From a phage: 64,000 nt of DNA. The translations under genes were made by a program, and so were the position numbers. The stretch's first letter is position 1. Every line of letters begins with the position of its first letter. The stretch lies in the sequence record PZ445498.1. One strand, given 5' to 3'. Positions 1 through 64,000 of the stretch are shown here, one piece after another. The notes under the pieces were generated by a model. The model worked only from the letters and a program-made list of their open reading frames with translations, had not been told where the DNA came from and did not search any database.

Positions 1-384
1 ACGTTCCAGAAGGTCATCAACGTTAGTAGTGAAGTTCTTCACGCTATCCGCACCATAACGCTGGAACCATTCTGCAATTCGCAGATGGGCAATGTTAGGC
101 TCAACAGTCTGTAGTTCCTGACGACGCATGTTGTAGAACTCATGAGTCTTGAGATACAGATCGTTACCATCTTCATCAATGCCAGGGAAACGAGCACTGA
201 AGTAGTTAGGATCATCTTCACCACAGAAGCGACGGAAGCCAGCTTCAAAGTTAGGCAAGCTACATACTTCCTCTAGATCGTACTCATCCCACAAGGATTT
301 CCCACTAGCAGTATCAGTACGGAAAGCACGAACACCACTATCTACACTCAAACCTGCACCACTAACAACGATTAGTCTACGCAT
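1..384 (-). CDS. Sir2-family NAD-dependent deacylase, N-terminal 128 aa; gene runs off the window start
   Basis: Not in ORF track (no stop in window). Minus-strand ATG at 382-384; translation MRRLIVVSGAGLSVDSGVRAFR...PNIAHLRIAEWF...TTNVDDLLER carries the GAGxS..G...FR, N.AH and TxNxDxL.ER sirtuin motifs. Confidence 0.7.
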   Translation of the reverse strand, partial: MRRLIVVSGAGLSVDSGVRAFRTDTASGKSLWDEYDLEEVCSLPNFEAGFRRFCGEDDPNYFSARFPGIDEDGNDLYLKTHEFYNMRRQELQTVEPNIAHLRIAEWFQRYGADSVKNFTTNVDDLLER

Positions 385-536
385 TATACGATTCCTTGCT
401 TGAATCCTTCGATGATATTTTGGAGCAGAATTGCTTCTTCTGGGCGAACCTTCTCTTGCTTAATAAGCATATCCAAACCAGCAATACAGGTAGCTACTCC
501 AGCATTATACCCAGCATTCCACTGCTCCATAAGCAT
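384..536 (-). CDS. hypothetical small protein (trimmed from track ORF 384..662)
   Basis: Track ORF overlaps the upstream 547..750 ORF; internal ATG at 534-536 lies 10 nt after that ORF's stop. Weak RBS. Confidence 0.3.
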   Translation of the reverse strand: MLMEQWNAGYNAGVATCIAGLDMLIKQEKVRPEEAILLQNIIEGFKQGIV

Positions 537-546
537 ATTTTCTAAA

Positions 547-750
547 TTACTTTTTAGATTCTGATTCAAGAAGTCCATAAAGTTTTTCCTCCAATTCCAT
601 AATACGATTTTCGTAAGAAGCACGCAGCTTCTCGATGGACAAAGCACGAACTGTAACTTCATCTGAATTGATCGCTAGCTGAGCTAGATCTTCTGTTTCC
701 ATACGTCCGTTGTAAATTAAGCGATATTTAAGATGTTTTACGTTTTTCAT
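547..750 (-). CDS. hypothetical coiled-coil protein
   Basis: 67-aa ORF with an aaggaa RBS upstream of the ATG. Confidence 0.45.
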   Translation of the reverse strand: MKNVKHLKYRLIYNGRMETEDLAQLAINSDEVTVRALSIEKLRASYENRIMELEEKLYGLLESESKK

Positions 751-759
751 TCTTGTTCC

Positions 760-1041
760 TTAGTTCTGTACTGTAAATTCATTCTTATCACAGTGAGCAT
801 AATAATACCCATACATACGATAAATTTTCACAGCCTTAGTAGACCCCTTCGATTCTTCATAATCAATCCAGAGCCACTTGTCTTTACCTACATAATGTAC
901 CCGAAACTTCTTAACTTTCTTATCATTCCATGTTGCAACAACACGACGATAATCAAATCCGCCCAACCAATCTAGAGCCTTACGTTCTTCACTAGGCTCT
1001 CCAAGATAGGAAACATCTACTTTCGGAAGCAATTCGCTCAT
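760..1041 (-). CDS. hypothetical protein
   Basis: 93-aa ORF in the same minus-strand block as nrdD. Confidence 0.5.
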   Translation of the reverse strand: MSELLPKVDVSYLGEPSEERKALDWLGGFDYRRVVATWNDKKVKKFRVHYVGKDKWLWIDYEESKGSTKAVKIYRMYGYYYAHCDKNEFTVQN

Positions 1042-1139
1042 AGCTTTCTCCTCTCAAATTTATAAATCAATTATACATAAGTTTTAGCTCGAAAGCAAAT
1101 AAAATAAAAGCCAGATCGACTAGCGACCTGGCTGATTCA

Positions 1140-3014
1140 TTATTTAGCTCTTACATCTGCATGCTTGATTCGTCCCATAACCTCATGCTGTTTACCTGGG
1201 TTAAATGGGCGTGCACCTGGATTACCAAGGTACCCACAAACACGACGTGTTACCTCAAGAGTCTCAGGATCATGGTTGCCACAAATTGGGCATTTAAATC
1301 CATCTTCAGAAGCAATTGTTTCGCCTAAGAATCCACACTCACCACAAGAATCAACTGGAGTATTAATACCAAAGTAGTGAACTTTACTTGCAGCATAGTT
1401 AATTACCCATTCTAGGGCATCTGGGAATTTCTTCATGTCAGGTAATTCCACGTAGGAAATGCACCCACCAGAAGCAATAGGAGTAAAGTTAGACTCATAA
1501 TCAAATTTCACATTTGGAGCAACCTTACGTTCTACATCAAGGTGATGGGAGTTAGTGTAATATCCTTTAGCCAGAATATCCTCATGCTCTGGGAAGTACT
1601 CACGGTCTAGACGACAGAAGCGATCACACAGAGATTCAGATGGTGTAGCATACAGACTATAACCTAACTGAGTCTCTTCCTTCTTCTGATCAGCACGATC
1701 ACGCATATATTGTAGCACACGTTGAACGAACTTGATACAAGACTCAGACATTGTATCTACATCTTTACCAAACATGAGCTGCAACATTTCGTGGCAACCA
1801 ATATATCCTAGAGATACGGAAGCACGCTTGTAGAAATGATCAAATACATATTCATCTGGCCCCAGACGTAATCCAAAGGCTCCTGACATATAGAGGATGG
1901 GCGCAGCTTTAGCTTGAATGTATTTTAAGCGATCAACCCTCCACTCCAATGCTTTTAACGCGGTATCCACACGCAGCTCAAGCAGATCGAAGAATAGATC
2001 AATATTTCCTTCCGCTTCGATAGCGATTCGAGGAAGGTTTACGGAAACAACGCCTAAGTTGTTACGACCAGAAGTTTCACCATCTTCCGCAGCAGCCAGG
2101 AATGAACGACAGCCCATAGAGACTTTGTAGTCTCCCGTAACTTCTACAACCTTATCATAACTGATGTAGTCAGGATACATACGTTCAGCAGTACATTTCA
2201 TAGCTAACTTCTTGATATCATAGTTAACATCACCAGGTTTCATGTTTACGCCATCACGCAAAACAAATACCAGTTTAGGGAAGATAGCTGTACGTTTATT
2301 GATACCCAAACCATCCATACGCACTTCTAGGATTGCTTTCTGTACAAGACGTGCTTCCCAAGAAGTTCCTAGACCAAACCCAAAGGTAATAAACGGACTT
2401 TGACCATTAGAGTTGAACATCGTATTGATTTCATACTCCAGGCCCTGACAGGCATCGTAAACTTCTTTCTCAGTCATTTCCGTAGCCATTACAGATGCTT
2501 TGGCTTCATCCTTAGTCCAACGTTTTGCAAACGCATGATTCTTATCATAAGACTTACGAACATAAGGAGCCAGTACTTCATCTAATCGGTCTACAGAAGT
2601 ACCACCATATTGATGGGAGCTAACCTGAGTAATAATCTGAGCTGTAATAGCAGCCGCAGTAGTAATGGAGTTTGGCGTACTGATTTCAGCATTACCAACC
2701 TTCATACCGTTTTTCAACATATCTTCCAAAGCAACCAGGCAACAGTTAGTCATACCTAATGCAGCGTAATCAGCATCATGGAAGTGAATATCACCAATCA
2801 TGTGAGCATTTCGAATCTGGATTGGCATTTCTTCCAGAATCAGATATTTACTCAATTCCCCTGCAAGCATATCCCTTTGTGTAGGGAAACGTTCTGAGGG
2901 CTTATTGGCATTATTAAACAGCAGCTCTTCATCTGCTGAACCTTCGATAATTTCTTTGCAGTTTCGAATTAAGGACTGCATTCCTTTATATTTTAGTTCT
3001 TCATTGCGATTCAT
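1140..3014 (-). CDS. nrdD: anaerobic ribonucleoside-triphosphate reductase (class III, glycyl radical)
   Basis: 624 aa; C-terminal CPICGNHDPETLEVTRRVCGYLGNPGARPFNPGKQHEV shows the Zn-ribbon cysteines and RVCGY glycyl-radical motif. Confidence 0.9.
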   Translation of the reverse strand: MNRNEELKYKGMQSLIRNCKEIIEGSADEELLFNNANKPSERFPTQRDMLAGELSKYLILEEMPIQIRNAHMIGDIHFHDADYAALGMTNCCLVALEDMLKNGMKVGNAEISTPNSITTAAAITAQIITQVSSHQYGGTSVDRLDEVLAPYVRKSYDKNHAFAKRWTKDEAKASVMATEMTEKEVYDACQGLEYEINTMFNSNGQSPFITFGFGLGTSWEARLVQKAILEVRMDGLGINKRTAIFPKLVFVLRDGVNMKPGDVNYDIKKLAMKCTAERMYPDYISYDKVVEVTGDYKVSMGCRSFLAAAEDGETSGRNNLGVVSVNLPRIAIEAEGNIDLFFDLLELRVDTALKALEWRVDRLKYIQAKAAPILYMSGAFGLRLGPDEYVFDHFYKRASVSLGYIGCHEMLQLMFGKDVDTMSESCIKFVQRVLQYMRDRADQKKEETQLGYSLYATPSESLCDRFCRLDREYFPEHEDILAKGYYTNSHHLDVERKVAPNVKFDYESNFTPIASGGCISYVELPDMKKFPDALEWVINYAASKVHYFGINTPVDSCGECGFLGETIASEDGFKCPICGNHDPETLEVTRRVCGYLGNPGARPFNPGKQHEVMGRIKHADVRAK

Positions 3015-3123
3015 TATACCCTCCTTCTCTAACTAAGACTACTATTATAACTCATTAGAAGGCGGATGTCAACAATATTTTACTATAAAGTTCTGTAACA
3101 TGATCTGAGTCAAAAAATTTTAT

Positions 3124-3152
3124 TTGCCAACCTCTATTAAAAATAGTATAAT
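3124..3152 (+). promoter_or_regulatory. sigma70-type promoter (ttgcca-17-tataat)
   Basis: Hexamer spacing read directly. Confidence 0.5.
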
Positions 3153-3264
3153 CACGCGCCCGTGTACGCGATATAAAATGATTATCTAGTACCATACATC
3201 TCCCAATAAAAGCAAGCAAATTTTTTATTTAAATGCAATATCATAGGCTTATTTAAAATTGTAG

Positions 3265-3293
3265 TTGCTTTCTCCCGTATATATTGGTATAAT
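3265..3293 (+). promoter_or_regulatory. early promoter (ttgctt-17-tataat), upstream of phoH
   Basis: Conserved hexamers, 17-bp spacer. Confidence 0.6.
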
Positions 3294-3366
3294 ATATTTG
3301 TAAGTTGATAAACAAGATCTTTTTGTTGATCCTCTGTTAGCGAAGTACACTATAGGAGTGTTATTT

Positions 3367-4119
3367 ATGGGAAAAGCACGTCAAAAAAGAGAGAACCGCA
3401 ATGGTTCAAGAAAGCGTGGCAACAAGTATGAGAGTAACGTAATTCAAGCAGATTTCTCTGGTGATTACGCCAATCCAGTTGCTAAATCCCTAGTTGGTAA
3501 AAACCGTGAGCAAAAATCATATATCAATATGATCAAGAACAACACAGTGACTGTGGGTATTGGTGAACCAGGTACTGGTAAAACCTTTATTCCGTCCGTT
3601 CTTGCAGCTCAGGAACTCGTAGACATTCACTCAGATATTGAGCAAGTGATCCTCGTGCGTCCGAACGAACCTCTAGGTAAATCTCTTGGTATGCTCCCAG
3701 GTGATCTGGCAGAAAAGCTAGAGCCTTGGTTGGAACCAATAGCCGATGGCATGAAATGGTCAATCGGTGATCACGCCTACAAAGGATATGTCGAACGTCA
3801 GAAAATTAAATTCCTGGCTATCGAACATGCCCGTGGCCGAACTTTCAACAACTCCTATGTAATTGTCGATGAAGCTCAGAATATCTCCGTTGAAGCAATG
3901 ATCTGTCTCTTGACTCGTGTAGGACAAGATTGTCGTTTAATTATCTGTGGGGATATAGCTCAGAAAGACATCAAGGGTGATTCAGGTCTAGCACTTCTTA
4001 TGGAAGTCTATGAGAAGTACGAAAACTCTCCTTTCTCTATGATCGAACTGATCGACAACGTTCGCTCACCAGAGTCTAAAGCATTCTACGATATCTTTAA
4101 GGATATGGGGAAGGTGTAA
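3367..4119 (+). CDS. phoH: PhoH-like ATPase
   Basis: Walker A GEPGTGKTF and Walker B VIVDEAQN; start moved to the ATG at 3367, 6 nt after aggag (track start 3358 is GTG). Confidence 0.85.
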   Translation: MGKARQKRENRNGSRKRGNKYESNVIQADFSGDYANPVAKSLVGKNREQKSYINMIKNNTVTVGIGEPGTGKTFIPSVLAAQELVDIHSDIEQVILVRPNEPLGKSLGMLPGDLAEKLEPWLEPIADGMKWSIGDHAYKGYVERQKIKFLAIEHARGRTFNNSYVIVDEAQNISVEAMICLLTRVGQDCRLIICGDIAQKDIKGDSGLALLMEVYEKYENSPFSMIELIDNVRSPESKAFYDIFKDMGKV

Positions 4120-4120
4120 T

Positions 4121-4363
4121 ATGGGAAACGTCGTACATCTGCACCGCAAAACTAAGATCCACCGTACTTCATTGAGTGCTGCTAATATGATTACACGTAA
4201 GGAAGGGGAAGAAAGTCCTAAGACTACCCTAGCGTGGAAAATTGTAGCCTCTAATCCAAATCGGCCTTTCAACTATAATGAACTGAGTACTTCTATAGAC
4301 ATTCTTATGGCTAAGGAAATACGACAGAAACTAACTGATATGACCGATAAACTTAAATGGTAA
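4121..4363 (+). CDS. hypothetical protein
   Basis: 80-aa ORF immediately after phoH, followed by a terminator. Confidence 0.4.
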   Translation: MGNVVHLHRKTKIHRTSLSAANMITRKEGEESPKTTLAWKIVASNPNRPFNYNELSTSIDILMAKEIRQKLTDMTDKLKW

Positions 4364-4370
4364 GACAGAC

Positions 4371-4403
4371 GAGCCTGGGTATGAAAATATCCGGGCTCTT
4401 TTT
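4371..4403 (+). terminator. rho-independent terminator
   Basis: gagcctgg ... ccgggctc stem followed by a T-run. Confidence 0.7.
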
Positions 4404-4419
4404 ATCTGTAAAATTGTAC

Positions 4420-4448
4420 TTGCAAAATGACTCAAAACAAAGTAGAAT
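4420..4448 (+). promoter_or_regulatory. promoter (ttgcaa-17-tagaat), upstream of nrdA
   Basis: Follows terminator 4371-4403. Confidence 0.5.
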
Positions 4449-4486
4449 ATCTCCTAAATCCTGATAACTACAAAAAGGAAAGCCAA

Positions 4487-6820
4487 ATGAGCCATCGTAT
4501 AGAAAAAGTAATTAAACGTGACGGTACTGTTCAGGACTTTGCTCCTGAAAAACTCAATGATTGGGCTGCATGGGCATGTAAAGATACTGACGTAAGTTGG
4601 TCTGCCGTAGTTATGGCTGCCCTGAAAAATCTACCCAAAGGTGTTGTAGACTCCGATACACTCCAAGATGTGTTAATTAAAGCCGCTGAAGGTCTTATAA
4701 AAGACAATCCAGCATATGATACTGTAGCAAAGGAATTACGTCTTGCGCAGATGCGTAAACGCCTATATGATTCCTTCGAACCACCTTCTCTGCGTTTCTT
4801 CCACGATCATATGGTTCGTGTTGGCGCTTGGGAAGACATGAGTGCATGGATTAGCGATGATCAGTTTGATGCTCTGAATCAAGTTATTGATCATGATCGC
4901 GATCGTTTATTCACTAGTGGTGGACTGAAACAGTTCTTCGACAAGTATTCCCGTCGTAATATTGCAACTGGTGAAATTTATGAAACTCCGCAGTTTGCCT
5001 ACATGGGTATGGCAATGGCGATGTTATCTCAACCTAACTGGACAATTCTAGATGCAATCGACCTCTACAATGCAATGTCGCTCCACAAAATCAACGTTCC
5101 TACGCCGCCACTGGTTGGTCTGCGCTCTAGTGACCGTGGATTTGCTAGTTGCTGCCTCGTGGATTCCACTGACACGCTGGATTCAATCGACACAGCCGAG
5201 CACATCGTCTTCAAAATGGTCGCAGCCAGAGCGGGAATCGGGTATCATCTTGAAAGCCGATCAATTGCTGATCCGGTGCGAAATGGGGCATTCCCGCATT
5301 CCGGAAAACTGCCATATTATCGACACATTGACCGATCAGTAAAAGCTAACACTCAGCAAACCCGTGGCGGTTCTGCTACTGTGTCTTATCCATACTTCGA
5401 TCCTGAAATCATTCAGTTGATGCAGGTTAAGCAGCAACGTGCTACAGACGAGAATAAAATCGATAAGATGGATTACTCTCTGAGCTTTAACAACCTTCTA
5501 TTAAAACGTTACCTGAAAAACGAAGATATTACGCTAATGTCCTACTTCTACGCACCAGAAGTTCATGAAGCGTTTTATGGCGAAGATGAGGCTAAGTTTG
5601 AAGAAATCTACGTGGCAGCGGAGAAACGTGTGGCTTCTCTTACAAAGATCGACCACGAAGGAAAAACAATTCCAGCAGCTCCTAGAATCTCTGCAAAAGA
5701 AATCCTAGATACTTGGTTACGTATCCGTATGGAAACAGGGCGTATGTATGCTCATCACATTGGTGAATCTAACCGTCATGGTAACTTCCTTGACCCGATT
5801 CGTATGACCAACCTATGTGTTGAAATTACTCAGCCAACCAGGCCATTCCATCACATTACGGAGCTGTATAAGACCCAAGATCAGTTAGATGATATGCGTC
5901 CAGAAGATATTGGCGAAGTATCTCTGTGTAACTTAGGTGGAGTTGTACTAGGACGCATGGAATCTCTGGCTGAATGGGAAAAAACTTGCTACATTCTTCT
6001 GAAATTCGTTGATACCATCATTGAAATTCAGGACTATCCGTTCCCTACTATGGAATACACGGCTAAGAAGCGTCGTAACGTAGGTATTGGTCTGATGAAC
6101 GCAGCAGGTGCAATGGCAGCAGAAGGTCTGGCTTACGAAGGTGAAGAAGCCCGTAACTGGATTCACCGTGAAGCTGAGAAACTTTCTTACTTCCTGCATA
6201 AAGCCTCTGTACGTCTGGCTAAAGAACAAGGTGCATGTGACTGGTTTAATCGTACTAAACCATCCAAGGGGACTCTGGTAATCGACACGTATAAGAAAAC
6301 TGTTGATGAACTGGTAACTGTAGATCTAGAAATGGATTGGGAATCTCTGCGTGCAGATATTCTGAAATATGGTATGCGTAACTCTGTTCTGACTGCTCAG
6401 ATGCCCGGTGAAAGTTCCTCTGTACTGCTAGGTGTTACTAACTCTATCGAACCGCCTCGTAAGATTGTATCTATCAAGGGTAGTGCAGTGAATAAAGTAA
6501 TTGCAATTGCTCCAGGTGCAACTGATTGGGATACATTAATGAGTTATAAACTGGCTTATGATGTAGATCGTATCGAGTGGGTCAAATGGGTAGCAACCAT
6601 GCAGAAATTCTTCAGTCAGTCTATAAGTACGAATATGTACTATGACTACACCAAGTTTGAGAATGAAATTATTCCTGGCCCAGTAGTAGTTCGTGATTTC
6701 ATGACTGCTGTTAAGTACGGTTGGAAAACTTTCTACTATGCAAACTTTAACACCGAGAATGGTGGTGGTGCAGGGGAAGAAACTGCTGCTGGATGCGCAT
6801 CTGGTGGTTGTCAATTATAA
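4487..6820 (+). CDS. nrdA: ribonucleoside-diphosphate reductase large subunit (class Ia)
   Basis: ATP-cone start MSHRIEKVIKRDG, C-terminal Cys pair; start at the ATG after aaaggaaa RBS, downstream of promoter 4420-4448 (track start 4427 would lie inside the promoter). Confidence 0.9.
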   Translation: MSHRIEKVIKRDGTVQDFAPEKLNDWAAWACKDTDVSWSAVVMAALKNLPKGVVDSDTLQDVLIKAAEGLIKDNPAYDTVAKELRLAQMRKRLYDSFEPPSLRFFHDHMVRVGAWEDMSAWISDDQFDALNQVIDHDRDRLFTSGGLKQFFDKYSRRNIATGEIYETPQFAYMGMAMAMLSQPNWTILDAIDLYNAMSLHKINVPTPPLVGLRSSDRGFASCCLVDSTDTLDSIDTAEHIVFKMVAARAGIGYHLESRSIADPVRNGAFPHSGKLPYYRHIDRSVKANTQQTRGGSATVSYPYFDPEIIQLMQVKQQRATDENKIDKMDYSLSFNNLLLKRYLKNEDITLMSYFYAPEVHEAFYGEDEAKFEEIYVAAEKRVASLTKIDHEGKTIPAAPRISAKEILDTWLRIRMETGRMYAHHIGESNRHGNFLDPIRMTNLCVEITQPTRPFHHITELYKTQDQLDDMRPEDIGEVSLCNLGGVVLGRMESLAEWEKTCYILLKFVDTIIEIQDYPFPTMEYTAKKRRNVGIGLMNAAGAMAAEGLAYEGEEARNWIHREAEKLSYFLHKASVRLAKEQGACDWFNRTKPSKGTLVIDTYKKTVDELVTVDLEMDWESLRADILKYGMRNSVLTAQMPGESSSVLLGVTNSIEPPRKIVSIKGSAVNKVIAIAPGATDWDTLMSYKLAYDVDRIEWVKWVATMQKFFSQSISTNMYYDYTKFENEIIPGPVVVRDFMTAVKYGWKTFYYANFNTENGGGAGEETAAGCASGGCQL

Positions 6821-6829
6821 TAAAAACAA

Positions 6830-6856
6830 GGAGATCTTCGGGTCTCCTTTTTCTTT
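6830..6856 (+). terminator. rho-independent terminator after nrdA
   Basis: ggagatc-ttcg-ggtctcc followed by tttttcttt. Confidence 0.75.
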
Positions 6857-6866
6857 GAAATTTTAC

Positions 6867-6895
6867 TTGCTAATCGCTACCAGATTTGCTATAAT
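6867..6895 (+). promoter_or_regulatory. early promoter (ttgcta-17-tataat)
   Basis: Follows terminator 6830-6856. Confidence 0.6.
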
Positions 6896-6919
6896 ATCTC
6901 TATATTAAGGAGATATACT

Positions 6920-7438
6920 GTGAAACCTCAACTAACAAAAGAATTTCTAGAGAAATATCTAGAACTCAGAGAAGATACTCTCTATTGGAAGCCAAGAGAG
7001 ACTAATAAAGGTGGATTTAATACTAGATTTGCTGGAAAACCTGTAGGAGCCGTCAATGGAAATGGCTACCTATGCTTCCGACTTAACGTGGAAGGTTATA
7101 GATGGGAATTAAGAAATCATGTAGTAATCTTCTGTCTCTATTATGGATATTACCCAACTAAGACAGTAGACCATAAAGATACAAATAAACTTAATAACCA
7201 TCCTTTAAATCTACGAGAATCAACCGATGCTGGTAATGCCCAAAATAGGGGAGCCGGTAAAAACAATACCCATGGACATAAAAACCTAGAGCCTCTTAGT
7301 TCAGGAAACTGGAGGGTTAGGATAACACACAACGGTACTGTTTACAGATCTTCCGCAATGCCTCTAGAAAAAGCTCTAGAACATAGAGATATTAAACTTA
7401 AAGAATTTCATGGCGAATACGCTAATAATGGAGAATAA
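6920..7438 (+). CDS. HNH homing endonuclease
   Basis: 172 aa; VDHKDTNKLNNHPLNLRE HNH core, same family as ORFs 21918 and 40363; inserted between nrdA and nrdB. Confidence 0.7.
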   Translation: MKPQLTKEFLEKYLELREDTLYWKPRETNKGGFNTRFAGKPVGAVNGNGYLCFRLNVEGYRWELRNHVVIFCLYYGYYPTKTVDHKDTNKLNNHPLNLRESTDAGNAQNRGAGKNNTHGHKNLEPLSSGNWRVRITHNGTVYRSSAMPLEKALEHRDIKLKEFHGEYANNGE

Positions 7439-7441
7439 TTA

Positions 7442-8587
7442 ATGACAACCTTACTAAATCTGAACTGGAATCCTGATTCTGAAGAGCTATTTCTCGGAGA
7501 TGCCCTGGGAGTAGCAGACTATGTTCGTGTTGCTCATCCAGAGCTAGAACGACTCGCACTATTACAGAGGAGCCAGTTTTGGACTGAAACTGAAATCAGT
7601 CTAGAAAGTGACAAAAAGCAATGGCCTAATCTTCCAAGAGAAATACAAGAAATCACTCTGCTGAACTTAGCTTGGCAGGTTCAAACAGATTCTTTCATTA
7701 GTCGTGCTCCTGAGGCAGCTATTATGCCACTTGTAAGCCGTCCTGAATTGGAAGGTATGCTCAAGCAGTGGAGCTACTTCGAAGATCTGCATAGCCGTGC
7801 ATATAGTAACATTATTCGTAACGTTCTGACTGATCCAGCAGAATTTATTGATTCTGTAACTAAAAACCAAGAAGCATTTGCACGTATCGCAGATTCTGTT
7901 GAACTGTTTGATGAATTGTATCTGTTAGGCCAGTATTTCCTTGCAGTACGTGATCATCGTGGTGATAATACTTATCCAGAAACTGAGTTCCCTGAAGTTA
8001 AACGTGAAACTCAGGCTAAACTGTTAGACGCTTACTTTGCAATCTACGGTCTGGAAGCAATGCAGTTCTACGCATCCTTTGCATGTACCTTTGCTCTAGC
8101 AGAGAACGATATTCTGCAAGGTATTGCTAAGAACCTGCAATTAATCGCTAAAGATGAAGCTCTACATACTCAAATGTCTAAAGCTATCATCCAGATTATG
8201 TTCCAGCAGTTTGATAAAGATCTGGTAGATGAAGCATTAGCTAAAGCACCAACACAACTCCTAAAAACTCTGAAAACTGAGATTGAATGGGGTCACTTTA
8301 TCTTTAAAGGCCGTAGTCTGATTGGTTTGAACGCAGAACTGCTTGAAGAATACCTTTACTTTGTAGGACGTAACGCATTTATGCACATTGGTGTAGAATG
8401 GCCAAGCCACTTACCTGTAATTACTAAGAACCCTATTCCGTGGATTATGAACTGGCTGGATACTACTTCCTTACAGCCTGCCCCACAAGAAATCCAGATT
8501 GGTGCAGCATATCGTGTGGGTCAGGTAACTGAAACTTCTGCTGATACCCTGAAAGATCTGGGTAACGAATTTGAGGGCATGTTCTAA
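7442..8587 (+). CDS. nrdB: ribonucleoside-diphosphate reductase small subunit
   Basis: 381 aa, directly downstream of nrdA, with the helical di-iron fold sequence pattern. Confidence 0.9.
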   Translation: MTTLLNLNWNPDSEELFLGDALGVADYVRVAHPELERLALLQRSQFWTETEISLESDKKQWPNLPREIQEITLLNLAWQVQTDSFISRAPEAAIMPLVSRPELEGMLKQWSYFEDLHSRAYSNIIRNVLTDPAEFIDSVTKNQEAFARIADSVELFDELYLLGQYFLAVRDHRGDNTYPETEFPEVKRETQAKLLDAYFAIYGLEAMQFYASFACTFALAENDILQGIAKNLQLIAKDEALHTQMSKAIIQIMFQQFDKDLVDEALAKAPTQLLKTLKTEIEWGHFIFKGRSLIGLNAELLEEYLYFVGRNAFMHIGVEWPSHLPVITKNPIPWIMNWLDTTSLQPAPQEIQIGAAYRVGQVTETSADTLKDLGNEFEGMF

Positions 8588-9117
8588 TGATAGCAGCAAT
8601 CTATGCAACTGGGCCGAATGGGGAGTTCGGCCTCAATGGTAAACTCCCTTGGGGTTCTTTCAAAGAAGAACTAAATACTTTCTATGCTACTTTGGATTCT
8701 CTAGCACCTGATAATATTATTGTAGGAGCAGGAACTTGGTTAGCCTTCCCTGAGACTCTGCAAAAAAGAATACTAGGAGATTCTGACCTATTTATTTATG
8801 CAAATAGACCACTACCTAACTCTGTAGGATCAGCTACACGCATAAGCAACATTGGATACCGTCTGCCTGATTTTCTCAAGGAAGAGGTAACTGTAGTATT
8901 AGGGGGAGCAACTCTGCTTCTTGAAATGTATGTCAAAAATCATCTAGATATGGCGTATATCTCTACTATTACTTCAGCCACACCATTATCTGCTGATGTA
9001 CATCTGCATCATCATATTACTTTAACTAATTCAATGGCAACTAGAATGGACTATGTGGCAGGACAGAATGCAGATAAAACGCTTTCATTCTTACAAGAAT
9101 TGGTGATATTTAAATGA
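8587..9117 (+). CDS. frd: dihydrofolate reductase
   Basis: [23 protein letters not shown]-terminal DHFR signature; translationally coupled to nrdB and thyA. Confidence 0.85.
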
Positions 9118-9968
9118 AGCAATATATTGAAACTGGAAAACGTATTCTTGAAGAGGGTGTATGGGTAACGAATCCTAGAACAGGGGTTCGTTGCCTAACC
9201 ATTATTGATGCAGACTTTACCTTTAACGTAGGAGCAGGAGAACTGCCGCTAGTAACTACTCGTAAAGCATTTGCTAAACAAGCAATAATGGAAATGATCG
9301 GATATCTCCGTGGGTACGACTCAGCAGCACAATTCCGCGCTATTGGTGTTAATACATGGAATGCTAATGCAAATGAAAATATTGCCTGGCTAGGTAATCC
9401 ATTCCGTAAAGGCGAGGATGATATGGGACGAGTTTATGGTGTTCAAGGACGTCATTGGACTAATTCTGATGGTATGGTATTTGATCAGTTAGCCAAAGTC
9501 TATCATAATTTGAAAAGAGGGATTGACGATCGTGGAGAAATTTTAACTTTTTGGAACCCTGGGGAATTTCGTAAAGGATGCCTACGTCCATGTATGCATA
9601 CCCATCAATTCTCTATTTTAGGTGATACACTATACCTAAACTCTTTCCAGAGGTCTAATGATTTCTTGCTGGGCCAAGTATTTAATATGGTGCAATGCTA
9701 TGCACTTCTAGCTATTATGGCACAGATTACAGGTCTTAAGCCAGGTATTGCTCGTCAAAAGATTATTAATCTTCATATCTATGAAGATCAGTATAATGTT
9801 CTGATGGAGCACAAGCAATTCGATCGTGAACCTTTTGCACCTCCTACTTTAGAAATCAATCCAAATATTAGAACTTTGGATGATGTATTAACGTGGGTAA
9901 GTAAGGATGATTTTACTGTTCGTGGCTATGAACACCATCCTGCTATTGCATATCCATTTACGGTGTAA
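9114..9968 (+). CDS. thyA: thymidylate synthase
   Basis: 284 aa; ...[42 protein letters not shown]... thymidylate synthase active-site region. Confidence 0.9.
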
Positions 9969-9971
9969 CAT

Positions 9972-10325
9972 ATGTTAATTATACTATTATTTGTCATATT
10001 CTTTCTAAAACATTTTATGGCCGATTATCCACTCCAAACACCATATATGCTAAGAAAGACGCATAAAATAGGGTGGAAACTTCCATTATTAACCCATTCG
10101 CTAGTACATGCTGGATTAACATTTGCAATTCTAATCCTATTCACATCACCAGGAATGTCTATAGCTTTAGCTATTATGGAATTAATTCTACACTTTATTA
10201 TAGATTATTGGAAAGCACAACGCTGTAAATACGCTATAAGCGATGCTAAGTTTTGGATAGCTTTAGGATTTGATCAGTTACTACATTATCTGACATACGC
10301 CCTAATAATCTTGATTATAATCTAA
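9972..10325 (+). CDS. hypothetical membrane protein
   Basis: 117 aa, several hydrophobic helices. Confidence 0.5.
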   Translation: MLIILLFVIFFLKHFMADYPLQTPYMLRKTHKIGWKLPLLTHSLVHAGLTFAILILFTSPGMSIALAIMELILHFIIDYWKAQRCKYAISDAKFWIALGFDQLLHYLTYALIILIII

Positions 10326-10330
10326 TTCAA

Positions 10331-10352
10331 ATAGCCCTTCGGGGCTATTATA
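10331..10352 (+). terminator. hairpin terminator
   Basis: agccc-ttcg-gggct followed by AT-rich tract. Confidence 0.5.
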
Positions 10353-10363
10353 TTTAAATTTCA

Positions 10364-10392
10364 TTTGCTTACTGAGTGAAATTCAAATATAA
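10364..10392 (+). promoter_or_regulatory. early promoter (ttgctt-17-tataat)
   Basis: Follows hairpin 10331-10352. Confidence 0.6.
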
Positions 10393-10423
10393 TATACTTC
10401 TAATTTGACAGAAGGATTTAATA

Positions 10424-11002
10424 ATGACAGCCATAGTAGCATTTAAATATAAAGATAAAGTATACTTAGCTGGTGATCGTATGGGTTCTAATGGCTATAC
10501 GAAACTGCTGGTTAAAAATCCGAAAGTATTCAAAATCTCTGATGATTTGTACTTCGGATACACTAGTTCCTTCTACATGGGACAATTACTAGAGCATAGC
10601 TTTACTGTACCACCACGTTTAGCAGATATTTCTGATGATAAATATTTATACACGGAAATAGTACCTAAATTACGTGATATGTTTAACCAGAAAGATTTTG
10701 GCGAAAAGAAAAATGAAAAATATGCTGAACCTAATCTGGGACAATTTATTATGCTCTACAAAGGAAGAATCTTTATTTTCCAATCTAATGCTTCTATTCT
10801 AGAAGTTGAATATGCCGGTGTAGGCTGTGGAGGAGAAGATGTACTTTCCAGTATTCGTACAGGTTTAGCTATTGCGGATTGTCGAGCCACAGATTTAGAT
10901 GTAGATGATATATTTGAAATCATTGATCTGGCTTTTACGCATTGTGCAGATTATATGTGTGGTGTATCTTCTCAACATGATGTTTTAGTAATTGGAGAAT
11001 AA
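10424..11002 (+). CDS. HslV/proteasome-like Ntn-hydrolase (putative)
   Basis: Begins MTAIVAFKYKDKVYLAGDRMGS, i.e. Thr at position 2 followed by a beta-strand and GD motif as in HslV; assignment by motif only. Confidence 0.4.
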   Translation: MTAIVAFKYKDKVYLAGDRMGSNGYTKLLVKNPKVFKISDDLYFGYTSSFYMGQLLEHSFTVPPRLADISDDKYLYTEIVPKLRDMFNQKDFGEKKNEKYAEPNLGQFIMLYKGRIFIFQSNASILEVEYAGVGCGGEDVLSSIRTGLAIADCRATDLDVDDIFEIIDLAFTHCADYMCGVSSQHDVLVIGE

Positions 11003-11004
11003 AT

Positions 11005-11274
11005 ATGTCTATTCTTTTATCTGCTCTAGAAGCAAAACAAAATACTATTGCTAGCATTAAAAAGGAAGTAATTGACCTAGAATCACTTATTGCCGTAGAG
11101 ATTGACAAAGCTATTAAAGATAAAGAATTTAATTGTCACATCCAGGGATTAACTGAATACTCAGAAAACGCTAGAAATAGCGTCATGCAAAAACTTAGCA
11201 AACTAGGTTATGTTGTGGAAGCTAAGTATGAGCAACGTGAAGGTTTTTGGCTTGAAATTGATTGGAGCAAATAA
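11005..11274 (+). CDS. hypothetical protein
   Basis: 89-aa ORF; stop overlaps the rnh start (TAATG). Confidence 0.5.
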   Translation: MSILLSALEAKQNTIASIKKEVIDLESLIAVEIDKAIKDKEFNCHIQGLTEYSENARNSVMQKLSKLGYVVEAKYEQREGFWLEIDWSK

Positions 11275-11750
11275 TGTCGGTTTTCCACATATATACAGAT
11301 GGTGCATGTAAAGGCAATCCTGGTTTAGGTGCGTGGGGATTCGTTGTCTATAATGATAATGATGATCGTATTGGCTCTAAATCTGGCTTCAGCCCTAAAA
11401 CTACTAATAACGAAATGGAACTTACTGCAATTGTAGAAGTTCTTCGTTGGTCTACTAAGAAAGATAATCGTCCAGTAATTATCTACACTGATTCTGCTTA
11501 CTGCAAAAATGGTATGGAAAGCTGGATGTGGTCTTGGCAGAAGAAAGGCTGGAAGAAGGGAGATGGTGAAACTCCTCTTAATCTAGAACTCTGGCAAGAA
11601 GCATTTAAACTAACTCAACAGTATATTAACTTCCATGATACCAATCCAACCTTTGTTAAGGTTAAAGGTCACTCAGGTATTCGTGGTAATGAAGAAGTTG
11701 ATGCTCTATGCAATACTGTAATTACTGAGCAAGAACTTGCTGAGATGTAA
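11274..11750 (+). CDS. rnhA: ribonuclease H
   Basis: FHIYTDGACKGNPG...ELTAIVEVL...IYTDSAY...HSGIRGNEEVDAL RNase HI catalytic motifs; start at ATG 11274 after ggag. Confidence 0.85.
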   Translation: MSVFHIYTDGACKGNPGLGAWGFVVYNDNDDRIGSKSGFSPKTTNNEMELTAIVEVLRWSTKKDNRPVIIYTDSAYCKNGMESWMWSWQKKGWKKGDGETPLNLELWQEAFKLTQQYINFHDTNPTFVKVKGHSGIRGNEEVDALCNTVITEQELAEM

Positions 11751-11770
11751 TAAATAATTTAAAAATTCAC

Positions 11771-11799
11771 TTGCTTAAAGCCCTCGAATTTAGTATAAT
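11771..11799 (+). promoter_or_regulatory. early promoter (aaaaattcacttgctt...tataat)
   Basis: Member of the repeated promoter family. Confidence 0.65.
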
Positions 11800-11826
11800 A
11801 TTCGTATTGAAAGTGAGGAGGGCTTT

Positions 11827-12105
11827 ATGCGAATTTACAACTCAAATTCATTAGGATTTAAACCTTTGAGAAAACGCGCACAATCTCCGCGTCAGATCAG
11901 AAAGGCAAATATTGGTGAGCCAGAAACTAGGCTTCCACCACCTCCGGAGCAGCGTCTAGTTTATCTAGATGAAGAATTAGCCGAAAGGGAACGCAAAGCT
12001 CAAGAAGAAATTGAGCGCAAGAAACTGTGTACTGCTCCTGCATATAACAAGGGTGGTTATCAGTACGTTTCCAGTGAGGAACAAGCTAAGATGATCGGCA
12101 GATAA
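11827..12105 (+). CDS. hypothetical protein
   Basis: 92 aa, promoter 11771-11799 upstream. Confidence 0.5.
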   Translation: MRIYNSNSLGFKPLRKRAQSPRQIRKANIGEPETRLPPPPEQRLVYLDEELAERERKAQEEIERKKLCTAPAYNKGGYQYVSSEEQAKMIGR

Positions 12106-12121
12106 TTTTTAAAAAATTCAT

Positions 12122-12150
12122 TTGCTAAACGCTTCAAAATTTCGTATAAT
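12122..12150 (+). promoter_or_regulatory. early promoter (aaaaattcatttgcta-17-tataat)
   Basis: Member of the repeated promoter family. Confidence 0.7.
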
Positions 12151-12188
12151 ATATCTCATAAATTGATCAACAAAAAGGAAAACAAATA

Positions 12189-12704
12189 ATGGCTAAGCAG
12201 AAAAACGCAAAAACTCAGGCAGCTCCGGCAGTTAAAACTTTCGCTCAGACCGAAGCCAATCGTAAGGCTCGTCTGGAACGTCATCTGCGTAAGCATCCTA
12301 CTGATGCTCAGGCTCAGACTGCCCTGAAGTCTGCGGCTCCGGTTCGCCAGAAGCCGAAGGCCAAGAACTCTACTCGCGCAACTGCTAAGCAGGTTGTGTT
12401 CATCAAGGGTGAAGGTCATAAGTCTGTACCTGTAACTCTGAGCTTTAACGGCGGTGCTGAGATGTTCGCCCGCAACGGTATGGCTCTGAAAGACTACGAA
12501 AAAGCAGTCAATCAGAAGCGTAAGCCAATGGCTGACGTAATGCGTGAATCCCGTGGACAGTTTGGCTCCGTTAAACCGAATATTTTCGGTGTAGAGTATA
12601 GCCGTGACAACGTTCGCGCTCTGTGCTACGGTATCGGTATTAAGTTTACTGGTGCTTCTGATCGTAAATCCGCTAAACCTACTCGTAAGCGTAAAGCGAA
12701 GTAA
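12189..12704 (+). CDS. highly basic Lys/Arg/Ala-rich protein (possible DNA-binding)
   Basis: 171 aa; host-like high-expression codon usage (CGT/CTG/GCT); followed by a gggggcgaaagcccc hairpin. Confidence 0.6.
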   Translation: MAKQKNAKTQAAPAVKTFAQTEANRKARLERHLRKHPTDAQAQTALKSAAPVRQKPKAKNSTRATAKQVVFIKGEGHKSVPVTLSFNGGAEMFARNGMALKDYEKAVNQKRKPMADVMRESRGQFGSVKPNIFGVEYSRDNVRALCYGIGIKFTGASDRKSAKPTRKRKAK

Positions 12705-12711
12705 TGATTGA

Positions 12712-12726
12712 GGGGGCGAAAGCCCC
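12712..12726 (+). terminator. GNRA-tetraloop hairpin (gggggc-gaaa-gcccc), RNA-stability element or terminator
   Basis: Identical hairpin repeated at 12991-13005; no clear T-run. Confidence 0.4.
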
Positions 12727-12765
12727 ATATACTAACTCTTTCTCTGACTAATCAAGGATATTTTT

Positions 12766-12981
12766 ATGTTCTCTAAGAAACCACGTTCCGTTACTGAAAT
12801 CGTTGCTTCCTTTACCACTATTACTGATGAACTTCAAGCTCGTATTGAAGCTGACCAGAAAACTGCTGCTGATATTCAGAAACAGCAGGAAGAACTCGCT
12901 CTGAAACTGGCTGAAACCAATAAGAGTGAAAAATCTGCTCAAACTATTAAGGAAAATATCCTTAAACTGCTGGGCAAGTAA
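12766..12981 (+). CDS. hypothetical coiled-coil protein
   Basis: 71 aa, flanked by GNRA hairpins. Confidence 0.55.
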   Translation: MFSKKPRSVTEIVASFTTITDELQARIEADQKTAADIQKQQEELALKLAETNKSEKSAQTIKENILKLLGK

Positions 12982-12990
12982 TTTAAATCA

Positions 12991-13005
12991 GGGGGCGAAA
13001 GCCCC
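12991..13005 (+). terminator. GNRA-tetraloop hairpin (second copy)
   Basis: gggggcgaaagcccc. Confidence 0.4.
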
Positions 13006-13022
13006 TCTTATTTGGAGAAACT

Positions 13023-13235
13023 ATGCGTAACTTCGTTGCAAAGAATGATTTTAACCGTGCTAGCACTCACAAGTCTGCTAGAGACTACACTCGTCTTTCT
13101 AAACATGAGCTTCTAGAAGAGATCATGGAAGAAAACTGGGATGTTAACGAAAATGGAACAGACCTGTTTGAAGAAGAGGAACTTCCTCTGAAAGACCCCA
13201 AACAGTGGGAGTCTATTAAAGAGACAGCTCTTTAA
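13023..13235 (+). CDS. hypothetical acidic protein
   Basis: 70-aa ORF. Confidence 0.5.
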   Translation: MRNFVAKNDFNRASTHKSARDYTRLSKHELLEEIMEENWDVNENGTDLFEEEELPLKDPKQWESIKETAL

Positions 13236-13265
13236 TAGTTTTCTACAACAATAAAGGACATAATT

Positions 13266-13967
13266 ATGAAATTCAAGCCCTTTGGTATGCTGGACATTGA
13301 ATCTCTAGGTACTCCAGGAAATTGCGGTACTACTCATATTGCAATGCCTTCTTTCGCTTTTGTAGCTATGCACGGAATTGATAAAGATCCTGATCTGGTA
13401 TTCGTTACTCTAGACGTTCAAGATCAGCTTAATGCGGGTGCTAAGGTAACTGCCTCTACTATTGCATTCTGGATGGATCAAGCTAAAAACAGTCCATCTG
13501 CGCTCCATATTATGGAGGCTCTGAACGGTCGCAATCCAAAACTGATTGCCTTCCGTGATGGTAAGCATCACTGCACTAATGATGTAGGCTCCAATTACGC
13601 TGCCTTCTCTATGGCTCAGAACATTATGGAATTGTCTCTAGGAGATAATGCTCTGTATTACGGCAATGGCCCAGAGTTTGATATGACTATCTACTCTGCA
13701 AATACGTTCCATGCCGGAACCCATGAAGAAATAGTTCCGTGGAAATTCTGGAACTTAGGTAACGTTCGATCTTTCCGTAATCAGTGGATGCAAGCTGGTT
13801 ATACTTATAAAGATCTAGAAGCCGAAGGTGCTAGCTGGGCAAAAGCTAAAATGGAAAAGATGGACACCATTCGTTATGGAATCTATCCTGTGAAGCATGA
13901 TCCAGCATTTGATGCTTTAGTTGAAAGTTATTGTGTAGCCGTCATGATCGAAAAAATCAAAATTTGA
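13266..13967 (+). CDS. DEDDh-type 3'-5' exonuclease-like protein (putative)
   Basis: LDIESLGT (D-x-E) near the N-terminus and H-x4-D (KHDPAFD) near the C-terminus. Confidence 0.4.
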   Translation: MKFKPFGMLDIESLGTPGNCGTTHIAMPSFAFVAMHGIDKDPDLVFVTLDVQDQLNAGAKVTASTIAFWMDQAKNSPSALHIMEALNGRNPKLIAFRDGKHHCTNDVGSNYAAFSMAQNIMELSLGDNALYYGNGPEFDMTIYSANTFHAGTHEEIVPWKFWNLGNVRSFRNQWMQAGYTYKDLEAEGASWAKAKMEKMDTIRYGIYPVKHDPAFDALVESYCVAVMIEKIKI

Positions 13968-13997
13968 TTTGCTTTCAGCTCCAAAATTCTGTATAAT
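13968..13997 (+). promoter_or_regulatory. early promoter
   Basis: ttgctt ... tataat plus shared leader cataaatttgagaga. Confidence 0.65.
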
Positions 13998-14037
13998 ATA
14001 TTCATAAATTTGAGAGAACAACAAAAGGAAAATAATT

Positions 14038-14220
14038 ATGCCAGTATCTAAAAACGTCCGTAAAAATGGTAAAGTAGCAAAACGTAACCTGGGTCTGCGT
14101 CGTATGGCTGAGCGTCAGTCCGGCATCCAGAAAATCTTTAATGTGCTGAATCGCGCCAACCCGAATATTGATAACAGTTCTGATACTGTTCTGCGCACTC
14201 TGCTGGCAATCGGTCTGTAA
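14038..14220 (+). CDS. hypothetical basic protein
   Basis: 60 aa, promoter 13968-13997 and shared leader upstream. Confidence 0.5.
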   Translation: MPVSKNVRKNGKVAKRNLGLRRMAERQSGIQKIFNVLNRANPNIDNSSDTVLRTLLAIGL

Positions 14221-14272
14221 TAGACTGTTTTTTAAAACAAATTCAAATCTCAAACTTCATATAAGGAAGCAA

Positions 14273-14914
14273 ATGATGACTACTCGTATCTCTAAAACTC
14301 GTGCTCTGGCAACTATCAAGTCTCTGGAATCTAAAATCCGTAAAGCTACTGAACAACAGCTTTTGATTGCTGTTGGTGAAGGTAAAGACAAGAATCAAGT
14401 TGTCGTTGGTGCTGCAATCGAAGTAGATGCTCTGTCTACTCGTATTAAAACTGATTTCCAGTCTCTGCTGGATATGATGACCCAGCGTGATCAGCTGAAA
14501 GCAGCGCTGATCAAGAGCAATGCTGAAACTGTTGTAGAGATCGGTTCCCGCTCTATGACTGTTGCGGAAGCAATCGAAGCTAAGCGTTCTATGGAACTCA
14601 AAGCTCAGTTGCTGGCTAACATGCGTAAGCAGTTCCATGCTGCTACTGTTAAGTTTAACACTCAGAAGGCTCAGTTTGATGCCAAGTATGAGCGTTTGCA
14701 GGATACCATGGCTACCCGCGACAAGAAGACTTCCGAGGATGAAGTTAAGATGCAGCTTAACCTGCTGGAACTCAAGAACACTCCATTCCTGATCGATCCG
14801 CTGGAGCTGGAAAAGCTGATCAAGCAACACGACGAAGAATACCAGGACTTTGCAACCAACGTTGACTTTGTTCTGTCTGAGTCCAACGCCTCTACTTTTA
14901 TCGAAGTAGAGTAA
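14273..14914 (+). CDS. hypothetical coiled-coil protein
   Basis: Start moved to the MMTTR ATG pair after aaggaag RBS; host-like codon usage. Confidence 0.6.
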   Translation: MMTTRISKTRALATIKSLESKIRKATEQQLLIAVGEGKDKNQVVVGAAIEVDALSTRIKTDFQSLLDMMTQRDQLKAALIKSNAETVVEIGSRSMTVAEAIEAKRSMELKAQLLANMRKQFHAATVKFNTQKAQFDAKYERLQDTMATRDKKTSEDEVKMQLNLLELKNTPFLIDPLELEKLIKQHDEEYQDFATNVDFVLSESNASTFIEVE

Positions 14915-15300
14915 TAATTTAAAAGACTAGTAAATCGGTAGACGAAAGCCCAAGCATCTTACCTCGCAGCAGCGGTTGAAATACGAGGTTAAATAAGACC
15001 GCTGACCATACTATAAAGTATAATCTATTGGAGATTATGTTTATTACACCAGCCTCTTAAGCTGAACTGTAAAAACGGTCGTTGGTAGTACCAACACAAC
15101 TTCAAAGATCAACGCTCAAGTATGAAAGCTGAAAAGTTAAAAGCACTCAAACTTCTAACCTTCTAAAGCTAAAAGATGCAAAGTATTCGTTGATGATTCA
15201 AACCCTAGATCAAAGGTACATGGCTCATAAGATATGGCCTGTGGCGCCTCTAGGCTGTTTATCGGTTTACTAGTCTCTCAATTTAAAAATGTATTTGCTA
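14915..15300 (+). ncRNA. ORF-free element closed by a 10-bp inverted repeat
   Basis: gactagtaaa near 14918 pairs with tttactagtc near 15281; no ORF; precedes promoter 15295-15323. Confidence 0.25.
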
Positions 15301-15323
15301 ATTAGTTTAGTTTTCTATATAAT
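15295..15323 (+). promoter_or_regulatory. early promoter
   Basis: ttgcta-17-tataat. Confidence 0.65.
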
Positions 15324-15353
15324 ATATTTTTAAATTGATGAGACGAGGCTATT

Positions 15354-15671
15354 ATGATTTTTCATATTCTAATTGATGATGTTCGTGACCTACATGGGAT
15401 GGATATTATCATTCGAACCCCCGAAGCCGCTATTGAGTTTCTGAATACAACCGATACCACCGGACATTTCGTTTATATGGATAACGATCTGGCTGTAGAT
15501 GGTATGGAAGGTTATCAAATTCTTCGTTTACTCCTAAAATTTGGTCAGAGACCCAAGAAAGTGGTACTAGTAACCTCGAACCCAGTAGCTAAAGAGACCA
15601 TGCGTAATGATCTCTTAGACGAAGGGTATCAAGAAAGCCCTAATCGTATTGAGTACGATTGGCCGGAGTAA
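15354..15671 (+). CDS. CheY-like receiver-domain protein (putative)
   Basis: 105 aa; ILIDDV...VYMDNDL...VVLVTSNP pattern resembles a receiver fold; motif-level only. Confidence 0.35.
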   Translation: MIFHILIDDVRDLHGMDIIIRTPEAAIEFLNTTDTTGHFVYMDNDLAVDGMEGYQILRLLLKFGQRPKKVVLVTSNPVAKETMRNDLLDEGYQESPNRIEYDWPE

Positions 15672-15676
15672 ATAAA

Positions 15677-16126
15677 ATGAAGGCAGCTTTGCTTTTAATA
15701 GCTGCCCTAACCTATAGCTTCAATAGTCATGCGACCTACGACTCAAAGCAGATTGATTGCATTGCAAAAAATATCTACTTCGAAGCACGAGGTGAGGGCA
15801 CTAAAGGAATGATCGCAGTTGCACAGGTTACTAAAAACCGTGTTAACTCTGGTACTTTTCCTGATTCTTACTGTAAAGTAGTATATCAGTCTAACCAGTT
15901 CTCTTGGGTGGCCAAGAGACCAAAAGTTGATAAAACCGATGAGGCTTGGCAAGTTGCTAAGAATTTAGCTAGAGTGATATACTACGTTGATTTACCACAA
16001 GATCCAACACATGGAGCGTTATACTTCCATAGTGGTAAAGATAAACCGTACTGGACAAAGAAGTTTAAGAAAACAACGAAGATTCAAGGCCATACGTTTT
16101 ACAAGCCTGTGGTTAAGAAAACTTAA
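15677..16126 (+). CDS. secreted SleB/CwlJ-like cell-wall hydrolase
   Basis: Signal peptide MKAALLLIAALTYSFNSHA then IYFEARGE...AVAQVTKNR...QFSW, typical of the SleB hydrolase family. Confidence 0.6.
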   Translation: MKAALLLIAALTYSFNSHATYDSKQIDCIAKNIYFEARGEGTKGMIAVAQVTKNRVNSGTFPDSYCKVVYQSNQFSWVAKRPKVDKTDEAWQVAKNLARVIYYVDLPQDPTHGALYFHSGKDKPYWTKKFKKTTKIQGHTFYKPVVKKT

Positions 16127-16135
16127 AAAATTCGA

Positions 16136-16164
16136 TTGCTTAAAGCCTTAAATTTCTGTATAAT
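16136..16164 (+). promoter_or_regulatory. early promoter
   Basis: ttgctt-17-tataat plus leader ataaattgatgagagga. Confidence 0.65.
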
Positions 16165-16196
16165 AACTGTATAAATTGATGAGAGGAAAGCGAACA

Positions 16197-16367
16197 ATGA
16201 AAACCTTAGTAATTATTGGTGTTAACACTCACGGTATTCGTACTACGAAAACAGTTAAAACTACTAACGTTGCTGAAATTACTACAAATCCTAAGAAGTT
16301 TGATTTCGCCAAAGTCTCAGCAGTTATGACAGAACAATCTTTTAACCAAGCACTGGGAATTAAATAA
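16197..16367 (+). CDS. hypothetical protein
   Basis: Start at ATG 16197 after gagaggaaag leader RBS. Confidence 0.45.
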   Translation: MKTLVIIGVNTHGIRTTKTVKTTNVAEITTNPKKFDFAKVSAVMTEQSFNQALGIK

Positions 16368-16810
16368 TGGAAGAGAATATTCTAGATGTTTTGCGTAGGG
16401 CTTTGCAGGAATCCAAGTTTAATGGTTCTGATAAAGAAGTAGCTAAAAGCTACCAGACCATAATCGGAGATCTTCAGCGTGTTGATAAAGACTTCATTAC
16501 TTCTGAACAGTTTGTATCTTATCTAAAAGCTCAACTGAAAAGCATTAATCAGACGAAAGCTAAACTTCACGGTCAAGACCTTGATAATTATAGCTTGCAG
16601 TCTGCTCAGTATGAATATATACTGAACAAATGGTTACAGCAGTATCTGCCGCCTCAGTTATCTGATTCTGAGATTCGCAAATACTTTGCAGAATTAGTTA
16701 AGTTGAATCCTGGGATTACAAAAGGTATGCTGATGAAAGCGATTAAGGAAGAGTTTCCTGGTCGTTACGACGGTGGCATTGCTGCTCAGGTTGCTGGCGA
16801 ATTTAATTAA
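16367..16810 (+). CDS. GatB/YqeY-like domain protein (putative)
   Basis: 147 aa; C-terminal ...GMLMKAIKEEFPGRYDGGIAAQVAGEF resembles YqeY domain ends. Confidence 0.4.
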   Translation: MEENILDVLRRALQESKFNGSDKEVAKSYQTIIGDLQRVDKDFITSEQFVSYLKAQLKSINQTKAKLHGQDLDNYSLQSAQYEYILNKWLQQYLPPQLSDSEIRKYFAELVKLNPGITKGMLMKAIKEEFPGRYDGGIAAQVAGEFN

Positions 16811-16818
16811 AAATTGAT

Positions 16819-16847
16819 TTGCTAAACGCCTCAAAATTCTGTATAAT
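16819..16847 (+). promoter_or_regulatory. early promoter driving the 1-kb ORF-free region
   Basis: aaaaattgatttgcta-17-tataat. Confidence 0.65.
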
Positions 16848-16849
16848 AG

Positions 16850-17875
16850 ATTCATAAATTAGAGAACAGCGAGCCGATTACGCTGAGTGAGTTTAGTGAT
16901 TCCTACTAGGATAGCTATTCCACTGAATAGAGTCGGTGAGTTTAGAATGATCACCTGTTAGAGTTCCGAGTCCAGTCCGGTATATCCGGCCAAGTGACTA
17001 GAGTAACGAATATAGGTTCGAGACTTCTTGTAAAACTCGGGAGCTGTCCCGAAACCTCGTAAACTCTTCTCTAATTTATACAAAACGATGGTTCTCAACA
17101 TGAGCTAGGCACAGTGTGAAATACGGTGCGTGTCCCAGAGGTAGAAGACTGAAGGTTGGGCTTGAGAAAACCATGTAACTTTCAACGCTGACCCGTCTAG
17201 GATGCAAGTCAAGACGTATGTATACCACAATGCGGCGATTGTCCATCGAATAGTGGGGTGTCGAACCGACTTATGTGATAACACTGCCAGATGCTCACAG
17301 GCTGACATTGAGCTTCGCTGCTCCTTCTGGAAAGAATCGGATAACTCGGGCTTATACCGGATAAGCATTCGCTGCTGGAGTACATACTATGACGGTTCAG
17401 GAGGTACGCCGCCTGATCAGTATTAGGTTAGAATCGAAACAGCTAAACCACGAAAGGACTGGGATGCTTGCTGAGCTACCCCTACCTGATACATGCCTCA
17501 GCTAACTTCGCATCGAAAATCGGAGGTGCGATTTAACCAGACCGCGTAACTATGAGAGTGGGAAATGGTAAACTGTATAGCTTGACTCTAACTTAGTTAG
17601 GTGGCTACAGAGCCTTAATGGGACAGTCTAGATACTTAGTGAACCGCGGATAACGCTAAGAATACTGTGAAAATACTATGGGAGTCATGACCCGGATGTT
17701 GCCCGATCGCTATAGTGGCGAATAACCACGAAGTCACCTTGACTTAAACTGGAAGATATTGTTCGACGGAAGGGCTGAAGAGCTTAATCTGAGGGGGCTG
17801 ACCCTACCTACCGCCGGGTATCTTTAAGAGTTCTTACGAGAGTTCTTAAACATACCTAAACATTAAGGAATACTA
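16850..17875 (+). ncRNA. candidate large structured non-coding RNA (about 1 kb, promoter-driven, ORF-free)
   Basis: Promoter 16819-16847 reads into about 1 kb with no plausible ORF, GC about 48 % versus about 38 % around it, many short hairpins and T-loop-like GGTTCGA motifs. Confidence 0.3.
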
Positions 17876-18385
17876 ATGAATCTAGGAACTACTTGTATAT
17901 TTGATCACAGAGAAATGTGTTGCCCACATATCCTCTACGTAGTTCACTTTGCAGAGCGTCTTACGCTGGATGAAGCTCGTGAGAAAATGAGTGGAATTAC
18001 TGGATATGACTTCCGTGAAGGTGAATACTTTAGCGTTGCTCTTGATTACATTGACAATACCCGTCTTTATCATCTAGTGCAGCTAGGGGAAGAAACTGAT
18101 GAAGTGAAAATGGCGAAAGATACTTTACGTCGTTATCGTCCTCAGATTCTAGAACGTACACTTCGTGGTGAGTTCAGTGACCCATTCTTTTTGAAGTGTT
18201 ATGATGCAGACGCTAATGAGTACTTGGGGCGACAAAGGTTTTACAAAGAAATCAAAGAGTTTGTGGGTGAAAAATACGAAGCACTACTCGTTGATTCTAG
18301 AGCACGACGTGCAGCTAAAAATGCTGAGAAATCAGCTAAAGCAGCACTAGAAAGTCAAACCAAACTGAACGAAATCGTTAAGTGA
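17876..18385 (+). CDS. hypothetical protein
   Basis: 169-aa ORF, RBS aaggaa upstream. Confidence 0.5.
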   Translation: MNLGTTCIFDHREMCCPHILYVVHFAERLTLDEAREKMSGITGYDFREGEYFSVALDYIDNTRLYHLVQLGEETDEVKMAKDTLRRYRPQILERTLRGEFSDPFFLKCYDADANEYLGRQRFYKEIKEFVGEKYEALLVDSRARRAAKNAEKSAKAALESQTKLNEIVK

Positions 18386-18393
18386 TCTAATTT

Positions 18394-18468
18394 CGGGGTG
18401 TAGTCTAAGGGATAGGCAGGAGTCTTCTAAATTCCTTTATGCAGGTTCGAATCCTGTCACCTCGGCCA
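18394..18468 (+). tRNA. tRNA-Arg (anticodon UCU)
   Basis: Acceptor cggggtg/cacctcg, anticodon loop cttctaa, T-arm gcagg-ttcgaat-cctgt, CCA encoded. Confidence 0.75.
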
Positions 18469-18501
18469 ACTTTAATAACTGTAACTAAACAAAGGAAATA
18501 T

Positions 18502-19446
18502 ATGTTTACTAAAAACACTAAAGAACTAACTTCTGAGCAAAAAGTAATTCGTACTATTAAACGTTGGGGTGTTGGTGCTGCTGTTGGTCTTGGTGCTCTT
18601 ATTCTGGCTCTCAATTCCTATACAGTTGTTCAGGATGGTACTGTTAAGACCCAAACCTTCCTGGGTAAAGTTAGCCCTAATCCTGTATTGCCAGGCTTCC
18701 ATATTGTTAACCCATTTGCTTCTTTTGATACTTTTAGTACGAAAGATATTTCCATGAAACTGGATAAACTTCAGGTGCCTAGCCAGGATAAGTTTAAGTC
18801 TACTGTTGACATTACCGTTATGTTGCAGTTTGATGGTGCTAAAGCTCCTATGAACCGTGTTAACGCAGGTACTCAGGATCAAGCTCTGAACAAGTACGTT
18901 GAAGAGAAGATGCTGTCTACGATTCGTGAGTTTGGTAAGTCTGTACCAAAAGCACAAGATCTGTTCGACGCTAAGATTCAGGCTCAACTGCAAACCGCTA
19001 TTCAGCAAGAAGTAGAAGAGTACGCGCGTCCTTATGGCTACACCGTTAAGCAAGTATTCCTTCAGGATATTACTCTGCCACCGGTAATCATGGAACAGGT
19101 ACAGAACACTAAAGTTCGTGAAGAACAAGTTAACGCTGCAAAAGCTGAACTAGCTCGTGTTGAACAAGAAGCACAGCAGAAAGTTAAGCAAGCTGAAGCT
19201 GATCGTTCTGCTCGTGAAAATATGGCAGTAGCTAACGAACGTGACGCAGATGCTAAACTGTACGCAGCTAAGAAAGAAGCTGAAGCTAACGCCGCTCTGC
19301 AACGTACCATTACTCCTGAAATGATTCGTTGGAAGCAGCTGGAAGTTGAAATGCTTCGTGCTGAAAAATACCAAGGTGGTGTACCGCAGACTGTTGTTGG
19401 TACTGGCTACGATGGTCAAATGATCATGGATATGCGTAACAAGTAA
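18502..19446 (+). CDS. SPFH/band-7 (prohibitin/HflK-like) membrane protein
   Basis: N-terminal TM helix then SPFH-like region and a long Ala/Glu/Lys coiled coil; start at ATG 18502 after aaggaaa. Confidence 0.6.
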   Translation: MFTKNTKELTSEQKVIRTIKRWGVGAAVGLGALILALNSYTVVQDGTVKTQTFLGKVSPNPVLPGFHIVNPFASFDTFSTKDISMKLDKLQVPSQDKFKSTVDITVMLQFDGAKAPMNRVNAGTQDQALNKYVEEKMLSTIREFGKSVPKAQDLFDAKIQAQLQTAIQQEVEEYARPYGYTVKQVFLQDITLPPVIMEQVQNTKVREEQVNAAKAELARVEQEAQQKVKQAEADRSARENMAVANERDADAKLYAAKKEAEANAALQRTITPEMIRWKQLEVEMLRAEKYQGGVPQTVVGTGYDGQMIMDMRNK

Positions 19447-19470
19447 TAGTTACACGTAATCTTCGAACCA

Positions 19471-19508
19471 AGCCCGCGTTCCCTCCGAGAGCGCGGGCTT
19501 TTCTGTAT
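19471..19508 (+). terminator. rho-independent terminator after the SPFH gene
   Basis: agcccgcg ... cgcgggct followed by ttttctg. Confidence 0.75.
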
Positions 19509-19650
19509 TTAAGGCAAAAGAAAAGCCCATAAGTTATTCAACTAAGGTCTTTAGTATTTAATTCTTTAGAATCGCATACTATTGTTGCTGCAACAACGTG
19601 CTACCATTAAATGCCCTGAGATTTTTCCACTAAAAAGTTTAAAAATTCGT

Positions 19651-19679
19651 TTGCTTGAATGCTAAATTCTCTGTATAAT
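19651..19679 (+). promoter_or_regulatory. early promoter upstream of the NadR-like gene
   Basis: ttgctt-17-tataat plus leader. Confidence 0.65.
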
Positions 19680-19709
19680 ATATTTATAAATTTGAGAGAG
19701 GAATCAAAC

Positions 19710-20765
19710 ATGATTAAGACTGGTCTAGTAATTGGTAAGTTCGCACCCTTAACGCGTGGCCATATTAACCTAATAAATACAGCAGCAACTATGTGTGAAC
19801 GAGTTATTATTGTAGTTAGTCATGATAATCGTTGGCTGGATAAGCAGAACACACGTGATCAGGAAGTATTACAGTTAAAGAATCGTCTTCGTTGGTTAGA
19901 ACAAACTTACGCGGATATTGAGCACGTTTCGGTAGAGTATATTATTGAAGATGATATTCCTGAATATCCGAATGGTTGGCCGGAATATGCTAGAATCCTT
20001 AATGAAAATTACGGACATTTACCTGAGATCACCATTTTCTCTAGCGAACTAGACTATGATGCAGAATATAAGAAATATCTGCCGAAGTTTGGTCATTATA
20101 TTGTAGATTCTGATCGGACTCGTGTTCCAATCTCAGCTACAATGATTCGTAATGATCTTATGAAGTATTGGGAGTTTCTTCCTAGCGTAGTTCGTAAAGA
20201 TTACGTGCGTAGGGTTGTAATCATTGGGACTGAAAGCTCAGGAAAGACTACTTTAACAAAATACCTTGCGAAGCTATACAACACTTCGTGGGTAGAAGAA
20301 TATGGTCGAACGTATTGTGAAGTTGATCTAGTTGGTAACGAAAATCTGCTTACCAGCGAAGATTATAGTAAAATTGCGTTCAGACACAAAGAGCTAGAGT
20401 TTGAGGCAGAACGTACTGCAAATAAGATCATGTTTGTGGATACAAATGCTTTTATTACTGAGTTCTACCACAGACTTTATGAACATCGTAAGAACCCTGT
20501 GGTTACAGCAATTGCAAAAGAAGAACATTACGATTTAGTAATTGTTCTAGCGCCCACTGTCAAGTGGGTAGATGATGGTTTACGTATTAACTCCGATCGT
20601 TCAATTACTTCTGAACTGTTCGAGCAGATGAAGAAAGAATTTCCAAATCAGTTCCCTGAAGGGCGTACTGTGTACATCGACTCCCCGGACTACAAAGTTC
20701 GTATGGACGAAGCAGTAAACGCAGTAGACTGGCTGATTCATCACTTTAACGTTGGAGAGTTTTAA
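19710..20765 (+). CDS. NadR-like bifunctional NMN adenylyltransferase / ribosylnicotinamide kinase
   Basis: N-terminal GKFAPLTRGH nucleotidyltransferase motif; C-terminal P-loop VVIIGTESSGKTTLTKYLA; no HTH domain. Confidence 0.7.
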   Translation: MIKTGLVIGKFAPLTRGHINLINTAATMCERVIIVVSHDNRWLDKQNTRDQEVLQLKNRLRWLEQTYADIEHVSVEYIIEDDIPEYPNGWPEYARILNENYGHLPEITIFSSELDYDAEYKKYLPKFGHYIVDSDRTRVPISATMIRNDLMKYWEFLPSVVRKDYVRRVVIIGTESSGKTTLTKYLAKLYNTSWVEEYGRTYCEVDLVGNENLLTSEDYSKIAFRHKELEFEAERTANKIMFVDTNAFITEFYHRLYEHRKNPVVTAIAKEEHYDLVIVLAPTVKWVDDGLRINSDRSITSELFEQMKKEFPNQFPEGRTVYIDSPDYKVRMDEAVNAVDWLIHHFNVGEF

Positions 20766-20766
20766 T

Positions 20767-21444
20767 ATGACTAACTATCTCGTAAATGACTTTAAAAACT
20801 GGAAACCTCTGGAATATCTGTGGCTGTTCATAGCGGTTGCCTTCATTAGTTTAGCTAACTATAATGGTACACCTCTAGATTGGGCTACTGCGATAACCAA
20901 CGTAGTTTGTGTTATTTTGGTTGCTAAAGGACGTGTTTCTAACTATATTTGGGGCTTAGTTGGTGTTCTTACCTATGGTATTACAGCTTTAAACGCAGAT
21001 CTTTATGGTAACGCTGCACTAAACCTGCTATACTACGTTCCTATGCAGTTTTATGGAATGTACTTATGGCATAAAAATAAGCCAAGTAATCTGCCAGATG
21101 TTCCAACTAAGATTCTGACTAAAGTCCAAGCTCTGCTGACTCTAGGGATTCTAGCAGTAGCCACGTTAGGGTATGGTAGTTTCTTAGCTACTACGGCTGA
21201 TCCATTCCCAATGTTGGATGCATTTACTGCGGTAGGTAGTGTGATCGCTATGTGGCTTATGGTTAAGCAGTATGCCGAGCAGTGGCTGATCTGGATTGCT
21301 ATTAACATTGGTACTGTGTACATTTGGCTTGTAACTACTCAATCTACAGGTGCATCTTATGCAATCCTAGCAATGTGGCTAGTATTCTTAGGTAACTCTA
21401 TTATGGGAGCCTATAAAGGATACTTTGTACGCGTTAACAAATAA
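20767..21444 (+). CDS. pnuC: PnuC-like nicotinamide riboside transporter
   Basis: Multi-pass membrane protein with ...YGMYLWHKNK... and ...WLIWIAINIGTVYIWLV; coupled to the NadR-like gene. Confidence 0.7.
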   Translation: MTNYLVNDFKNWKPLEYLWLFIAVAFISLANYNGTPLDWATAITNVVCVILVAKGRVSNYIWGLVGVLTYGITALNADLYGNAALNLLYYVPMQFYGMYLWHKNKPSNLPDVPTKILTKVQALLTLGILAVATLGYGSFLATTADPFPMLDAFTAVGSVIAMWLMVKQYAEQWLIWIAINIGTVYIWLVTTQSTGASYAILAMWLVFLGNSIMGAYKGYFVRVNK

Positions 21445-21491
21445 AGTAGTTATAGCCCTCTAAGCGAGGGCTATTATACAGAAATTTTCAC

Positions 21492-21520
21492 TTGCTTAAT
21501 ATAGAAAATTTCTATATAAT
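21492..21520 (+). promoter_or_regulatory. early promoter
   Basis: ttgctt-17-tataat. Confidence 0.65.
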
Positions 21521-21550
21521 ATATTTATAAATTCGAGAGAGGAATCAAAC

Positions 21551-21847
21551 ATGAAACGCATTGTACTTGCACTGACTCTAGTATCTACTTCTGTATTTGC
21601 TGCTCCGCAACAGGAACTTTGTCAAGTTCAGGTTTGTAATAAGTTAGAACGATTTACTTTGGATATTTGGTCACACATTAAAGATAATATGGGTGAACAG
21701 TGTTTTGATATTGTTCTGCCAAAAGAGCAGGCTGTTCCTGGTGCTATTCTTAGCTCAGAGTCACGTTGGTGGCAGGGTTCTTCTATCAATCCAACTAAGA
21801 AGTCAGTGACACGTATCAAACAAGTATATCAGTGCAAGGTTCAGTAA
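21551..21847 (+). CDS. hypothetical secreted protein
   Basis: Signal peptide MKRIVLALTLVSTSVFAAP. Confidence 0.5.
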   Translation: MKRIVLALTLVSTSVFAAPQQELCQVQVCNKLERFTLDIWSHIKDNMGEQCFDIVLPKEQAVPGAILSSESRWWQGSSINPTKKSVTRIKQVYQCKVQ

Positions 21848-21855
21848 AATTTCAC

Positions 21856-21884
21856 TTGCTTAATGTCGAAATTTTCTGTATAAT
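21856..21884 (+). promoter_or_regulatory. early promoter
   Basis: ttgctt-17-tataat. Confidence 0.65.
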
Positions 21885-21917
21885 ATATTCATAAATTCGG
21901 AAGATTAGGAACTATTT

Positions 21918-22427
21918 ATGCTAGACTATGAGTCTATACTTTATAGATTCCGTTTAGAAGATGGTGTGCTGGTGTGGAATCCGCTCTCCGGAAACTCCAG
22001 AGAGGAGAAGATATTTAATACTAAGTTTGCCAATAAACCTGCGGGATCTTTGCACAAAAGCTCTGGGTATATCAGAGTTAACGTTGATCACCAAGATTAC
22101 TTAGCTCATATCATAGTATTTATACTATATTATGGGTATAGGCCGGAAATGATTGATCATAAAGACTGCAATAAGTTAAACATACATCCTTTAAATTTAA
22201 GAGCAGCGGATAGTACCACTAATACTCATAATGCTAGTAAATCTTCTAGGAATACTAGCGGATTTAAGGGAGTATCCTACCACAAAGCATCTGGTCAGTG
22301 GCAGGGTAGAATAATGTTTAAAGGTAAGTCATACTCCGCAGGGCTGCACAGTACTCCTGAAGCAGCAAATGAAGCTCTAATTCAACTGAGAGAGAAACTT
22401 CATGGGGAATACGCCCGAAATAATTAA
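21918..22427 (+). CDS. HNH homing endonuclease
   Basis: IDHKDCNKLNIHPLNLRAA HNH core; stop abuts tRNA-Ser. Confidence 0.7.
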   Translation: MLDYESILYRFRLEDGVLVWNPLSGNSREEKIFNTKFANKPAGSLHKSSGYIRVNVDHQDYLAHIIVFILYYGYRPEMIDHKDCNKLNIHPLNLRAADSTTNTHNASKSSRNTSGFKGVSYHKASGQWQGRIMFKGKSYSAGLHSTPEAANEALIQLREKLHGEYARNN

Positions 22428-22516
22428 GGAAGAATAGCATAACGGTATTGCAGCAGATTGCTAATCTGTCGGTTTGAAACATAGCCTTGTGGGTTCGAAT
22501 CCCACTTCTTCCTCCA
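22428..22516 (+). tRNA. tRNA-Ser (anticodon GCU)
   Basis: Acceptor ggaagaa/ttcttcc, loop ttgctaa, long variable arm, T-arm gtggg-ttcgaat-cccac, CCA. Confidence 0.75.
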
Positions 22517-22521
22517 AATTT

Positions 22522-22599
22522 GGTTCTCAAGCTCATTTGGTATGAGCCGTCGCCTCATAAGCGAAAGGTAGGTAGGTTCGAATCCTCCGGGAGCCACCA
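22522..22599 (+). tRNA. tRNA with CAU anticodon (Met, fMet or Ile2)
   Basis: Acceptor ggttctc/gggagcc with G-U pairs, loop ctcataa, T-loop ttcgaat, CCA. Confidence 0.65.
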
Positions 22600-22616
22600 A
22601 TTAACTAGGAGACTAT

Positions 22617-22802
22617 ATGTCTAAGTTTCAAGAGCTTAAACAAGAACTAGAAGAGTGCATGTGTACTCACTGCCAAGGAACAGGTACTATTAATGATGCT
22701 GAACCTGGCGATATGCGTTTTGAAGAGTGGGAATGCGCAGCATGTAATGGTTCTGGTATTAATCCAGAATTTGGAATTTCTCTAGATATTGATCGAGGTT
22801 AA
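22617..22802 (+). CDS. small Cys-rich zinc-finger protein (DnaJ-like CxxCxGxG repeats)
   Basis: CTHCQGTG ... CAACNGSG. Confidence 0.5.
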   Translation: MSKFQELKQELEECMCTHCQGTGTINDAEPGDMRFEEWECAACNGSGINPEFGISLDIDRG

Positions 22803-23136
22803 CATGGATATTTACACTACTCCAGCAGTAAATCTGATTGGCTCTTGCCTTGTGCATTTCCGCTTCTTCCAAACGGATGATAGCAAAGAGGAATATACTT
22901 ATCCTCTGATGGATTTTCAGATTGAGGATTTCTTTCGTGAAGTTCGTAATATTTCTGGAAACTTCTTCTATGGTATGGATAAGGAAGATTTTGACATTGA
23001 GTTCCCTATAATCTCTCGTTATTTCCTAGAACAGTCTGACGCTCATTTTAGTAAGATTGAGCATATGGAAGTAGCATGGGCAATTCAGTTCGAGATTACT
23101 GGTTTTGCTCGATATATTCAGGGTTACGAACTCTAA
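22789..23136 (+). CDS. hypothetical protein
   Basis: 115-aa ORF. Confidence 0.5.
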   Translation: MIEVNMDIYTTPAVNLIGSCLVHFRFFQTDDSKEEYTYPLMDFQIEDFFREVRNISGNFFYGMDKEDFDIEFPIISRYFLEQSDAHFSKIEHMEVAWAIQFEITGFARYIQGYEL

Positions 23137-23145
23137 AGATTACAT

Positions 23146-23222
23146 GGGGGTGTAATCGAATTGGCATAGGTACTGGACTTAAAATTCAGGTTTTGTGGGT
23201 TCGAATCCCACCACCCCTACCA
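23146..23222 (+). tRNA. tRNA, anticodon UAA predicted (Leu?), atypically short variable arm
   Basis: Acceptor gggggtg/cacccct, anticodon stem ctgga/ttcag with loop cttaaaa, T-arm gtggg-ttcgaat-cccac, CCA. Confidence 0.55.
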
Positions 23223-23373
23223 AATTAAGGAAATAAAATGAAAGCTATTAAGAAAGCACTACGTAAATTTATGTACTGTCGTTTTCATAGCATCAAGACT
23301 TCAACTAATGGTACGACTTATGATCGCTATGATCCTAAGTTTGGCTTACATTCTAAATAACTGGAGAAAACAA

Positions 23374-23580
23374 ATGGCTAATCCTGAAATTACGGCACAA
23401 CGCTTTATGCTGAAAGGAATTATTGCTGAAGCAGGCATGACAGAAGAAGTTACAGATTTTCAAAAGCAATTCCTCAATATTCTCACTCAAGCTAAAGAGC
23501 TAGGAGAGAAGGAACATGGCGCGGCTATTATGGCAATCACGTTGGTTGGGCTTGATCTGGCTGAAGAATCAGGAGTTTAA
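23374..23580 (+). CDS. hypothetical protein
   Basis: Start at MANPEIT after ggagaaaacaa. Confidence 0.45.
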   Translation: MANPEITAQRFMLKGIIAEAGMTEEVTDFQKQFLNILTQAKELGEKEHGAAIMAITLVGLDLAEESGV

Positions 23581-23610
23581 CTCCTCCAAGCAGAAATTTT
23601 AAAAATGTAC

Positions 23611-23640
23611 TTGCTTTTTACTTAAGATTTCTGTTATAAT
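23611..23640 (+). promoter_or_regulatory. early promoter
   Basis: ttgctt-18-tataat. Confidence 0.6.
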
Positions 23641-23670
23641 AGTTATATAAATTGATGAAGGAGTTAACGA

Positions 23671-23946
23671 ATGCAAAATCGTGTTATAACAACTGGTATT
23701 GAAAGTGCAATCTGTAAATCCTGGGAAGGCTGGGAAGGTGAGATTGAATGGCTTTATTTCTATGATGTAGAACTTCTGCCGGAAATTAAAGCTAAATGTG
23801 TTGAAGCTGGCATGGCTCCAGATGCTACGGCTGATGTTGAGATTAGCATGAATAAGTTAGAGGGTCGGGTAATCACTGTTAGTGATGAGGGTGAAGAAGT
23901 TTTTGAACTTCCGTTCTCCTTAACTGTCACTCCTAAGTTCGACTAA
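23671..23946 (+). CDS. hypothetical acidic protein
   Basis: 91 aa, promoter 23611-23640 upstream. Confidence 0.5.
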   Translation: MQNRVITTGIESAICKSWEGWEGEIEWLYFYDVELLPEIKAKCVEAGMAPDATADVEISMNKLEGRVITVSDEGEEVFELPFSLTVTPKFD

Positions 23947-23982
23947 CTGATACAGCACTGAGCAAGTTCTTTAAAGTTTGAC

Positions 23983-24012
23983 TTGCTCAAGTGCCTTAAA
24001 ACTTGATATAAT
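23983..24012 (+). promoter_or_regulatory. early promoter upstream of a tRNA block
   Basis: ttgctc-18-tataat. Confidence 0.55.
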
Positions 24013-24136
24013 ATTTATCTAATTTGGAAACATATCTGAATGAGAAGTAATTAAGCGAGTTGCTTTTAGGGGTAAAGTCAGGAAATCCTGAAATATTCCA
24101 CCTTGAGTTTAACCGACTTACTTTTCATTCAAATAT

Positions 24137-24217
24137 GGGGGATTGGCTCAGTGGCGACGGCGCCTGGCTGTAGACCGGGTATATCACGCGGAGGTTCGAG
24201 TCCTCCATCCCCCACCA
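24137..24217 (+). tRNA. tRNA-Tyr (anticodon GUA) probable
   Basis: Acceptor gggggat/atccccc, stem cctgg/ccggg with loop ctgtaga, extended variable region, T-arm ggagg-ttcgagt-cctcc, CCA. Confidence 0.55.
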
Positions 24218-24225
24218 AATTTAAT

Positions 24226-24300
24226 GCACCTATCGTCTAATGGTTAGGACATCAGGATTTCAATCTGAGAATCGGAGTTCAATTCTCCGTGGGTGTGCCA
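24226..24300 (+). tRNA. tRNA-Glu (anticodon UUC)
   Basis: Acceptor gcaccta/tgggtgt, D-arm gtctaatggttaggac, loop atttcaa, T-arm cggag-ttcaatt-ctccg, CCA. Confidence 0.7.
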
Positions 24301-24309
24301 ATTAATAAT

Positions 24310-24380
24310 TGGGGTACGCATAGGTTGCTAGTGGGCCTCCAAAACCCATGAAAAGGTTTCGAATACCTTTACCCCTGCCA
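24310..24380 (+). tRNA. tRNA, anticodon CCA (Trp) possible
   Basis: T-arm aaggt-ttcgaat-acctt, acceptor 3' tacccct, CCA; short D-arm, 1-72 mismatch; anticodon assignment uncertain. Confidence 0.45.
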
Positions 24381-24386
24381 ATATTT

Positions 24387-24461
24387 GCACCTTTAGCTGA
24401 GATGGATTAGCGCTTGCCTGAAGAGCTTGAGAGGTTCGTTCAATTCGAACAGGGTGCACCA
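24387..24461 (+). tRNA. tRNA-Phe (anticodon GAA)
   Basis: Acceptor gcacctt/agggtgc, D-stem gctg/tagc, loop ctgaaga, T-arm gttcg-ttcaatt-cgaac, CCA. Confidence 0.65.
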
Positions 24462-24478
24462 ATTTGAAGGAGATGCTG

Positions 24479-24751
24479 ATGCATCCTGAAAACTTCTTTA
24501 TATACTGTACTAGTCTTTTGCTTAAACGCCGGATTAATAAAGTATATCACTACAGAGCTAGTCAACAGCCTTATGTTTATGATTCTAGTGGAGATCATAT
24601 TCCACTTGAGCAACTAGGGACTGATTATATGGTTTTGAAGCACTTTAATGAGGCGAATATCTCTAGCGTTCATAACCGACAAAACTCTAAAACGTGGTGG
24701 CATAAGAAGCGTAAGAAAGGCATCAAATTTCTTAAAAATGTAGTTGCTTAA
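24479..24751 (+). CDS. hypothetical protein
   Basis: Start moved to the ATG after aaggag (track TTG start overlaps the tRNA-Phe 3' end). Confidence 0.45.
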   Translation: MHPENFFIYCTSLLLKRRINKVYHYRASQQPYVYDSSGDHIPLEQLGTDYMVLKHFNEANISSVHNRQNSKTWWHKKRKKGIKFLKNVVA

Positions 24752-24772
24752 ATCCTTAAAGTTCTGTATAAT
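24744..24772 (+). promoter_or_regulatory. early promoter
   Basis: ttgctt-17-tataat. Confidence 0.6.
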
Positions 24773-24800
24773 TATTACATAAATTGAACTGGAGAACTAG

Positions 24801-24989
24801 ATGAAAGCACCTAAACCGAAATTAGTTAAGTTCGACTGCTGTGATACTGAAATCTTATTTACTAAGTTTGGTGAATTTAAGATGTGTGAATGTGGAACAT
24901 GTGGTTACGATCATGGTGATGGATATTATTGCAGAACCCTAGGGCCTTCTGAACTAATCCACTTCTCATGGCCGGAAAGTAAAGAATAA
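24801..24989 (+). CDS. small Cys-rich zinc-ribbon protein
   Basis: CCDTE...CECGTCGYDHGDGYYC. Confidence 0.5.
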   Translation: MKAPKPKLVKFDCCDTEILFTKFGEFKMCECGTCGYDHGDGYYCRTLGPSELIHFSWPESKE

Positions 24990-24991
24990 TA

Positions 24992-25067
24992 CGACCGTTG
25001 GCTGAATGGCTTAGGCGGAGGCCTGCAAAACCTCCTTATGTGAGTTCGAATCTCATGCGGTCGTCCA
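24992..25067 (+). tRNA. tRNA-Cys (anticodon GCA)
   Basis: Acceptor cgaccgt/gcggtcg, loop ctgcaaa, T-arm gtgag-ttcgaat-ctcat, CCA. Confidence 0.7.
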
Positions 25068-25074
25068 AATTTTA

Positions 25075-25157
25075 GGGTCGTTAGCCAAGCGGTTTGGCGG
25101 GGGACTGTTAATCCATGTCGAAAGACAACGTAGGTTCGAATCCTACACGGCCCGCCA
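25075..25157 (+). tRNA. tRNA, anticodon GUU (Asn) possible, enlarged variable region
   Basis: Acceptor gggtcgt/acggccc, D-arm gcc-aagcggttt-ggc, T-arm gtagg-ttcgaat-cctac, CCA; anticodon stem poorly paired. Confidence 0.5.
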
Positions 25158-25184
25158 ATTTCATTAACAACTGAGGAAATAGAT

Positions 25185-25370
25185 ATGACAACTCGTGCAA
25201 TTGCTCGACTAGAAGCTGATCGTGATAATCTGATTAATAATATTAAGGTTCGTGATAATATTATTAAGGCTCTGAAAGCTGAACTTCTTGAAGAACTTCA
25301 AGGTCAAGTAGAGCGTCGTGAAGCTCTAAAAGAGGTTGAGGAAGCTATCGAAAAACTCAAGGCTGAATAA
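25185..25370 (+). CDS. hypothetical coiled-coil protein
   Basis: 61 aa. Confidence 0.45.
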   Translation: MTTRAIARLEADRDNLINNIKVRDNIIKALKAELLEELQGQVERREALKEVEEAIEKLKAE

Positions 25371-25373
25371 ATT

Positions 25374-25955
25374 ATGCACGGAATATCCTTACCCATTCCA
25401 GGGTTTGAGGAGTACTTAGTAAGTTTGGATGGGTTAGTATTTAGTATCAAATCAAACAAAATACTAACCCCAATAACCAGTAATTACGGATACTTATCTA
25501 TACGTCTCCATAAAAATGGTCAACAGAGAAATACCGGTGTACATAGGATTTTAGCATGTGCATTTAAGAAATTACCAAGTCTAGACTCTGAACTAGAAGT
25601 TGACCATATTAACACAGACATTACTTATTGGGGTCTTAATAACTTACAAGTGCTCACAAAAGAGCAGCATCTAGAAAAGACTTTAAAAGACAAAGGATTT
25701 AGTAAACTAAACCATGATAATTGTTGTAAGGATTGTGGTAAAGCTATTTCTTTAAAAGCTGAAAAATGTCAGGAGTGCTCTTCATATAAACCAAAAGATA
25801 TCTCTATAACTAAAGAAATAATCGAGGTTACAGTAAGAGAGCTAGGCTGGTCAGGTGCAGGGAGAAAGTTAAGTTATTCAGATAATGGGTTGCGTAAAAG
25901 ATACACTTCTTTAGGAGGCAATCCTAAAGAACTTAAAAAGTTAAAGGTACTATAG
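25374..25955 (+). CDS. HNH homing endonuclease with C-terminal Cys-rich region
   Basis: ELEVDHINTD..NLQVLTKEQH HNH core and CCKDCGK...CQECSS; its 3' end overlaps the first 10 nt of tRNA-Asp. Confidence 0.7.
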   Translation: MHGISLPIPGFEEYLVSLDGLVFSIKSNKILTPITSNYGYLSIRLHKNGQQRNTGVHRILACAFKKLPSLDSELEVDHINTDITYWGLNNLQVLTKEQHLEKTLKDKGFSKLNHDNCCKDCGKAISLKAEKCQECSSYKPKDISITKEIIEVTVRELGWSGAGRKLSYSDNGLRKRYTSLGGNPKELKKLKVL

Positions 25956-26020
25956 TCTAACGGTTAGGATACTCCCCTGTCACGGGAGAGGTAGGGTTTC
26001 GATTACCCTTAGTACCGCCA
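25946..26020 (+). tRNA. tRNA-Asp (anticodon GUC)
   Basis: Acceptor ggtacta/tagtacc, anticodon stem ctccc/gggag with loop ctgtcac, T-arm agggt-ttcgatt-accct, CCA. Confidence 0.85.
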
Positions 26021-26026
26021 AATTAT

Positions 26027-26103
26027 ACATCCATAGCTCAATTGGTTAGAGCTACCGCCTCTTAAGCGGTAGGTTCTAGGTTCAAGTCCTAGTGGGTGTA
26101 CCA
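26027..26103 (+). tRNA. tRNA-Lys (anticodon CUU)
   Basis: Acceptor acatcca/tgggtgt, D-arm gctcaattggttagagc, stem accgc/gcggt with loop ctcttaa, CCA. Confidence 0.75.
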
Positions 26104-26316
26104 AACATCAGAGCAGCGTGATGTACTGCAAAGACCCAAAGTCCGGGGTGGACTTCTTGATTCAAAGGAGCAGGCATTAATTATCATTCTAGCGTGGTGG
26201 AGAGGGGACACCAGCTTGCCGAGGGTAGAAGCTCGTTCGATTCGAGTGAAAGAATGGTTCTCGTAAATCCGCACAAGTGATAGTAGGTTCAAGTCCTACC
26301 TAGATTGACTCATTAT

Positions 26317-26390
26317 GCGTTCGTAGTTAAAAGGTATAATTTTTGGTTGCCAACCAGAAGTTGAGGGTTCGATTCCCTCCGACCGCACCA
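26317..26390 (+). tRNA. tRNA-Gly (anticodon GCC)
   Basis: Acceptor gcgttcg/cgaccgc, loop ttgccaa, T-arm gaggg-ttcgatt-ccctc, CCA. Confidence 0.7.
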
Positions 26391-26645
26391 AATCTTTGTA
26401 GGTCGCGTCACTTATAATGGGACTACAGGGTAAACAAGGCGATGAGTTTCCGGCCGGTTCTAGTCGCTGAAAATCCTCCCGACCAGGTAGGTGTAGGTAA
26501 ACGAAAGTTTACTTATTGAGTAGGTTCCGATAGATCGGCGAGTCTATTCTGGCATTTAAGAGAAGTCTCGCAAACTTCTTTGTCAGCCGTGGGGCTTGAA
26601 CCCTCCAGGTGGCCTACGCAATAAGTAAATTTATTAAAAATTCAT

Positions 26646-26674
26646 TTGCTATTTTGCTTAATTCTCTGTATAAT
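26646..26674 (+). promoter_or_regulatory. early promoter
   Basis: ttgcta-17-tataat. Confidence 0.65.
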
Positions 26675-26706
26675 ATATCTTATAAAGTGTTGAGAAGGAA
26701 AGCAAA

Positions 26707-26904
26707 ATGAAAAAAGTTATGTTACTATCTGTATTCTTACTCACTGGTTGCTTTAAATTTGATTCAACCATTAACAAGGAGTATGAATTTGCAAAAAATT
26801 TCTGTGGTGGAGAGAGTAAAATACAAAACTTCAGTATACACTCTACAATTCCTAGTACCATTTACTGCGTAGATGGACGGAATATTAATATTCCACCACA
26901 ATAA
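26707..26904 (+). CDS. small lipoprotein
   Basis: MKKVMLLSVFLLTGC lipobox. Confidence 0.5.
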   Translation: MKKVMLLSVFLLTGCFKFDSTINKEYEFAKNFCGGESKIQNFSIHSTIPSTIYCVDGRNINIPPQ

Positions 26905-26913
26905 AAGAATATT

Positions 26914-26990
26914 CTCCGATTAGCTCAATTGGCTAGAGTACACCGTTTGGGGCGGTGGGGTTGAAGGTTCGAGTCCTTCATTGGAGACCA
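26914..26990 (+). tRNA. tRNA-Pro (anticodon UGG)
   Basis: Acceptor ctccgat/attggag, stem caccg/cggtg with loop tttgggg, T-arm gaagg-ttcgagt-ccttc, CCA. Confidence 0.85.
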
Positions 26991-26996
26991 AACAAT

Positions 26997-27074
26997 TGCG
27001 GGTTAGATCTTTGGTAGAGATCGCTAGTCTCATAAGCTAGAAAGAGGTAGGTTCGATTCCTACACCCGCTTCCA
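26997..27074 (+). tRNA. tRNA with CAU anticodon (Met, fMet or Ile2); 1-72 mismatch
   Basis: D-stem gatc/gatc, stem ctagt/gctag with loop ctcataa, T-arm gtagg-ttcgatt-cctac, CCA. Confidence 0.65.
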
Positions 27075-27095
27075 ATTTAATAGAAGGATTTCGAA

Positions 27096-27260
27096 ATGAA
27101 ATTATTTCGTTTAAAGGTAAGTGATCTACGATCTAGCAAAGATCGTAAGAAGTATCCACTAGCCCATTACGGTAAAGATAAAAACGAAGTGATGGCGGAA
27201 TTAGGAATCAATCATCCTTACTTGAAAGTCTACTCTATTAAGGAAGTCTATGCTAATTAA
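27096..27260 (+). CDS. hypothetical small protein (54 aa, below the ORF-track cutoff)
   Basis: ATG at 27096 after aagga; MKLFRLKVSDLRSSKDRKKYPLAHYGKDKNEVMAELGINHPYLKVYSIKEVYAN. Confidence 0.4.
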   Translation: MKLFRLKVSDLRSSKDRKKYPLAHYGKDKNEVMAELGINHPYLKVYSIKEVYAN

Positions 27261-27723
27261 TAAAGTTTTAGCTGCCTTAAACCTTCCTGATAACTTCATT
27301 ATAGATGATAAGCTCATAAGAGCTTATATGAGCAAATATAACGAAATTTCGGGTAAAGAAGGTAAGTTAAAAACTTCAGAGTTTAGATTCTGTTATCGAA
27401 TGGCAGCCTTAAATCTCTTAAAGTATAAAAGGGAGCATAAAATACCTATAACGGAAGGTTTTGTATATGTAATTGGTAATCCAGCATGGCCAGGCATGTA
27501 TAAAATAGGTATGACTATAGATGTGAATGAGAGGTTAGCAAGTTATCAAACTTATTCACCTAATAGAGACTACAAGCTATACCATTTCAGATTTTCGTCG
27601 GATAAAAGACGTACAGAGAAAGAATTACATAATCTTCTTAAAGATTATAGAGTATCTGGAGAGTGGTTTGAAGTACCTGTACTAGATGCTTTTAAATTAT
27701 TAGTAGAAAAATTGGATTGCTAG
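27250..27723 (+). CDS. T5orf172 / GIY-YIG-like domain protein
   Basis: GFVYVIGNPAWPGMYKIGMTIDVNERL...GEWF matches the pattern I recall for the T5orf172 family; 3' end overlaps the following tRNA by about 10 nt. Confidence 0.55.
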   Translation: MLINKVLAALNLPDNFIIDDKLIRAYMSKYNEISGKEGKLKTSEFRFCYRMAALNLLKYKREHKIPITEGFVYVIGNPAWPGMYKIGMTIDVNERLASYQTYSPNRDYKLYHFRFSSDKRRTEKELHNLLKDYRVSGEWFEVPVLDAFKLLVEKLDC

Positions 27724-27791
27724 CTCAACTGGATAAGAGTAGCGGACCTTTAATCCGTCAGTTCTGGGTTCGAATCCCAGGCAATCCACCA
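27714..27791 (+). tRNA. tRNA-Lys (anticodon UUU) probable; C at position 33
   Basis: Acceptor ggattgc/gcaatcc, stem gcgga/tccgt with loop cctttaa, T-arm ctggg-ttcgaat-cccag, CCA. Confidence 0.6.
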
Positions 27792-27795
27792 AATT

Positions 27796-27869
27796 GCTCG
27801 GTTAGTTTAATGGTAGAACCCCGTCTTTACACGGCGGTTGCGATAGTTCGATTCTATCACCGAGTACCA
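27796..27869 (+). tRNA. tRNA-Val (anticodon UAC)
   Basis: Acceptor gctcggt/accgagt, stem ccgtc/ggcgg with loop tttacac, T-arm gatag-ttcgatt-ctatc, CCA. Confidence 0.75.
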
Positions 27870-27894
27870 ATTAACTCAAAATAAGGAATTGCAA

Positions 27895-28249
27895 ATGCAA
27901 TTATCAAGCAAGGTTCAAGGCTATTTCGGTCATGTAACAATGGAGTTCGCTATCTCTTAAAGGTTGGGACTTCGAACAAGATCTAGCTGAATTCTACAAA
28001 GATATTGATCTGAACGTACCATACATAGGACTCTCCACTGGTCAAGAGATTACAGAAGCCGATGTATTCAAGGCAAGTCAAGGTGAGGTAACACCTAGTT
28101 TTGCCGAGTTCTGGTTAGGTATCACACTGAAAGAAGATGCACCGGATGGTGGTGTGGTTATGCAGAGTATGCACTCTGGAAGCTCTGATTACCTTTTCGT
28201 TAGCGACGTTAAGGAACTACAAGAAATCGCTAAAAATGTACTTGCTTGA
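27895..28249 (+). pseudogene. frameshift-interrupted gene (21-codon ATG frame then 95-codon +1 frame)
   Basis: RBS taaggaa and ATG 27895 open a frame that stops at 27958-27960; the +1 frame is open from 27938 to 28249 and has no start codon of its own. Confidence 0.35.
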
Positions 28250-28270
28250 TGCTTAATTTCTTGTTATAAT
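28242..28270 (+). promoter_or_regulatory. early promoter
   Basis: ttgctt-17-tataat; overlaps the 3' end of the frameshifted gene. Confidence 0.6.
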
Positions 28271-28625
28271 ATTTATATAAATTGATGTGAAAATAGCTGC
28301 CTAGATATCAGGTGTATGACGTCTACACTAGCAGAGCTACCGAAAAAGAGATCCTCAGGATAAACGCCGTAGCAAAATTAGTCTGATATCCATCAATTTA
28401 GTTCACTAAGGTATTAGCTCGACCTAGGACTGGCTGCCAAAAAGCACAGTTGCAATTAGACCCCCTAATGGCGGGGGATGCTTTGCAATAAGTTCTAGAT
28501 TAGTCCACTAGATTCAGCGGCTACTGAATAGTGTATTGGGTTTGCGAGATGACGCGGTTCCTTCCGCTCGAAGCGAAGGTGCTGTAGTTACGCCGAGCTA
28601 ATAGCCTTAGTAAACTAAAGAATTT

Positions 28626-28700
28626 GGGCGGTTAGTTTATCTGGGAAAATACCTGACTTGCACTCAGGAGTGAGGAGTTCGACTCTCCTACTGTCCACCA
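28626..28700 (+). tRNA. tRNA-Ala (anticodon UGC)
   Basis: Acceptor gggcggt/actgtcc with G-U pairs, stem cctga/tcagg with loop cttgcac, T-arm aggag-ttcgact-ctcct, CCA. Confidence 0.75.
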
Positions 28701-28705
28701 AATTC

Positions 28706-28790
28706 GGGGCTATGCTGGAACTGGTAGACAATACGGCCTTAGATTCCGTAGCTTAAATGCGTGGGAGTTCGAGTCTCCCTAGCCCCACCA
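28706..28790 (+). tRNA. tRNA-Leu (anticodon UAG), type II
   Basis: Acceptor ggggcta/tagcccc, loop cttagat, long variable arm, T-arm gggag-ttcgagt-ctccc, CCA. Confidence 0.75.
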
Positions 28791-28806
28791 ACTTATAGGA
28801 TAATGT

Positions 28807-29391
28807 ATGCAGTTTGTACCAATAAAAGATGCACCAGGGTATTTAGTAAATGAAACAGGGGATGTGTTATCTACATTTACTAATAAAATTTTATCAAGAT
28901 ATATAGTTGATGGATACCCTGCTGTAAAATTACAGATAAATGGTAAGCAAACTTCGGTACTTATACACCGAATTATTTCCCATGTATTTGGGGACTTATA
29001 TAATCTATTTGATCCTGAATTAGAAGTAGATCACAAGGATAGAGATAGGCTGAATCTATCTAAAGATAATCTTCAAGTTTTATCAAAAATAGAACATCAG
29101 AAGAAAACTAATAAAGATAATGGATGGTCTGATAGTAGAGTACCTTGCCCCTTATGTGGAAATCTAATGCTTCAGAGATCAGTAACATGTACAAATTGTA
29201 AGCCAAAACCTACAGGAAAGTTAATAAAACCAGAATTGTCCTTAGAAGACATAACTGAAAAGGTTTTATTAATGGGGTGGGTTAAGGCAGCTAAAGATCT
29301 AGAAGTATCAGAGTCCACTTTACGTAGACGATATACTAAACTAACCGGATTAAGCCCAAAAGTATTAACAGAACAACGGAAAAGCAAATAG
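28807..29391 (+). CDS. HNH homing endonuclease with C-terminal Cys-rich region
   Basis: Paralogue of ORF 25374 (ELEVDHKDRD..NLQVLSKIEH; CPLCGN...CTNC); 3' end overlaps tRNA-Ser by 14 nt. Confidence 0.7.
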   Translation: MQFVPIKDAPGYLVNETGDVLSTFTNKILSRYIVDGYPAVKLQINGKQTSVLIHRIISHVFGDLYNLFDPELEVDHKDRDRLNLSKDNLQVLSKIEHQKKTNKDNGWSDSRVPCPLCGNLMLQRSVTCTNCKPKPTGKLIKPELSLEDITEKVLLMGWVKAAKDLEVSESTLRRRYTKLTGLSPKVLTEQRKSK

Positions 29392-29471
29392 ACTGGTGAC
29401 TAAACCCGATTGGAAATCGGTTGAGGGGTAGCAATACCGCCTTATGGGTTCAACTCCCATCTTTTCCGCCA
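29378..29471 (+). tRNA. tRNA-Ser (anticodon GGA), type II
   Basis: Acceptor ggaaaag/cttttcc, loop ttggaaa, long variable arm, T-arm atggg-ttcaact-cccat, CCA. Confidence 0.6.
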
Positions 29472-29483
29472 AACAATTTATAT

Positions 29484-29578
29484 GGTAGGTCAATCCAATG
29501 GCTGGCGCTGGACTCCGACTTGAAATCGGTTGATCGTAGTGATACGGTGTAAGGGTTCGATCCCCTTACCTACCTCCA
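29484..29578 (+). tRNA. tRNA-Ser (anticodon UGA), type II
   Basis: Acceptor ggtaggt/acctacc, loop cttgaaa, long variable arm, T-arm aaggg-ttcgatc-ccctt, CCA. Confidence 0.65.
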
Positions 29579-29959
29579 AATCTTGAAGTATGCCGGAATC
29601 GGTAGACGGGGCTTCCTAAAGGGCGTAAGGGGAACATCCACTCCTCATAAGATACCCGAAAATGAGGCTGAGATAAATGGTCTATCTCATGAAGGTTCAA
29701 GTCCTTCTGCTTCTTGATACATTAATGGCTCAAAGTGTAACGGTGCTATTTGATGTTCTTAGTAAGACTTTCCCGACATGCGTTCGGGAGTAAGCTGCTA
29801 AGGCTAGAGTAGAAGAGTTTCGGAGAGCCGCCACAATTGAGTATTATTAGAGAGCATTCGCAAGAAAGAATCAGGAGAAAAACCTGTGCGCAGAATGACT
29901 AACTTTGGTACCTTAGACGGCCAAATGGAGGACTGATCATCCCCTAATAGTATTCAATT

Positions 29960-30036
29960 GTGGCTATATCATAATTGGTTAATGATCCTGATTGTGAATC
30001 AGGCCTATGTGGATTCGAATTCTACTAGCCACCCCC
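29960..30036 (+). tRNA. tRNA-His (anticodon GUG)
   Basis: Acceptor gtggcta/tagccac, stem cctga/tcagg with loop ttgtgaa, T-arm gtgga-ttcgaat-tctac; 3' end reads cccca. Confidence 0.75.
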
Positions 30037-30043
30037 AAATATA

Positions 30044-30118
30044 GCGTCCTTATTTCAACGGAAAGAATGTAAAGCTACGAACTTTACGATCGGGGTTCGA
30101 TTCCCTGAGGATGCACCA
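30044..30118 (+). tRNA. tRNA-Arg (anticodon ACG)
   Basis: Acceptor gcgtcct/aggatgc, stem taaag/cttta with loop ctacgaa, T-arm cgggg-ttcgatt-ccctg, CCA. Confidence 0.75.
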
Positions 30119-30142
30119 ATTAACTTAAACAGGAAATAAAAT

Positions 30143-30343
30143 ATGGCTGATTTCTGCAAAGAATGCTCTATTGATATGTGGGGAAGAGATACTGGTGATC
30201 TTTCTGGTCTGATTACAGAAGCCGAAGTTAAAGAAGGCTATGGTGCTGTTGTAATCTGTGAAGGTTGTGGCATTATCCGTGTTGATCATAATGGTAAACG
30301 TCTAGAAGAACCTGATCCAATCGCCACGGTTCCTGTAGAATAA
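30143..30343 (+). CDS. small Cys-rich protein
   Basis: CKEC...CEGCG. Confidence 0.5.
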   Translation: MADFCKECSIDMWGRDTGDLSGLITEAEVKEGYGAVVICEGCGIIRVDHNGKRLEEPDPIATVPVE

Positions 30344-30351
30344 AAAATTAT

Positions 30352-30427
30352 TGGAGTGTAGCTCAACTGGCAGAGCGACGGTTTCTGACACCGTAGGTTT
30401 CTAGTTCGATCCTAGACATTCCAGCCA
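30352..30427 (+). tRNA. tRNA-Gln (anticodon CUG)
   Basis: U1-A72 acceptor tggagtg/cattcca, D-arm gctcaactggcagagc, stem acggt/accgt with loop ttctgac, CCA. Confidence 0.8.
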
Positions 30428-30433
30428 AACAAT

Positions 30434-30511
30434 TGGGGATTAGCTTAGCTTGGCCTAAAGCTTCGGCCTTTGAAGTCGAGATCATTGGTTCAAATCCAAT
30501 ATCCCCTGCCA
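30434..30511 (+). tRNA. tRNA-Gln (anticodon UUG) probable
   Basis: D-stem gctt/aagc, stem tcggc/gtcga with loop ctttgaa, T-arm attgg-ttcaaat-ccaat, CCA; 1-72 mismatch. Confidence 0.6.
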
Positions 30512-30519
30512 AACAATAA

Positions 30520-30595
30520 GCGGTTAAGCACACGGGTTGTGCCGCAGGCCTTCCAAGCCCCGCTGAGTAGGGTTCGATTCCCTCTAGCCGCTCCA
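30520..30595 (+). tRNA. tRNA, anticodon UCC (Gly) possible
   Basis: Acceptor gcggtta/tagccgc, D-arm gcac-acgggtt-gtgc, T-loop ttcgatt, CCA; anticodon stem weak. Confidence 0.5.
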
Positions 30596-30612
30596 ACTTT
30601 AAGGAAACATTT

Positions 30613-30834
30613 ATGCACGTTTTTGAGTTTCGTGATAAAAGTAACAATAAACGAGTTATTGTTATTGGAGAAACATACCTAGCATACGAACAAACTGACG
30701 GCTCTGTTATCTTGAATGATGAGAAAGCAAATTTTAGCTTTTATCCAGAAGAACCTTATGAAGAGTTTCGTACTAAGTTTCTTTTACCAGACTGGCTAGC
30801 AGTAGCCGAGCAACTAGAATCCGAAGATGGCTGA
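30613..30834 (+). CDS. hypothetical protein
   Basis: 73 aa, aaggaaa RBS. Confidence 0.5.
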   Translation: MHVFEFRDKSNNKRVIVIGETYLAYEQTDGSVILNDEKANFSFYPEEPYEEFRTKFLLPDWLAVAEQLESEDG

Positions 30835-30985
30835 TAACCTGAGACTAAAGGTTGACAAACAAAAGAAACGTGTAGAGATTGAGCTTGGTGACGAACGCCT
30901 AGCACTATCCTTCGAGTTTCTTCAGCAGTTGGCGATGACAGTAATGTCTGATAAGTCTCCTGTATTTGAAAAAGAAATCCCGTTG
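30827..30985 (+). CDS. hypothetical small protein (52 aa, below the ORF-track cutoff)
   Basis: ATG overlaps the preceding stop (ATGGCTGA); MADNLRLKVDKQKKRVEIELGDERLALSFEFLQQLAMTVMSDKSPVFEKEIPLK. Confidence 0.35.
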
Positions 30986-31001
30986 AAATGACGGGTTTAT
31001 T

Positions 31002-31076
31002 GCTCCTAAAGCATTGCTGGCGATGCAGTTGCCTTGTAAGCATCTGAACTGGGTTCGACTCCTGGTGGGAGCACCA
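31002..31076 (+). tRNA. tRNA-Thr (anticodon UGU)
   Basis: Acceptor gctccta/tgggagc, loop cttgtaa, T-arm ctggg-ttcgact-cctgg, CCA. Confidence 0.7.
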
Positions 31077-31091
31077 AATTTAAAAATTCAT

Positions 31092-31120
31092 TTGCCTTCT
31101 CTCTTATTTCTTGTTATAAT
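31092..31120 (+). promoter_or_regulatory. early promoter
   Basis: ttgcct-17-tataat. Confidence 0.6.
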
Positions 31121-31150
31121 ATTTATATAAATTAATGAGAGGGAAACCAA

Positions 31151-31444
31151 ATGAAACGTTATCTTTCTGTCGTGTTCCAAACTGGTGGTCAACGCTACAC
31201 TTATGAATTTCCTGAGTCCTGGAAAATTAAAGAAGGTGATCAAGTTGTTGTATTAACACCTCGTGAAGGCTTCAAAGTAGTAACGGTTAAACAAGTCTTT
31301 CCAAAAGATCACGAACCATCTAAGTCTATTCAGTACAAGATGATTCACGGTCTGGTACGAAAAGTACCTAGAACAGAAGTCGAAGTAGATAAAACTGGGG
31401 AAGCTAAATACCAGTATACTTCTTACTTGGATGAAATGATGTAA
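31151..31444 (+). CDS. hypothetical protein
   Basis: 97 aa, promoter 31092-31120 and shared leader. Confidence 0.5.
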   Translation: MKRYLSVVFQTGGQRYTYEFPESWKIKEGDQVVVLTPREGFKVVTVKQVFPKDHEPSKSIQYKMIHGLVRKVPRTEVEVDKTGEAKYQYTSYLDEMM

Positions 31445-31445
31445 T

Positions 31446-31521
31446 GCTCTGATAGTTCAACAGGTTAGAACAGGCGACCGATAATCGTCAAATCTTGGTT
31501 CGATCCCAAGTCGGAGTACCA
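31446..31521 (+). tRNA. tRNA-Ile (anticodon GAU); C at position 33
   Basis: Acceptor gctctga/tcggagt, D-arm gttcaacaggttagaac, stem ggcga/tcgtc with loop ccgataa, T-arm cttgg-ttcgatc-ccaag, CCA. Confidence 0.7.
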
Positions 31522-31527
31522 AATTAT

Positions 31528-31603
31528 AGTTAGTTGGCAGAGTGGTTATGCACCTCCTTCATACGGAGCGACTACAGTGGTTCAACTCCACTACTAACTA
31601 CCA
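31528..31603 (+). tRNA. tRNA with CAU anticodon (Met, fMet or Ile2)
   Basis: Acceptor agttagt/actaact, loop ttcatac, T-arm agtgg-ttcaact-ccact, CCA. Confidence 0.65.
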
Positions 31604-31786
31604 AAGATAAGATCAGGCCTTTGTGCCAGATCTCTGTGTTTATTAAACTGAATGGGACTATCAATCCACAAGCCGGACTACGAGCGATTATCGGGTATTC
31701 ACTTAATAAACAGCCTGCCTCCCAGTTTTTATCTTGCTTCTGGGTTAACAAAAAGCTGAGCCAAATTCTAACATCAGGGAGATCTA

Positions 31787-32155
31787 ATGAAAGCATATCA
31801 AAGTCTTAAGTCTGGCGTAATTAACCTTGTTCATGATAACCAGATCATTCAGCTATATTCTAAAGATGGTGAACTTAAACAAAAGGTTCTAGTTGAAGAT
31901 CTAGAGGGTATCACACCTCATTTTGACCCTGAGGCCTTCCGCATTGTAGATGTAGAAGTGGTTCCTCAAGTCGAGGGTGGTCAGCACCTAAATGTCAATG
32001 TGTTAAGCCGTGATCAGCTTTTGGATGCACAGAAACATCTTGAAAAATATCCTCAGTTGACCATCCGTGTCTCTGGCTATGCTGTTCGATTTAACGCATT
32101 GACGCGTGAACAACAGAACGACGTTATTAGTCGTACATTTACTCAGGCGATATAA
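31787..32155 (+). CDS. hypothetical protein
   Basis: 122-aa ORF. Confidence 0.5.
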
Positions 32156-32236
32156 TGGGGTTTGGATACGATTTCTCCCAACTACGCAAGGTAGTCGAGC
32201 AAACTCCATTTATCTCCCAAGTTTTAGGAGAAATGT

Positions 32237-32536
32237 GTGGATCGAGCAGTAAGACGCCATCACCGGCAACGTGTGAAAAACAATCGCAAGAAGTATTGGA
32301 CAGTCTTCCCACATGAAGAAAGCCCTAAGAGGTTAGGCATTATCACTACCACTCCTTGCATCTGTTCTTGTTGGATGTGTGGGAATCCTCGCAAATACTA
32401 TAAGAATAGTAAAGCAGGCATGAAAATTTCGGAGATTAAAAAGATGGATGCAATGATTATGGGCATCACCTTTACAGGTGGTATCTCTGATGAATTCGAC
32501 GGTTTTGTAACTCAGGATATTGTCGAAATTATCTAA
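32237..32536 (+). CDS. hypothetical Cys-rich protein
   Basis: 99 aa, PCICSCWMCGNP; start codon uncertain (GTG). Confidence 0.4.
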   Translation: MDRAVRRHHRQRVKNNRKKYWTVFPHEESPKRLGIITTTPCICSCWMCGNPRKYYKNSKAGMKISEIKKMDAMIMGITFTGGISDEFDGFVTQDIVEII

Positions 32537-32545
32537 TTAATAATA

Positions 32546-32582
32546 AACCCCAGCTATTGAATACGTAGTCTGGGGTTTTCTT
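32546..32582 (+). terminator. rho-independent terminator
   Basis: aaccccag ... ctggggtt followed by ttcttg. Confidence 0.6.
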
Positions 32583-32600
32583 GTATATAGGATTTTCGAA

Positions 32601-32786
32601 ATGAAAATTTTTAAAGTGAACTATAGCGGCCTGTGGTTAGGTGGTACAGCTATTGTTGTTGCGGAAACTGCGGAAGAAGCAATCGAACTGGCTAGAAATC
32701 ATAGAAGTTCTATAGAATTCGAGAATGTGACAGCAGAAGAACTCCCTAGCAGTGGGGTAGTATACAACGATAACGGAGACTACTAA
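32601..32786 (+). CDS. hypothetical protein
   Basis: 61 aa, follows terminator 32546-32582. Confidence 0.45.
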   Translation: MKIFKVNYSGLWLGGTAIVVAETAEEAIELARNHRSSIEFENVTAEELPSSGVVYNDNGDY

Positions 32787-32845
32787 ATGTTATATTTTGA
32801 AGTTAGACCACATTAAGTTACTTTAACAGACTTAATGGAGGTATT

Positions 32846-33199
32846 ATGAGCCGTACATATCGTAAACAATCGGGAAATCGTCACTGGCGTGATGCACATC
32901 GTTCTAAATTCAACTTTACTCTTGGGTACAATCGTCGTTTCTTTGCTTTGAAGGAGCCAGCAGTCCCGTATACTAGAGAAGAAGTTGAAAAGGAATTACA
33001 AGACCATATCATTAAATATGAGAAGAAGGATGGTTACAACTGGGATTCTATCAGCCAAGCCGTCAAGTGGCACTCTAACAAAATGGTTCGTCAAGGAAAC
33101 CGTATGGAACTGCATCGTGTTATGCAAGATCCGGAAAATTACGACTACAACTGCGATCATGACCTACGTAAGCGTGGGTTATGGTGGTGCTACGACTAA
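32846..33199 (+). CDS. hypothetical protein
   Basis: 117 aa. Confidence 0.5.
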   Translation: MSRTYRKQSGNRHWRDAHRSKFNFTLGYNRRFFALKEPAVPYTREEVEKELQDHIIKYEKKDGYNWDSISQAVKWHSNKMVRQGNRMELHRVMQDPENYDYNCDHDLRKRGLWWCYD

Positions 33200-33216
33200 T
33201 TTCGTAAATAATTCAT

Positions 33217-33245
33217 TTGCTAAAACCCTCTCCTTTTGATATAAT
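33217..33245 (+). promoter_or_regulatory. early promoter
   Basis: ttgcta-17-tataat. Confidence 0.65.
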
Positions 33246-33275
33246 ATTTATATAAATTGATGAGAGGGCTTTGAA

Positions 33276-33557
33276 ATGAAAACTCGCCTAGACTGTGCTG
33301 TTCACGTACTTGAGCATGATGTTGTTGGGACTTGTATGTCTTATCATGAAGCAGGTAAAATGATTGTTAAACGTGTTGCTGATGTTTGTAGTTTGAAAAT
33401 CACCGAAGATGAAGCAGACGAACTGCTTGGACAGGCAATAGAGAAAACAGAAATTTTCTTGTGCGATTCTTGTTCTTGGTGGTGTGAAGCTCACGAACAT
33501 TCTTTCAATGATTATGATGTATGCCGTGACTGTAAAGAGGACGATGAAGATGAATAA
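33276..33557 (+). CDS. Cys-rich zinc-binding protein
   Basis: CDSCSWWCEAH...CRDC. Confidence 0.5.
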   Translation: MKTRLDCAVHVLEHDVVGTCMSYHEAGKMIVKRVADVCSLKITEDEADELLGQAIEKTEIFLCDSCSWWCEAHEHSFNDYDVCRDCKEDDEDE

Positions 33558-33849
33558 GTTTATTATTGCTCTGGTAATTTCAGCAGTCAGTTTCGGTTCT
33601 CTGGCATCTACCAAAGTTTCTATGAAGAATGGTAATGTTAAAGTTCAGCAGAATGGCATTACCACCGAATATGGTAAAGTACGTGGTGTAAAAGAACGTA
33701 ATGGCAAAGTAGAAATATATACTAATAAAAACTTCTCTACTCCGGCTGTTACTGTTAGTAAACGTGGTGAAATCACTACTCAACGTACTAATAGTTCTGA
33801 TTCTTTTACTTGCCGTTATGACTGCGGCTTTGAAGGTGAAGATGAGTAA
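33544..33849 (+). CDS. hypothetical secreted protein
   Basis: Signal peptide MKMNKFIIALVISAVSFGSLAS; start overlaps the previous stop. Confidence 0.5.
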   Translation: MKMNKFIIALVISAVSFGSLASTKVSMKNGNVKVQQNGITTEYGKVRGVKERNGKVEIYTNKNFSTPAVTVSKRGEITTQRTNSSDSFTCRYDCGFEGEDE

Positions 33850-34261
33850 TTTAGACCCTAGAATTAAACATGCAGTTGAAGAAATCCAAGATCAAATCGA
33901 TGAGGATTTCACTGTTTGGTCAAGATTTGGTAATGGTGAAGGTTGTCAGCTTTATAGCATGAAAATGGGTATCTCGATTGAACTTAGTATCAATCCCGAG
34001 GGTAACGTAGAAGCCCAACCCCTGTTCAGTGTTCCAGGCTTCTCTGGATTTGTTATGGGCATGAAACTATGTCTACCAAATAAACATCTTTACCGTGTTA
34101 TCTGTCAGCTAGAAACAATTAAACATTTCTTGCCAGAAGATAACATTAATGACTACTATCATGAAGTTGTAGCAGCTTACATGATGAAAGAACGCAAACG
34201 TCGGAGAGCAGAACGTGAAAGAGCTAAATCTCAACAGTCTAGTACAGATTCCAGCAACTGA
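33842..34261 (+). CDS. hypothetical protein
   Basis: Start at ATG overlapping the previous stop (ATGAGTAA). Confidence 0.5.
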   Translation: MSNLDPRIKHAVEEIQDQIDEDFTVWSRFGNGEGCQLYSMKMGISIELSINPEGNVEAQPLFSVPGFSGFVMGMKLCLPNKHLYRVICQLETIKHFLPEDNINDYYHEVVAAYMMKERKRRRAERERAKSQQSSTDSSN

Positions 34262-34508
34262 TGCTGTACTAGAATATCTTAGAAAGGATCATGTTAAATT
34301 CTGGACTGATTATAGCTACGATCATAACTCAGATTTAGCTACTGATTTTGCAAATAAACGAATAGCTGAGTATAAAGATCCTAGAGTTAAAAATGGTATG
34401 ATTACCTTACCACTTTGGGATGTAATGGAAAAGTTTGGTAAAGATTTGTGCCCAGGTTGTATACCATTGTTTGTTACTATTCTAATTGACGAAAAGGATC
34501 TTAAATGA
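34215..34508 (+). CDS. hypothetical protein (start uncertain)
   Basis: Track ORF with GTG start overlapping the previous gene by 47 nt. Confidence 0.35.
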   Translation: MKELNLNSLVQIPATDAVLEYLRKDHVKFWTDYSYDHNSDLATDFANKRIAEYKDPRVKNGMITLPLWDVMEKFGKDLCPGCIPLFVTILIDEKDLK

Positions 34509-34789
34509 TTATCTCTCCATTTGCTTTGTGGTTTGTTATTGGTGCAGTTGTCGCGATTTATAGCCTGATTGATGATCTGTATATCTCTAAAAATAAAGAT
34601 GTTATTCTTTATGTTATAAACAAATATCGTACACCAGAATTAGCAGAATTTGACGATGAAAAGATGTTCAAATTCATTATGTCAGGTATGCTTATTATGG
34701 ACACCTTGTTCGGGCCAGTAGCTACTTATTTCTTCTTTCGTAAAACTCGTAAGATGAAAAAATTCCGTGCTGAAATGCAGAGCAAGTAA
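34505..34789 (+). CDS. hypothetical membrane protein
   Basis: 94 aa, hydrophobic N-terminus. Confidence 0.5.
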   Translation: MIISPFALWFVIGAVVAIYSLIDDLYISKNKDVILYVINKYRTPELAEFDDEKMFKFIMSGMLIMDTLFGPVATYFFFRKTRKMKKFRAEMQSK

Positions 34790-34905
34790 AGAACTCGCGT
34801 AGGACCGAGTTGCGTCACCTGCAACTGTTACGGATAAGGGAGTCGTGCCCCTTAGTGCGGTAAGTGGTGAGTTGGTCGCGGACCTCAACTTTAACTGGAG
34901 ATATC

Positions 34906-35253
34906 ATGAGCTTTATTTTATTCATTGTAGCAGCATGGTTTATTATTGGTTTAGGCTATGCTATTGCAGTTATTCGTCATCTGGATGAATATTCTGCTGA
35001 ATGGTTTATTAAGTACCTACGTTTAGACGATCAAGAATATGAGTTCGACAGTGATGAGGAAAGGCAGGCTGTCCAGTCAATGACTCCCAAAGAATGCTTG
35101 CTCTACATGCGTGTAATTGGTTTCTTTGGACTGTTGGTAGCAGGACCGCTAGGTCTTACTATTGCTCCTTACAAAGACGTTATTGACGACATTAAACTAT
35201 GGAGAACCGCTGGATCGCTACGTCGTGCTAGAGAATTAAGTAAACAAGAGTGA
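34906..35253 (+). CDS. hypothetical membrane protein
   Basis: Start at MSFILFIVAAWF. Confidence 0.5.
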   Translation: MSFILFIVAAWFIIGLGYAIAVIRHLDEYSAEWFIKYLRLDDQEYEFDSDEERQAVQSMTPKECLLYMRVIGFFGLLVAGPLGLTIAPYKDVIDDIKLWRTAGSLRRARELSKQE

Positions 35254-35288
35254 TGATAATCACCTCCTAGCAAGAATAATAATGACAA

Positions 35289-35326
35289 AGCCCAGTCGCA
35301 AAATTGCAGGCTGGGCTATTTTTTGT
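35289..35326 (+). terminator. rho-independent terminator
   Basis: agcccag ... ctgggct followed by attttttg. Confidence 0.7.
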
Positions 35327-35339
35327 AATAAAATTTCAG

Positions 35340-35368
35340 TTGCTCAGATGCCACAAGTATTATATAAT
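35340..35368 (+). promoter_or_regulatory. early promoter
   Basis: ttgctc-17-tataat, follows terminator 35289-35326. Confidence 0.6.
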
Positions 35369-35399
35369 ATGTTTATAGATTGAGGCAAGAGGATTAAAT

Positions 35400-36080
35400 A
35401 TGAGAATTATTAGTAAATGGGCAGATGTATACGATTTGCAGAACAGCTTGTTTGACCCCGATCGTGCTTGGGAGCGTAAAACTGAAGAGCTAACAATAAA
35501 GGCTCCAGATGATGGCAACTACATGATTATGCAAGAACGTATGATTGCTCGTGTTGGTGAAAAGAAAGGCTATTTTAAAATTCTACCGTTTTTCCTAGCA
35601 GGAGAGATTTATTGGATGTACCATATTGATGTATTGGATACTCAAGTAAAAACTTTCAATCTAGACAAAGCATTAGAAGTTTTGAAAGAGAATGGATGGT
35701 CAACGGGATTTTCTCTACTAGATATAAATAGAGGAAAGCCAAAAGAATCTATTCTATCCTGGCAAGAGGAAGTTACCTCTAAAGCTGAAGAGGCCTTAGC
35801 TGAGTTAAGAGTACCTTTAGCGGTTCTAGACTCAGTAGTTCCAAATGATAAAGATAGTAATAAGTATTTCAAGGTTATAACTAACCCACGCCTACATCTA
35901 TCAGGTATTCCGTGGCAGGAAGTTGAAAGCAACTTATACCGATTACACCAGAGAATTGAACAATATATCTGGGGCGTACTTGGAACAGGAGAACCAGATA
36001 TTATTACCATTTCTGATAAAGACCGCCTAGCAGCACATGGATTTGATACGGTTACGTCATTCAGGAATATGAAAAGATGA
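35400..36080 (+). CDS. hypothetical protein
   Basis: 226 aa, promoter 35340-35368 upstream. Confidence 0.55.
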   Translation: MRIISKWADVYDLQNSLFDPDRAWERKTEELTIKAPDDGNYMIMQERMIARVGEKKGYFKILPFFLAGEIYWMYHIDVLDTQVKTFNLDKALEVLKENGWSTGFSLLDINRGKPKESILSWQEEVTSKAEEALAELRVPLAVLDSVVPNDKDSNKYFKVITNPRLHLSGIPWQEVESNLYRLHQRIEQYIWGVLGTGEPDIITISDKDRLAAHGFDTVTSFRNMKR

Positions 36081-36520
36081 TAAAAAACTTTATTAGTTCT
36101 CTATGGCAAGGTAAGTGGTATATCCTGGGAGCTGGTCTTGCGATAGGTATCGGATTCGGTGCTTATCATTTAGTAAATAAGGTCGAAACTTTAGCGGGAG
36201 ATCTTGCAGTTGCGACTAAAAAGATCTCCACTCTAGAGACTTCTCTTAATAAAGTGAAAACTGAGAGTGAACTTCGTGAGACTCGAATGAACCAGTATTT
36301 TACAATGAATAATATTTCGCAAGCAGATCTAGACAAAAAGATTAAGCAGTTAGATAAAGCTCTTAGTCGTCAAGATGTTATTGCTGCAAAGCCTGGATTG
36401 GTAACATTAATTGCTAAAAAGCAGAATAAAGAGTTCGAGGAAAGATTAGCATGTTTAACTGGAAACTTGGAGTACTGCTCGCAGCCGCAATCACAATCAC
36501 AGGCTGTGCAGAAGAAATAA
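36077..36520 (+). CDS. membrane-anchored coiled-coil protein
   Basis: N-terminal TM helix then coiled coil. Confidence 0.5.
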   Translation: MIKNFISSLWQGKWYILGAGLAIGIGFGAYHLVNKVETLAGDLAVATKKISTLETSLNKVKTESELRETRMNQYFTMNNISQADLDKKIKQLDKALSRQDVIAAKPGLVTLIAKKQNKEFEERLACLTGNLEYCSQPQSQSQAVQKK

Positions 36521-36804
36521 AACCGGAGCCATCCCATGAGTTAAAGCAAGCTCATGTAGATTGGCCTAAAGTACTTCAGCCGTGTAGCTTTGATTTCAAA
36601 TTCGAAAAGAAATTAGCTACAAATGGTGAAGATGGCGTAGTAGTTGTTGTACCTTACAAAGATTGGAATGCAAAAGCAAAATGCGAGGAAGCAGTTTACT
36701 CTTACATTTCACGACTGACCGGTATGGTTTGCTTCTATCGTCAAGATTTACAAGAAAAACGTTGCTTAGTTTATTATCCACCCATTACAAATAGGAAAGA
36801 TTAA
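36451..36804 (+). CDS. lipoprotein
   Basis: MFNWKLGVLLAAAITITGC lipobox; overlaps the previous ORF. Confidence 0.45.
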   Translation: MFNWKLGVLLAAAITITGCAEEIKPEPSHELKQAHVDWPKVLQPCSFDFKFEKKLATNGEDGVVVVVPYKDWNAKAKCEEAVYSYISRLTGMVCFYRQDLQEKRCLVYYPPITNRKD

Positions 36805-37556
36805 TGTCAGTATTAGTCGGTTTACATGGTGAGGCTGGTGCGGGAAAAGATACCGTTGCAGAATTAATGATTGACTGGTGTAATGACACGTTCCCAACGT
36901 GTTCATCCCGTCGTTATAGTTTTGCTAAACCCGTTTACGAACTTGCATCCGTAATCCTTGGGGTAACTCCAGAGTTTCTGGGAGAGCGCAGGGGAAAAGA
37001 GATTGACCAATGGTTTACAGTCACACAATCTCAATTGGAGCGAGCTAGAGACGTATGGTTTAAGTATGGTATCGATAAGTTTGAGGACTTCTCGTACGTT
37101 TGGCCGATATTTGAAGGAAAATACCTTGATCCTCAGCAGTTAATTGGGCAAGCTGATGATGCGCTGTATAGCGTATTTATCTCCCCAAGAAAAATGCTAC
37201 AGCTTGTAGGTACTGAGTTAGGAAGGCAGCTGGTGCATGAACGCATTTGGCTCATAATTCTGGAGCAATCCATCGATAAAGACGACCCAGACGTCGCAAT
37301 AGTTACCGATGTGCGTTTCCCCAATGAGGGAGAACTAATCATGGAAACCAATACTCTAGATATGGATTCCATGCTTATTAAGGTTGAATCTGGTATTACT
37401 AATAAGTATCGCATCGAGACAGATCATCCGTCTGAAAGCGGTATTCCTGAAAAATACATTTCTCATAAATTTGAGAATACCTTCAACGGACTTGATGCAC
37501 TTCGTACCGATGTGTACCACTTCTGTGACTTAGAGCTAGAACCACTAGTTGGATAA
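36804..37556 (+). CDS. dnk: deoxynucleoside monophosphate kinase
   Basis: N-terminal P-loop LVGLHGEAGAGKDT as in phage dNMP kinases. Confidence 0.65.
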   Translation: MSVLVGLHGEAGAGKDTVAELMIDWCNDTFPTCSSRRYSFAKPVYELASVILGVTPEFLGERRGKEIDQWFTVTQSQLERARDVWFKYGIDKFEDFSYVWPIFEGKYLDPQQLIGQADDALYSVFISPRKMLQLVGTELGRQLVHERIWLIILEQSIDKDDPDVAIVTDVRFPNEGELIMETNTLDMDSMLIKVESGITNKYRIETDHPSESGIPEKYISHKFENTFNGLDALRTDVYHFCDLELEPLVG

Positions 37557-37568
37557 TTAAGGATCACT

Positions 37569-38168
37569 ATGACTAACAAGAAAGAAGAAAAGACTAACCT
37601 GTTTCACACTGTTCGCCAATCTAATGAGTATACCTTTTTCTTTGACGAAGAGTTAGGCTCACCGGATGAGTATCGTGATCTATCAATGATACTTATGCAG
37701 GCTGGTGAAGATGATGAAATTAATCTGATGATTAATGGGCCTGGTGGTTATGTTGATACTGCTGCACAGCTATCTAACCTAATCGCTAACTGTCGTGGAA
37801 CGGTTATTGGACACCTGCTCGGTCCTAGTGCTTCTGCTTACTGCACAATCTTCCTATCTTGCCACGGTTGGGTTGTACATCCACATGCTACGCTTATGGG
37901 GCATACGTTCTCTGGCGGATTCTGTGAGAAAGGTCAAGAAATCAAGAAAGCCTATGAATCCTACAACCAGTTTGTAGAAGATATGATGCTAGATATTTAC
38001 TTTCCGTTCTTCTCTGTAGACGAAATCGAGGACATGGTAAAAGAGAATAAGAATATCTATCTCAACAGCAAAGAAATCAATAAGCGTATTGAAATTTTGG
38101 CGAATTATCGTAAAGAGCAGTGTAGTAAAGCTCAAGCCCCGCATCCAGAAGAACATGGAGAAGTGTAA
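37569..38168 (+). CDS. ClpP-like serine protease family protein
   Basis: ...INLMINGPGGYVDTAAQ...GPSASAYCTIF...HPHATLMGHTFSGG ClpP-like pattern. Confidence 0.55.
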   Translation: MTNKKEEKTNLFHTVRQSNEYTFFFDEELGSPDEYRDLSMILMQAGEDDEINLMINGPGGYVDTAAQLSNLIANCRGTVIGHLLGPSASAYCTIFLSCHGWVVHPHATLMGHTFSGGFCEKGQEIKKAYESYNQFVEDMMLDIYFPFFSVDEIEDMVKENKNIYLNSKEINKRIEILANYRKEQCSKAQAPHPEEHGEV

Positions 38169-38177
38169 GTAGTTTTA

Positions 38178-38210
38178 AGCCAGAGTTTAACGACTCTGGC
38201 TTTTCTTTTG
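38178..38210 (+). terminator. rho-independent terminator after the ClpP-like gene
   Basis: agccagag ... ctctggct followed by tttctttt. Confidence 0.7.
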
Positions 38211-38271
38211 CCTAAAATTCTTCTTGACAACGACAAAAAATTGTGCTCCAGAAGTGATCTTAAAAAACACA

Positions 38272-38298
38272 TTGTAATTTTACTCTAGAATTAGTATA
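38272..38298 (+). promoter_or_regulatory. promoter upstream of the holin-endolysin cassette
   Basis: ttgtaa-17-tataat. Confidence 0.45.
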
Positions 38299-38324
38299 AT
38301 GGTAGTGGTTAGAGGAGGTTACAA

Positions 38325-38981
38325 GTGGAAAAGTTTATACAACTATTAACGATACTGCTACAAGAAGCGAAAGATCCAGCTTCGCTACTAAAACGTCTGC
38401 TAACTATCTTAGTTGCTGTCATTATTTTCTTGTTTGTAAGTAACACTAGCGAGGTGATGTCATTTTTAAAGACTTTCTCCACGTCTTCGGTTTTACAGGA
38501 TGTTCAAACCCAAAGGATAGATAACTTTCCTAATGTAGCACGAGAAAAGAGTATGATTCTTTTCTCCCAGACTGGTGCGGATGCCGTTTTTGTAGTAAAA
38601 TATAAACCAGATGCTATAAATGATTATTCAAACATTATTGCATGGGAAAGCAATGCGCAATTGGATAGGGCTGACTTGGCCGATAAAGCAGTAAATAAGA
38701 CGTCTGAACTTTATAGACGTCACCTGGAAGGCTTTAACTACGCTGCGGATTTAAGTGTAAAAGTAAATAAATATACTGGGTCAAATATACCAGCATTTAA
38801 GAACATTACTTTTAATTACGTCTACACTTGTCCATATTTCAACCTAAATAATATCTATGCTGGATACATAGGTATTGCATGGAAGGATAAACCCGTAGAT
38901 ACAGCTGATTCGGAACAATTTAATGAGTACTTAGCAAAGCTCTGTTCCCCACAACGGAGATCATTAGGTAGATCTATATGA
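38325..38981 (+). CDS. holin (putative)
   Basis: 218 aa with an N-terminal TM helix, immediately upstream of and overlapping the endolysin gene. Confidence 0.55.
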   Translation: MEKFIQLLTILLQEAKDPASLLKRLLTILVAVIIFLFVSNTSEVMSFLKTFSTSSVLQDVQTQRIDNFPNVAREKSMILFSQTGADAVFVVKYKPDAINDYSNIIAWESNAQLDRADLADKAVNKTSELYRRHLEGFNYAADLSVKVNKYTGSNIPAFKNITFNYVYTCPYFNLNNIYAGYIGIAWKDKPVDTADSEQFNEYLAKLCSPQRRSLGRSI

Positions 38982-39391
38982 GTTTTAAATTTGGTAAAAA
39001 TAGCGAAAAACAATTAGCAACTGTTAAGCCCGAGCTACAAAAGGTAGCTCGTAGGGCTTTAGAATTATCTCCATATGATTTCACAATCGTACAGGGTATT
39101 CGTACAGTAGCACAAAGTGCCCAAAACATTGCTAATGGTACTTCATTTTTGAAAGACCCTAGCAAGAGTAAGCATGTAACTGGAGACGCTATCGATTTTG
39201 CACCATATATTAATGGAAAGATTGATTGGAAAGATCTGGAAGCATTTTGGGCTGTTAAGAAGGCTTTTGAACAAGCTGGTAAGGAACTTGGTATCAAACT
39301 TCGTTTTGGTGCCGACTGGAATAGTTCTGGTGATTATCATGATGAGATCGATCGTGGTACTTACGACGGTGGTCACGTAGAATTAGCCTGA
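38978..39391 (+). CDS. endolysin, L-alanyl-D-glutamate peptidase (M15 family)
   Basis: 137 aa; SKHVTGDAIDF and DGGHVEL Zn-ligand motifs; N-terminus MSFKFGKNSEKQL matches my recollection of the T5 endolysin. Confidence 0.8.
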   Translation: MSFKFGKNSEKQLATVKPELQKVARRALELSPYDFTIVQGIRTVAQSAQNIANGTSFLKDPSKSKHVTGDAIDFAPYINGKIDWKDLEAFWAVKKAFEQAGKELGIKLRFGADWNSSGDYHDEIDRGTYDGGHVELA

Positions 39392-39402
39392 TAATAAATC
39401 AA

Positions 39403-39424
39403 GGCGGGAGTTACCCCGCCTTTT
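39403..39424 (+). terminator. rho-independent terminator after the endolysin gene
   Basis: ggcggg-agtta-cccgcc followed by tttt. Confidence 0.7.
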
Positions 39425-39466
39425 AAAGCAAAGGGGGCTTTAAAAACTTAATGATAGGAGAAAGCC

Positions 39467-39883
39467 ATGTTTGCAGAACTATTCACCATGATGTTACTAG
39501 GAATATGGAAGATAAGCCTAGTAGTTTTCATTTTAATGATAATTCTTACGGTTGTCGCACTAGTTACCCAAAATGACACATTAAAGAAAGTCGTTCATGG
39601 GCTAGAGTATATAATTATGGGCACATTCGGCGTTTGCAAATGCAACTGCCAGAGAAATACGAAATATTGTTGGCTTTGGATGGAGTTAGAGAACTGCATC
39701 ACAGTAGCCCTGGCTGTCTCATTCGGTATGATTCTTATGGCCCTTACTCTAGCATTGATACCACTGATGTTAGCTGGGGGAGTCACGGCTTATTTCACCC
39801 TTTTCTCCCCTATACTTATGTATTCAATATATCCAATAACAATGTACTTAGTTAGGAAGAGATTCCCACATCAAGCACATTAA
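39467..39883 (+). CDS. hypothetical multi-pass membrane protein
   Basis: 138 aa, several TM helices, follows the lysis genes. Confidence 0.5.
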   Translation: MFAELFTMMLLGIWKISLVVFILMIILTVVALVTQNDTLKKVVHGLEYIIMGTFGVCKCNCQRNTKYCWLWMELENCITVALAVSFGMILMALTLALIPLMLAGGVTAYFTLFSPILMYSIYPITMYLVRKRFPHQAH

Positions 39884-39896
39884 TATAAAAAAGTGT

Positions 39897-39925
39897 TTGA
39901 CTTTCCGCTGAAATTTTTATATAAT
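39897..39925 (+). promoter_or_regulatory. early promoter
   Basis: ttgact-17-tataat. Confidence 0.6.
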
Positions 39926-39958
39926 ATTTGTATAAATTGAATCAGAGGAGTTTCACAA

Positions 39959-40366
39959 ATGTCAGATCGTTACTATACTCAGATGGCTAACCATTACAAT
40001 ATGGCTCCGTATGAATTGAACATCGCATTACGTGACCTCGATTCACCAGAGCGTGCAAAACTTGATAAAAAGGCGGGAATTCGTATGTCTAGCAAGGGCA
40101 AGAAACTTACTCGTATTGACTTAAATACCATGCTAATGGAAGAGCTTGGCGTGAATATTGAAGGTCAGAAGTTGCCTCTCAATGTTCTTGAAACGATGCT
40201 GGATAAAGTCAAAAAGAAAACCTATAAGAAAGTACAAGTACCGGAAGGCAGGCTAAAAGCCCCTTATCAGGCTGCTGTATCTGAGTGCTTAGGTGCTACC
40301 TTAGATCTTAGCACTGCAACTGTTAAAGTGATGCGTGCGTTTTTAGAGGCAGTTAATAAATTGTGA
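39959..40366 (+). CDS. hypothetical protein
   Basis: 135 aa, promoter 39897-39925. Confidence 0.5.
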   Translation: MSDRYYTQMANHYNMAPYELNIALRDLDSPERAKLDKKAGIRMSSKGKKLTRIDLNTMLMEELGVNIEGQKLPLNVLETMLDKVKKKTYKKVQVPEGRLKAPYQAAVSECLGATLDLSTATVKVMRAFLEAVNKL

Positions 40367-40890
40367 TTACCCAAGAAAGATTGAAGGAGCTTCTAGAGTA
40401 CAATCCAGATACAGGGATATTTATATGGAAGAGCCGAAAGATAGATAGAAGTGGTTTTAACAAGCAATTCGCAGGAAAAGTTGCTGGCAATCCTCAAAAT
40501 AACGGTTATATCAATATTACTGTTGATTCCGAAGTTCATGGGGCACATAGATTAGCTTTTCTTTACATGGAAGGCTATATGCCTGCAAGGGTAGACCACG
40601 AAAACATGGTTAGGTCTGATAACAAATGGCTTAACCTACGAGAAGCTACAGTCTCTCAAAATGGTGCTAATGCGTTAAAGTATTCGAATAATAGTTCTGG
40701 ATATAAGAACGTATACTGGACAAAGAAAACGTGTAAATGGCAAGTACAGGTTATGAAAGATGGTAAATCCTACTCGGGAGGATACTTCACAAACCTCAAA
40801 GATGCTGTAGAAACTGCCAATGAGTTAAGATTTGAATTATTTGGGGAATTTGCCCTATATGAACCATTTAAAGGAGATAAACATGAGTAA
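40363..40890 (+). CDS. HNH homing endonuclease
   Basis: VDHENMVRSDNKWLNLREA HNH core, same family as ORFs 6920 and 21918. Confidence 0.7.
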   Translation: MITQERLKELLEYNPDTGIFIWKSRKIDRSGFNKQFAGKVAGNPQNNGYINITVDSEVHGAHRLAFLYMEGYMPARVDHENMVRSDNKWLNLREATVSQNGANALKYSNNSSGYKNVYWTKKTCKWQVQVMKDGKSYSGGYFTNLKDAVETANELRFELFGEFALYEPFKGDKHE

Positions 40891-41173
40891 ATTAGTATAT
40901 CTATTAAAGGGATCTACCTGCAATCCTTGTAAACTTTTCGAGCCTGTATTCGATAAAGTAGTACAGGACTACAGTCTAGAAGTTCATAAAGAGACTGATA
41001 ATACAGAACTTATGCAGAAATTTGGCGTTCGTCAGGTTCCTGTAGTAGTTTTAGCAGATCGTCTCCCGAATGGTCGTGTGGAAGCCAACCACATTCTGAT
41101 TGGTCGTCAACTTCGTAAAGAAACTATGCATGACGCAATCAAAAACTTCCTGGAAGATAATCCAGAAGATTAA
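40883..41173 (+). CDS. thioredoxin/glutaredoxin-like protein
   Basis: CNPC (CxxC) active-site motif near the N-terminus; start at ATG after aaggag. Confidence 0.55.
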   Translation: MSKLVYLLKGSTCNPCKLFEPVFDKVVQDYSLEVHKETDNTELMQKFGVRQVPVVVLADRLPNGRVEANHILIGRQLRKETMHDAIKNFLEDNPED

Positions 41174-41181
41174 TAAATCTA

Positions 41182-41212
41182 ACCCAGATCTTAGCTGATC
41201 TGGGTTTTTCTT
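41182..41212 (+). terminator. rho-independent terminator
   Basis: cccagatc ... gatctggg followed by tttttc. Confidence 0.7.
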
Positions 41213-41215
41213 TAT

Positions 41216-41244
41216 TTGCCAAACGCCTAAAATTTTGATATAAT
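41216..41244 (+). promoter_or_regulatory. early promoter
   Basis: ttgcca-17-tataat, follows terminator 41182-41212. Confidence 0.6.
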
Positions 41245-41275
41245 ATATTTATAAATTGATGAGAGGAGTATCACA

Positions 41276-41656
41276 TTGAATTACGCATATCTTATAATAC
41301 ATAATAACGTGGTCTGTGGTACTCGTGCTGTAGAAATGGGAATCACAGAAGAAAAATATAAGTCACTGCCTGAAAAGGAGCAAGAATATTATGTTGAGCA
41401 AGCTGCTTGGGAATATGCTGAGGCTTATCCCGAAGAACGTGAAGGCCGTGTTACTATTGTTGTTACTTTGGGGCTGGTGGGCTGTGATACCGAAGTTGAT
41501 ACAGATATAGAAACACTTGAAGAATGGGAAGAGTTGGATATTGCAGAACAAAATGCTATCATCCATCAATCTTTCTGGGAAGCAGTAGACTGTCACGTTG
41601 TCTTTGAGCCAAACGATACAGAAGCTGAAAAACACACTAATTGGATGACTCGATAA
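41276..41656 (+). CDS. hypothetical acidic protein
   Basis: 126 aa; start codon TTG per track. Confidence 0.45.
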   Translation: MNYAYLIIHNNVVCGTRAVEMGITEEKYKSLPEKEQEYYVEQAAWEYAEAYPEEREGRVTIVVTLGLVGCDTEVDTDIETLEEWEELDIAEQNAIIHQSFWEAVDCHVVFEPNDTEAEKHTNWMTR

Positions 41657-42519
41657 TGAAAAAAGAATTTAACCTGCACGAAATGTTAGTAGTACCAGAC
41701 GATGTTAACCTGTTCTTCGTAGGAGATATTCACGGCTGTAATGATATGCTGGAAGATGCTCTTAAACTAGCAGGATATAAAGAAAAGCGTGACTATGTTG
41801 TCTGTGTTGGCGACTTAATTGACCGTGGCCCGCAGAACTTACAGGTTCTAGCCAAATTCTTATATAACCCACGCTTCCGTAGCGTTCGTGGCAATCATGA
41901 TCAGTTTATGATTGCCGGGGATTATGCCAACTGGATGTATAATGGTGGAATGTGGGCAATGAATGATCTGGATACCAATACAATTAAAGGTATCGCAGAA
42001 GATATGGCAGTTAAAATGCCAGTATTCATGACTGTACTCCATCGTGGCATGAAATACGGTGTTGTTCATGGTGGAATACCCTTCCAGTATAAAGATGCGG
42101 GATTCGATGTACATACACCTAATTGGGACGATATTATCGATCATATCGCTGCAAGTGAAAATGATCCTAATGATCATCCTAGTTATTACATTGAGCCATA
42201 TCTATTGGATCGTGATGTAATTCAGGAAATTGGTTTTCATCTGTCTAAGCAAGGTGCAGAGCACCCCTATTTCCAGCGTTATGCAGGATTTAAAGATGAA
42301 TTGACTGTGGAAGTACCAGAAGTTGAGAGTGTGGATTTCGTATTCCACGGACACACTGGTGTTCCTTACCCAATTCTGTACAAGAACCGTGTTTATCTCG
42401 ATACTGGCGGTGTTTTCAACGGGCAGTTGACGGTTGCGCAAGTTAATGATGAAGCCGGTAAGATCATGACATTTACCACAGATAAAAATGATAGCTGTGG
42501 TGTACAGAGGATTCTGTAA
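41656..42519 (+). CDS. Ser/Thr protein phosphatase (calcineurin-like metallophosphatase)
   Basis: GDIHGC, GDLIDRG and RGNHD motifs. Confidence 0.75.
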   Translation: MKKEFNLHEMLVVPDDVNLFFVGDIHGCNDMLEDALKLAGYKEKRDYVVCVGDLIDRGPQNLQVLAKFLYNPRFRSVRGNHDQFMIAGDYANWMYNGGMWAMNDLDTNTIKGIAEDMAVKMPVFMTVLHRGMKYGVVHGGIPFQYKDAGFDVHTPNWDDIIDHIAASENDPNDHPSYYIEPYLLDRDVIQEIGFHLSKQGAEHPYFQRYAGFKDELTVEVPEVESVDFVFHGHTGVPYPILYKNRVYLDTGGVFNGQLTVAQVNDEAGKIMTFTTDKNDSCGVQRIL

Positions 42520-42803
42520 TGGAAAAACCTATTATACCAACAATTACTAAGTATTGTAACTTTGAGTCTCTAGGCTGGGCTGGCTTTATTGATGTTGAGG
42601 GGATACGATCTATATCCCCCGCATTTGAAGAAGATAATAGGCTCTTTATTATTATCTCGTATGAGAAGGGAGAACCAGTAAAACTTTACGCTAAAACACT
42701 AGAGAATGCTAACGATTTAGCCAAACATATCTTTAATCATATGAATGAATTTAAAGATAAGTGGAATCGCTATCAATATGAGCACCATATGTATTGGTTA
42801 TAA
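42519..42803 (+). CDS. hypothetical protein
   Basis: 94 aa. Confidence 0.5.
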   Translation: MEKPIIPTITKYCNFESLGWAGFIDVEGIRSISPAFEEDNRLFIIISYEKGEPVKLYAKTLENANDLAKHIFNHMNEFKDKWNRYQYEHHMYWL

Positions 42804-42819
42804 CTAAAAAGAGGTATTA

Positions 42820-43026
42820 ATGAAAAAGCTGGTATTCTTATCTACATTGCTGTTAGCTGGATGTGATTCCTACGACGATAATATGAGATTTACTGCAGAA
42901 GATACAAAACACTTATGTGATGTAGCTGGAGGTGAGCTAGATTATTCCAGTATTCAAATTGGACTCACAAAAGGTATATTCTACGATAGTTATACTATTA
43001 CATCCACATGTGTAAGGGATAAATAA
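42820..43026 (+). CDS. small lipoprotein
   Basis: MKKLVFLSTLLLAGC lipobox. Confidence 0.5.
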   Translation: MKKLVFLSTLLLAGCDSYDDNMRFTAEDTKHLCDVAGGELDYSSIQIGLTKGIFYDSYTITSTCVRDK

Positions 43027-43616
43027 TGAAAGTTAAATTCTGGTCGGATTTGCACTTAGACCACCCTGGAACTCTTCGCTTCCGTCCGTGGTTTAAGAAT
43101 ATGAAAGAACATGATGAATATATCCTAGATACTTTGTCCAAGCACATTGGCAAGCGTATTAAGCTCGTCTTGCTAGGGGATATTGCCGTGGGGCGTGAAG
43201 GGTTGGCTAAATTAAAGTCGGTTATCCACAATGTGCCTAACCAGTTAATCATGGGCAACCACGATGCTGAACGTCAGGGTCTGCGTATTAAAGATCTTGT
43301 AGACGTTTATGATGATATTCAGGCTCTAGGTAAGCAAACAGGTGGTGGCAAGAAGTTTTGGCTGTCACATTGTCCATTGCACGAAGCAGAACTTCGTGGT
43401 AGGCTAAACATTCACGGACATGTGCACACTAATTCTGTGCGTGACCCACGTTATATCAACGTCTCTTTTGAGATGAGCAAGACTCCTATTCCTCTAGAGG
43501 ATATTGTGTCTGGCAAATTCACAAGCTATGATAAAGTGGTTAACTGCACTACTGGTGAAGTACTCCAAATCGATGAAGATGTGGCAGCGGTATTGAGTGG
43601 AGATATCAATGTTTGA
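43026..43616 (+). CDS. calcineurin-like metallophosphoesterase
   Basis: DLHLDH, LGDIAVG, MGNHD and HGHVH motifs. Confidence 0.6.
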   Translation: MKVKFWSDLHLDHPGTLRFRPWFKNMKEHDEYILDTLSKHIGKRIKLVLLGDIAVGREGLAKLKSVIHNVPNQLIMGNHDAERQGLRIKDLVDVYDDIQALGKQTGGGKKFWLSHCPLHEAELRGRLNIHGHVHTNSVRDPRYINVSFEMSKTPIPLEDIVSGKFTSYDKVVNCTTGEVLQIDEDVAAVLSGDINV

Positions 43617-43683
43617 TTTTGATGGAATGACTCGTGATATAGTTATAACAGCAGCAATAATTGTTGTTGTTTCTTTCTTACTT

Positions 43684-43708
43684 GGCCTAGGCTTAGGCCT
43701 TTTATTTT
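43684..43708 (+). terminator. rho-independent terminator
   Basis: ggcctag ... taggcc followed by ttttatttt. Confidence 0.65.
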
Positions 43709-43718
43709 AAAACTTCAT

Positions 43719-43747
43719 TTGCTAAAACTCTTAGTTTTCTGTATAAT
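43719..43747 (+). promoter_or_regulatory. early promoter
   Basis: ttgcta-17-tataat, follows terminator 43684-43708. Confidence 0.65.
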
Positions 43748-43777
43748 TACTTTATAAATTGATGAGAAGGAATCAAA

Positions 43778-44209
43778 ATGCAAAAGATTGATAAAGCACT
43801 CTTAATCGCAACAGCTGATAAGTTTGAGCAAGTTAAAGCTACTTTTAAGGCAGTCTTTCAGTCCTATGTTCAAGACAAATCGAACCCTATTTCTGAGCGT
43901 TTGATGATGTGGGAATGTTTTGCTTGCAATGCTCTGCTAATTTCCGATTATAAGGGAGAAGTATCTGAGGAATTGCATGAGATCTTTATTAATGAGGATA
44001 CTCCACGCTATCAGTTAGTGAACTTCCAAGATTTAGCTGAGCAAGTTATTCCTGATGATCTTTGGGACAAGTATTACGGTGATCCTGAAGAAGATGGTAT
44101 GGAACCTGAGAAGTGCATCGAACTGATCTGTAAGGATCATCCTGAAATTGCTGAGAAATTTGAGTTAGTATTTGCTTCTGAGTTCTCAGGTTTCGTTAAC
44201 GATTGGTAA
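43778..44209 (+). CDS. hypothetical acidic protein
   Basis: 143 aa. Confidence 0.5.
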   Translation: MQKIDKALLIATADKFEQVKATFKAVFQSYVQDKSNPISERLMMWECFACNALLISDYKGEVSEELHEIFINEDTPRYQLVNFQDLAEQVIPDDLWDKYYGDPEEDGMEPEKCIELICKDHPEIAEKFELVFASEFSGFVNDW

Positions 44210-44226
44210 GTAAATAAAAAATTCAG

Positions 44227-44255
44227 TTGCTTTTAGCTTTAAAATTCTGTATAAT
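44227..44255 (+). promoter_or_regulatory. early promoter
   Basis: ttgctt-17-tataat. Confidence 0.65.
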
Positions 44256-44269
44256 AAGTTCATAAATTA

Positions 44270-44539
44270 ATGAGAGAGGAAATTCTAATGGAAAACATGA
44301 CTAAAACTGAAATGGCTAACGTTCTGGCAATTCTCCTCGATATGCAGGGTTTTGAAGGTCAGCTCATGAAGATGTCTATTCCGGCAATGAAAAAGATGTA
44401 CGATTCTCTGAATAAGAATGCTATGGCATTCAACCTCGCAAAACAGGAAGCACGTTTTGCGAAAGAGCATCAAGCAACTGCCGAACGTCGTGCAGCATCT
44501 TTTGAGCGTGAAGTTAAGCAACTAAAAGGTAAGAAATAA
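44270..44539 (+). CDS. hypothetical protein
   Basis: Start is either the leader ATG (44270) or ATG 44288. Confidence 0.5.
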   Translation: MREEILMENMTKTEMANVLAILLDMQGFEGQLMKMSIPAMKKMYDSLNKNAMAFNLAKQEARFAKEHQATAERRAASFEREVKQLKGKK

Positions 44540-44958
44540 TGACTAACGGAAAATTCTTACTTGTACTAGGGCTGAATGCCCTAGTTTCCCTGGCTATCAC
44601 GCTTGGTGTTACCGATTTCACGCTCAACCAGCGTGATAAAGTTGACGAAGACGCACCAGTATCAATTTCAGTAACTGAATATATCTATCCAGAAGTTAAA
44701 GAAAGGGCAGAACGTAATAAAGTGCTCGCAGAAGCAGAAGTTATACGCCAACAAGCTAATCTAGACGAAGCTCTTTCAAAATATTCCGGCGTAGAGGTTT
44801 TTGATGCGTATAAGCTAAATGATATTATTGAAGCAAAACTTCAAATTGAAGAAGGTAAACGCTTTTGTAACGCAAGTGGTGCATCCCTAGTAAAGATTAA
44901 ATTTTACCAAATGACAAGCCCCTACATTAAATGTAGTAATGGAGTAATAGATAAATGA
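44539..44958 (+). CDS. hypothetical secreted/membrane protein
   Basis: 139 aa, hydrophobic N-terminus. Confidence 0.5.
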   Translation: MTNGKFLLVLGLNALVSLAITLGVTDFTLNQRDKVDEDAPVSISVTEYIYPEVKERAERNKVLAEAEVIRQQANLDEALSKYSGVEVFDAYKLNDIIEAKLQIEEGKRFCNASGASLVKIKFYQMTSPYIKCSNGVIDK

Positions 44959-45236
44959 TAACGGAAATTCTAATTGGATTGCTAGTAATTACAACAATAG
45001 CAGCAATCGGTGGTATAATTGGCATCATTAATGCTAGTAAAAATATGGAAGCTATGAAGCTTACCAACGAAGGCTTACACAAACGTCTGGTCGAGCAAGA
45101 AGAAGCTATTGAAATGGCTCAACGTAGATCAGATATTCTTAAAGATAAACTGACAACTATCGAATCAATAGCAGGGAATACGAAATTGCCTCCTAAAATC
45201 CTTCGTTCCCAGATAATTACGGAGATTAAGAAATGA
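44955..45236 (+). CDS. hypothetical membrane protein
   Basis: 93 aa, N-terminal TM helix. Confidence 0.5.
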   Translation: MITEILIGLLVITTIAAIGGIIGIINASKNMEAMKLTNEGLHKRLVEQEEAIEMAQRRSDILKDKLTTIESIAGNTKLPPKILRSQIITEIKK

Positions 45237-45478
45237 TCATGTTTCTCTTAGCGATGTACATTGTAGTTATTGCAGTTTTGGTTCAAAAATATCATACTTG
45301 GTCAATTAAGAATGTTGCAAAAGTAGCACTATTCATTATTCCGGTTCCAGTTCTTATTATTGCTCTAGCCTTGACAATGATCGCAGGCAAGATCACTAAG
45401 ACCAATGTTAAACGAATTATCGACGAAATCCAGCAATCTTCTGACCTAATTGAGGATATCCTGAAAGATGAAGCTTAA
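45233..45478 (+). CDS. hypothetical membrane protein
   Basis: 81 aa, two TM helices. Confidence 0.5.
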   Translation: MIMFLLAMYIVVIAVLVQKYHTWSIKNVAKVALFIIPVPVLIIALALTMIAGKITKTNVKRIIDEIQQSSDLIEDILKDEA

Positions 45479-45797
45479 TCATTTAGAAGCAACTTTACTG
45501 CACGAGTTCTTGGGTTTTGTTACAGATGGTTTCATTCAAACAGATACTCAAACTACTGAAGTTTTAACTCGGATTCGTGGAAAGCTAGAAGGCACATTGG
45601 AAGATTTCTGGAGACCACTGTCTGAACTGCCTCCACTTCATCTGAAAGTTATTGTTAAAGATATTGAGACTGGCGAAGAACGTGAAATGATCCGCAAAGA
45701 ATATGCGGATAGTTATTCTCCAGCTTCTATGGTTATGCATCATGATGATGAAGCAGAAACTCTTTGGACAGCCCATTACAAATGGCGCCTCCCGTGA
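45468..45797 (+). CDS. hypothetical protein
   Basis: 109 aa. Confidence 0.5.
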   Translation: MKLNHLEATLLHEFLGFVTDGFIQTDTQTTEVLTRIRGKLEGTLEDFWRPLSELPPLHLKVIVKDIETGEEREMIRKEYADSYSPASMVMHHDDEAETLWTAHYKWRLP

Positions 45798-45897
45798 TTG
45801 AATTATCAACTGTTACGGCAATCCTAGTCTTCGGCTTAGTGGTTGCCGTTTTCATCATCGTGGAGCAAGCCAAAGTAATAAGGAGACTTAAAAATAA

Positions 45898-46095
45898 ATG
45901 TTAAGGTTATACACTCAGTTTCCCCAGCTATTGACCGAATACTTTGAGCTACTACCTCAAATTATGTTTTTAGCTAGTTTAGTGAATATCACGTTCAGAC
46001 AACTAGGATTTGATGTTCCACCATTCAATATTACCGAAGTTCTTCCAGTTATGTACGAAGGCATTATAGTAGCGTTTAACGGAGTTCGCAAATGA
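45898..46095 (+). CDS. hypothetical protein
   Basis: 65 aa. Confidence 0.45.
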   Translation: MLRLYTQFPQLLTEYFELLPQIMFLASLVNITFRQLGFDVPPFNITEVLPVMYEGIIVAFNGVRK

Positions 46096-46559
46096 CAGCA
46101 CTGCAAAGATTACAGAATTACTGGTTTGATGGACAATTTAATGATTTATTCATTCAGTTGTTTGTCGAAACAAATGGACGCTTCAATTATCGCTTCTTCA
46201 ATACATTCCATGAGTCGAAATACTCCCACACAGAAATTAATGCAGCGATTCAAGACCTCACAGGTTCTAAGGTAATTCCTTATCGTGATGTAGATTTCGC
46301 ACCTGACTGTTTTGGTTTTGAATTGTTTAAGAAGGCATATAAATTCGGTAAGTTCGAAGATGCACGACATTGGGTTCATGACTTCTGGTATAATACTGAT
46401 ATCGTTCCTAGCCGTGTACTGATCCTCAACTGGATTGCAAAACAACATCCGCCGAAGGCACAATCGGCATTCCTTCCAACTGATACAGGAAATCTTTACC
46501 ATGACACAAAAGAAAAATCCAGTGCTAGAGCAGATGAAGCAGTTGGAGAAGCGGATTGA
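46092..46559 (+). CDS. hypothetical protein
   Basis: 155 aa. Confidence 0.5.
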   Translation: MTALQRLQNYWFDGQFNDLFIQLFVETNGRFNYRFFNTFHESKYSHTEINAAIQDLTGSKVIPYRDVDFAPDCFGFELFKKAYKFGKFEDARHWVHDFWYNTDIVPSRVLILNWIAKQHPPKAQSAFLPTDTGNLYHDTKEKSSARADEAVGEAD

Positions 46560-46884
46560 GGAAGGTACTCTAGAAGGTCGAGATATTGTTAATCATGCCT
46601 TCGATCTTACTACAGACCATGCTGACCCAATCGTTGCAGGTGAAACAGCAGATCTTATTGGTCTCTTAATGGCAGTTGGCCAGTTAATGGACATTACTCA
46701 GGAAGAGATTGATAATGGTGAAGAAGTTACTGTTCAAGATGTTCTTGGTGCTGTAGATCTGGTTGTTAATGCCTATGCTTATAAACGTCGCCATGCAATT
46801 AATGAGTATTCAGTATCTCGTGAGATTACTGAATCTCTTCTAGAAACTGCTGATATGGCCTTAAACGGCAAGAAACTTCACTAA
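46501..46884 (+). CDS. hypothetical acidic protein (start uncertain)
   Basis: Starts at MTQKKNPV; overlaps the previous ORF by 58 nt. Confidence 0.4.
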   Translation: MTQKKNPVLEQMKQLEKRIEEGTLEGRDIVNHAFDLTTDHADPIVAGETADLIGLLMAVGQLMDITQEEIDNGEEVTVQDVLGAVDLVVNAYAYKRRHAINEYSVSREITESLLETADMALNGKKLH

Positions 46885-46894
46885 GGAAATAATT

Positions 46895-47317
46895 ATGCAA
46901 TTTAACGTTATATCTGCTTTTCCAGGGTGTGGTAAGACTTACTTTACTAAGTGTTTTCCACGTGTACTAGATTCAGATTCTTCTAAGTTCCCGAAGGATA
47001 ACTTTCCAGCGAACTATATTGAGCACATTTCACAAGCTATAGAAGAAGGTAAACTGATCTTAGTTTCTAGCCATAAAGAAGTACGGGATGCTCTTCATGC
47101 TGCTGGAATAAATTTTATTCTGCTTTATCCAGAACGAGAGCTAAAAGAAGAATATTTAGCTAGGTATAAAGAAAGAGGAAGTCCTGATAGCTTTATCTCT
47201 TTACTTGATAGTAAATGGGATGAATGGATAACCTCCTGTGAATGTGACCCTGCGATCTCTATTCCTATGGAATCAGGTGAATTTATAACGGATTTAGTGA
47301 GCATTGATGCTACCTAA
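46895..47317 (+). CDS. P-loop NTPase-like protein
   Basis: ISAFPGCGKTYF Walker A motif. Confidence 0.5.
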   Translation: MQFNVISAFPGCGKTYFTKCFPRVLDSDSSKFPKDNFPANYIEHISQAIEEGKLILVSSHKEVRDALHAAGINFILLYPERELKEEYLARYKERGSPDSFISLLDSKWDEWITSCECDPAISIPMESGEFITDLVSIDAT

Positions 47318-47325
47318 TTTCTAGA

Positions 47326-47352
47326 GGCCAGGACTTAATTGTTCTGGCCTTT
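47326..47352 (+). terminator. hairpin terminator
   Basis: aggccagga ... tctggcct followed by ttcg. Confidence 0.5.
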
Positions 47353-47362
47353 CGTGTATATT

Positions 47363-47881
47363 ATGAGAGATAAAATAAACGAATTACTTTATGAGGAAGC
47401 ACTACAATTCCCCCTAAATAGGTTCACTAAATCAGATGGATCTATTAATAGAACTAAGCTCAAACAACTTCATCCAGACTTCCAGCAAGATGCACTTAAT
47501 CTTATCTTTATTAGAAGAGCTGTTGAAGCACATGGTAAGTTCTTTGGGTATGAAAGAGTTAAATATAGAACGATGCAACAGCAGGTTGAGATATATTGTC
47601 CAGATCACGATGGTTACTTCTTGCAAACTGCACGGTCTCACTTAGAAGGACATGGTTGCCGATTATGTGCTCATAAAGTTGTGACACGCTTAACAGAATA
47701 TGGAGTGTACACCGTACCAGCACCTTTCCACAAATTTGTAGTTGACGGTGAGCACATAATTTGGTATAATAAAGATCAAAAGTTAAAACAGGAGTTAAAG
47801 AAAGATGGAGTACGTAGTCTGGTCAAACCCCTTAGCTCTACTCTCCCACAAACTATTCAAGACGACGTGGGGGAGGCATGA
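47363..47881 (+). CDS. Cys/His-rich zinc-binding protein
   Basis: CPDHDG...HLEGHGCRLCAH; start moved downstream of terminator 47326-47352. Confidence 0.45.
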   Translation: MRDKINELLYEEALQFPLNRFTKSDGSINRTKLKQLHPDFQQDALNLIFIRRAVEAHGKFFGYERVKYRTMQQQVEIYCPDHDGYFLQTARSHLEGHGCRLCAHKVVTRLTEYGVYTVPAPFHKFVVDGEHIIWYNKDQKLKQELKKDGVRSLVKPLSSTLPQTIQDDVGEA

Positions 47882-48092
47882 GATAACTGTTAATGAGAAT
47901 CCACTTAATCATCAACATCCTTTAGTCCCAACTCTCTATAAGATTATTATAAATGATACAGAATACTTATTAGATGATTTTGGTAAAGAGTTTGTACAAA
48001 AAGCCATAGACGACAATAATGTTTCTATGGGCGAATTAATTAATAGAGCATCTAATTTTGATAAGAGTTGGATGTTAATTTGGAGTAACTAA
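47805..48092 (+). CDS. hypothetical protein (start uncertain)
   Basis: Track ORF overlapping the previous gene by 76 nt. Confidence 0.3.
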   Translation: MEYVVWSNPLALLSHKLFKTTWGRHEITVNENPLNHQHPLVPTLYKIIINDTEYLLDDFGKEFVQKAIDDNNVSMGELINRASNFDKSWMLIWSN

Positions 48093-48325
48093 TGGAAATT
48101 GTAGCAAGCGTCTTAGTAGTTATGTTATTCATAGTAATACTCGTATCTTTCGTTATTATGCGTAGAGCCAGAGAATTAGCAGAGGATCTAACAAAGTTAC
48201 GTGGAGAGGTGGCTACTCTTAAATTACAACGTGAATCTCTCAAGCTATTCGTGGCCCAAGGTAGCCTAGAACATACAGCAGAAGACTTCATAGTATATCT
48301 TAAACGTTACATGGGAATCAAATAA
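48092..48325 (+). CDS. hypothetical membrane protein
   Basis: 77 aa, N-terminal TM helix. Confidence 0.5.
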   Translation: MEIVASVLVVMLFIVILVSFVIMRRARELAEDLTKLRGEVATLKLQRESLKLFVAQGSLEHTAEDFIVYLKRYMGIK

Positions 48326-48510
48326 TGGAAACATTACTTCTTGTACTACTAGGCGGCTCACTCTTAACTATTCTAGGCTTGATAATTGTATGTAGTCGCC
48401 TCAATGTTAAGAATCTAGAATTAGATAGTGAGAATCAGATTCTTAACCGAGAAATTAAACAACATAATATCGCAGCTCGTAAGCTGTTAGATAAACTGGA
48501 GAATAGATAA
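48325..48510 (+). CDS. hypothetical membrane protein
   Basis: 61 aa, N-terminal TM helix. Confidence 0.5.
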   Translation: METLLLVLLGGSLLTILGLIIVCSRLNVKNLELDSENQILNREIKQHNIAARKLLDKLENR

Positions 48511-49121
48511 TGTTTACACAACAAACCATTAAAGTAGTTGCAGATCATGAACTCGACACATGGGATTATAGCTTTAAAGATCTGACTGCTACAGTACAGT
48601 TTAAATCTATGCAACTGTCGTTTTTGCACATTGATCTTCAGGCTTGCAAAGAGTTTCAGGCTAAGCTCATGAATGCTCGTAAGATCTTTGGCACAGCTCG
48701 CATCCCGGCTGATAATCTGATTAATGCACTAATCGATGCAGGATACAAACTCGTGAAGACTGAGGTGAATCGCCCTAGTACTCCAGTGACTATTCGAGAT
48801 CCGTGGCAGTCTGGACCAATCACGATGTTAAATAATTCTGATAAAAGATTAATGTCGGATATGCACAATGTTCCTTGTGGTGGCGTGGTAAGCAATACGC
48901 AATCATATAAGTTTGGGGAGGATTGCAGTCCTTCTGTACAATTGAAACATACTCAAGAAGCTCTTGAATCTGATATGCGAAGCGTAGCACCAGCGGATGC
49001 TGGAGTTTCTAGGAACTCATACACCATTCATCTGAGTACACCATCTAGTAGAAATGAGAGCTTTGCTGATGCAGTTATGGAAGCTCTTGTTGATCTGACT
49101 AATAGTAAGGGTTTTAATTAA
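48510..49121 (+). CDS. hypothetical protein
   Basis: 203 aa. Confidence 0.55.
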   Translation: MFTQQTIKVVADHELDTWDYSFKDLTATVQFKSMQLSFLHIDLQACKEFQAKLMNARKIFGTARIPADNLINALIDAGYKLVKTEVNRPSTPVTIRDPWQSGPITMLNNSDKRLMSDMHNVPCGGVVSNTQSYKFGEDCSPSVQLKHTQEALESDMRSVAPADAGVSRNSYTIHLSTPSSRNESFADAVMEALVDLTNSKGFN

Positions 49122-49471
49122 TGGAACTAGTTACTGAATTTACTATAGGCCACTGCAAGGTGGCTTTTCTCAATGAAAAGTCTTTTAATAACGAAGAAAC
49201 TATTGGGATCTTTGAAATTAAGGAGGATGAATATGAACGTGTGGAAAGGCTAGCGTATTTATTCTTTGCTGATGGTCATTTAATGAATGATCTCAAAGAG
49301 CTAGTATTTAGGTTGCCAAAAGATATACCTTTCACAGCTAGAAACATGTCTCATATTGTTGCTCAACTAAATCTAATATGGATTAAATTAGATCCCGCTA
49401 TAGATAGAGTCATAACATTAAAAGAAAGACCAGTTAAAAAATTTACAGGTGATCAAGCCTGTGATATCTAG
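49121..49471 (+). CDS. hypothetical protein
   Basis: 116 aa. Confidence 0.5.
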   Translation: MELVTEFTIGHCKVAFLNEKSFNNEETIGIFEIKEDEYERVERLAYLFFADGHLMNDLKELVFRLPKDIPFTARNMSHIVAQLNLIWIKLDPAIDRVITLKERPVKKFTGDQACDI

Positions 49472-49548
49472 TAATAAAAGCACGAGCCTCTACGGAGGCT
49501 CTAAAATAAAAAGAAGGTCACAATGACCTTAAAAACGAGAGATAAATA

Positions 49549-50430
49549 ATGTATAACTTTAAAGATAAACTAAGACAAAATGCTGGCAAAGGAAAAGCTA
49601 AGGAAACAAATAATATTCCTAATGCTAAAATATTACCTTTCCCTGAACTAACCCAAGAAGAAAAAGATAAACTAGCATTTATGTTCGATGCACTTCTAGG
49701 ACTGAATGGACGTTTATACTCTACGCTCTCGTTAAATGAGAAGCGTTTAGTAGAGTTCTTCGGAAAACGTTATCAAGTTACATCTAAGGGTAACGCTCTT
49801 AAAGAAGGAGAAAAACCTTACACAGTTATTAAGATTAGTGCATATGCACATCGTTTCTTAATTCGTGCGCTAGAGACAGAATACTTCACATTACCATCAT
49901 TTAGTGCATTCCACATCTTCGAAGATGAACGAATGAATATTGATGATTTATATGGAGATCGTTATCAATATTCAGGAAGTCCTTTCCATGATGCACTGAG
50001 AAGCTACCCAAATTGTTATCTTCCAATTAGAGCATCACAAGGCAAGGCAAGTGTCTTTGCAGTGTACTCAGGATCTAAAGCATCGGATCTAGAAACTTAT
50101 ATTTATAAAGAACGTAGATCTGCTATTCCAGAAGAAGCACGTTATGAAAATCCAATTCTACCAACTAAAGAAGTCAAGGAAACCAAAACTTCTACTACTC
50201 AAACAGAATCTCCTTATCTGAAGTTTGAGAAACAAGTTGGATGGGTTCTAGAAATGGGTATAGCTTCACCGCTTGCTGCAGCATTTATCAATAGGTATCT
50301 AGAAATTCCTGACGAGTTCCACACACGTTATAACACGAATATTCAGATCACAGATGAATTAATAGCTATTGCAAAAGATACACCTACTAACACTGAGGCG
50401 TATCAAAAAGCATACCAAGAGTTACTATAA
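49549..50430 (+). CDS. hypothetical protein
   Basis: 293 aa; last gene before the repeat region. Confidence 0.55.
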   Translation: MYNFKDKLRQNAGKGKAKETNNIPNAKILPFPELTQEEKDKLAFMFDALLGLNGRLYSTLSLNEKRLVEFFGKRYQVTSKGNALKEGEKPYTVIKISAYAHRFLIRALETEYFTLPSFSAFHIFEDERMNIDDLYGDRYQYSGSPFHDALRSYPNCYLPIRASQGKASVFAVYSGSKASDLETYIYKERRSAIPEEARYENPILPTKEVKETKTSTTQTESPYLKFEKQVGWVLEMGIASPLAAAFINRYLEIPDEFHTRYNTNIQITDELIAIAKDTPTNTEAYQKAYQELL

Positions 50431-50882
50431 GATCCTGCAAGTCTCGGTGCACAATACCTGTACCGAGACTCAAATACAAACTCTCGTTGACAGATAACTA
50501 AATGTATGTTATCATAACTCTATGAGTTAATAGAATTAACCATTTAGAGTTGCCACACAGAAGGTGTGGTGGTTCAGGAATCTTAAATTACTGACTTGTA
50601 GCGTAGGTTACGGAGCGACAGGACAAGTCAACAGGTAATTTAATAAAGATTACTAGAAACATCACGAGACCTTCTGGCGGGGGCAAAGCTCTATATGAGA
50701 ACCCTGGGGGATCTTATACTTATATAAAAACTGATACTGTTGAATAGATAAATTAACGTTCAAGATGATACACCGGTTGCCGCTCATCTGCTAGGATGGC
50801 ACAACACTTTCTAGTAGACTCCTAAGTTTCTAGGAAAACTCACGCATTCTAGGGCAGTTTCTCTCCAACGTTACATATCCTA

Positions 50883-50941
50883 GGGCGGTTTCCTATACAG
50901 GGCGGTTATAGGGAGGGCGGTTATAGGGAGGGCGGTTATTT
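50883..50941. repeat. short tandem repeat (gggcggttataggga units)
   Basis: Four gggcggtt cores within 60 bp. Confidence 0.8.
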
Positions 50942-50982
50942 CTAGAAGACATTTTTCCAAAACACATTTCTGGAAATTGCTA

Positions 50983-51582
50983 TCGGATTTGCACATTATG
51001 TTTCTAGAAATTTATGGTCGGATTTGCACATTGATAGGAGTCTCCAAAGTTTTTAGGAACACTGAAAATAGCAGCATTATTTCGGGCCGAAGGCCCATAT
51101 TTGCCTGAGTTTTTAGAGCCACAGGAATTTTCACTTGTCAAGCTGTTTTGCCCCCTTTTGCTAATAAAATTTCGTATAATCTCCCCGAATCTCACTTCTA
51201 GCCAAAACATCCCACATTATCCCCAAAAACGCAGCAAACCGGTGCTAAAGCACCATCACCGCTGCTCCTCCCGTAGTTCCTCCCAAAATCTCATCGGATT
51301 CGCACTTCTCCCCAAACCCACACAATCACACACCCTCCCATCAAAGTCACAAAAATCTTGTCGGATTTGCACATCTCAACACATGTCGGATTTGCACATA
51401 CTCTAGTAAATCCAGCTGGATTGCATTGCAGTTGCGGATTGCTGGAGTTTTTAGGAAAATTCATTGTCGGATTCGCACACTATAAAAATATTTCCCATCG
51501 GATTTGCACACTACCAAAAATTGTCGGATTCGCACATACACGCCCACACGTAACACCCGTGGAGCAATGTCGGATTTGCACA
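50983..51582. repeat. dispersed direct 13-mer TCGGATT(T/C)GCACA, 9 copies
   Basis: Copies at about 50983, 51018, 51294, 51361, 51386, 51467, 51498, 51524 and 51570, all on the plus strand; degenerate copies near 51413 and 51433. Confidence 0.8.
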
Positions 51583-51617
51583 AAAGCGCAGGGCAAAATG
51601 AAAATGCCCTGCCTGCC

Positions 51618-51775
51618 GAAATGCGAATGATAATGAGATTGATTCTCATTTGAAAAGTTGAATGCGAATGATAATGATTCGCGTTTAGAAAGTGGAATGA
51701 GAATGGTTATCATTTACAGAATTGAATGCGAATGAGTTGCATAATGATAATGATTCGCATTTAGAAAGGGAAGTG
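51618..51775. repeat. AT-rich repeats and palindromes built on AATGCGAATGATAATGA
   Basis: Three direct copies of gaatgcgaatga plus inverted partners (aatgcgaat ... attcgcatt). Confidence 0.75.
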
Positions 51776-51794
51776 AGAAACACTGCTATTTAAG

Positions 51795-51803
51795 TTATCC
51801 ACA
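51795..51803. promoter_or_regulatory. DnaA-box consensus TTATCCACA
   Basis: Exact 9-mer match. Confidence 0.45.
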
Positions 51804-51884
51804 GGTTTATTAACAGCACGATTTGACTTGACAAAATCCTAGCGATTTTGAGGCGTTATCAACAGACTTATTAACAGGTTATTC

Positions 51885-51904
51885 TACTGTATAAATATAC
51901 AGTA
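51885..51904. promoter_or_regulatory. LexA (SOS) box-like palindrome TACTGTATAAATATACAGTA
   Basis: Fits TACTG-N10-CAGTA exactly. Confidence 0.5.
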
Positions 51905-52274
51905 TATTCCAGCAGGAGAATAATCTAATATAGCCTTTAAACGCTCTGTAACGCAGTCTAACGCGTTTATTTTTGGAGGAGGTATTTTAATAAGGGGAAG
52001 TTTGAGGAAGACCAGAAAAAGCGGGGCCGGTAGTTGCGCCCCGTTATTATTAGCGGTAGATGTATTGTTGCCAGTAGCGGCGGATATTGTCGCCACCGTC
52101 GGGATCATTAGCAGACCTAATATTACCTATAAAAATATATAGTTTCATAACGCCATCGCTCCTAGAATGAGAATGATTATTATTAACATTGTGAAGCCAT
52201 TACCAAATCGTAAACGCTGGGAATGTTTCCCAGCGGTATTATTAGATTTATGGCTTTGTGTTTTTCGCCACCAG

Positions 52275-52623
52275 CTATTCATAAGCTGATTTCCGAAACG
52301 TTGTTTCAATACTATCCGCAGTGGATTGAATATACGCGCCTTTCATAATCAGGCGCTCTGTACACACTTTGCGGAAAATGTCAATAAATTCATTTTCATT
52401 TTCCGCTATTAACGCTTCCCCCATAACCTGAACGTCACAAGACCCAAAAGTTAAAAATTGAAACGCTAGTTCACGGGCGACAACGGCAGAAATTTTATAA
52501 TGTGCTTTGCCCTCATAGATATTAACCACGCCTTTATAAACTGGTGAAAGCTGATTTAAATAGTTTGCTAATAATGCCGGACGGCAATTAGTTACAAATC
52601 GGTTGCCCTCGTAAATTACCATT
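52275..52623 (-). CDS. hypothetical pre-early protein
   Basis: Start reassigned to the internal ATG (MVIYEGN) coupled to the upstream stop (TAAAATG). Confidence 0.45.
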
Positions 52624-52836
52624 TTATAACACTCCCCGAAACGCAGCGTAAAAGGTGGCAAAGTGTTTAACCGTTTCGGATACCAAATTGCCGCGCTTGT
52701 CAAATTTCTTTTCTGTAACACGAAAGGCGTTTTTATTGCGTGGTACATATTCAATTTTACAGTCTAGACGCTCGAACGTGTTAACATCCACCAGCTTAAA
52801 ACCTTTGGAACGGGCAAGGGAAACATTCTTTAACAT
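52624..52836 (-). CDS. hypothetical pre-early protein
   Basis: 70 aa, aaagggga RBS. Confidence 0.45.
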   Translation of the reverse strand: MLKNVSLARSKGFKLVDVNTFERLDCKIEYVPRNKNAFRVTEKKFDKRGNLVSETVKHFATFYAAFRGVL

Positions 52837-52838
52837 TT

Positions 52839-52988
52839 TTATTCCCCTTTACCAGTCATACAGCCTAACAAGTAAGAAAAACCCGCGATACCTGCTCCAA
52901 TAATAACCACGTGAACGCCGAAAGCTATTGCAAACAGTGATAAAATAGCGCCCAAGATACCTGCTAGAACTGATCGAAAAATAACCAT
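52839..52988 (-). CDS. small hydrophobic peptide (49 aa, below the ORF-track cutoff)
   Basis: aggag RBS; MVIFRSVLAGILGAILSLFAIAFGVHVVIIGAGIAGFSYLLGCMTGKGE. Confidence 0.35.
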   Translation of the reverse strand: MVIFRSVLAGILGAILSLFAIAFGVHVVIIGAGIAGFSYLLGCMTGKGE

Positions 52989-53036
52989 TTTATTAGCTCC
53001 TAGAAATTAGGGGCGAAAGTAACGCCCCGTTATTAA

Positions 53037-53264
53037 TTACATTAAAACAATTTTTGCCGCTTGCTTTTTGGTGCAGTGGTTAGCTTTCAATTCATCCAGC
53101 AAAAATCCGGCTGTTTGCTGATCAATCTTGTCATTGTCGTAAAGCCCCTGAATGGTAACATAAGTTTTACCAATCCCAAATTCAGAAACCATAACGCTGA
53201 CAATAGCGGGAACGGATACCCATTCCATACCGTTAAAAATTGCAGAAGATGATGAATATACCAT
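53037..53264 (-). CDS. hypothetical pre-early protein
   Basis: 75-aa ORF downstream of the 333-aa gene on the same strand. Confidence 0.4.
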   Translation of the reverse strand: MVYSSSSAIFNGMEWVSVPAIVSVMVSEFGIGKTYVTIQGLYDNDKIDQQTAGFLLDELKANHCTKKQAAKIVLM

Positions 53265-53384
53265 TTTAACGCCTCCTAGAAATCAGGGAAAAATTTTCAA
53301 TCCACCGTTTCGGTGTAAAGGCATTATAACAAAAAAGGCCGCCATAATAGGCGACCTTTACAAAACTTTACATTAGACTAATTA

Positions 53385-54386
53385 TTATTCGCTTTCAGCG
53401 TTTTGGGTAAAGGTGGAAATGTCAATACCTTTTACCATTTCGTCGATCATTTCAGCGATGTTAAAAGATTGTACCATTTCTAGCATTGCCGCTTCCATTG
53501 CCGCGCCTGCTACCGCTTTTGCTTTCGCGTTATTCGGGGCGTACTGGTCAACTGCTACACTCAGCAGGTTAGCAATAACTACCCGACCGATAGGCGTATC
53601 AATATAACCCTTGATAATAAACGGCGCTTTTTTCGCCGCTACTTTTGTGATTTGAGTCAGTGCAATTTTACCTGCTTCCAGTTTAGCAGCGTTTACAACG
53701 GCGGATTTATTAGCGGCAACGATAGAAGATACTTTAGACATAATATTTCCTTTATTTTCAGTAGTTTGCGCATTTGCGCTTGAAGTTTGAGATTGTACAG
53801 CCTGTTTTGTTACAATGTCAAGCGGTAAAAGTGTAAATCCAGCATTTGCAACGTTTGATTCATTCCCATACTCTAAATAATCGTTAGGAATCAACATGTT
53901 ACCGCTAGCGCGTTCAAAACACAATACGCCAGTTGTTTCGATTGCGTCACTATCCGCACCTTTATAACTGGATGATAATTCACGCCAGATACTATTTAAT
54001 AACGATCCGACACTATCCAGCCGGATATTATTTACTTTTGTTGCTGTTACCTGCTCCTTTTCTTGCACGTTATATAATCGCGCAATGTAACCACTATGAG
54101 ACTCATTATAGCCAACAATGATAAAATCAATATCAGTTCCACGACTATTACGGAAAATATGATAATCACGGTTGAAAATTACTAGCGCCCTTGTCTGGTC
54201 TAGTAATAGCGTGAAATCATCGACTGAATAATGAGTATCATTATTATCTAAAATATCCTCGTGAATCTTTTCGATAATAGTAGCCGTATGTTGTAGGCTT
54301 GCCGCGCTACTACCATCTAGCAGGTTGCGCAAACTACCTTTTAAAATAGTGGCGTTTGCTGGTACTGCAATTCTTACAGTAGACAT
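53385..54386 (-). CDS. hypothetical pre-early protein (333 aa), function unknown
   Basis: Largest leftward ORF of the higher-GC block; no motif I recognise. Confidence 0.6.
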   Translation of the reverse strand: MSTVRIAVPANATILKGSLRNLLDGSSAASLQHTATIIEKIHEDILDNNDTHYSVDDFTLLLDQTRALVIFNRDYHIFRNSRGTDIDFIIVGYNESHSGYIARLYNVQEKEQVTATKVNNIRLDSVGSLLNSIWRELSSSYKGADSDAIETTGVLCFERASGNMLIPNDYLEYGNESNVANAGFTLLPLDIVTKQAVQSQTSSANAQTTENKGNIMSKVSSIVAANKSAVVNAAKLEAGKIALTQITKVAAKKAPFIIKGYIDTPIGRVVIANLLSVAVDQYAPNNAKAKAVAGAAMEAAMLEMVQSFNIAEMIDEMVKGIDISTFTQNAESE

Positions 54387-54644
54387 TTCTTTACCTCCCT
54401 CGTTAATCGGTGAGTGAATGATATAGATATTTGTTCATTAGGGGCAAGAAAAAAGAAAAGGTTTTTTATTCCTTGCCTACTGCCTGTTTTTATGATATCC
54501 GCGCGTTTTCTATTTCTAGCACTCTGTAAGTGTACACAAGGCTTTATTATAATAAGGGCAGCAGTGAGAAAACGCCGTGTAGCGCGTTCTAGGCCGCTTA
54601 AATTTGATTGCGGTTGTTACTGCTACCATTCTACCCTGTATATT

Positions 54645-54664
54645 TATACAGTAGGATAACCTGT
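54645..54664. promoter_or_regulatory. LexA box-like palindrome CTGT-N8-ACAG
   Basis: cctgtatatttatacagtag in the divergent intergenic region. Confidence 0.45.
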
Positions 54665-54673
54665 ATATAAGTC

Positions 54674-54682
54674 TGTGGATAA
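54674..54682. promoter_or_regulatory. DnaA box (TGTGGATAA, reverse complement of TTATCCACA)
   Basis: Exact 9-mer; 8/9 matches also at 54723-54731 and 55008-55016. Confidence 0.45.
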
Positions 54683-55494
54683 GTCGCCAAAACGTCGCCT
54701 ATTGCGTCAAGTTATTTTGTGCTGTGGATAGCTTTGTGCATAACCTAAATGATAGTGGTTCTCACTTAGCCCGATAGTTTCTCATAGTTATTATTTCTCA
54801 TTAATTTATGTGTATATTATATATTATGAAATAGTTAGTTGGCTAATAGATTTTTAGAGTATTAATAGTCTGCTAACTGTTTCGGCTGTTACAATCCACC
54901 AGCGTGATTATCATCCTAGCGATTATTAGTCTGCTAATGCTCTGATGCACGTCCAGACTTATTTGTCAATGAAAAATAACAGCAGAAAATACTTTTTTGA
55001 AAAATCAAGTGGATAACTCATTAAATTTCATTTTTGCTTTTTGTATAAGTTATTAACAGGGTCTAAAACGCTCTGTAACGCATTCTAAGCGCCTCAAAGG
55101 AAAAGATAGGCAATCATAAGGGGTACACCGAGAAAACCTCACCACGAGGATTTTAGATTTTGTCAAGTACCCTAGAGCAGATATAAATGAAAAAATTACT
55201 TGCTAAAATGGTTGTTTTGGTGTTATTCGCGCGCCCGTTTCATTAAATTTAATGCGCCGCTGGACGTTTGCGAGTAGTGGTTTTCTTTACGTTTCTTTAC
55301 AAAAATACGCTTGCGCCCTTCTCGGTATTCTCCTATTATTTATCACGTAGGGCGGCAATGACGAACTACACGGCGGGGATAACAGCGATTGACAGTCTGT
55401 TTGACCTTTCAAAACCCTGCCATGCTCTTTAAAAATTAGGGAACATCTTAAAGCCTATCGGCGGTAAACTTAGATATTATAAGGAATCGACGAT

Positions 55495-55704
55495 ATGAAA
55501 CAAACGCTTTTGATCACTGGCAAGCCTATCAAGTCGCTTGATAGCAGAACAAAAAATTTGTTGACAGTAGCGCAACGATCTGTAAAATACAGATTCAAGC
55601 AATACAAGAAAGGCAAGCAACAAGGGCTGGAAATGGTGTGGCGTAATATAATGATTGATTTATATAACTCCCATCAAATCGAAAAAAGTTTAAAAAACGA
55701 TTGA
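55495..55704 (+). CDS. hypothetical pre-early protein
   Basis: 69 aa, basic. Confidence 0.45.
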   Translation: MKQTLLITGKPIKSLDSRTKNLLTVAQRSVKYRFKQYKKGKQQGLEMVWRNIMIDLYNSHQIEKSLKND

Positions 55705-55870
55705 CACGCTAGCCGATAGGTTTTAAGATGTTCCCCGTAGTAACTGCTCTTTAACAATTTGGAAAAACGGTAATGTTTAGGCTAACTCCTAGCGGATTAT
55801 AATCTAATAGCGTTTCAAAGTATCGAGGCGCTATTGTGGAATAATCCCCCAATAAACCGGAGTATTAAAA

Positions 55871-56122
55871 ATGCAAAACGTTATCACCGCACCGAAAGTA
55901 GGTCAATCCGTTTTTATTCCTTTCGTTACTAAAACGGATGAATTAACTGGAAAAGCTGAACGTATTAAAGGTGCGGCGCTTGATCCCTTTGATAAAATTG
56001 AAGCGGTCTATGCGGAAACGGAACGCAGTAATCACGGCAAGCCGATTTATAACGTCCGTGTTAAATCTGGCGACGTTGTAAAGATCATTCAGAAGGATGA
56101 TAAATGGCAAGCCATAGCATAA
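55871..56122 (+). CDS. hypothetical pre-early protein
   Basis: 83 aa, ggagta RBS. Confidence 0.5.
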   Translation: MQNVITAPKVGQSVFIPFVTKTDELTGKAERIKGAALDPFDKIEAVYAETERSNHGKPIYNVRVKSGDVVKIIQKDDKWQAIA

Positions 56123-56222
56123 ATTAGTGTTACTTTTATATTCCCCTGAAATATGGGGAATATATGGATTAACATTAGTTAATCATAATCCCTTAATTAA
56201 TAATTGAATGGAGTATTAAATT

Positions 56223-56639
56223 ATGTCTAACGTTAAAACCGAAAAAACCGCAAAATTTTCTTGGAACGAAGAAAACACCGAAAAGGCTGTTTCTATGTAT
56301 TCTGAAATGGTCGCTAAAAGCGGAATTGAATTTGCTAACACTGACGGCTTAAAAGAAATCGCCGCCGCCGTTGGCGCGGCGTCCCCTGTCTCTGTACGTT
56401 CTAAACTGACCAGCGCAAAAGCATACCAGAAAAGCGACAAGCCGCGCAAAGTTGGCGGCGGTAGCTCAATCCGTAAAGCTCACTATGTGCGCGTTATCGC
56501 TAAACACGCCATTGATTCAGGCATTATCAAAGACGCCGATGATCTGGCAAGTTTGGAAAGTGCAAAACTGGAAACGCTGGAAGCCGTGGCGCAATTGTTA
56601 GGCGTTGCCGATGAAGTAAAACAGGCCGCAGGCGAATAA
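56223..56639 (+). CDS. hypothetical pre-early protein (about 15 kDa; possible A2-like)
   Basis: 138 aa; host-like codon usage; size and position next to the A1-like gene are the only basis for the A2 suggestion. Confidence 0.5.
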   Translation: MSNVKTEKTAKFSWNEENTEKAVSMYSEMVAKSGIEFANTDGLKEIAAAVGAASPVSVRSKLTSAKAYQKSDKPRKVGGGSSIRKAHYVRVIAKHAIDSGIIKDADDLASLESAKLETLEAVAQLLGVADEVKQAAGE

Positions 56640-56672
56640 ATTTAATCAGCGGGGAATATTCCCCGCTATAAT
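56640..56672 (+). terminator. hairpin after the pre-early 138-aa gene
   Basis: cagcgggg-aatatt-ccccgctat. Confidence 0.45.
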
Positions 56673-56678
56673 TTCCCT

Positions 56679-56894
56679 TTGACCGGAGTTATTAAAATGA
56701 TCTTCTTTCCTAGTGAATCCCTCATTCTAGGCTTGTTTATTATGGCGGCCTCATTATTATTCGCTTATTTTCAAAATGATTTAGATTCATATTATTTTAA
56801 GCGTAAATCTAAATTCGCAAAGAGTTTAGGTCTTATTTGTTTTATTGCCGCCGTTGCTCTTGGTGTAAGTTCTAGCCTAATGCCGATTAGTTAA
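56679..56894 (+). CDS. small membrane protein
   Basis: 71 aa, two TM helices. Confidence 0.45.
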   Translation: MTGVIKMIFFPSESLILGLFIMAASLLFAYFQNDLDSYYFKRKSKFAKSLGLICFIAAVALGVSSSLMPIS

Positions 56895-56991
56895 ATGTTG
56901 CAAATTATAACGCTGTAAATAAACGGCGTTATATTTGGCAATATTGCCAGCTTTAAAATGTTTTAAATCCCTTTAATGGAGTTAAATTAAT

Positions 56992-58656
56992 ATGAATATT
57001 TCCGCAGAAAAACAGTCTCAGATCACTAAACTTGCCGCTGATTTTAATTTCTACGGTAAGCGTTTACGCGCTACCAAACTTGAAGTTTGCGACGATATTT
57101 CAAAAGCTGTTTATGTTACGCCGAAACATTCAACGTCAATTTGTGACTGGCTGGAAGCAAATAAACCAGCGAAACCGAAAGCGGCAAAAGCCGAAAAGGC
57201 GATTAAAAACGATGATCGCCCAGAGGCGGCGGGAATTGTTTCTAGCACCGTTGAGCAATGGGAAGTTAAATCCGGTAAACGCTTTATTATTACCTCGATT
57301 CAGAATAATACTTTCCCGCATAAAAACTTTTTAGCAAGTCTGGAAAAATTCGCTGAATATATCGGCGCTGAATTGCTAATCAGTAAATTCATTTATAATA
57401 AAAATGGATTCCAGAATGGGGAAGGCGGCGAAAAAATCAAATATGATCCCGCATTTGACAAATATATTTGCGAGAAAAACGTATTTTTAAATAACCGCCG
57501 CTTTGCTTTCATGGCTGAAATTAACGTTTTGCCAACGGCTGATTATCCGCTTTCAGGATTCGCAGAAACCGCCACCGCTTTAAATATCGAAGGTCTGGCA
57601 ATTGGTCACGCAAAAATTACCGCTGAAAGTGTGCCAGCGTTAAAAGGTGAAGTAGTACGCCGTATGTACTCCACCGGAACGGCTACACTTAAAAACTATA
57701 TTCAGCAGAAAGCAGGTCAAAAAGCTGAGGCGCTGCATAATTTCGGCGCTTTGCTGGTAGAATTTGACGACGACGGCGAATTTTTTGTTCGCCAGCTTGA
57801 AACAATGGACGAAAGCGGAATGTTCTATGATTTGAATGTTTGCGCTATACCAACCGGATGTTTCAAAACATCTGATCATGTTTTAGGCTTGCAATATGGC
57901 GATATTCACGCCGAAAAATTAGATGATGATTGTGCCGTTGCGTCATGGGTGGGCGAAAATAGCTTGCTTGATATTCTTAAACCAAAATATCAGTTTATCC
58001 ATGATGTGCATGATTTTACATCGCGCAATCATCATAATCGCGCCTCTGGTGTATTCCTAGCTAAACAGTATGCCGCCGGACGTGACAAAGTTATTGACGA
58101 TCTCATTGATACCGGTCGCGTGTTGGAGTCAATGGAGCGCGATTTTTCTCAAACAATCATCGTGGAATCCAATCATGATCTAGCGTTATCCCGTTGGCTT
58201 GATGATCGTAATGCTAACATTAAAGACGATCCAGCCAACGCGGAACTATATCACAGCCTAAACGCTGCGATTTATGCGGCTATTGCAAAACAAGATGATA
58301 CCTTTAACGTATTGGATTATGCGCTTAGAAACGTTGCAGGTTGCGAATTTAACGCTATTTTCCTGACTACTGACCAATCGTTTAAAATTGCAGGAATTGA
58401 ATGCGGTGTGCATGGTCACAACGGCATTAACGGCAGTCGGGGCAATCCTAAACAGTTTAAGAAGTTGGGACGCCTCAACACTGGCCATACTCACACGGCG
58501 AGCATTTATGGCGGCGTGTATACCGCTGGCGTTGCTGGTAGTCTCGATATGGGTTACAACGTTGGCGCTAGTAGCTGGACGCAAACGCATTTAATTACCT
58601 ATGCAAACGGGCAACGTACTTTGATTGATTTCAAAAACGGTAAATTCTTTGCATAA
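56992..58656 (+). CDS. A1: A1-like pre-early protein with C-terminal metallophosphoesterase (Mre11/SbcD-like) domain
   Basis: 554 aa; GDIHAE, ESNHD, GVHGHNG and GHTH motifs in the C-terminal half; size matches my recollection of T5 A1. Confidence 0.65.
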   Translation: MNISAEKQSQITKLAADFNFYGKRLRATKLEVCDDISKAVYVTPKHSTSICDWLEANKPAKPKAAKAEKAIKNDDRPEAAGIVSSTVEQWEVKSGKRFIITSIQNNTFPHKNFLASLEKFAEYIGAELLISKFIYNKNGFQNGEGGEKIKYDPAFDKYICEKNVFLNNRRFAFMAEINVLPTADYPLSGFAETATALNIEGLAIGHAKITAESVPALKGEVVRRMYSTGTATLKNYIQQKAGQKAEALHNFGALLVEFDDDGEFFVRQLETMDESGMFYDLNVCAIPTGCFKTSDHVLGLQYGDIHAEKLDDDCAVASWVGENSLLDILKPKYQFIHDVHDFTSRNHHNRASGVFLAKQYAAGRDKVIDDLIDTGRVLESMERDFSQTIIVESNHDLALSRWLDDRNANIKDDPANAELYHSLNAAIYAAIAKQDDTFNVLDYALRNVAGCEFNAIFLTTDQSFKIAGIECGVHGHNGINGSRGNPKQFKKLGRLNTGHTHTASIYGGVYTAGVAGSLDMGYNVGASSWTQTHLITYANGQRTLIDFKNGKFFA

Positions 58657-58708
58657 TTAAATTTAATCGGCGGTTGAAATATGCCGCCATTAATAAAAGG
58701 ATAATTAA

Positions 58709-58987
58709 ATGACGATTAAAATTAATCTTCCATCTAGTAAAAATATGTCTGATACATATGCCATTGATAATATCGGGCATGGCACTGTATACCGTAATAT
58801 AAAAGATGGTGACTGTTATATTTATCAAAATCCGATAAATGGTCATTCTTATATAATTGAATCAGGGGATTTTTATTCCTTTGAAACTGATTATGAGGCG
58901 AGGGATTATTTGCAGGAACAAGATATTCCCGATGTGTGGAAAGAAACAAATTTAAACTTTGTTGTAAGTTTAGAAGTCAATAAATAA
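58709..58987 (+). CDS. hypothetical pre-early protein
   Basis: 92 aa. Confidence 0.5.
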   Translation: MTIKINLPSSKNMSDTYAIDNIGHGTVYRNIKDGDCYIYQNPINGHSYIIESGDFYSFETDYEARDYLQEQDIPDVWKETNLNFVVSLEVNK

Positions 58988-59023
58988 ATTAATCCCGTAA
59001 TTAAATAATCTGGAGTCATAAAC

Positions 59024-59416
59024 ATGAAAAACCAAAACATTCCTTTTGATCGCGCTACTTCTTCCATCGTTCTAGTTTACTCTAATGGCGAACGTTATCA
59101 CGTCGAAGCGGGGCAAGTTAATTTTGATTTGCTGAATTATAACGCCGCTTTGCAGGTTACTACCTTTGCTTATGATACCGGCAAAGTGGCAAGCCATACG
59201 AAAGCAAAAGGCGTTTACGCTGATACTTTGACAGTGCAAACAATTATTATTGACGCTGTAAAATCAGGTCTAGCGTTTGCAGTTGTCGCGCCATGCCCCG
59301 CTTGCCTTGATAATGCTCTTATGTCTGCAAAGGTCTACACTTGCGCGGGGATTCGTTCCAGCGTATCAGGTGAGGATATTAGTTTTATCGCTGATGCGTT
59401 GGCGTATGGTCTTTAA
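59024..59416 (+). CDS. hypothetical pre-early protein
   Basis: 130 aa, followed by a hairpin at 59437-59462. Confidence 0.5.
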   Translation: MKNQNIPFDRATSSIVLVYSNGERYHVEAGQVNFDLLNYNAALQVTTFAYDTGKVASHTKAKGVYADTLTVQTIIIDAVKSGLAFAVVAPCPACLDNALMSAKVYTCAGIRSSVSGEDISFIADALAYGL

Positions 59417-59436
59417 TAGTTAATTTATTATTACCC

Positions 59437-59462
59437 GCTTATAAATAGCGGGTAATGCTGAA
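59437..59462 (+). terminator. hairpin in the pre-early region
   Basis: acccgcta-taaa-tagcgggt. Confidence 0.45.
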
Positions 59463-59492
59463 TTAACTACCCTTAAATGGAGAATGTAACAA

Positions 59493-60197
59493 ATGAATCA
59501 AGTCAACATGAATATTACCCGCGCTTTCCCGCATATTTCCCGCGTTATGATTTGGGATTTAGACGGAACGATTATAAATTCTTTCCATCGTGTAGCGCCT
59601 TGTTTTGATGGCAACGGTAATTTAGATTTAGCTAAATATTCCCGTGAAGCCTGCAAACATGATTTAATTATGCAGGATTCTTTATTGCCGTTGGTTGAAT
59701 ATATGCGCCAATGTATGAATGATGCAAATACTTTAAATATTATTTGTACCGCGCGCCTTATGTCTAAAAGCGCTTACTTTTATTTGCGTAAACAAGGCTT
59801 GCGAGGGCGCGGAAATAGCAATATCCGCGTATTCTCCCGCGATACATTACACAAATACTTTGAAGCGGATAAGGTTAGCGAAATATATCATAGTAAAGAC
59901 GCTGTATACAAAAGCTATTACTTTGAACTATTTAAACAGCTATATCCGAACGCTGATTTTACGATGATTGATGATCATAAAGGCGTATTATCGGCGGCGG
60001 CAAGTGCTGGATTCAAAACACTGGACGCCCAAGCCGTTAACGATATCCTATCAATCGGCGTAGCATTGATCGGTGAAACCTTTATTGATGAATCGTTAGA
60101 TGATGATAACGATTATCAATTCCTAGCCGAACGTTTAAAAATGTGTTGGGAAGGTATGACCGAGGAAGAACGCGCGGAATATAGTACCACACCGTAA
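59493..60197 (+). CDS. dmp: HAD-family 5'-deoxyribonucleotidase (dmp-like)
   Basis: HAD motif I VMIWDLDGTIINS; position in the pre-early block as for T5 dmp. Confidence 0.6.
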   Translation: MNQVNMNITRAFPHISRVMIWDLDGTIINSFHRVAPCFDGNGNLDLAKYSREACKHDLIMQDSLLPLVEYMRQCMNDANTLNIICTARLMSKSAYFYLRKQGLRGRGNSNIRVFSRDTLHKYFEADKVSEIYHSKDAVYKSYYFELFKQLYPNADFTMIDDHKGVLSAAASAGFKTLDAQAVNDILSIGVALIGETFIDESLDDDNDYQFLAERLKMCWEGMTEEERAEYSTTP

Positions 60198-60390
60198 CAA
60201 TTCATTGATAAATTAAAAGTTGCCTAACAATTAAAAATAAAATAGTCACACTGTGTAATGATAACATGGTGTGACTATTAGCTTGCTAAGTACCGGGGCG
60301 GTAATGAGACTCATTCTCATCTAGGGAACCTCTGGGCCCACCTTCATGTGTAATCTTATGAGATTTCGAGAATTGGTAATTAGCGCTAAC

Positions 60391-60636
60391 TTAGGAGGAA
60401 CACCGGTCTACCGGCTTGTCTCCTGATTCTGACATACGAAATCTCCTCCGCGACGCCCGAGATCCATCCGACCACTCTCGCTCAAACTCCGCACGTTTCT
60501 CCGCAAACCTCCGCTCTCTTTCCGAAAGCTCCCGCGATACTCCCGCAACATATTCACGATGTTTGTTAATCGCCCCGAGTGTTCCGAAGATTCCAGCAAG
60601 CACCCCGATAATGAAGATAGCTACAAAGCTAAACAT
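60391..60636 (-). CDS. small membrane protein
   Basis: 81 aa; N-terminal TM helix then charged tail. Confidence 0.4.
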   Translation of the reverse strand: MFSFVAIFIIGVLAGIFGTLGAINKHREYVAGVSRELSERERRFAEKRAEFEREWSDGSRASRRRFRMSESGDKPVDRCSS

Positions 60637-60823
60637 CTAATTCCCTCTCAAGTTGGTGAATACGTGCCCGATCATTACGTTGGGAGTCCAGTAATTTATC
60701 CATATTAATATTCAGCTGGGTGACTTTATCCTCTAGCCGCTGTATGCGATTACGGTGTGACGTCATATATCCAACAATCCAGACAAGCCATACTACAAGT
60801 GTAATAAGTCCTAACCAATCCAT
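60629..60823 (-). CDS. small membrane protein with coiled coil
   Basis: 64 aa; TM helix then coiled coil. Confidence 0.4.
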   Translation of the reverse strand: MDWLGLITLVVWLVWIVGYMTSHRNRIQRLEDKVTQLNINMDKLLDSQRNDRARIHQLERELDV

Positions 60824-61032
60824 TATTTATCTCCCCGCAGCTTACGTTCTATACGAGCTAAATGGTTATCTAAGATGCACTGCCCGATAATTACCACAAC
60901 TAGTAATGCAATAATCACTACTTCCATTATAACCACCCCGCCATAGCCGCTAACCAAAAGAGTACAAAGATAAAGAATAACACAGTTCCGAATCCGAAAC
61001 TATTTATCCAACTTTCGTACACTTCCCCACGT

Positions 61033-61311
61033 CTATTCTTTCTTCTGTCGTCTGACATCTCTTTGCTTCTCCTGTAGTCCTGGTATTTGGAATATCCTAG
61101 CAATTGCACGAACCATTATGACTGTCCCGATAAGATCCATTACTTCATCGAAGCAGGCTTCTTCTAGTAAGAAGGATGTTCCCATCACGTCTTCTATTGT
61201 ATCTTCTATGACGTCTTGAATGATTTCGTTAATTGCATCATGTATTGCTTTAGTCCTGGGATCTATTTCAAAGTTAACAGGTTCCTGAAAGGACTTTTCT
61301 TCATCTTGCAT
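61033..61311 (-). CDS. hypothetical acidic protein
   Basis: 92-aa ORF. Confidence 0.4.
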   Translation of the reverse strand: MQDEEKSFQEPVNFEIDPRTKAIHDAINEIIQDVIEDTIEDVMGTSFLLEEACFDEVMDLIGTVIMVRAIARIFQIPGLQEKQRDVRRQKKE

Positions 61312-61385
61312 TGTGTTTGCTACCTGTACCTCATCCCAGAAATAAAAATTTTTGTTTACTTCGAGATCTTTTTAATTTATACTAA

Positions 61386-61652
61386 TTACAAGTATCCAGA
61401 TTGTTCAAGATTAAATTTACAATCACCGTATTTTAAGTCGAATTGTGATAAGTCCCACCAACCGAATTTAGTACGCATCTGTACTTTAGGGAAACGATAT
61501 CCTACTTCACGAACATCTCGGATTGTTAAGCTATAGTGCTGTGCTCCGGTAGCCCATGAAGTTTTTACATAGGCTACACAAAATGGTTTAGGTTGTGGTG
61601 CACATCCAGACAACATCGTTACAGCAGCTAAAGCGATTAGTAATTTTTTCAT
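61386..61652 (-). CDS. llp: Llp-like lipoprotein (receptor-blocking superinfection-exclusion candidate)
   Basis: MKKLLIALAAVTMLSGC lipobox; small protein divergently transcribed from the receptor-binding protein gene, as described for T5 llp/oad. Confidence 0.6.
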   Translation of the reverse strand: MKKLLIALAAVTMLSGCAPQPKPFCVAYVKTSWATGAQHYSLTIRDVREVGYRFPKVQMRTKFGWWDLSQFDLKYGDCKFNLEQSGYL

Positions 61653-61735
61653 TTTAGTTCTCCAGTTCAATTTATAAATATATTATAACAAAATAATAGG
61701 AACAGAGCAACTACATTTTTAACTTAGGAGATTAT

Positions 61736-63508
61736 ATGGGTTTTTTCGCAGGAAAGTTTAGTGATGGTAAAACAGTGTTATCACTAACAAATAATAATGG
61801 TGGAGACACCAATGAGCATTACAGTCCTGGGGGTAACACAATATTTCACTCTGATATGCCCTTCGTTCTAGTAGATGGAACATATGAGGCTGCTCTAGGT
61901 AACGCTGGTAATGGATATTTTGTTTGTGCGATGCCCCCTGATATCATTAATATGAAGTCTAATGATCCTGGTAGAGTAATCCTTACTGCTATTGAGATTA
62001 ATGGTACACATAGGGGATTTCTAAACGGTACACAATCGCAGGTAGGTCAGTATCTTACTTTTGCAGAAGAGCCCTCACGAGCATTTGCTGCTGTAGGACT
62101 AAGTTCCGCCTTTGCTATTGGGGATAGTTTAGCTAGTGGTACTTATATATACAATAGTTCAATAGGTCATGAAGAATCTATAGCACGTCAAGGTACAGGG
62201 GGTACACTAATTCAGGGTTCTGATTTTGGTATAGTAAGGCCAGGTGGCTTTGTACCTGCAGGCGAAGCTATTGCGGGAGCTTATGACTTACTAGGCTTCC
62301 CTAAAGGGTCTAGTACTGTACCTTTGGATGGCGGAAATGCTAAATACTGGGATCCTAACTGGTATAACCCTATTGGGTCTGCCGGTAGGGGGCATAATCA
62401 TTTTTATGTATGTAGCTCTAACATTCGTAGCTACATCGGAAAGAAAAGAGAAGTTCCTGCGAATACCAACGTATTCTACAATCCCAGTAAACTAGTTTAC
62501 GCATGTAGAGGGTCCGCTAGTAACATGGCTAGTCAGTCTGTTAAGACCGTTTATGTTCAGGATTGGTATAATATCACTCCGACTAAAGTTATTTGGTATG
62601 TACTGAATCTACGTTACTCAAATGGTAATATAAGTGTTTCTGGAACCCCATTTACTGGCTCTGATATTCTTATATCTCCTTCAAACTTTACTATTAAAGG
62701 AGTTAGTCTCCCTAACACTGGATATAAGTTCATTAACCAGAATGCTTTTGGAAACTTGGGTTATCGTCCCGATATGGAGTATGTGGGTAATAATGCCGCG
62801 TATACTGGAGTTTTTGGCGATACAACCGCCAGATGTGAGTTCATTGGGTCTAATAATGGTAGTCTATGGTCCCCTGTAAACTATGGTGGTGCTGCCTCCC
62901 AGATTAGTATCTACAAATTTAACGCAGGTAAGCAGTGGTACGTAGATACTAATACTAACTCTATTGGTAATGAACATGGGGCTGTGTGGAGTCCAAGTAC
63001 AGTTCCTCTCCGATTATTTCCAAATAACGTGGCTAGTACATATGTTGGAGATGATATTACTCCTTCATACCCCGGTACTGGAGATTACTATCTTCCTCTA
63101 TCAACTGTTTGGTTAGGGTTACCTAACGCCCATTCTACTATCATCCTAACTAGCGAAGTTATCATGGGTAACATTAATACTGCCGGACAACCAATTCGTA
63201 CGTATGCAGGTATTGCATGGCAGGTACAGGGTAGACGTCAGCAGAGTTATACTGCAGGTGACGGAGTATTCCACCAAATATTGACTTTACCACCCGGACA
63301 TCTAGTACCCTATCATGGGACTTCTTCTTATAGCTATTGGCAAGTATGGGCTAGTAGTTCAGATATGGAGTTTCGTAGAAATGGATATATCTACACAGTA
63401 AAGAACCTTGGTAATGGTAACGTTGAGTTTGGTGTTATTATACATGCTGGATCTCAGGCAGCTGTTTTCTTACCAAGACTACGTGTAACAGTTCAACGCC
63501 TAACCTAA
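61736..63508 (+). CDS. oad: receptor-binding tail protein, pb5-like
   Basis: 590 aa; N-terminus [41 protein letters not shown] resembles the T5 pb5 N-terminus as I recall it; the rest is divergent. Confidence 0.7.
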
Positions 63509-63518
63509 AGGAGGATAT

Positions 63519-64000
63519 ATGGCAAATGATGTATTAGTTCCCGATCTAATGTCTCCCGAAGGCATGGATGTTATTGAAGCCTATTTACAGTGCGGTAGTG
63601 ATGTTCCTGCCGCCGCTCGTAGTCTTGGAATGTCCGAGATTGTATTCCGTGATATAATGAATCGTGGGGAAGTTAAAAACTATCTCAACGATATCTTTAT
63701 GGAAAGTGGCTTCCGTAATCGTGACCGCTTATTCGGAGTTCTTGATGAAGTTATCAAGCGCAAGTTGGAAGAACTCGAAGAAACTGGCATGGGTTCTGAC
63801 CAGGATATCATGGATATTCTCTGGAAGGCGCATAAGATGAAGATGGAAGAAATGAAAATGATGGTAGAACTGGAGAAAGTGAAGGCAGCAGCCCGTACTC
63901 CGGCTAACCAGACTAACATTCAGAATAATATTATTGCTGGAAGTGGTGACGAAAACTATATGAATCTTATTACCGCTCTAGCAGGAGGAGGTAAGAGATA
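63519..64000 (+). CDS. hypothetical HTH-containing protein (possible terminase small subunit), 3' partial
   Basis: ORF runs off the window end; [16 protein letters not shown] looks like a helix-turn-helix. Confidence 0.35.

What the first reader, a model, noticed from the sequence alone, without database searches (positions are those of the whole stretch)
26104..26640. Non-tRNA spacers inside the tRNA array: candidate stable small RNAs or pseudo-tRNAs (first block)
Segments 26104-26316 and 26391-26640 carry T-arm-like GGTTCGA/GGTTCAAGTCC motifs and multiple hairpins (ggtggagaggggacacc, agcttgccgagggtagaagct) but do not fold into complete tRNAs and have no ORF. They would be co-transcribed and processed with the flanking tRNAs.
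Basis: seen in the sequence. Interest (0 to 1): 0.45.

Follow-up and report, generated by a model that had tools for sequence, protein, structure and literature searches.

The report
Known T5 tRNA-like stable RNA genes
The two "empty" gaps in this T5-like phage's tRNA gene cluster hold the genes of two small tRNA-shaped RNAs known from phage T5 since the 1980s (RNA2 and RNAIV), whose function is still unknown, plus two shorter conserved non-coding pieces that nobody has annotated.

Summary
The window is a T5-like phage, about 99% identical to Escherichia phages IrmaTschudi and vB_EcoS_Ace. The two spacers are real: no tRNA or Rfam family is called in them and no reading frame is conserved.

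They are not anonymous. 26185-26310 is the homolog of T5/BF23 "rna2" (tRNA-like stable RNA, unknown function). 26518-26620 is the homolog of "rnaIV" (stable RNA, unknown function), sitting just upstream of the P13a promoter as in T5.

RNA2 has a tRNA-shaped fold with strong covariation support:
- It has a 7-bp acceptor stem, a D arm, a T arm and a 5-nt variable loop.
- About 55 nt, including a second T-loop hairpin and a nearly invariant strand, replace the anticodon loop.

Relatives of RNA2 occur in Klebsiella, Serratia, Pantoea and Erwinia T5-like phages. They also occur in T4-like Acinetobacter phages.

RNAIV folds as a 5-helix cloverleaf, but its sequences vary little.

Two further modules are conserved, mosaic in distribution and unannotated: 26104-26184 and 26391-26517.

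No function could be established; a tRNA-mimic or decoy role is my inference.

The parts
26104..26184 (+). Module 1a: an ~80-nt conserved non-coding insert directly after the CCA end of tRNA-Lys(ctt). Proposed hairpins are 26105-26110/26119-26124, 26134-26137/26146-26149 and 26153-26158/26165-26170. It is not annotated in any record seen.
   Evidence: It is found in 134 phage records at >=80% identity. It is absent from T5 and BF23.

It is also present in Klebsiella Sugarlandvirus phages (L004 1501-1580) and in the myovirus FBKp34 (L043 1005-1085, 81% identity), in both cases close to a tRNA-Lys gene.

FBKp34 carries two compensatory pairs: ACCC/GGGT becomes ACTC/GAGT, and CTTCTT/AAGGAG becomes CCTCTT/AAGGGG. 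With only 3 distinct sequences this is suggestive, not proof.
26185..26310 (+). RNA2 homolog, a tRNA-like stable RNA of 126 nt.
- Acceptor stem: 26186-26192/26300-26306
- D arm: 26195-26199/26209-26213
- Anticodon-position stem: 26215-26218/26274-26277
- Inner helix: 26223-26226/26267-26270
- Internal T-loop hairpin: 26232-26235/26243-26246, loop TTCGATT
- Nearly invariant strand TGAAAGAATGGTTCTCGTAA: 26247-26266
- T arm: 26283-26287/26295-26299
   Evidence: - nhmmer against T5 rna2 gives E 3.6e-26.
- Covariance model R1 scores 149.8 bits.
- The homologous stretch is annotated rna2 in T5, BF23 and phage 5.
- Structure test: 96.3% of cells paired, 23 of 29 pairs changed on both sides, covariation score 0.48 against 0.05-0.10 for slid partners.
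- A MAFFT-only alignment agrees.
26317..26390 (+). tRNA-Gly(gcc), which separates the two spacers. RNase P cleavage at its 5' end would leave RNA2 with a short 3' trailer.
   Evidence: ARAGORN and Rfam tRNA at 61.1 bits. The same gene follows rna2 in BF23 and is deleted in T5.
26391..26517 (+). Module 2a, a structured spacer with a variable 5' part (26391-26430) and a conserved core (26431-26517).
- Hairpin GGCGAT/GTCGCT at 26438-26443/26463-26468, enclosing the palindrome CCGGCCGG (26450-26457)
- A variable middle hairpin
- A 10-bp GAAA-tetraloop hairpin at 26493-26502/26507-26516 that abuts RNAIV

It is not annotated anywhere.
   Evidence: It is found in 220 records. It is present in BF23 and in phages that share the window's layout (e.g. 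L019, L031), and absent in T5, where the deletion cuts through the last hairpin.

The RNAalifold consensus has three hairpins. The stems are invariant, so there is no covariation test. The middle hairpin is swapped for a different hairpin-forming sequence in L010, L030 and L044. A 5-nt indel rules out the 25-aa ORF.
26518..26620 (+). RNAIV homolog, a stable RNA of 103 nt.
- Terminal stem: 26520-26526/26611-26617
- 8-bp hairpin: 26529-26536/26541-26548
- Long arm: 26549-26553/26582-26586 plus 26559-26566/26574-26581, with the invariant 7-nt loop CTCGCAA (26567-26573)
- T-arm-like hairpin: 26591-26594/26602-26605
   Evidence: - nhmmer against T5 rnaIV gives E 1.2e-24.
- It is annotated rnaIV in T5, BF23 and phage 5, immediately upstream of promoter P13a.
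- The 5-helix model has 99.3% of cells paired, and its stem substitutions are pair-preserving, adding 14 extra standard pair types. It beats an alternative model at 96.1%.
- Variation is low.
26646..26674 (+). Sigma-70-type promoter (TTGCTA, 17 nt, TATAAT), the homolog of T5 P13a. It marks the end of the RNA block and drives the next unit (ORF 26707-26904, tRNA-Pro, tRNA-fMet).
   Evidence: Promoter scan gives 10 of 12 matches. The site aligns with the annotated P13a of T5 and BF23.

Best explanation
The spacers carry four independent non-coding modules on the same strand as the tRNAs. Two of them are the already described T5-group genes rna2 and rnaIV.

Shown:
- RNA2 is a tRNA-shaped RNA. It has a 7-bp acceptor stem, a 2-nt linker, a D arm with a GGGGA loop, a 5-nt variable loop and a canonical T arm.
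- Its anticodon loop is replaced by a ~55-nt domain. That domain holds a 4-bp inner helix, a second T-loop hairpin and a nearly invariant single strand.
- RNAIV is a 103-nt cloverleaf-like RNA with a terminal 7-bp stem and an invariant 7-nt loop, CUCGCAA.

Inferred biogenesis, from textbook tRNA processing:
- The modules are transcribed with the neighbouring tRNAs from upstream early promoters.
- RNase P cuts at the 5' side of each acceptor-like stem and at tRNA-Gly.
- 3' exonucleases trim the short trailers.
- The CCA-adding enzyme completes ends that are not encoded. Some homologs encode NCCA; the window has G-ACT.
- The tRNA-like fold makes the products stable.

Inferred function, low confidence (about 0.25): RNA2 and RNAIV act in trans as tRNA mimics. 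They would engage proteins that recognise the acceptor/T-arm 'top half' or elbow of tRNA, as accessory factors in the phage-host conflict over tRNA. They would not act as decoders.

Modules 1a and 2a are most likely structured spacers or further small RNAs released from the same precursor.
For: Identity:
- BLAST hits fall on the annotated rna2 and rnaIV of T5, BF23 and phage 5.
- nhmmer gives E ~1e-24 to 1e-26.

RNA2 structure:
- 96.9% of cells paired, with 15 of 29 pairs changed on both sides, in a MAFFT alignment.
- 96.3% paired and 23 of 29 pairs in the 31-sequence family alignment. No shuffle out of 500 reached the observed value, and slid controls scored 0.05-0.10 against 0.48.
- The acceptor stem is completely re-written in relatives: ATTCTAG, TACGGGG, AGACAAT, GGGTACT, TACTGAC and GACTTTG, each with its complement.
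- NCCA is encoded in Kpn_3 (TCCA), in AAS21 and KEY (ACCA), and in OSY-STA (GCCA).
- The RNA2 model aligns true tRNAs over its full length at 14-30 bits, far below family members at >=60 bits.

Selection on the inner domain: TGAAAGAATGGTTCNCGTAA is nearly invariant from enterobacterial T5-like phages to T4-like Acinetobacter phages and to 164-167 kb contigs.

RNAIV: pair-preserving substitutions.

Accessory nature:
- T5Mos lacks 30661-38625, which includes rna2 (32959-33083) and rnaIV (32838-32940), and is still viable (PMC11464382; coordinates).
- The T5 tRNA array is documented as counter-defence against tRNA-cleaving systems (PMC11464382, PMC10264068, PMC11555353).

Composition: module GC is 0.46-0.52 against 0.40 for the window.
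Against: - No expression data exist for this phage. 'Stable RNA' rests on the annotation of related records.
- Folding energies are not better than shuffles.
- The window's RNA2 has a T:T mismatch in the acceptor stem, a C:A mismatch next to the anticodon-position stem, and no encoded CCA.
- RNAIV varies too little for a strong covariation test (3 pairs with double changes).
- Alignment A5 is fitted to the model, which flatters the pair counts.
- No binding partner, target or phenotype is known. The decoy idea is inference from context only.
- RNA2 has no anticodon loop, so it could not decoy anticodon-specific nucleases.
- The 1a evidence rests on 3 distinct sequences.
- 2a has no covariation at all.
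Confidence: 0.75

Rival explanations
1. These are decaying tRNA genes or passive processing punctuation. The RNAs would be leftovers of tRNA gene duplication and insertion, cut out only because they still look like tRNA to RNase P, and would have no function in trans.
For: - They are dispensable in the laboratory: T5Mos and other viable tRNA-region deletions of T5 (PMC11464382).
- Modules show presence/absence mosaicism.
- The window copy has mismatches in its acceptor stem, and CCA is missing.
- T5 carries a whole set of such RNAs (RNA1, 2, 3, 2H, I, III, IV), all of unknown function.
Against: - A pseudogene would not keep four to six helices through compensatory changes.
- It would also not keep a 20-nt single-stranded tract almost invariant between Demerecviridae and Straboviridae phages of different hosts.
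- The inserted domain has its own covarying helices (the T' hairpin and the inner helix).
Confidence: 0.15
2. These are DNA-level elements. The conserved modules, above all 1a and 2a, would be recognition or recombination sites of the homing endonucleases that populate the tRNA region, or cargo moved with them. Selection would then act on DNA, not RNA.
For: - An HNH endonuclease ORF lies immediately upstream at 25374-25955, and hegA-D sit in the T5 array.
- Modules 1a and 2a are inserted or deleted as blocks with boundaries at tRNA ends.
- 2a contains an 8-bp palindrome, CCGGCCGG.
- 1a is 96-98% identical between Escherichia/Salmonella and Klebsiella phages while its flanks differ.
Against: - Compensatory changes in two 1a hairpins in FBKp34 point to RNA pairing.
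- All modules lie on the transcribed strand, inside a tRNA operon, flush with processing sites.
- No cleavage-site data exist.
- This does not apply to RNA2 or RNAIV, whose covariation is RNA-type.
Confidence: 0.1
3. Module 2a is a cis-acting element rather than an RNA gene. It would act as a processing, stability or attenuation signal for RNAIV, for example an entry or barrier hairpin for RNase E, RNase III or exonucleases directly in front of the RNAIV 5' end.
For: - The 10-bp GAAA-tetraloop hairpin (26493-26516) ends 1-2 nt before RNAIV.
- GGTAAAC occurs twice (26429 and 26496), which allows alternative pairing with GTTTAC.
- 2a always precedes RNAIV when it is present.
Against: - T5 makes RNAIV without 2a: only the 3' half of the hairpin remains there.
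- No terminator-like site is detected there.
- There is no covariation.
Confidence: 0.2
4. The spacers encode small proteins, for example the 56-aa GTG ORF at 26096-26266, the 25-aa ORF at 26442-26519, or minus-strand ORFs.
For: Mechanical ORFs exist, and some database records call 'hypothetical proteins' over these stretches.
Against: - The ORFs span independent modules (1a plus RNA2) that occur separately in other phages.
- Indels of 1, 2 and 5 nt in homologs break the frames.
- The substitution pattern is stem-compensatory, not codon-like.
Confidence: 0.02

Closest known systems
Phage T5, BF23 and Salmonella phage 5 RNA2 (gene rna2, T5s06; 'tRNA-like stable RNA with unknown functions')
   Same: - About 90% sequence identity over the whole RNA.
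- Same length: 125 nt against 126 nt.
- Same fold.
- Same place in the array: directly 5' of tRNA-Gly(gcc) as in BF23, and upstream of RNAIV and P13a.
   Different: - The window copy has one extra base in the D loop.
- Its D stem is TGGTG/CACCA instead of TGGTT/AACCA, and its T stem is GTAGG/CCTAC instead of GCAGG/CCTGY.
- Its inner-helix pair is T-A instead of C-G.
- It has a T:T mismatch in the acceptor stem.
- It is preceded by module 1a and tRNA-Lys(ctt) instead of ORF T5.067.
Phage T5, BF23 and phage 5 RNAIV (gene rnaIV, T5s05; 'stable RNA with unknown functions')
   Same: - About 93% identity.
- 103 nt.
- Same position, immediately upstream of promoter P13a.
- Same predicted 5-helix fold and the same invariant loop CUCGCAA.
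   Different: - The T-like hairpin loop is CTTGAAC instead of TTGGTAG.
- The two bases before the terminal stem are GA instead of AT.
- The base after the terminal stem is G instead of A.
- In the window and BF23 it is preceded by module 2a, which T5 lacks.
Phage T4 RNAC and RNAD (species 1 and species 2 RNAs)
   Same: - Small stable RNAs encoded inside a phage tRNA cluster and co-transcribed with tRNAs.
- RNAC also has a terminal stem plus a canonical T arm, with a large internal insertion.
- Their biological role is still unknown (PMC3014915, PMC9697503).
   Different: No detectable homology. Model R1 finds only genuine tRNAs in the T4 tRNA region. The RNA2 relatives in T4-like Acinetobacter phages are a different gene from T4 rnaC and rnaD.
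Canonical tRNA (Rfam RF00005), and tRNA-like domains of tmRNA and bacterial Y RNA (YrlA)
   Same: - RNA2 keeps the acceptor stem, the D arm with GG, the 5-nt variable loop, a T arm with a TTCRANY loop and, in some homologs, an encoded NCCA.
- Spacing is in tRNA register.
- The T4-like variants replace the D stem by an unpaired GGTGGAAG. From my recollection of tmRNA structure, not tested here, tmRNA likewise has a stem-less D loop.
   Different: - There is no 7-nt anticodon loop, and RNA2 is not called by ARAGORN or by the Rfam tRNA, tmRNA or Y-RNA models.
- G3:U70 is not conserved.
- No tag reading frame is conserved (indels).
- The terminal stem is acceptor-like and not a Ro-binding stem.

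Membership tests
T5-group RNA2 (rna2) | Sequence homology to the annotated rna2 of T5, BF23 and phage 5 | tested here: met
   nhmmer gives E 3.6e-26 over 124 of 125 nt. BLAST hits lie under the rna2 feature. R1 scores 149.8 bits.
T5-group RNA2 (rna2) | Conserved tRNA-like secondary structure: acceptor, D, anticodon-position stem, inner domain, T arm | tested here: met
   Every helix is formable in the window copy, apart from one T:T mismatch in the acceptor stem. At family level, 96.3% of cells are paired and 23 of 29 pairs covary.
T5-group RNA2 (rna2) | Position in the tRNA array, upstream of tRNA-Gly/RNAIV/P13a on the tRNA strand | tested here: met
   Alignment with BF23 and T5.
T5-group RNA2 (rna2) | Accumulates as a discrete stable RNA in infected cells | not testable with these tools
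   Only the annotation wording of the T5 and BF23 records is available. The original papers are not held.
T5-group RNAIV (rnaIV) | Sequence homology to the annotated rnaIV | tested here: met
   nhmmer gives E 1.2e-24. BLAST shows 92.7-93.8% identity to T5 and BF23 under the rnaIV feature.
T5-group RNAIV (rnaIV) | Lies immediately 5' of promoter P13a | tested here: met
   RNAIV ends at 26620. The promoter TTGCTA-17-TATAAT lies at 26646-26674 and aligns to the annotated P13a.
T5-group RNAIV (rnaIV) | Conserved secondary structure | tested here: inconclusive
   99.3% of cells are paired and substitutions are pair-preserving. But only 3 pairs changed on both sides, and mean identity is 96%.
Canonical tRNA | Cloverleaf with a 5-bp anticodon stem and a 7-nt anticodon loop, detectable by tRNA models | tested here: not met
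   ARAGORN and Rfam RF00005 call nothing in 26104-26316 or 26391-26640, even at E<=10. In RNA2 the anticodon loop is replaced by ~55 nt.
Canonical tRNA | Encoded or added 3' CCA after a discriminator base | tested here: inconclusive
   The window has G-ACT and T5 has G-ACA. The homologs Kpn_3, AAS21, KEY and OSY-STA encode NCCA. Post-transcriptional addition is not testable.
tmRNA | tRNA-like domain with G3:U70, plus a conserved tag reading frame and pseudoknots | tested here: not met
   There is no ARAGORN tmRNA call. The only Rfam tmRNA_permuted hit lies on the tRNA-Gly T arm, at E 0.93. Acceptor sequences vary freely, and the candidate frames are broken by indels of 1-2 nt.
T4 RNAC/RNAD | Homology to T4 rnaC or rnaD | tested here: not met
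   R1 finds only tRNAs in the T4 tRNA region that contains rnaC and rnaD. No sequence similarity is visible by eye.

The most novel reading that the evidence does not exclude
RNA2 would be the founding member of a widespread, un-catalogued family of phage 'two-T-loop' tRNA mimics. The family occurs in T5-like Demerecviridae and in T4-like phages of Acinetobacter, and it is absent from Rfam.

In this reading the tRNA top half gets the RNA processed and stabilised. The invariant lower domain (a second T-loop plus the UGG-containing strand) is an effector. It would dock onto a conserved tRNA-binding host or defence component, or onto the elbow or CCA end of other tRNAs in the way T-box and RNase P RNAs do. 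That would make it an RNA-based counter-defence or translation-control factor.

Module 1a, which stays next to tRNA-Lys genes in three phage lineages, could be a further small RNA linked to the tRNA-Lys conflict.
Probability: 0.15. Interest if true: 0.7.

Novelty: already known. Interest (0 to 1): 0.3.

Why it matters
The finding rediscovers T5 RNA2 and RNAIV, which have been catalogued for decades, so it is not new.

It matters in a modest way. These RNAs, like T4 RNAC and RNAD, are long-standing orphans sitting in tRNA arrays, and those arrays are now known to be counter-defence loci.

It also shows that the family reaches T4-like phages, and that the inner domain is under much stronger constraint than the tRNA-like scaffold. 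Together these give concrete handles for finding a function: which bases to mutate, and which phages to compare.

Most modern annotations leave these genes blank or call spurious ORFs over them.

Tried and rejected
- **Rfam.** Scans at a permissive threshold over 16 kb and over the 631-nt region alone gave nothing but tRNAs and chance hits.
- **Folding energy.** Single-sequence folding was not informative; all z-scores were about 0.
AGCTT/AAGCT is not maintained in Kamaji, AAS21, L041 or the Acinetobacter phages, so I rejected it.
- **My first inner helix for RNA2.** CGAGGGC/GTTCTCG is broken by the G-to-T change in BF23 and Kpn_3, and the N in GTTCNCG does not covary. I replaced it with GGGY/RTCC.
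- **RNAIV alternatives.** The short hairpin CCGA/TCGG and the pairing TGGCT/AGCCG scored worse (96.1% paired, one helix at 83%) than the 8-bp hairpin and CTGGC/GTCAG.
- **tmRNA-like tag frame in RNA2.** Rejected because of indels.
- **Homology of RNA2 to T4 rnaC/rnaD or to T5 RNA1.** No model hit.
- **Distant RNAIV relatives.** None were found in the fetched loci.
- **Bacterial genomes.** A scan for the RNA2 core found only one phage-like 167-kb contig and one chance match inside AT-rich sequence, so no host counterpart was found.
- **Metagenome scan.** It added only one diverged member, L041.
- **Literature.** I found no paper assigning a function. The T5 genome paper and the T5 deletion-mutant paper are not held.
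- **Not attempted.** I considered testing complementarity of the invariant strand to host rRNA or tRNA, but it is not feasible with the available search sensitivity.
Full report
**What the window is.** BLAST of 25900-26720 against phage genomes gives 99.5% identity over the full length to Escherichia phage IrmaTschudi and 99.1% to vB_EcoS_Ace. Hundreds of further T5-like Demerecviridae also match. ARAGORN finds 26 tRNA genes, all on the + strand. The finding covers the two gaps tRNA-Lys(ctt) 26027-26103 | gap | tRNA-Gly(gcc) 26317-26390 | gap. The second gap runs up to a sigma-70-type promoter at 26646-26674.

**Checking the observation.** The gaps are real, and no tRNA is called in them.
- Rfam finds nothing, either in a 16-kb scan at E<=1 or in a 631-nt scan at E<=10 with lax filters.
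- Only short mechanical ORFs are present. They do not survive comparison, because homologs differ by 1-, 2- and 5-nt indels and by whole-module presence or absence.
- The T-arm motif GGTTCAAGTCC is at 26286-26296.
- 'GGTTCGA' is not literally in the spacers. The spacer motif is CGTTCGATTCG, at 26234-26244.
- Of the two hairpins quoted, ggtggagaggggacacc is genuine and covaries.
- The other, agcttgcc...gaagct, is not conserved in diverged relatives.
- Single-sequence folding energies are no better than shuffled controls (z = -0.6 to +0.1). The argument for structure therefore rests on comparative data.

**What is known about these stretches.** BLAST of each spacer lands on annotated features in the curated records of phage T5 (NC_005859), BF23 (NC_042564) and Salmonella phage 5 (AJ604531).
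- These features are rna2, 125 nt, 'tRNA-like stable RNA with unknown functions', and rnaIV, 103 nt, 'stable RNA with unknown functions', followed by 'promoter P13a'.
- In BF23 the order is rna2, tRNA-Gly, about 150 nt, rnaIV, P13a, exactly as in the window. In T5, tRNA-Gly and the following about 130 nt are deleted.
- nhmmer maps T5 rna2 to 26185-26309 (E 3.6e-26) and T5 rnaIV to 26520-26619 (E 1.2e-24).
- T5 annotates seven such RNAs in its tRNA region: RNA1, 2, 3, 2H, I, III and IV. The window also has homologs of rna2H, rna1 and rnaI.

The core of the finding is therefore a rediscovery of known genes.

**Four modules, not two.** Each spacer is composite.
- In the first spacer, bases 26104-26184 (module 1a) are absent from T5 and BF23.
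  - 1a occurs in 134 phage records, including Klebsiella Sugarlandvirus phages at 96-98% identity and the myovirus FBKp34 at 81%.
  - RNA2 (26185-26310) has its own, different distribution.
- In the second spacer, 26391-26517 (module 2a) is found in 220 records and is absent from T5.
  - RNAIV (26518-26620) is in about 400 records.

**RNA2 structure.** I collected diverged relatives:
- Klebsiella phages vB_Kpn_3 and AmPh_EK80
- Serratia phage Kamaji
- Pantoea phage AAS21
- Erwinia phage KEY
- Salmonella phage OSY-STA
- a metagenome contig (L041)
- T4-like Acinetobacter phages 133, Acj9, ZZ1 and AB1I1M-1
- three 164-167 kb contigs (L046, L054, L056)

The fold that all of them can form is this:
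- a 7-bp acceptor stem
- a 2-nt linker
- a 5-bp D stem with a GGGGA-containing loop
- one base
- a 4-6 bp stem in the anticodon-stem position
- an inner 4-bp helix, GGGY/RTCC
- a 4-bp hairpin capped by a T-loop, TTCGATT, closed by G-C as in a real T arm
- a nearly invariant strand, TGAAAGAATGGTTCNCGTAA
- a 5-nt 'variable loop'
- a canonical T arm
- the acceptor 3' strand and a discriminator base

| Test | Cells paired | Pairs changed on both sides | Covariation score |
|---|---|---|---|
| MAFFT alignment, 10 Demerecviridae sequences | 96.9% | 15 of 29 | 0.37 |
| Same alignment, 3' partners slid by 1-3 columns | 28-46% | 1-3 of 29 | 0.04-0.08 |
| 31 distinct family members aligned to model R1 | 96.3% | 23 of 29 | 0.48 |
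| Same alignment, 3' partners slid by 1-3 columns | 30-47% | 8-13 of 29 | 0.05-0.10 |

In the 31-sequence test, none of 500 shuffles reached the observed values. That alignment is fitted to the model, which flatters the counts. However, the non-seed members were found at E 1e-13 to 1e-26, and their helices can be read directly from the sequences.

Three further points bear on the tRNA likeness.
- The acceptor stem is entirely re-written between lineages, each version with its complement: ATTCTAG, TACGGGG, AGACAAT, GGGTACT, TACTGAC, GACTTTG.
- Several homologs encode NCCA after it: TCCA, ACCA and GCCA.
- The RNA2 model aligns genuine tRNAs end to end at 14-30 bits by skipping the inner domain, while family members score 60-157 bits.

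RNA2 is thus a tRNA in which about 55 structured nucleotides replace the anticodon loop. The T4-like Acinetobacter versions keep the inner domain and the T arm. They replace the D stem by an unpaired, conserved GGTGGAAG, and their acceptor stems are weak.

**What varies and what does not.** The tRNA-like scaffold varies freely while keeping its pairing. The inner single strand is almost invariant across two phage families and different host genera. That pattern points to a trans-acting surface rather than a spacer or a pseudogene. A tmRNA-like tag frame is excluded by 1- and 2-nt indels in EK80 and OSY-STA. The freely varying acceptor stem argues against a specific aminoacylation identity.

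**RNAIV structure.** The 23 distinct sequences are 96% identical on average. The best model has these parts:
- a 7-bp terminal stem
- an 8-bp hairpin in the D-arm position
- a long arm (5 bp, an internal loop, then 8 bp) capped by the invariant loop CUCGCAA, which has the C-U-NNN-A-A shape of an anticodon loop
- a 4-nt linker
- a 4-bp hairpin with a 7-nt loop
- a 5-nt linker
- a 3' tail, RCA

This model has 99.3% of cells paired. Its stem substitutions are pair-preserving, but only three pairs changed on both sides. A rival model is worse. The fold is plausible and cloverleaf-like. It is less firmly established than that of RNA2, and its loops lack the T-loop and D-loop consensus. I found no relatives outside close T5-like phages.

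**Modules 1a and 2a.**
- **1a** sits flush against the CCA end of tRNA-Lys(ctt).
  - In FBKp34 it follows tRNA-Lys(ttt). In Sugarlandvirus it follows tRNA-Lys plus a 97-nt tRNA-like element.
  - Three hairpins are possible. FBKp34 has two compensatory pairs and one broken pair among its 16 differences. With three distinct sequences this is only suggestive.
- **2a** has a variable 5' part and a conserved core.
  - The core holds an invariant hairpin enclosing CCGGCCGG and a middle hairpin whose sequence is swapped in some phages.
  - A 10-bp GAAA-tetraloop hairpin ends right at the RNAIV 5' end.
  - There is no covariation, because there is no variation.

Neither module is annotated in any record I saw. 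They could be additional small RNAs, processing or stability elements, or cargo of the homing-endonuclease traffic in this region.

**How it most likely works.**
- Shown: the identity of RNA2 and RNAIV, their folds, their strand, and their position inside a tRNA transcription unit that ends before P13a.
- Inferred from standard tRNA biogenesis: RNase P cleaves 5' of the acceptor-like stems and of tRNA-Gly, leaving RNA2 a 9-nt trailer. Exonucleases trim that trailer, the CCA-adding enzyme completes it, and the compact tRNA-like fold gives stability.
- Inferred function, about 0.25 confidence: they are tRNA mimics that engage proteins recognising the tRNA top half or elbow, as accessory factors in the conflict over tRNA.

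The supporting context for the functional guess is as follows.
- The T5 tRNA array is dispensable in the laboratory. T5Mos lacks 30661-38625, which includes rna2 and rnaIV.
- The same array supplies counter-defence tRNAs against PARIS and retron effectors (PMC11464382, PMC11555353, PMC10264068).
- No paper assigns a function to these RNAs or to T4 RNAC and RNAD (PMC3014915, PMC9697503).

RNA2 lacks an anticodon loop, so it cannot be a decoy for anticodon-specific nucleases. Its second T-loop and its invariant UGG-containing strand recall, by analogy only, how T-box and RNase P RNAs hold the tRNA elbow and the CCA end.

**Comparison with known families.** RNA2 and RNAIV are members of the T5-group rna2 and rnaIV genes: homology, synteny and structure were all tested and met, and expression was not testable.
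- They are not canonical tRNAs, because they lack an anticodon loop and no tRNA model calls them.
- They are not tmRNA or Y RNA.
- They are not homologous to T4 rnaC or rnaD, which are the closest functional analogy.
- The family is absent from Rfam 15.

**Verdict.** The feature is already known as a gene, though not in function.
- a covariation-backed RNA2 fold
- the extension of the family to T4-like phages
- the modular dissection of the spacers
- two unannotated conserved modules

Interest is low to moderate.

Noticed in passing
window 28412-28606, 29583-29725, 29727-29833: These are homologs of three more T5 'stable RNAs with unknown functions': rna2H, rna1 and rnaI (nhmmer E 1e-24 to 1e-41).
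   Followed up: partly
window 29484-29574 and 30519-30592: The Rfam tRNA-Sec model gives sub-threshold hits here (37.6 and 28.5 bits against a gathering score of 47), in places where ARAGORN calls no tRNA. These are further tRNA-like elements in the array.
   Followed up: no
L004:1404-1500 (Klebsiella phage AmPh_EK80); related sequence 5' of module 2a in L010, L030 and L044: An unannotated ~97-nt tRNA-like element with a 7-bp acceptor stem (GGGACTT/AAGTTCC) and an encoded ACCA. In the T-arm position it has an odd arm, GGGAG-TAACACGTAG-TCTCCC.
   Followed up: no
window 26027-26184; L043:927-1085; L004:1331-1580: Module 1a lies within 100 nt downstream of a tRNA-Lys gene in all three phage lineages where it was seen: Lys-CTT, Lys-TTT and Lys. 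tRNA-Lys is a frequent target of anticodon nucleases, so the linkage may or may not be meaningful.
   Followed up: partly
window 26707-26904 (+): This 65-aa ORF sits behind the P13a-like promoter and begins MKKVMLLSVFLLTGC, a lipoprotein signal peptide with a lipobox. The T5 ORF at the same position (T5.066) is annotated as having two transmembrane domains.
   Followed up: no
window 25374-25955 (+): This 193-aa ORF is annotated in relatives as an HNH homing endonuclease. Its 3' end overlaps the first 10 nt of tRNA-Asp (25946).
   Followed up: no
L046:7053-7127 (-), next to its RNA2-like gene at 6935-7054: A 167-kb contig deposited as a 'bacterium' carries a T4-like tRNA array. It has an amber-suppressor-type tRNA (anticodon CTA) immediately 5' of the RNA2 homolog.
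   Followed up: no
database records matching 26104-26640 (e.g. IrmaTschudi, PMBT22, SB13): Several GenBank and RefSeq records call 'hypothetical protein' ORFs across RNA2, RNAIV or module 1a. Most others leave them blank. Only the T5, BF23 and phage 5 records annotate the RNAs.
   Followed up: partly

What the first reader, a model, noticed from the sequence alone, without database searches (positions are those of the whole stretch)
28285..29959. Further ORF-free structured spacers in the tRNA array
28285-28625 (about 340 nt between a promoter and tRNA-Ala) and 29579-29959 (about 380 nt) contain strong local hairpins (gaccccctaatggcggggg) and, at 29584-29712, a tRNA-like 5' half (gccggaatcggtagacgg) separated by about 100 nt from a good T-arm (gaaggttcaagtccttc). 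That last arrangement could be a split or intron-containing tRNA, or a decayed tRNA gene.
Basis: seen in the sequence. Interest (0 to 1): 0.45.

Follow-up and report, generated by a model that had tools for sequence, protein, structure and literature searches.

The report
Known T5 stable RNAs, tRNA mimic
The two gene-free spacers in this T5-like phage's tRNA cluster hold conserved, folded small RNAs already catalogued in phage T5 (RNA2H, RNA1, RNAI, RNAIII), and the "split tRNA" is RNA1, a leucine-tRNA look-alike that cannot decode and whose job is still unknown.

Summary
The window is the tRNA region of a T5-like phage (Demerecviridae).

Spacer 28285-28625 holds three things:
- the homolog of T5 promoter P13b;
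- an unannotated 5' leader element of about 100 nt, which I call E0;
- stable RNA "RNA2H".

Spacer 29579-29959 holds T5 "RNA1" (tRNA-like), "RNAI", and a non-T5 filler in the "RNAIII" position.

The "5' half plus distant T-arm" is RNA1. It is a complete class-II cloverleaf most similar to tRNA-Leu. A conserved 48-nt helical extension replaces its anticodon loop, and it has no CCA. Sixteen base pairs show compensatory change across Escherichia, Salmonella, Klebsiella and Pectobacterium phages, so it is not decayed.

Intron-aware ARAGORN does call it a tRNA. However, the call changes among orthologs (Phe, Leu or Val) and so does the "intron" site, so it is not an intron-containing tRNA.

RNAI ends like a tRNA (GGCUC...GAGCC-G-CCA). 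In T5, the annotated ends of RNA2H and RNAIII sit 2 nt apart across long closing helices, which suggests RNase III excision.

A viable T5 deletion mutant lacks all four RNAs. Function remains unknown, and none of them matches an Rfam family.

The parts
28242..28270 (+). Promoter, homolog of T5 P13b. The -35 box TTGCTT is at 28242-28247. A 17-nt spacer includes TG, and the -10 box TATAAT is at 28265-28270. Transcription is inferred to start near 28277.
   Evidence: Nearly identical to the annotated T5 'promoter P13b'. Read directly in the sequence.
28278..28401 (+). E0, a 5' leader element closed by a helix (about 28278-28287 with 28389-28400). The roughly 93-nt interior (28297-28389) is absent from T5, which has only a small hairpin here.
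   Evidence: The alignment with T5 shows the insertion. Fold: (z = -1.56 on its own). Present in 85 phage records at 95-100% identity and never annotated. There is too little variation to test covariation.
28412..28606 (+). Homolog of T5 stable RNA 'RNA2H'. A 17-bp closing helix (28405-28421 with 28594-28611, one bulge) encloses a multi-branch core.
   Evidence: T5/BF23 annotation and coordinate mapping. In an alignment of 25 distinct sequences, 55 pairs are 99.1% paired against 29-41% when slid, and 9 pairs change on both sides.
28626..28790 (+). tRNA-Ala(UGC) at 28626-28700 and tRNA-Leu(UAG) at 28706-28790, transcribed downstream of RNA2H.
   Evidence: ARAGORN and Rfam.
28807..29391 (+). HNH homing endonuclease gene (homolog of T5 hegC / F-TflI). 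It overlaps the start of tRNA-Ser(GGA).
   Evidence: ORF list, T5 annotation and hit annotations.
29378..29578 (+). tRNA-Ser(GGA) at 29378-29471 and tRNA-Ser(UGA) at 29484-29578. Default ARAGORN missed the second.
   Evidence: and 7 (T5 tRNAS2 and tRNAS1).
29582..29726 (+). Homolog of T5 'RNA1', a non-decoding mimic of a class-II tRNA.
- Acceptor stem: 29584-29590 with 29708-29714.
- U8: 29591.
- D-arm: 29593-29609.
- Anticodon stem: 29611-29615 with 29664-29668.
- 48-nt extension: 29616-29663. It contains a hairpin at 29629-29646 with the invariant loop ACAUCCAC at 29634-29641.
- Long variable arm: 29669-29689, with loop AAUGGUC at 29676-29682.
- T-arm: 29691-29707.
- No CCA is encoded.
   Evidence: T5/BF23 annotation; covariation; a covariance model built from it hits tRNA-Leu best; ARAGORN with introns.
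29727..29833 (+). Homolog of T5 'RNAI', a rod-like RNA. Its ends form an acceptor-like stem (GGCUC with GAGCC) followed by G-CCA.
   Evidence: Annotation mapping, alignment and consensus fold, single fold, and two interior alleles with conserved ends.
29838..29958 (+). Occupant of the 'RNAIII' slot. It is a 121-nt filler whose interior is unrelated to T5 RNAIII. A 21-bp helix closes it (29829-29849 with 29944-29964), pairing the RNAI 3' end and trailer with the tRNA-His leader and 5' strand.
29960..30035 (+). tRNA-His(GUG), immediately downstream. Its 5' strand takes part in the closing helix of the RNAIII slot.

Best explanation
The two spacers are genes for small stable non-coding RNAs. They are co-transcribed with the phage tRNAs from the P13b-type promoter and cut out of the precursor. 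They are orthologs of, or slot-mates of, the phage T5/BF23 RNAs 'RNA2H', 'RNA1', 'RNAI' and 'RNAIII'.

Shown here:
- Homology and synteny with the annotated T5 RNAs.
- Conserved secondary structures with compensatory base changes for RNA1 and RNA2H, and weaker support for RNAI.
- RNA1 is a full class-II tRNA cloverleaf most similar to tRNA-Leu. A conserved 48-nt helical extension ending in the invariant loop ACAUCCAC replaces its anticodon loop. Its acceptor helix continues pairing where the discriminator and CCA would be.
- RNAI ends in an acceptor-like stem followed by G-CCA.

Inferred, processing:
- The long closing helices of RNA2H, of the RNAIII slot, and probably of E0 are RNase III sites. 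In T5 the annotated ends lie across these helices with a 2-nt 3' overhang.
- RNase P and 3' exonucleases make the tRNA-like ends: the RNAI 5' end (which defines the RNA1 3' end), the RNAI CCA end, and the tRNA-His 5' end.

Inferred, function (weakest step):
- RNA1 cannot decode or be charged as encoded. It keeps every element of the tRNA elbow and the acceptor/T stack.
- It therefore most likely works by occupying a tRNA-binding host or phage factor, as a mimic or decoy. Its two invariant loops would be the specific contact surface.
- The stem-closed modules with swappable interiors (E0, the RNAIII slot) act mainly as processing and stability modules for the neighbouring tRNAs.
For: Identity:
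- megablast places the stretch in 439 T5-like phage records.
- The T5 and BF23 records annotate P13b, rna2H, rna1, rnaI and rnaIII at the homologous places. Coordinates were mapped.

RNA1 structure:
- 41 pairs are 89.5% paired against 34-53% when slid. Sixteen pairs have compensatory change, and 0 of 500 shuffles reach this. RNAalifold independently finds the same arms.
- U8, A14, G18, G19, A21 and the T-loop UUC.A are invariant.
- A covariance model of RNA1 scores tRNA-Leu(UAG) best (41.7 bits). Next come tRNA-Leu(UAA), Tyr and Ser, all class II.

RNA1 does not decode:
- The anticodon call is unstable among orthologs.
- It has no CCA, whereas 25 of 26 tRNAs have one at the called 3' end, and His has it one base further on.
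- There is no Rfam tRNA or intron hit over it, even at E <= 10.

Other RNAs:
- RNA2H: 99.1% paired against 29-41% when slid.
- RNAI: ends GGCUC with GAGCC-G-CCA.
- The spacer folds into exactly the three annotated domains.

Processing: in T5, the 5' end of RNA2H pairs with the base 2 nt inside its 3' end, and the same holds for RNAIII.

Accessory role: the viable mutant T5-123 lacks 29191-32442, which covers all four RNAs (PMC11464382; coordinates). The region is a known deletion hotspot (PMC12483538).
Against: - No experiment or RNA-seq data could be consulted here. That the RNAs are stable, and where they end, rests on the GenBank annotation of T5 and BF23, whose primary papers I could not read.
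- Much of the covariation in RNA2H and RNAI comes from two block 'alleles'. It reflects few independent events and could be module replacement rather than stepwise compensation.
- RNA1 alone does not fold better than shuffles (z = -0.71).
- The decoy idea has no identified partner. In the PARIS study, cloned fragments of this region other than the one carrying tRNA-Lys did not rescue infection.
- The annotated 5' end of T5 RNA1 lies 2 nt upstream of the canonical +1 position of my cloverleaf, which is not what a simple RNase P cut would give.
Confidence: 0.8

Rival explanations
1. All these RNAs are only processing and insulation modules. They are structured spacers that keep neighbouring tRNAs folding independently and supply RNase III / RNase P sites. 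The 'stable RNAs' are by-products with no function of their own.
For: - The RNAIII slot holds at least five unrelated fillers (28-133 nt) inside the same closing helix (counts).
- E0 is present or absent among close relatives.
- RNAI has two interior alleles inside conserved ends.
- The region can be deleted.
- The ends fit RNase III and RNase P cuts.
Against: - RNA1 keeps two invariant loops and all tRNA tertiary positions across Escherichia, Salmonella, Klebsiella and Pectobacterium phages. In Klebsiella phages it sits in a different neighbourhood, not next to the same tRNAs.
- The core of RNA2H is invariant in sequence across 25 distinct homologs, while the whole stretch is about 88% identical to T5.
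- A mere spacer would not need this.
Confidence: 0.3
2. 29584-29714 is a functional tRNA gene (Phe or Leu) interrupted by a 40-nt intron in the anticodon loop. The intron is removed to give a decoding tRNA.
For: ARAGORN run with intron models calls tRNA-Phe(aaa) with a 41-nt intron in the window. One GenBank record annotates the ortholog as a 134-nt tRNA-Leu(taa). The match to another record lists a tRNA-Phe among its features.
Against: - The call changes among orthologs: Leu(taa), Phe(aaa), Val(aac), with the intron at position 33, 35, 36, 37 or 39.
- U33 is not conserved.
- The 'intron' forms helices with compensatory change that extend the anticodon stem.
- There is no group I intron match, and no CCA although the rest of the array encodes it.
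- Established knowledge: enterobacteria have no splicing endonuclease for short tRNA introns. An unmodified A34 anticodon is not used there except in tRNA-Arg(ACG).
Confidence: 0.03
3. The spacers are decaying remnants (tRNA pseudogenes and junk) left by recombination and homing-endonuclease traffic in the tRNA region.
For: The region is a recombination and deletion hotspot. It carries homing endonuclease genes and a frameshifted ORF just upstream.
Against: - Compensatory changes maintain the helices.
- RNA1 matches 500 phage records, including 71 Klebsiella phages.
- Loops and tertiary nucleotides are invariant.
- T5 annotators list these as stable RNAs.
Confidence: 0.04
4. The spacers encode small proteins, as several GenBank records annotate ('hypothetical protein' over RNA1, RNAI, RNA2H).
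For: ORFs of 44 and 38 aa overlap RNA1 and RNAI. Several records carry 'hypothetical protein' there.
Against: - Orthologs differ by 1-nt and other non-triplet indels inside these ORFs.
- The 44-aa ORF starts with TTG.
- Variation follows base pairing, not codons.
- T5 and BF23 curators annotate RNAs here, not CDS.
Confidence: 0.03

Closest known systems
Phage T5 / BF23 stable RNAs RNA1, RNAI, RNAIII and RNA2H (GenBank AY543070, AY692264, AJ604530; annotated as 'tRNA-like stable RNA' or 'stable RNA with unknown functions')
   Same: - Same positions in the tRNA array and the same promoter (P13b).
- Sequence identity is about 80% for RNA1, 91% for RNAI and 85% for RNA2H.
- The folds and end motifs are the same.
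   Different: - The window has an extra roughly 93-nt leader element (E0).
- Its RNA2H has a longer variable hairpin.
- An unrelated 121-nt filler sits in the RNAIII slot.
- The small ORF T5.063 that precedes RNA1 in T5 is absent.
Canonical class-II tRNA-Leu
   Same: - 7-bp acceptor stem, U8, a 3-bp D-stem with the GAAUYGGUAGA loop, a 5-bp anticodon stem, a long variable arm, and a T-arm with a UUCRA loop.
- It is the best non-self hit of the RNA1 covariance model.
   Different: - A 48-nt helical extension replaces the 7-nt anticodon loop.
- The 1-72 pair is U.U.
- There is no discriminator or CCA, and the helix continues instead.
- It scores below any Rfam tRNA threshold.
Phage T4 'species 1' and 'species 2' stable RNAs (rnaC, rnaD) in the T4 tRNA cluster (own knowledge, not checked here)
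   Same: Small stable RNAs of unknown function that are co-transcribed and co-processed with phage tRNAs and dispensable in the laboratory.
   Different: No sequence relationship was tested. T4 is an unrelated phage, and the structures differ.
tRNA mimics that are not decoders: bacterial Y RNA (YrlA) tRNA-like domain, tmRNA tRNA-like domain, mascRNA (own knowledge; mascRNA papers appeared)
   Same: These RNAs keep the acceptor/T stack and the elbow. They use them for recognition by tRNA-processing enzymes or partner proteins, while the anticodon region is replaced.
   Different: - No Rfam match to any of them.
- No tag reading frame, and ARAGORN finds no tmRNA.
- A Ro/Rsr partner was not looked for.
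GOLLD and ROOL, large structured RNAs of unknown function found next to tRNA genes in phages (own knowledge)
   Same: Conserved structured non-coding RNAs embedded in phage tRNA arrays.
   Different: They are much larger (about 600-800 nt), occur mainly in Gram-positive phages, and give no Rfam match here.

Membership tests
Phage T5 stable RNAs (RNA1, RNAI, RNA2H, RNAIII as annotated in AY543070/AJ604530) | Sequence homology to the annotated T5 RNA over its whole length | tested here: met
   RNA1 80-81%, RNAI 91% and RNA2H 85% identical to T5 over the full length. This is NOT met for the RNAIII interior, where only the closing-helix flanks match.
Phage T5 stable RNAs (RNA1, RNAI, RNA2H, RNAIII as annotated in AY543070/AJ604530) | Same position in the tRNA array: P13b - RNA2H - tRNA-Ala; tRNA-Ser1 - RNA1 - RNAI - RNAIII - tRNA-His | tested here: met
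Phage T5 stable RNAs (RNA1, RNAI, RNA2H, RNAIII as annotated in AY543070/AJ604530) | Accumulates as a discrete stable RNA in infected cells | not testable with these tools
   Rests on the GenBank notes only. The primary papers are not held in the library.
Decoding tRNA | Cloverleaf with conserved tertiary nucleotides (U8, A14, G18 G19, A21, T-loop) | tested here: met
Decoding tRNA | 7-nt anticodon loop with U33 and an anticodon conserved among orthologs | tested here: not met
   The loop is replaced by 48 structured nt. The putative anticodon is AAA, UAA or AAC, and U33 varies.
Decoding tRNA | 3' discriminator plus CCA (encoded by the real tRNAs of this array) | tested here: not met
   25 of 26 tRNAs have CCA at the called end, and His has it one base further on. 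RNA1 has UGAUAC instead.
Decoding tRNA | Reaches the Rfam RF00005 threshold / called by default ARAGORN | tested here: not met
   No hit over 29582-29726, even at E <= 10.
Intron-containing tRNA (group I intron or short spliced intron) | Recognisable intron (group I fold, or a fixed canonical insertion site) and a stable tRNA identity among orthologs | tested here: not met
   No Intron_gpI match. ARAGORN -i places the intron at 33, 35, 36, 37 or 39, with three different identities. The inserted part covaries as helices.
tmRNA | tRNA-Ala-like ends plus a tag reading frame; detected by ARAGORN or Rfam | tested here: not met
   ARAGORN reports no tmRNA and Rfam gives none.
Bacterial Y RNA (YrlA-type tRNA mimic) | Match to the Rfam Y RNA / YrlA models | tested here: not met
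   No such match at E <= 10 or at E <= 0.5 in five related loci.
Bacterial Y RNA (YrlA-type tRNA mimic) | Ro60/Rsr partner gene nearby | not tested
   The window's proteins were not scanned for Rsr.
RNase III-excised stem-closed RNAs | Long (about 14 bp or more) helix formed by the sequences flanking the mature RNA | tested here: met
   RNA2H 17 bp, RNAIII slot 21 bp in the window. E0 has about 10-12 bp.
RNase III-excised stem-closed RNAs | Mature ends staggered with a 2-nt 3' overhang | tested here: met
   With the ends annotated in T5: for RNA2H the 5' end pairs with position 183 and the 3' end is 185; for RNAIII the values are 112 and 114. This depends on the accuracy of the annotation.
RNase III-excised stem-closed RNAs | Cleavage depends on host RNase III | not testable with these tools
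   Needs an rnc mutant host.

The most novel reading that the evidence does not exclude
RNA1 is a tRNA-Leu-derived decoy. Its intact elbow and acceptor/T stack, together with the two invariant loops, would trap a host tRNA-directed factor such as an immune nuclease, a sensor or a modification enzyme.

The surrounding stem-closed slots (E0, the RNAI interior, the RNAIII slot, the RNA2H hairpins) have unrelated, swappable interiors. They would be an RNA-level arms-race locus of T5-like phages, parallel to the phage tRNAs already shown to neutralise PARIS and retron Eco7.
Probability: 0.15. Interest if true: 0.75.

Novelty: already known. Interest (0 to 1): 0.3.

Why it matters
For annotation:
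- These stretches should be labelled as non-coding RNA genes. Many T5-like genome records currently label them 'hypothetical protein', 'tRNA-Leu' or 'tRNA-Phe', or leave them unannotated.
- None of the RNAs has an Rfam family. The alignments and structures made here could seed four families.

For biology:
- The function of these RNAs has been open since they were first listed for T5.
- Phage tRNAs are now known to counter tRNA-cleaving defences (PMC11464382). That makes it directly testable whether a conserved tRNA look-alike that cannot decode has a related role.
- The cassette-like slots with conserved closing helices and unrelated interiors are an unexplained pattern worth a systematic survey.

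Tried and rejected
- Rfam at gathering thresholds over the whole window gave only tRNAs. The same was true at E <= 10 over 28100-30100 and at E <= 0.5 over five related loci.
- tmRNA: none found.
- Antisense targets: the complement of the invariant RNA1 loop has no match in the window beyond chance. Short-word blast of E0, RNA2H, RNAI and the RNAIII filler against the window found only chance 10-13-mers and no paralogs.
- Wider distribution of RNA1:
  - A 22-base pattern found nothing in 185,579 bacterial and archaeal genomes.
  - In metagenomes it found only T5-like contigs plus two chance hits.
  - The first IMG/VR pattern had a wrong spacer length and found nothing. The corrected one gave 30 loci, 4 of them chance.
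- Literature: five full-text searches found no paper on the function or structure of these RNAs. The T5 deletion-mutant paper (PubMed 29512629) is not held.
- 16S rRNA lead: the RNA1 loop ACAUCCAC is identical in sense to a stretch of E. coli 16S rRNA, confirmed. An 8-mer match in rRNA is expected by chance at the several-percent level, so I give it no weight.
- Covariation for E0 and for the window-type RNAIII filler could not be tested, because all copies are 95-100% identical.
Full report
**What the window is.** ARAGORN finds 26 tRNA genes on the + strand between 18.4 and 31.6 kb, and Rfam at gathering thresholds finds only tRNAs. The stretch 28200-30050 matches 439 phage records by megablast, all T5-like phages of Escherichia, Salmonella and relatives. 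Three records curated by the Pushchino group annotate the homologous region in detail: T5 (AY543070), T5 st0 (AY692264) and BF23 (AJ604530). Their order is promoter P13b, misc_RNA rna2H (172 nt, 'stable RNA with unknown functions'), tRNA-Ala, tRNA-Leu, the HNH endonuclease hegC, tRNA-Ser2, tRNA-Ser1, a small ORF, rna1 (144 nt, 'tRNA-like stable RNA with unknown functions'), rnaI (107 nt), rnaIII (106 nt), tRNA-His.

**Mapping to the window.** Pairwise alignment gives these window coordinates:
- P13b at 28222 to about 28296
- RNA2H at 28412-28606
- RNA1 at 29582-29726
- RNAI at 29727-29833
- the RNAIII position at 29838-29958

**Observation check.**
- The + strand has no ORF of 60 aa or more in either spacer.
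- Spacer 1 folds with z = -3.46 and spacer 2 with z = -2.97 against dinucleotide shuffles.
- The minimum-energy fold of spacer 2 falls into three independent domains whose limits coincide with the three T5 RNAs.
- The quoted hairpin at 28459-28477 is the tip of a variable arm of RNA2H.
- The quoted '5' half' at 29592-29609 is a D-arm. The quoted T-arm is at 29691-29707.

**RNA1, the 'split tRNA'.** I collected orthologs from IMG/VR, GenBank phages and metagenomes and aligned 28 distinct sequences. The structure I read from the alignment has these parts:
- a 7-bp acceptor stem, followed by U8;
- a 3-bp D-stem with a GAAUYGGUAGA loop;
- a 5-bp anticodon stem and a 6-7-bp variable arm;
- a 5-bp T-stem with a UUCAAGU loop.

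A 48-nt insert stands where the anticodon loop should be. It forms two more helices and ends in an 8-nt loop.

Counted on the alignment, 89.5% of cells are paired against 34-53% when the partners are slid. Sixteen of 41 pairs show changes on both sides, and no shuffle out of 500 reaches the observed values. RNAalifold independently recovers the same arms, and so does ARAGORN run with intron models.

The positions that make the tRNA elbow are invariant: U8, A14, G18 G19, A21 and the T-loop U54 U55 C56 A58. The loop ACAUCCAC of the extension and the loop AAUGGUC of the variable arm are invariant too.

A covariance model built from RNA1 scores the phage's own tRNA-Leu(UAG) best (41.7 bits). Next come tRNA-Leu(UAA), tRNA-Tyr and tRNA-Ser, which are the class-II tRNAs. 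RNA1 therefore most likely arose from a tRNA-Leu gene.

**Why RNA1 is not a decoding or intron-containing tRNA.**
- Intron-aware ARAGORN assigns Phe(aaa) in the window, Leu(taa) in T5 and Val(aac) in a Pectobacterium phage. It places the 'intron' at position 33, 35, 36, 37 or 39. This explains why one GenBank record labels the ortholog tRNA-Leu and why a tRNA-Phe appears among the features of another match.
- U33 is not conserved, and the inserted nucleotides covary as helices.
- No group I intron model matches.
- Every true tRNA of the array encodes CCA. RNA1 does not; its terminal helix goes on pairing for 3-6 more positions.
- From established knowledge, enterobacteria lack an enzyme to splice short tRNA introns and do not use unmodified A34 anticodons of this kind.

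**Why RNA1 is not decayed.** The compensatory changes argue against decay. RNA1 matches 500 phage records, including 71 Klebsiella phages (Sugarlandvirus) and Pectobacterium phages. In the Klebsiella phages it lies in a different neighbourhood.

**RNA2H and the leader element E0.** In 25 distinct homologs the consensus structure has a 17-bp closing helix with one bulge, enclosing a multi-branch core. The 55 pairs are 99.1% paired against 29-41% when slid, and 9 pairs change on both sides.

One caveat applies. These changes sit in two arms that occur as two or three block 'alleles', so they reflect few events. The closing helix and two inner helices are invariant in sequence.

The window differs from T5 in two ways. 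It also carries a roughly 93-nt insert between the promoter and RNA2H. I call this insert E0.
- E0 is enclosed by a helix made of the first nucleotides of the predicted transcript and the sequence just before RNA2H.
- T5 has only a small hairpin at that place.
- E0 occurs in 85 records at 95-100% identity and is not annotated in any of them.
- Its structure could not be tested by covariation.

**RNAI and the RNAIII slot.** RNAI starts GGCUC and ends GAGCC-G-CCA. That is an acceptor-like stem, a discriminator and CCA, followed by the same A/U-rich trailer as the tRNAs. Its consensus fold is a rod, and 4 of 23 pairs change on both sides. It exists as two alleles that share the ends but differ in about 60 interior nucleotides.

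The stretch between RNAI and tRNA-His is a slot. In my loci it holds five unrelated fillers of 28, 63, 106, 121 and 133 nt. All are enclosed by the same helix (AAUUGA... with ...UCAAUU). In the phage collection:
- the T5 type is in 283 records;
- the window type is in 55;
- the 133-nt type is in 15.

In the window the closing helix is 21 bp. It pairs the RNAI 3' end with the first bases of tRNA-His.

**Processing model (inferred).** Using the ends annotated in T5, the 5' end of RNA2H pairs with the nucleotide 2 positions inside its 3' end. The same is true of RNAIII, and RNAIV is similar. A 2-nt 3' overhang across a long helix is the signature of RNase III (established knowledge).

The RNA1 3' end abuts the RNAI 5' end, and the RNAIII 3' end abuts tRNA-His. 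This fits RNase P cuts at acceptor-like stems. I could not check how the T5 ends were determined.

**Function.** It is unknown.
- The viable mutant T5-123 lacks 29191-32442, which covers all four RNAs. In that study only the fragment carrying tRNA-Lys rescued infection of PARIS-positive cells (PMC11464382).
- The region is a known deletion hotspot (PMC12483538).
- So the RNAs are accessory.
- RNA1 keeps everything a tRNA-binding protein would see except the anticodon and the CCA end, and it has two invariant loops. My best guess is therefore a tRNA mimic that occupies a tRNA-binding factor. I give that specific reading about 0.15-0.3.
- The main rival, at about 0.3, is that the RNAs are only processing and insulation modules. 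That fits E0 and the RNAIII slot better than it fits RNA1 and RNA2H.

**Comparison and novelty.** These are the known T5/BF23 stable RNAs, so the finding is already known. The unannotated parts are E0 and the 121-nt RNAIII-slot filler. No Rfam family covers any of them, in the window or in T5 itself. RNA1 was not found outside T5-like phages.

**Dead ends.** See 'tried and rejected': target searches, the literature, and a sense match of the RNA1 loop to 16S rRNA that is within chance.

Noticed in passing
window 29484-29578: tRNA-Ser(UGA) is missed by default ARAGORN and falls below Rfam gathering (tRNA-Sec model, 37.6 bits). It corresponds to T5 tRNAS1, so the array has 27 tRNAs, not 26.
   Followed up: partly
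window 27896-28249: The homolog of a conserved 117-aa hypothetical protein is split by a frameshift near 27958 (residues 1-21 in one frame, 22-117 in another). This is a pseudogene or a sequencing error. The -35 box of P13b lies inside its 3' end.
   Followed up: partly
window 26182-26309 and 26504-26606: These are homologs of T5 'RNA2' and 'RNAIV'. RNA2 is a second tRNA-like RNA whose T-arm is at 26283-26299. They are more members of the same set of stable RNAs, outside the finding's coordinates.
   Followed up: partly
window 29829-29964; loci L001, L013, L017, L021, L036-L038: The slot between RNAI and tRNA-His holds at least five unrelated inserts (28-133 nt) in different T5-like phages. 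All sit inside the same closing helix. RNAI likewise has two interior alleles with conserved ends. The pattern looks like cassette exchange through conserved flanks.
   Followed up: partly
L001 1598-1769, 3188-3293, 637-739 (phage T5): The annotated ends of RNA2H and RNAIII, and approximately those of RNAIV, lie across their closing helices with a 2-nt 3' overhang, the signature of RNase III cleavage.
   Followed up: partly
L034 2285-2840 (Klebsiella phage vB_Kpl_K32PH164C1): In Sugarlandvirus phages, RNA1 sits inside an ORF-free stretch of about 570 nt with different flanks, ending at a terminator-like hairpin and a promoter-like site. Further unannotated RNAs are likely there.
   Followed up: no
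window 29634-29641: The invariant RNA1 loop ACAUCCAC is identical, in the same sense, to a stretch of E. coli 16S rRNA (within CUUGACAUCCACGGAAG). An 8-mer match of this kind is expected by chance at the several-percent level.
   Followed up: partly
window, all tRNA 3' ends (18394-31603): All tRNAs encode CCA, followed by a short A/U-rich trailer (AAUU, AUUA, AAAC). RNAI shares this (CCA-CAAUU). It may be a common 3' processing signal.
   Followed up: no
GenBank records of T5-like phages (e.g. OK272480 30712-30845): RNA1 orthologs are variously annotated as tRNA-Leu(taa), 'hypothetical protein', or nothing, and a tRNA-Phe appears among the features of another match (OK272477). RNAI and RNA2H are often under 'hypothetical protein'. 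This is a systematic mis-annotation.
   Followed up: partly
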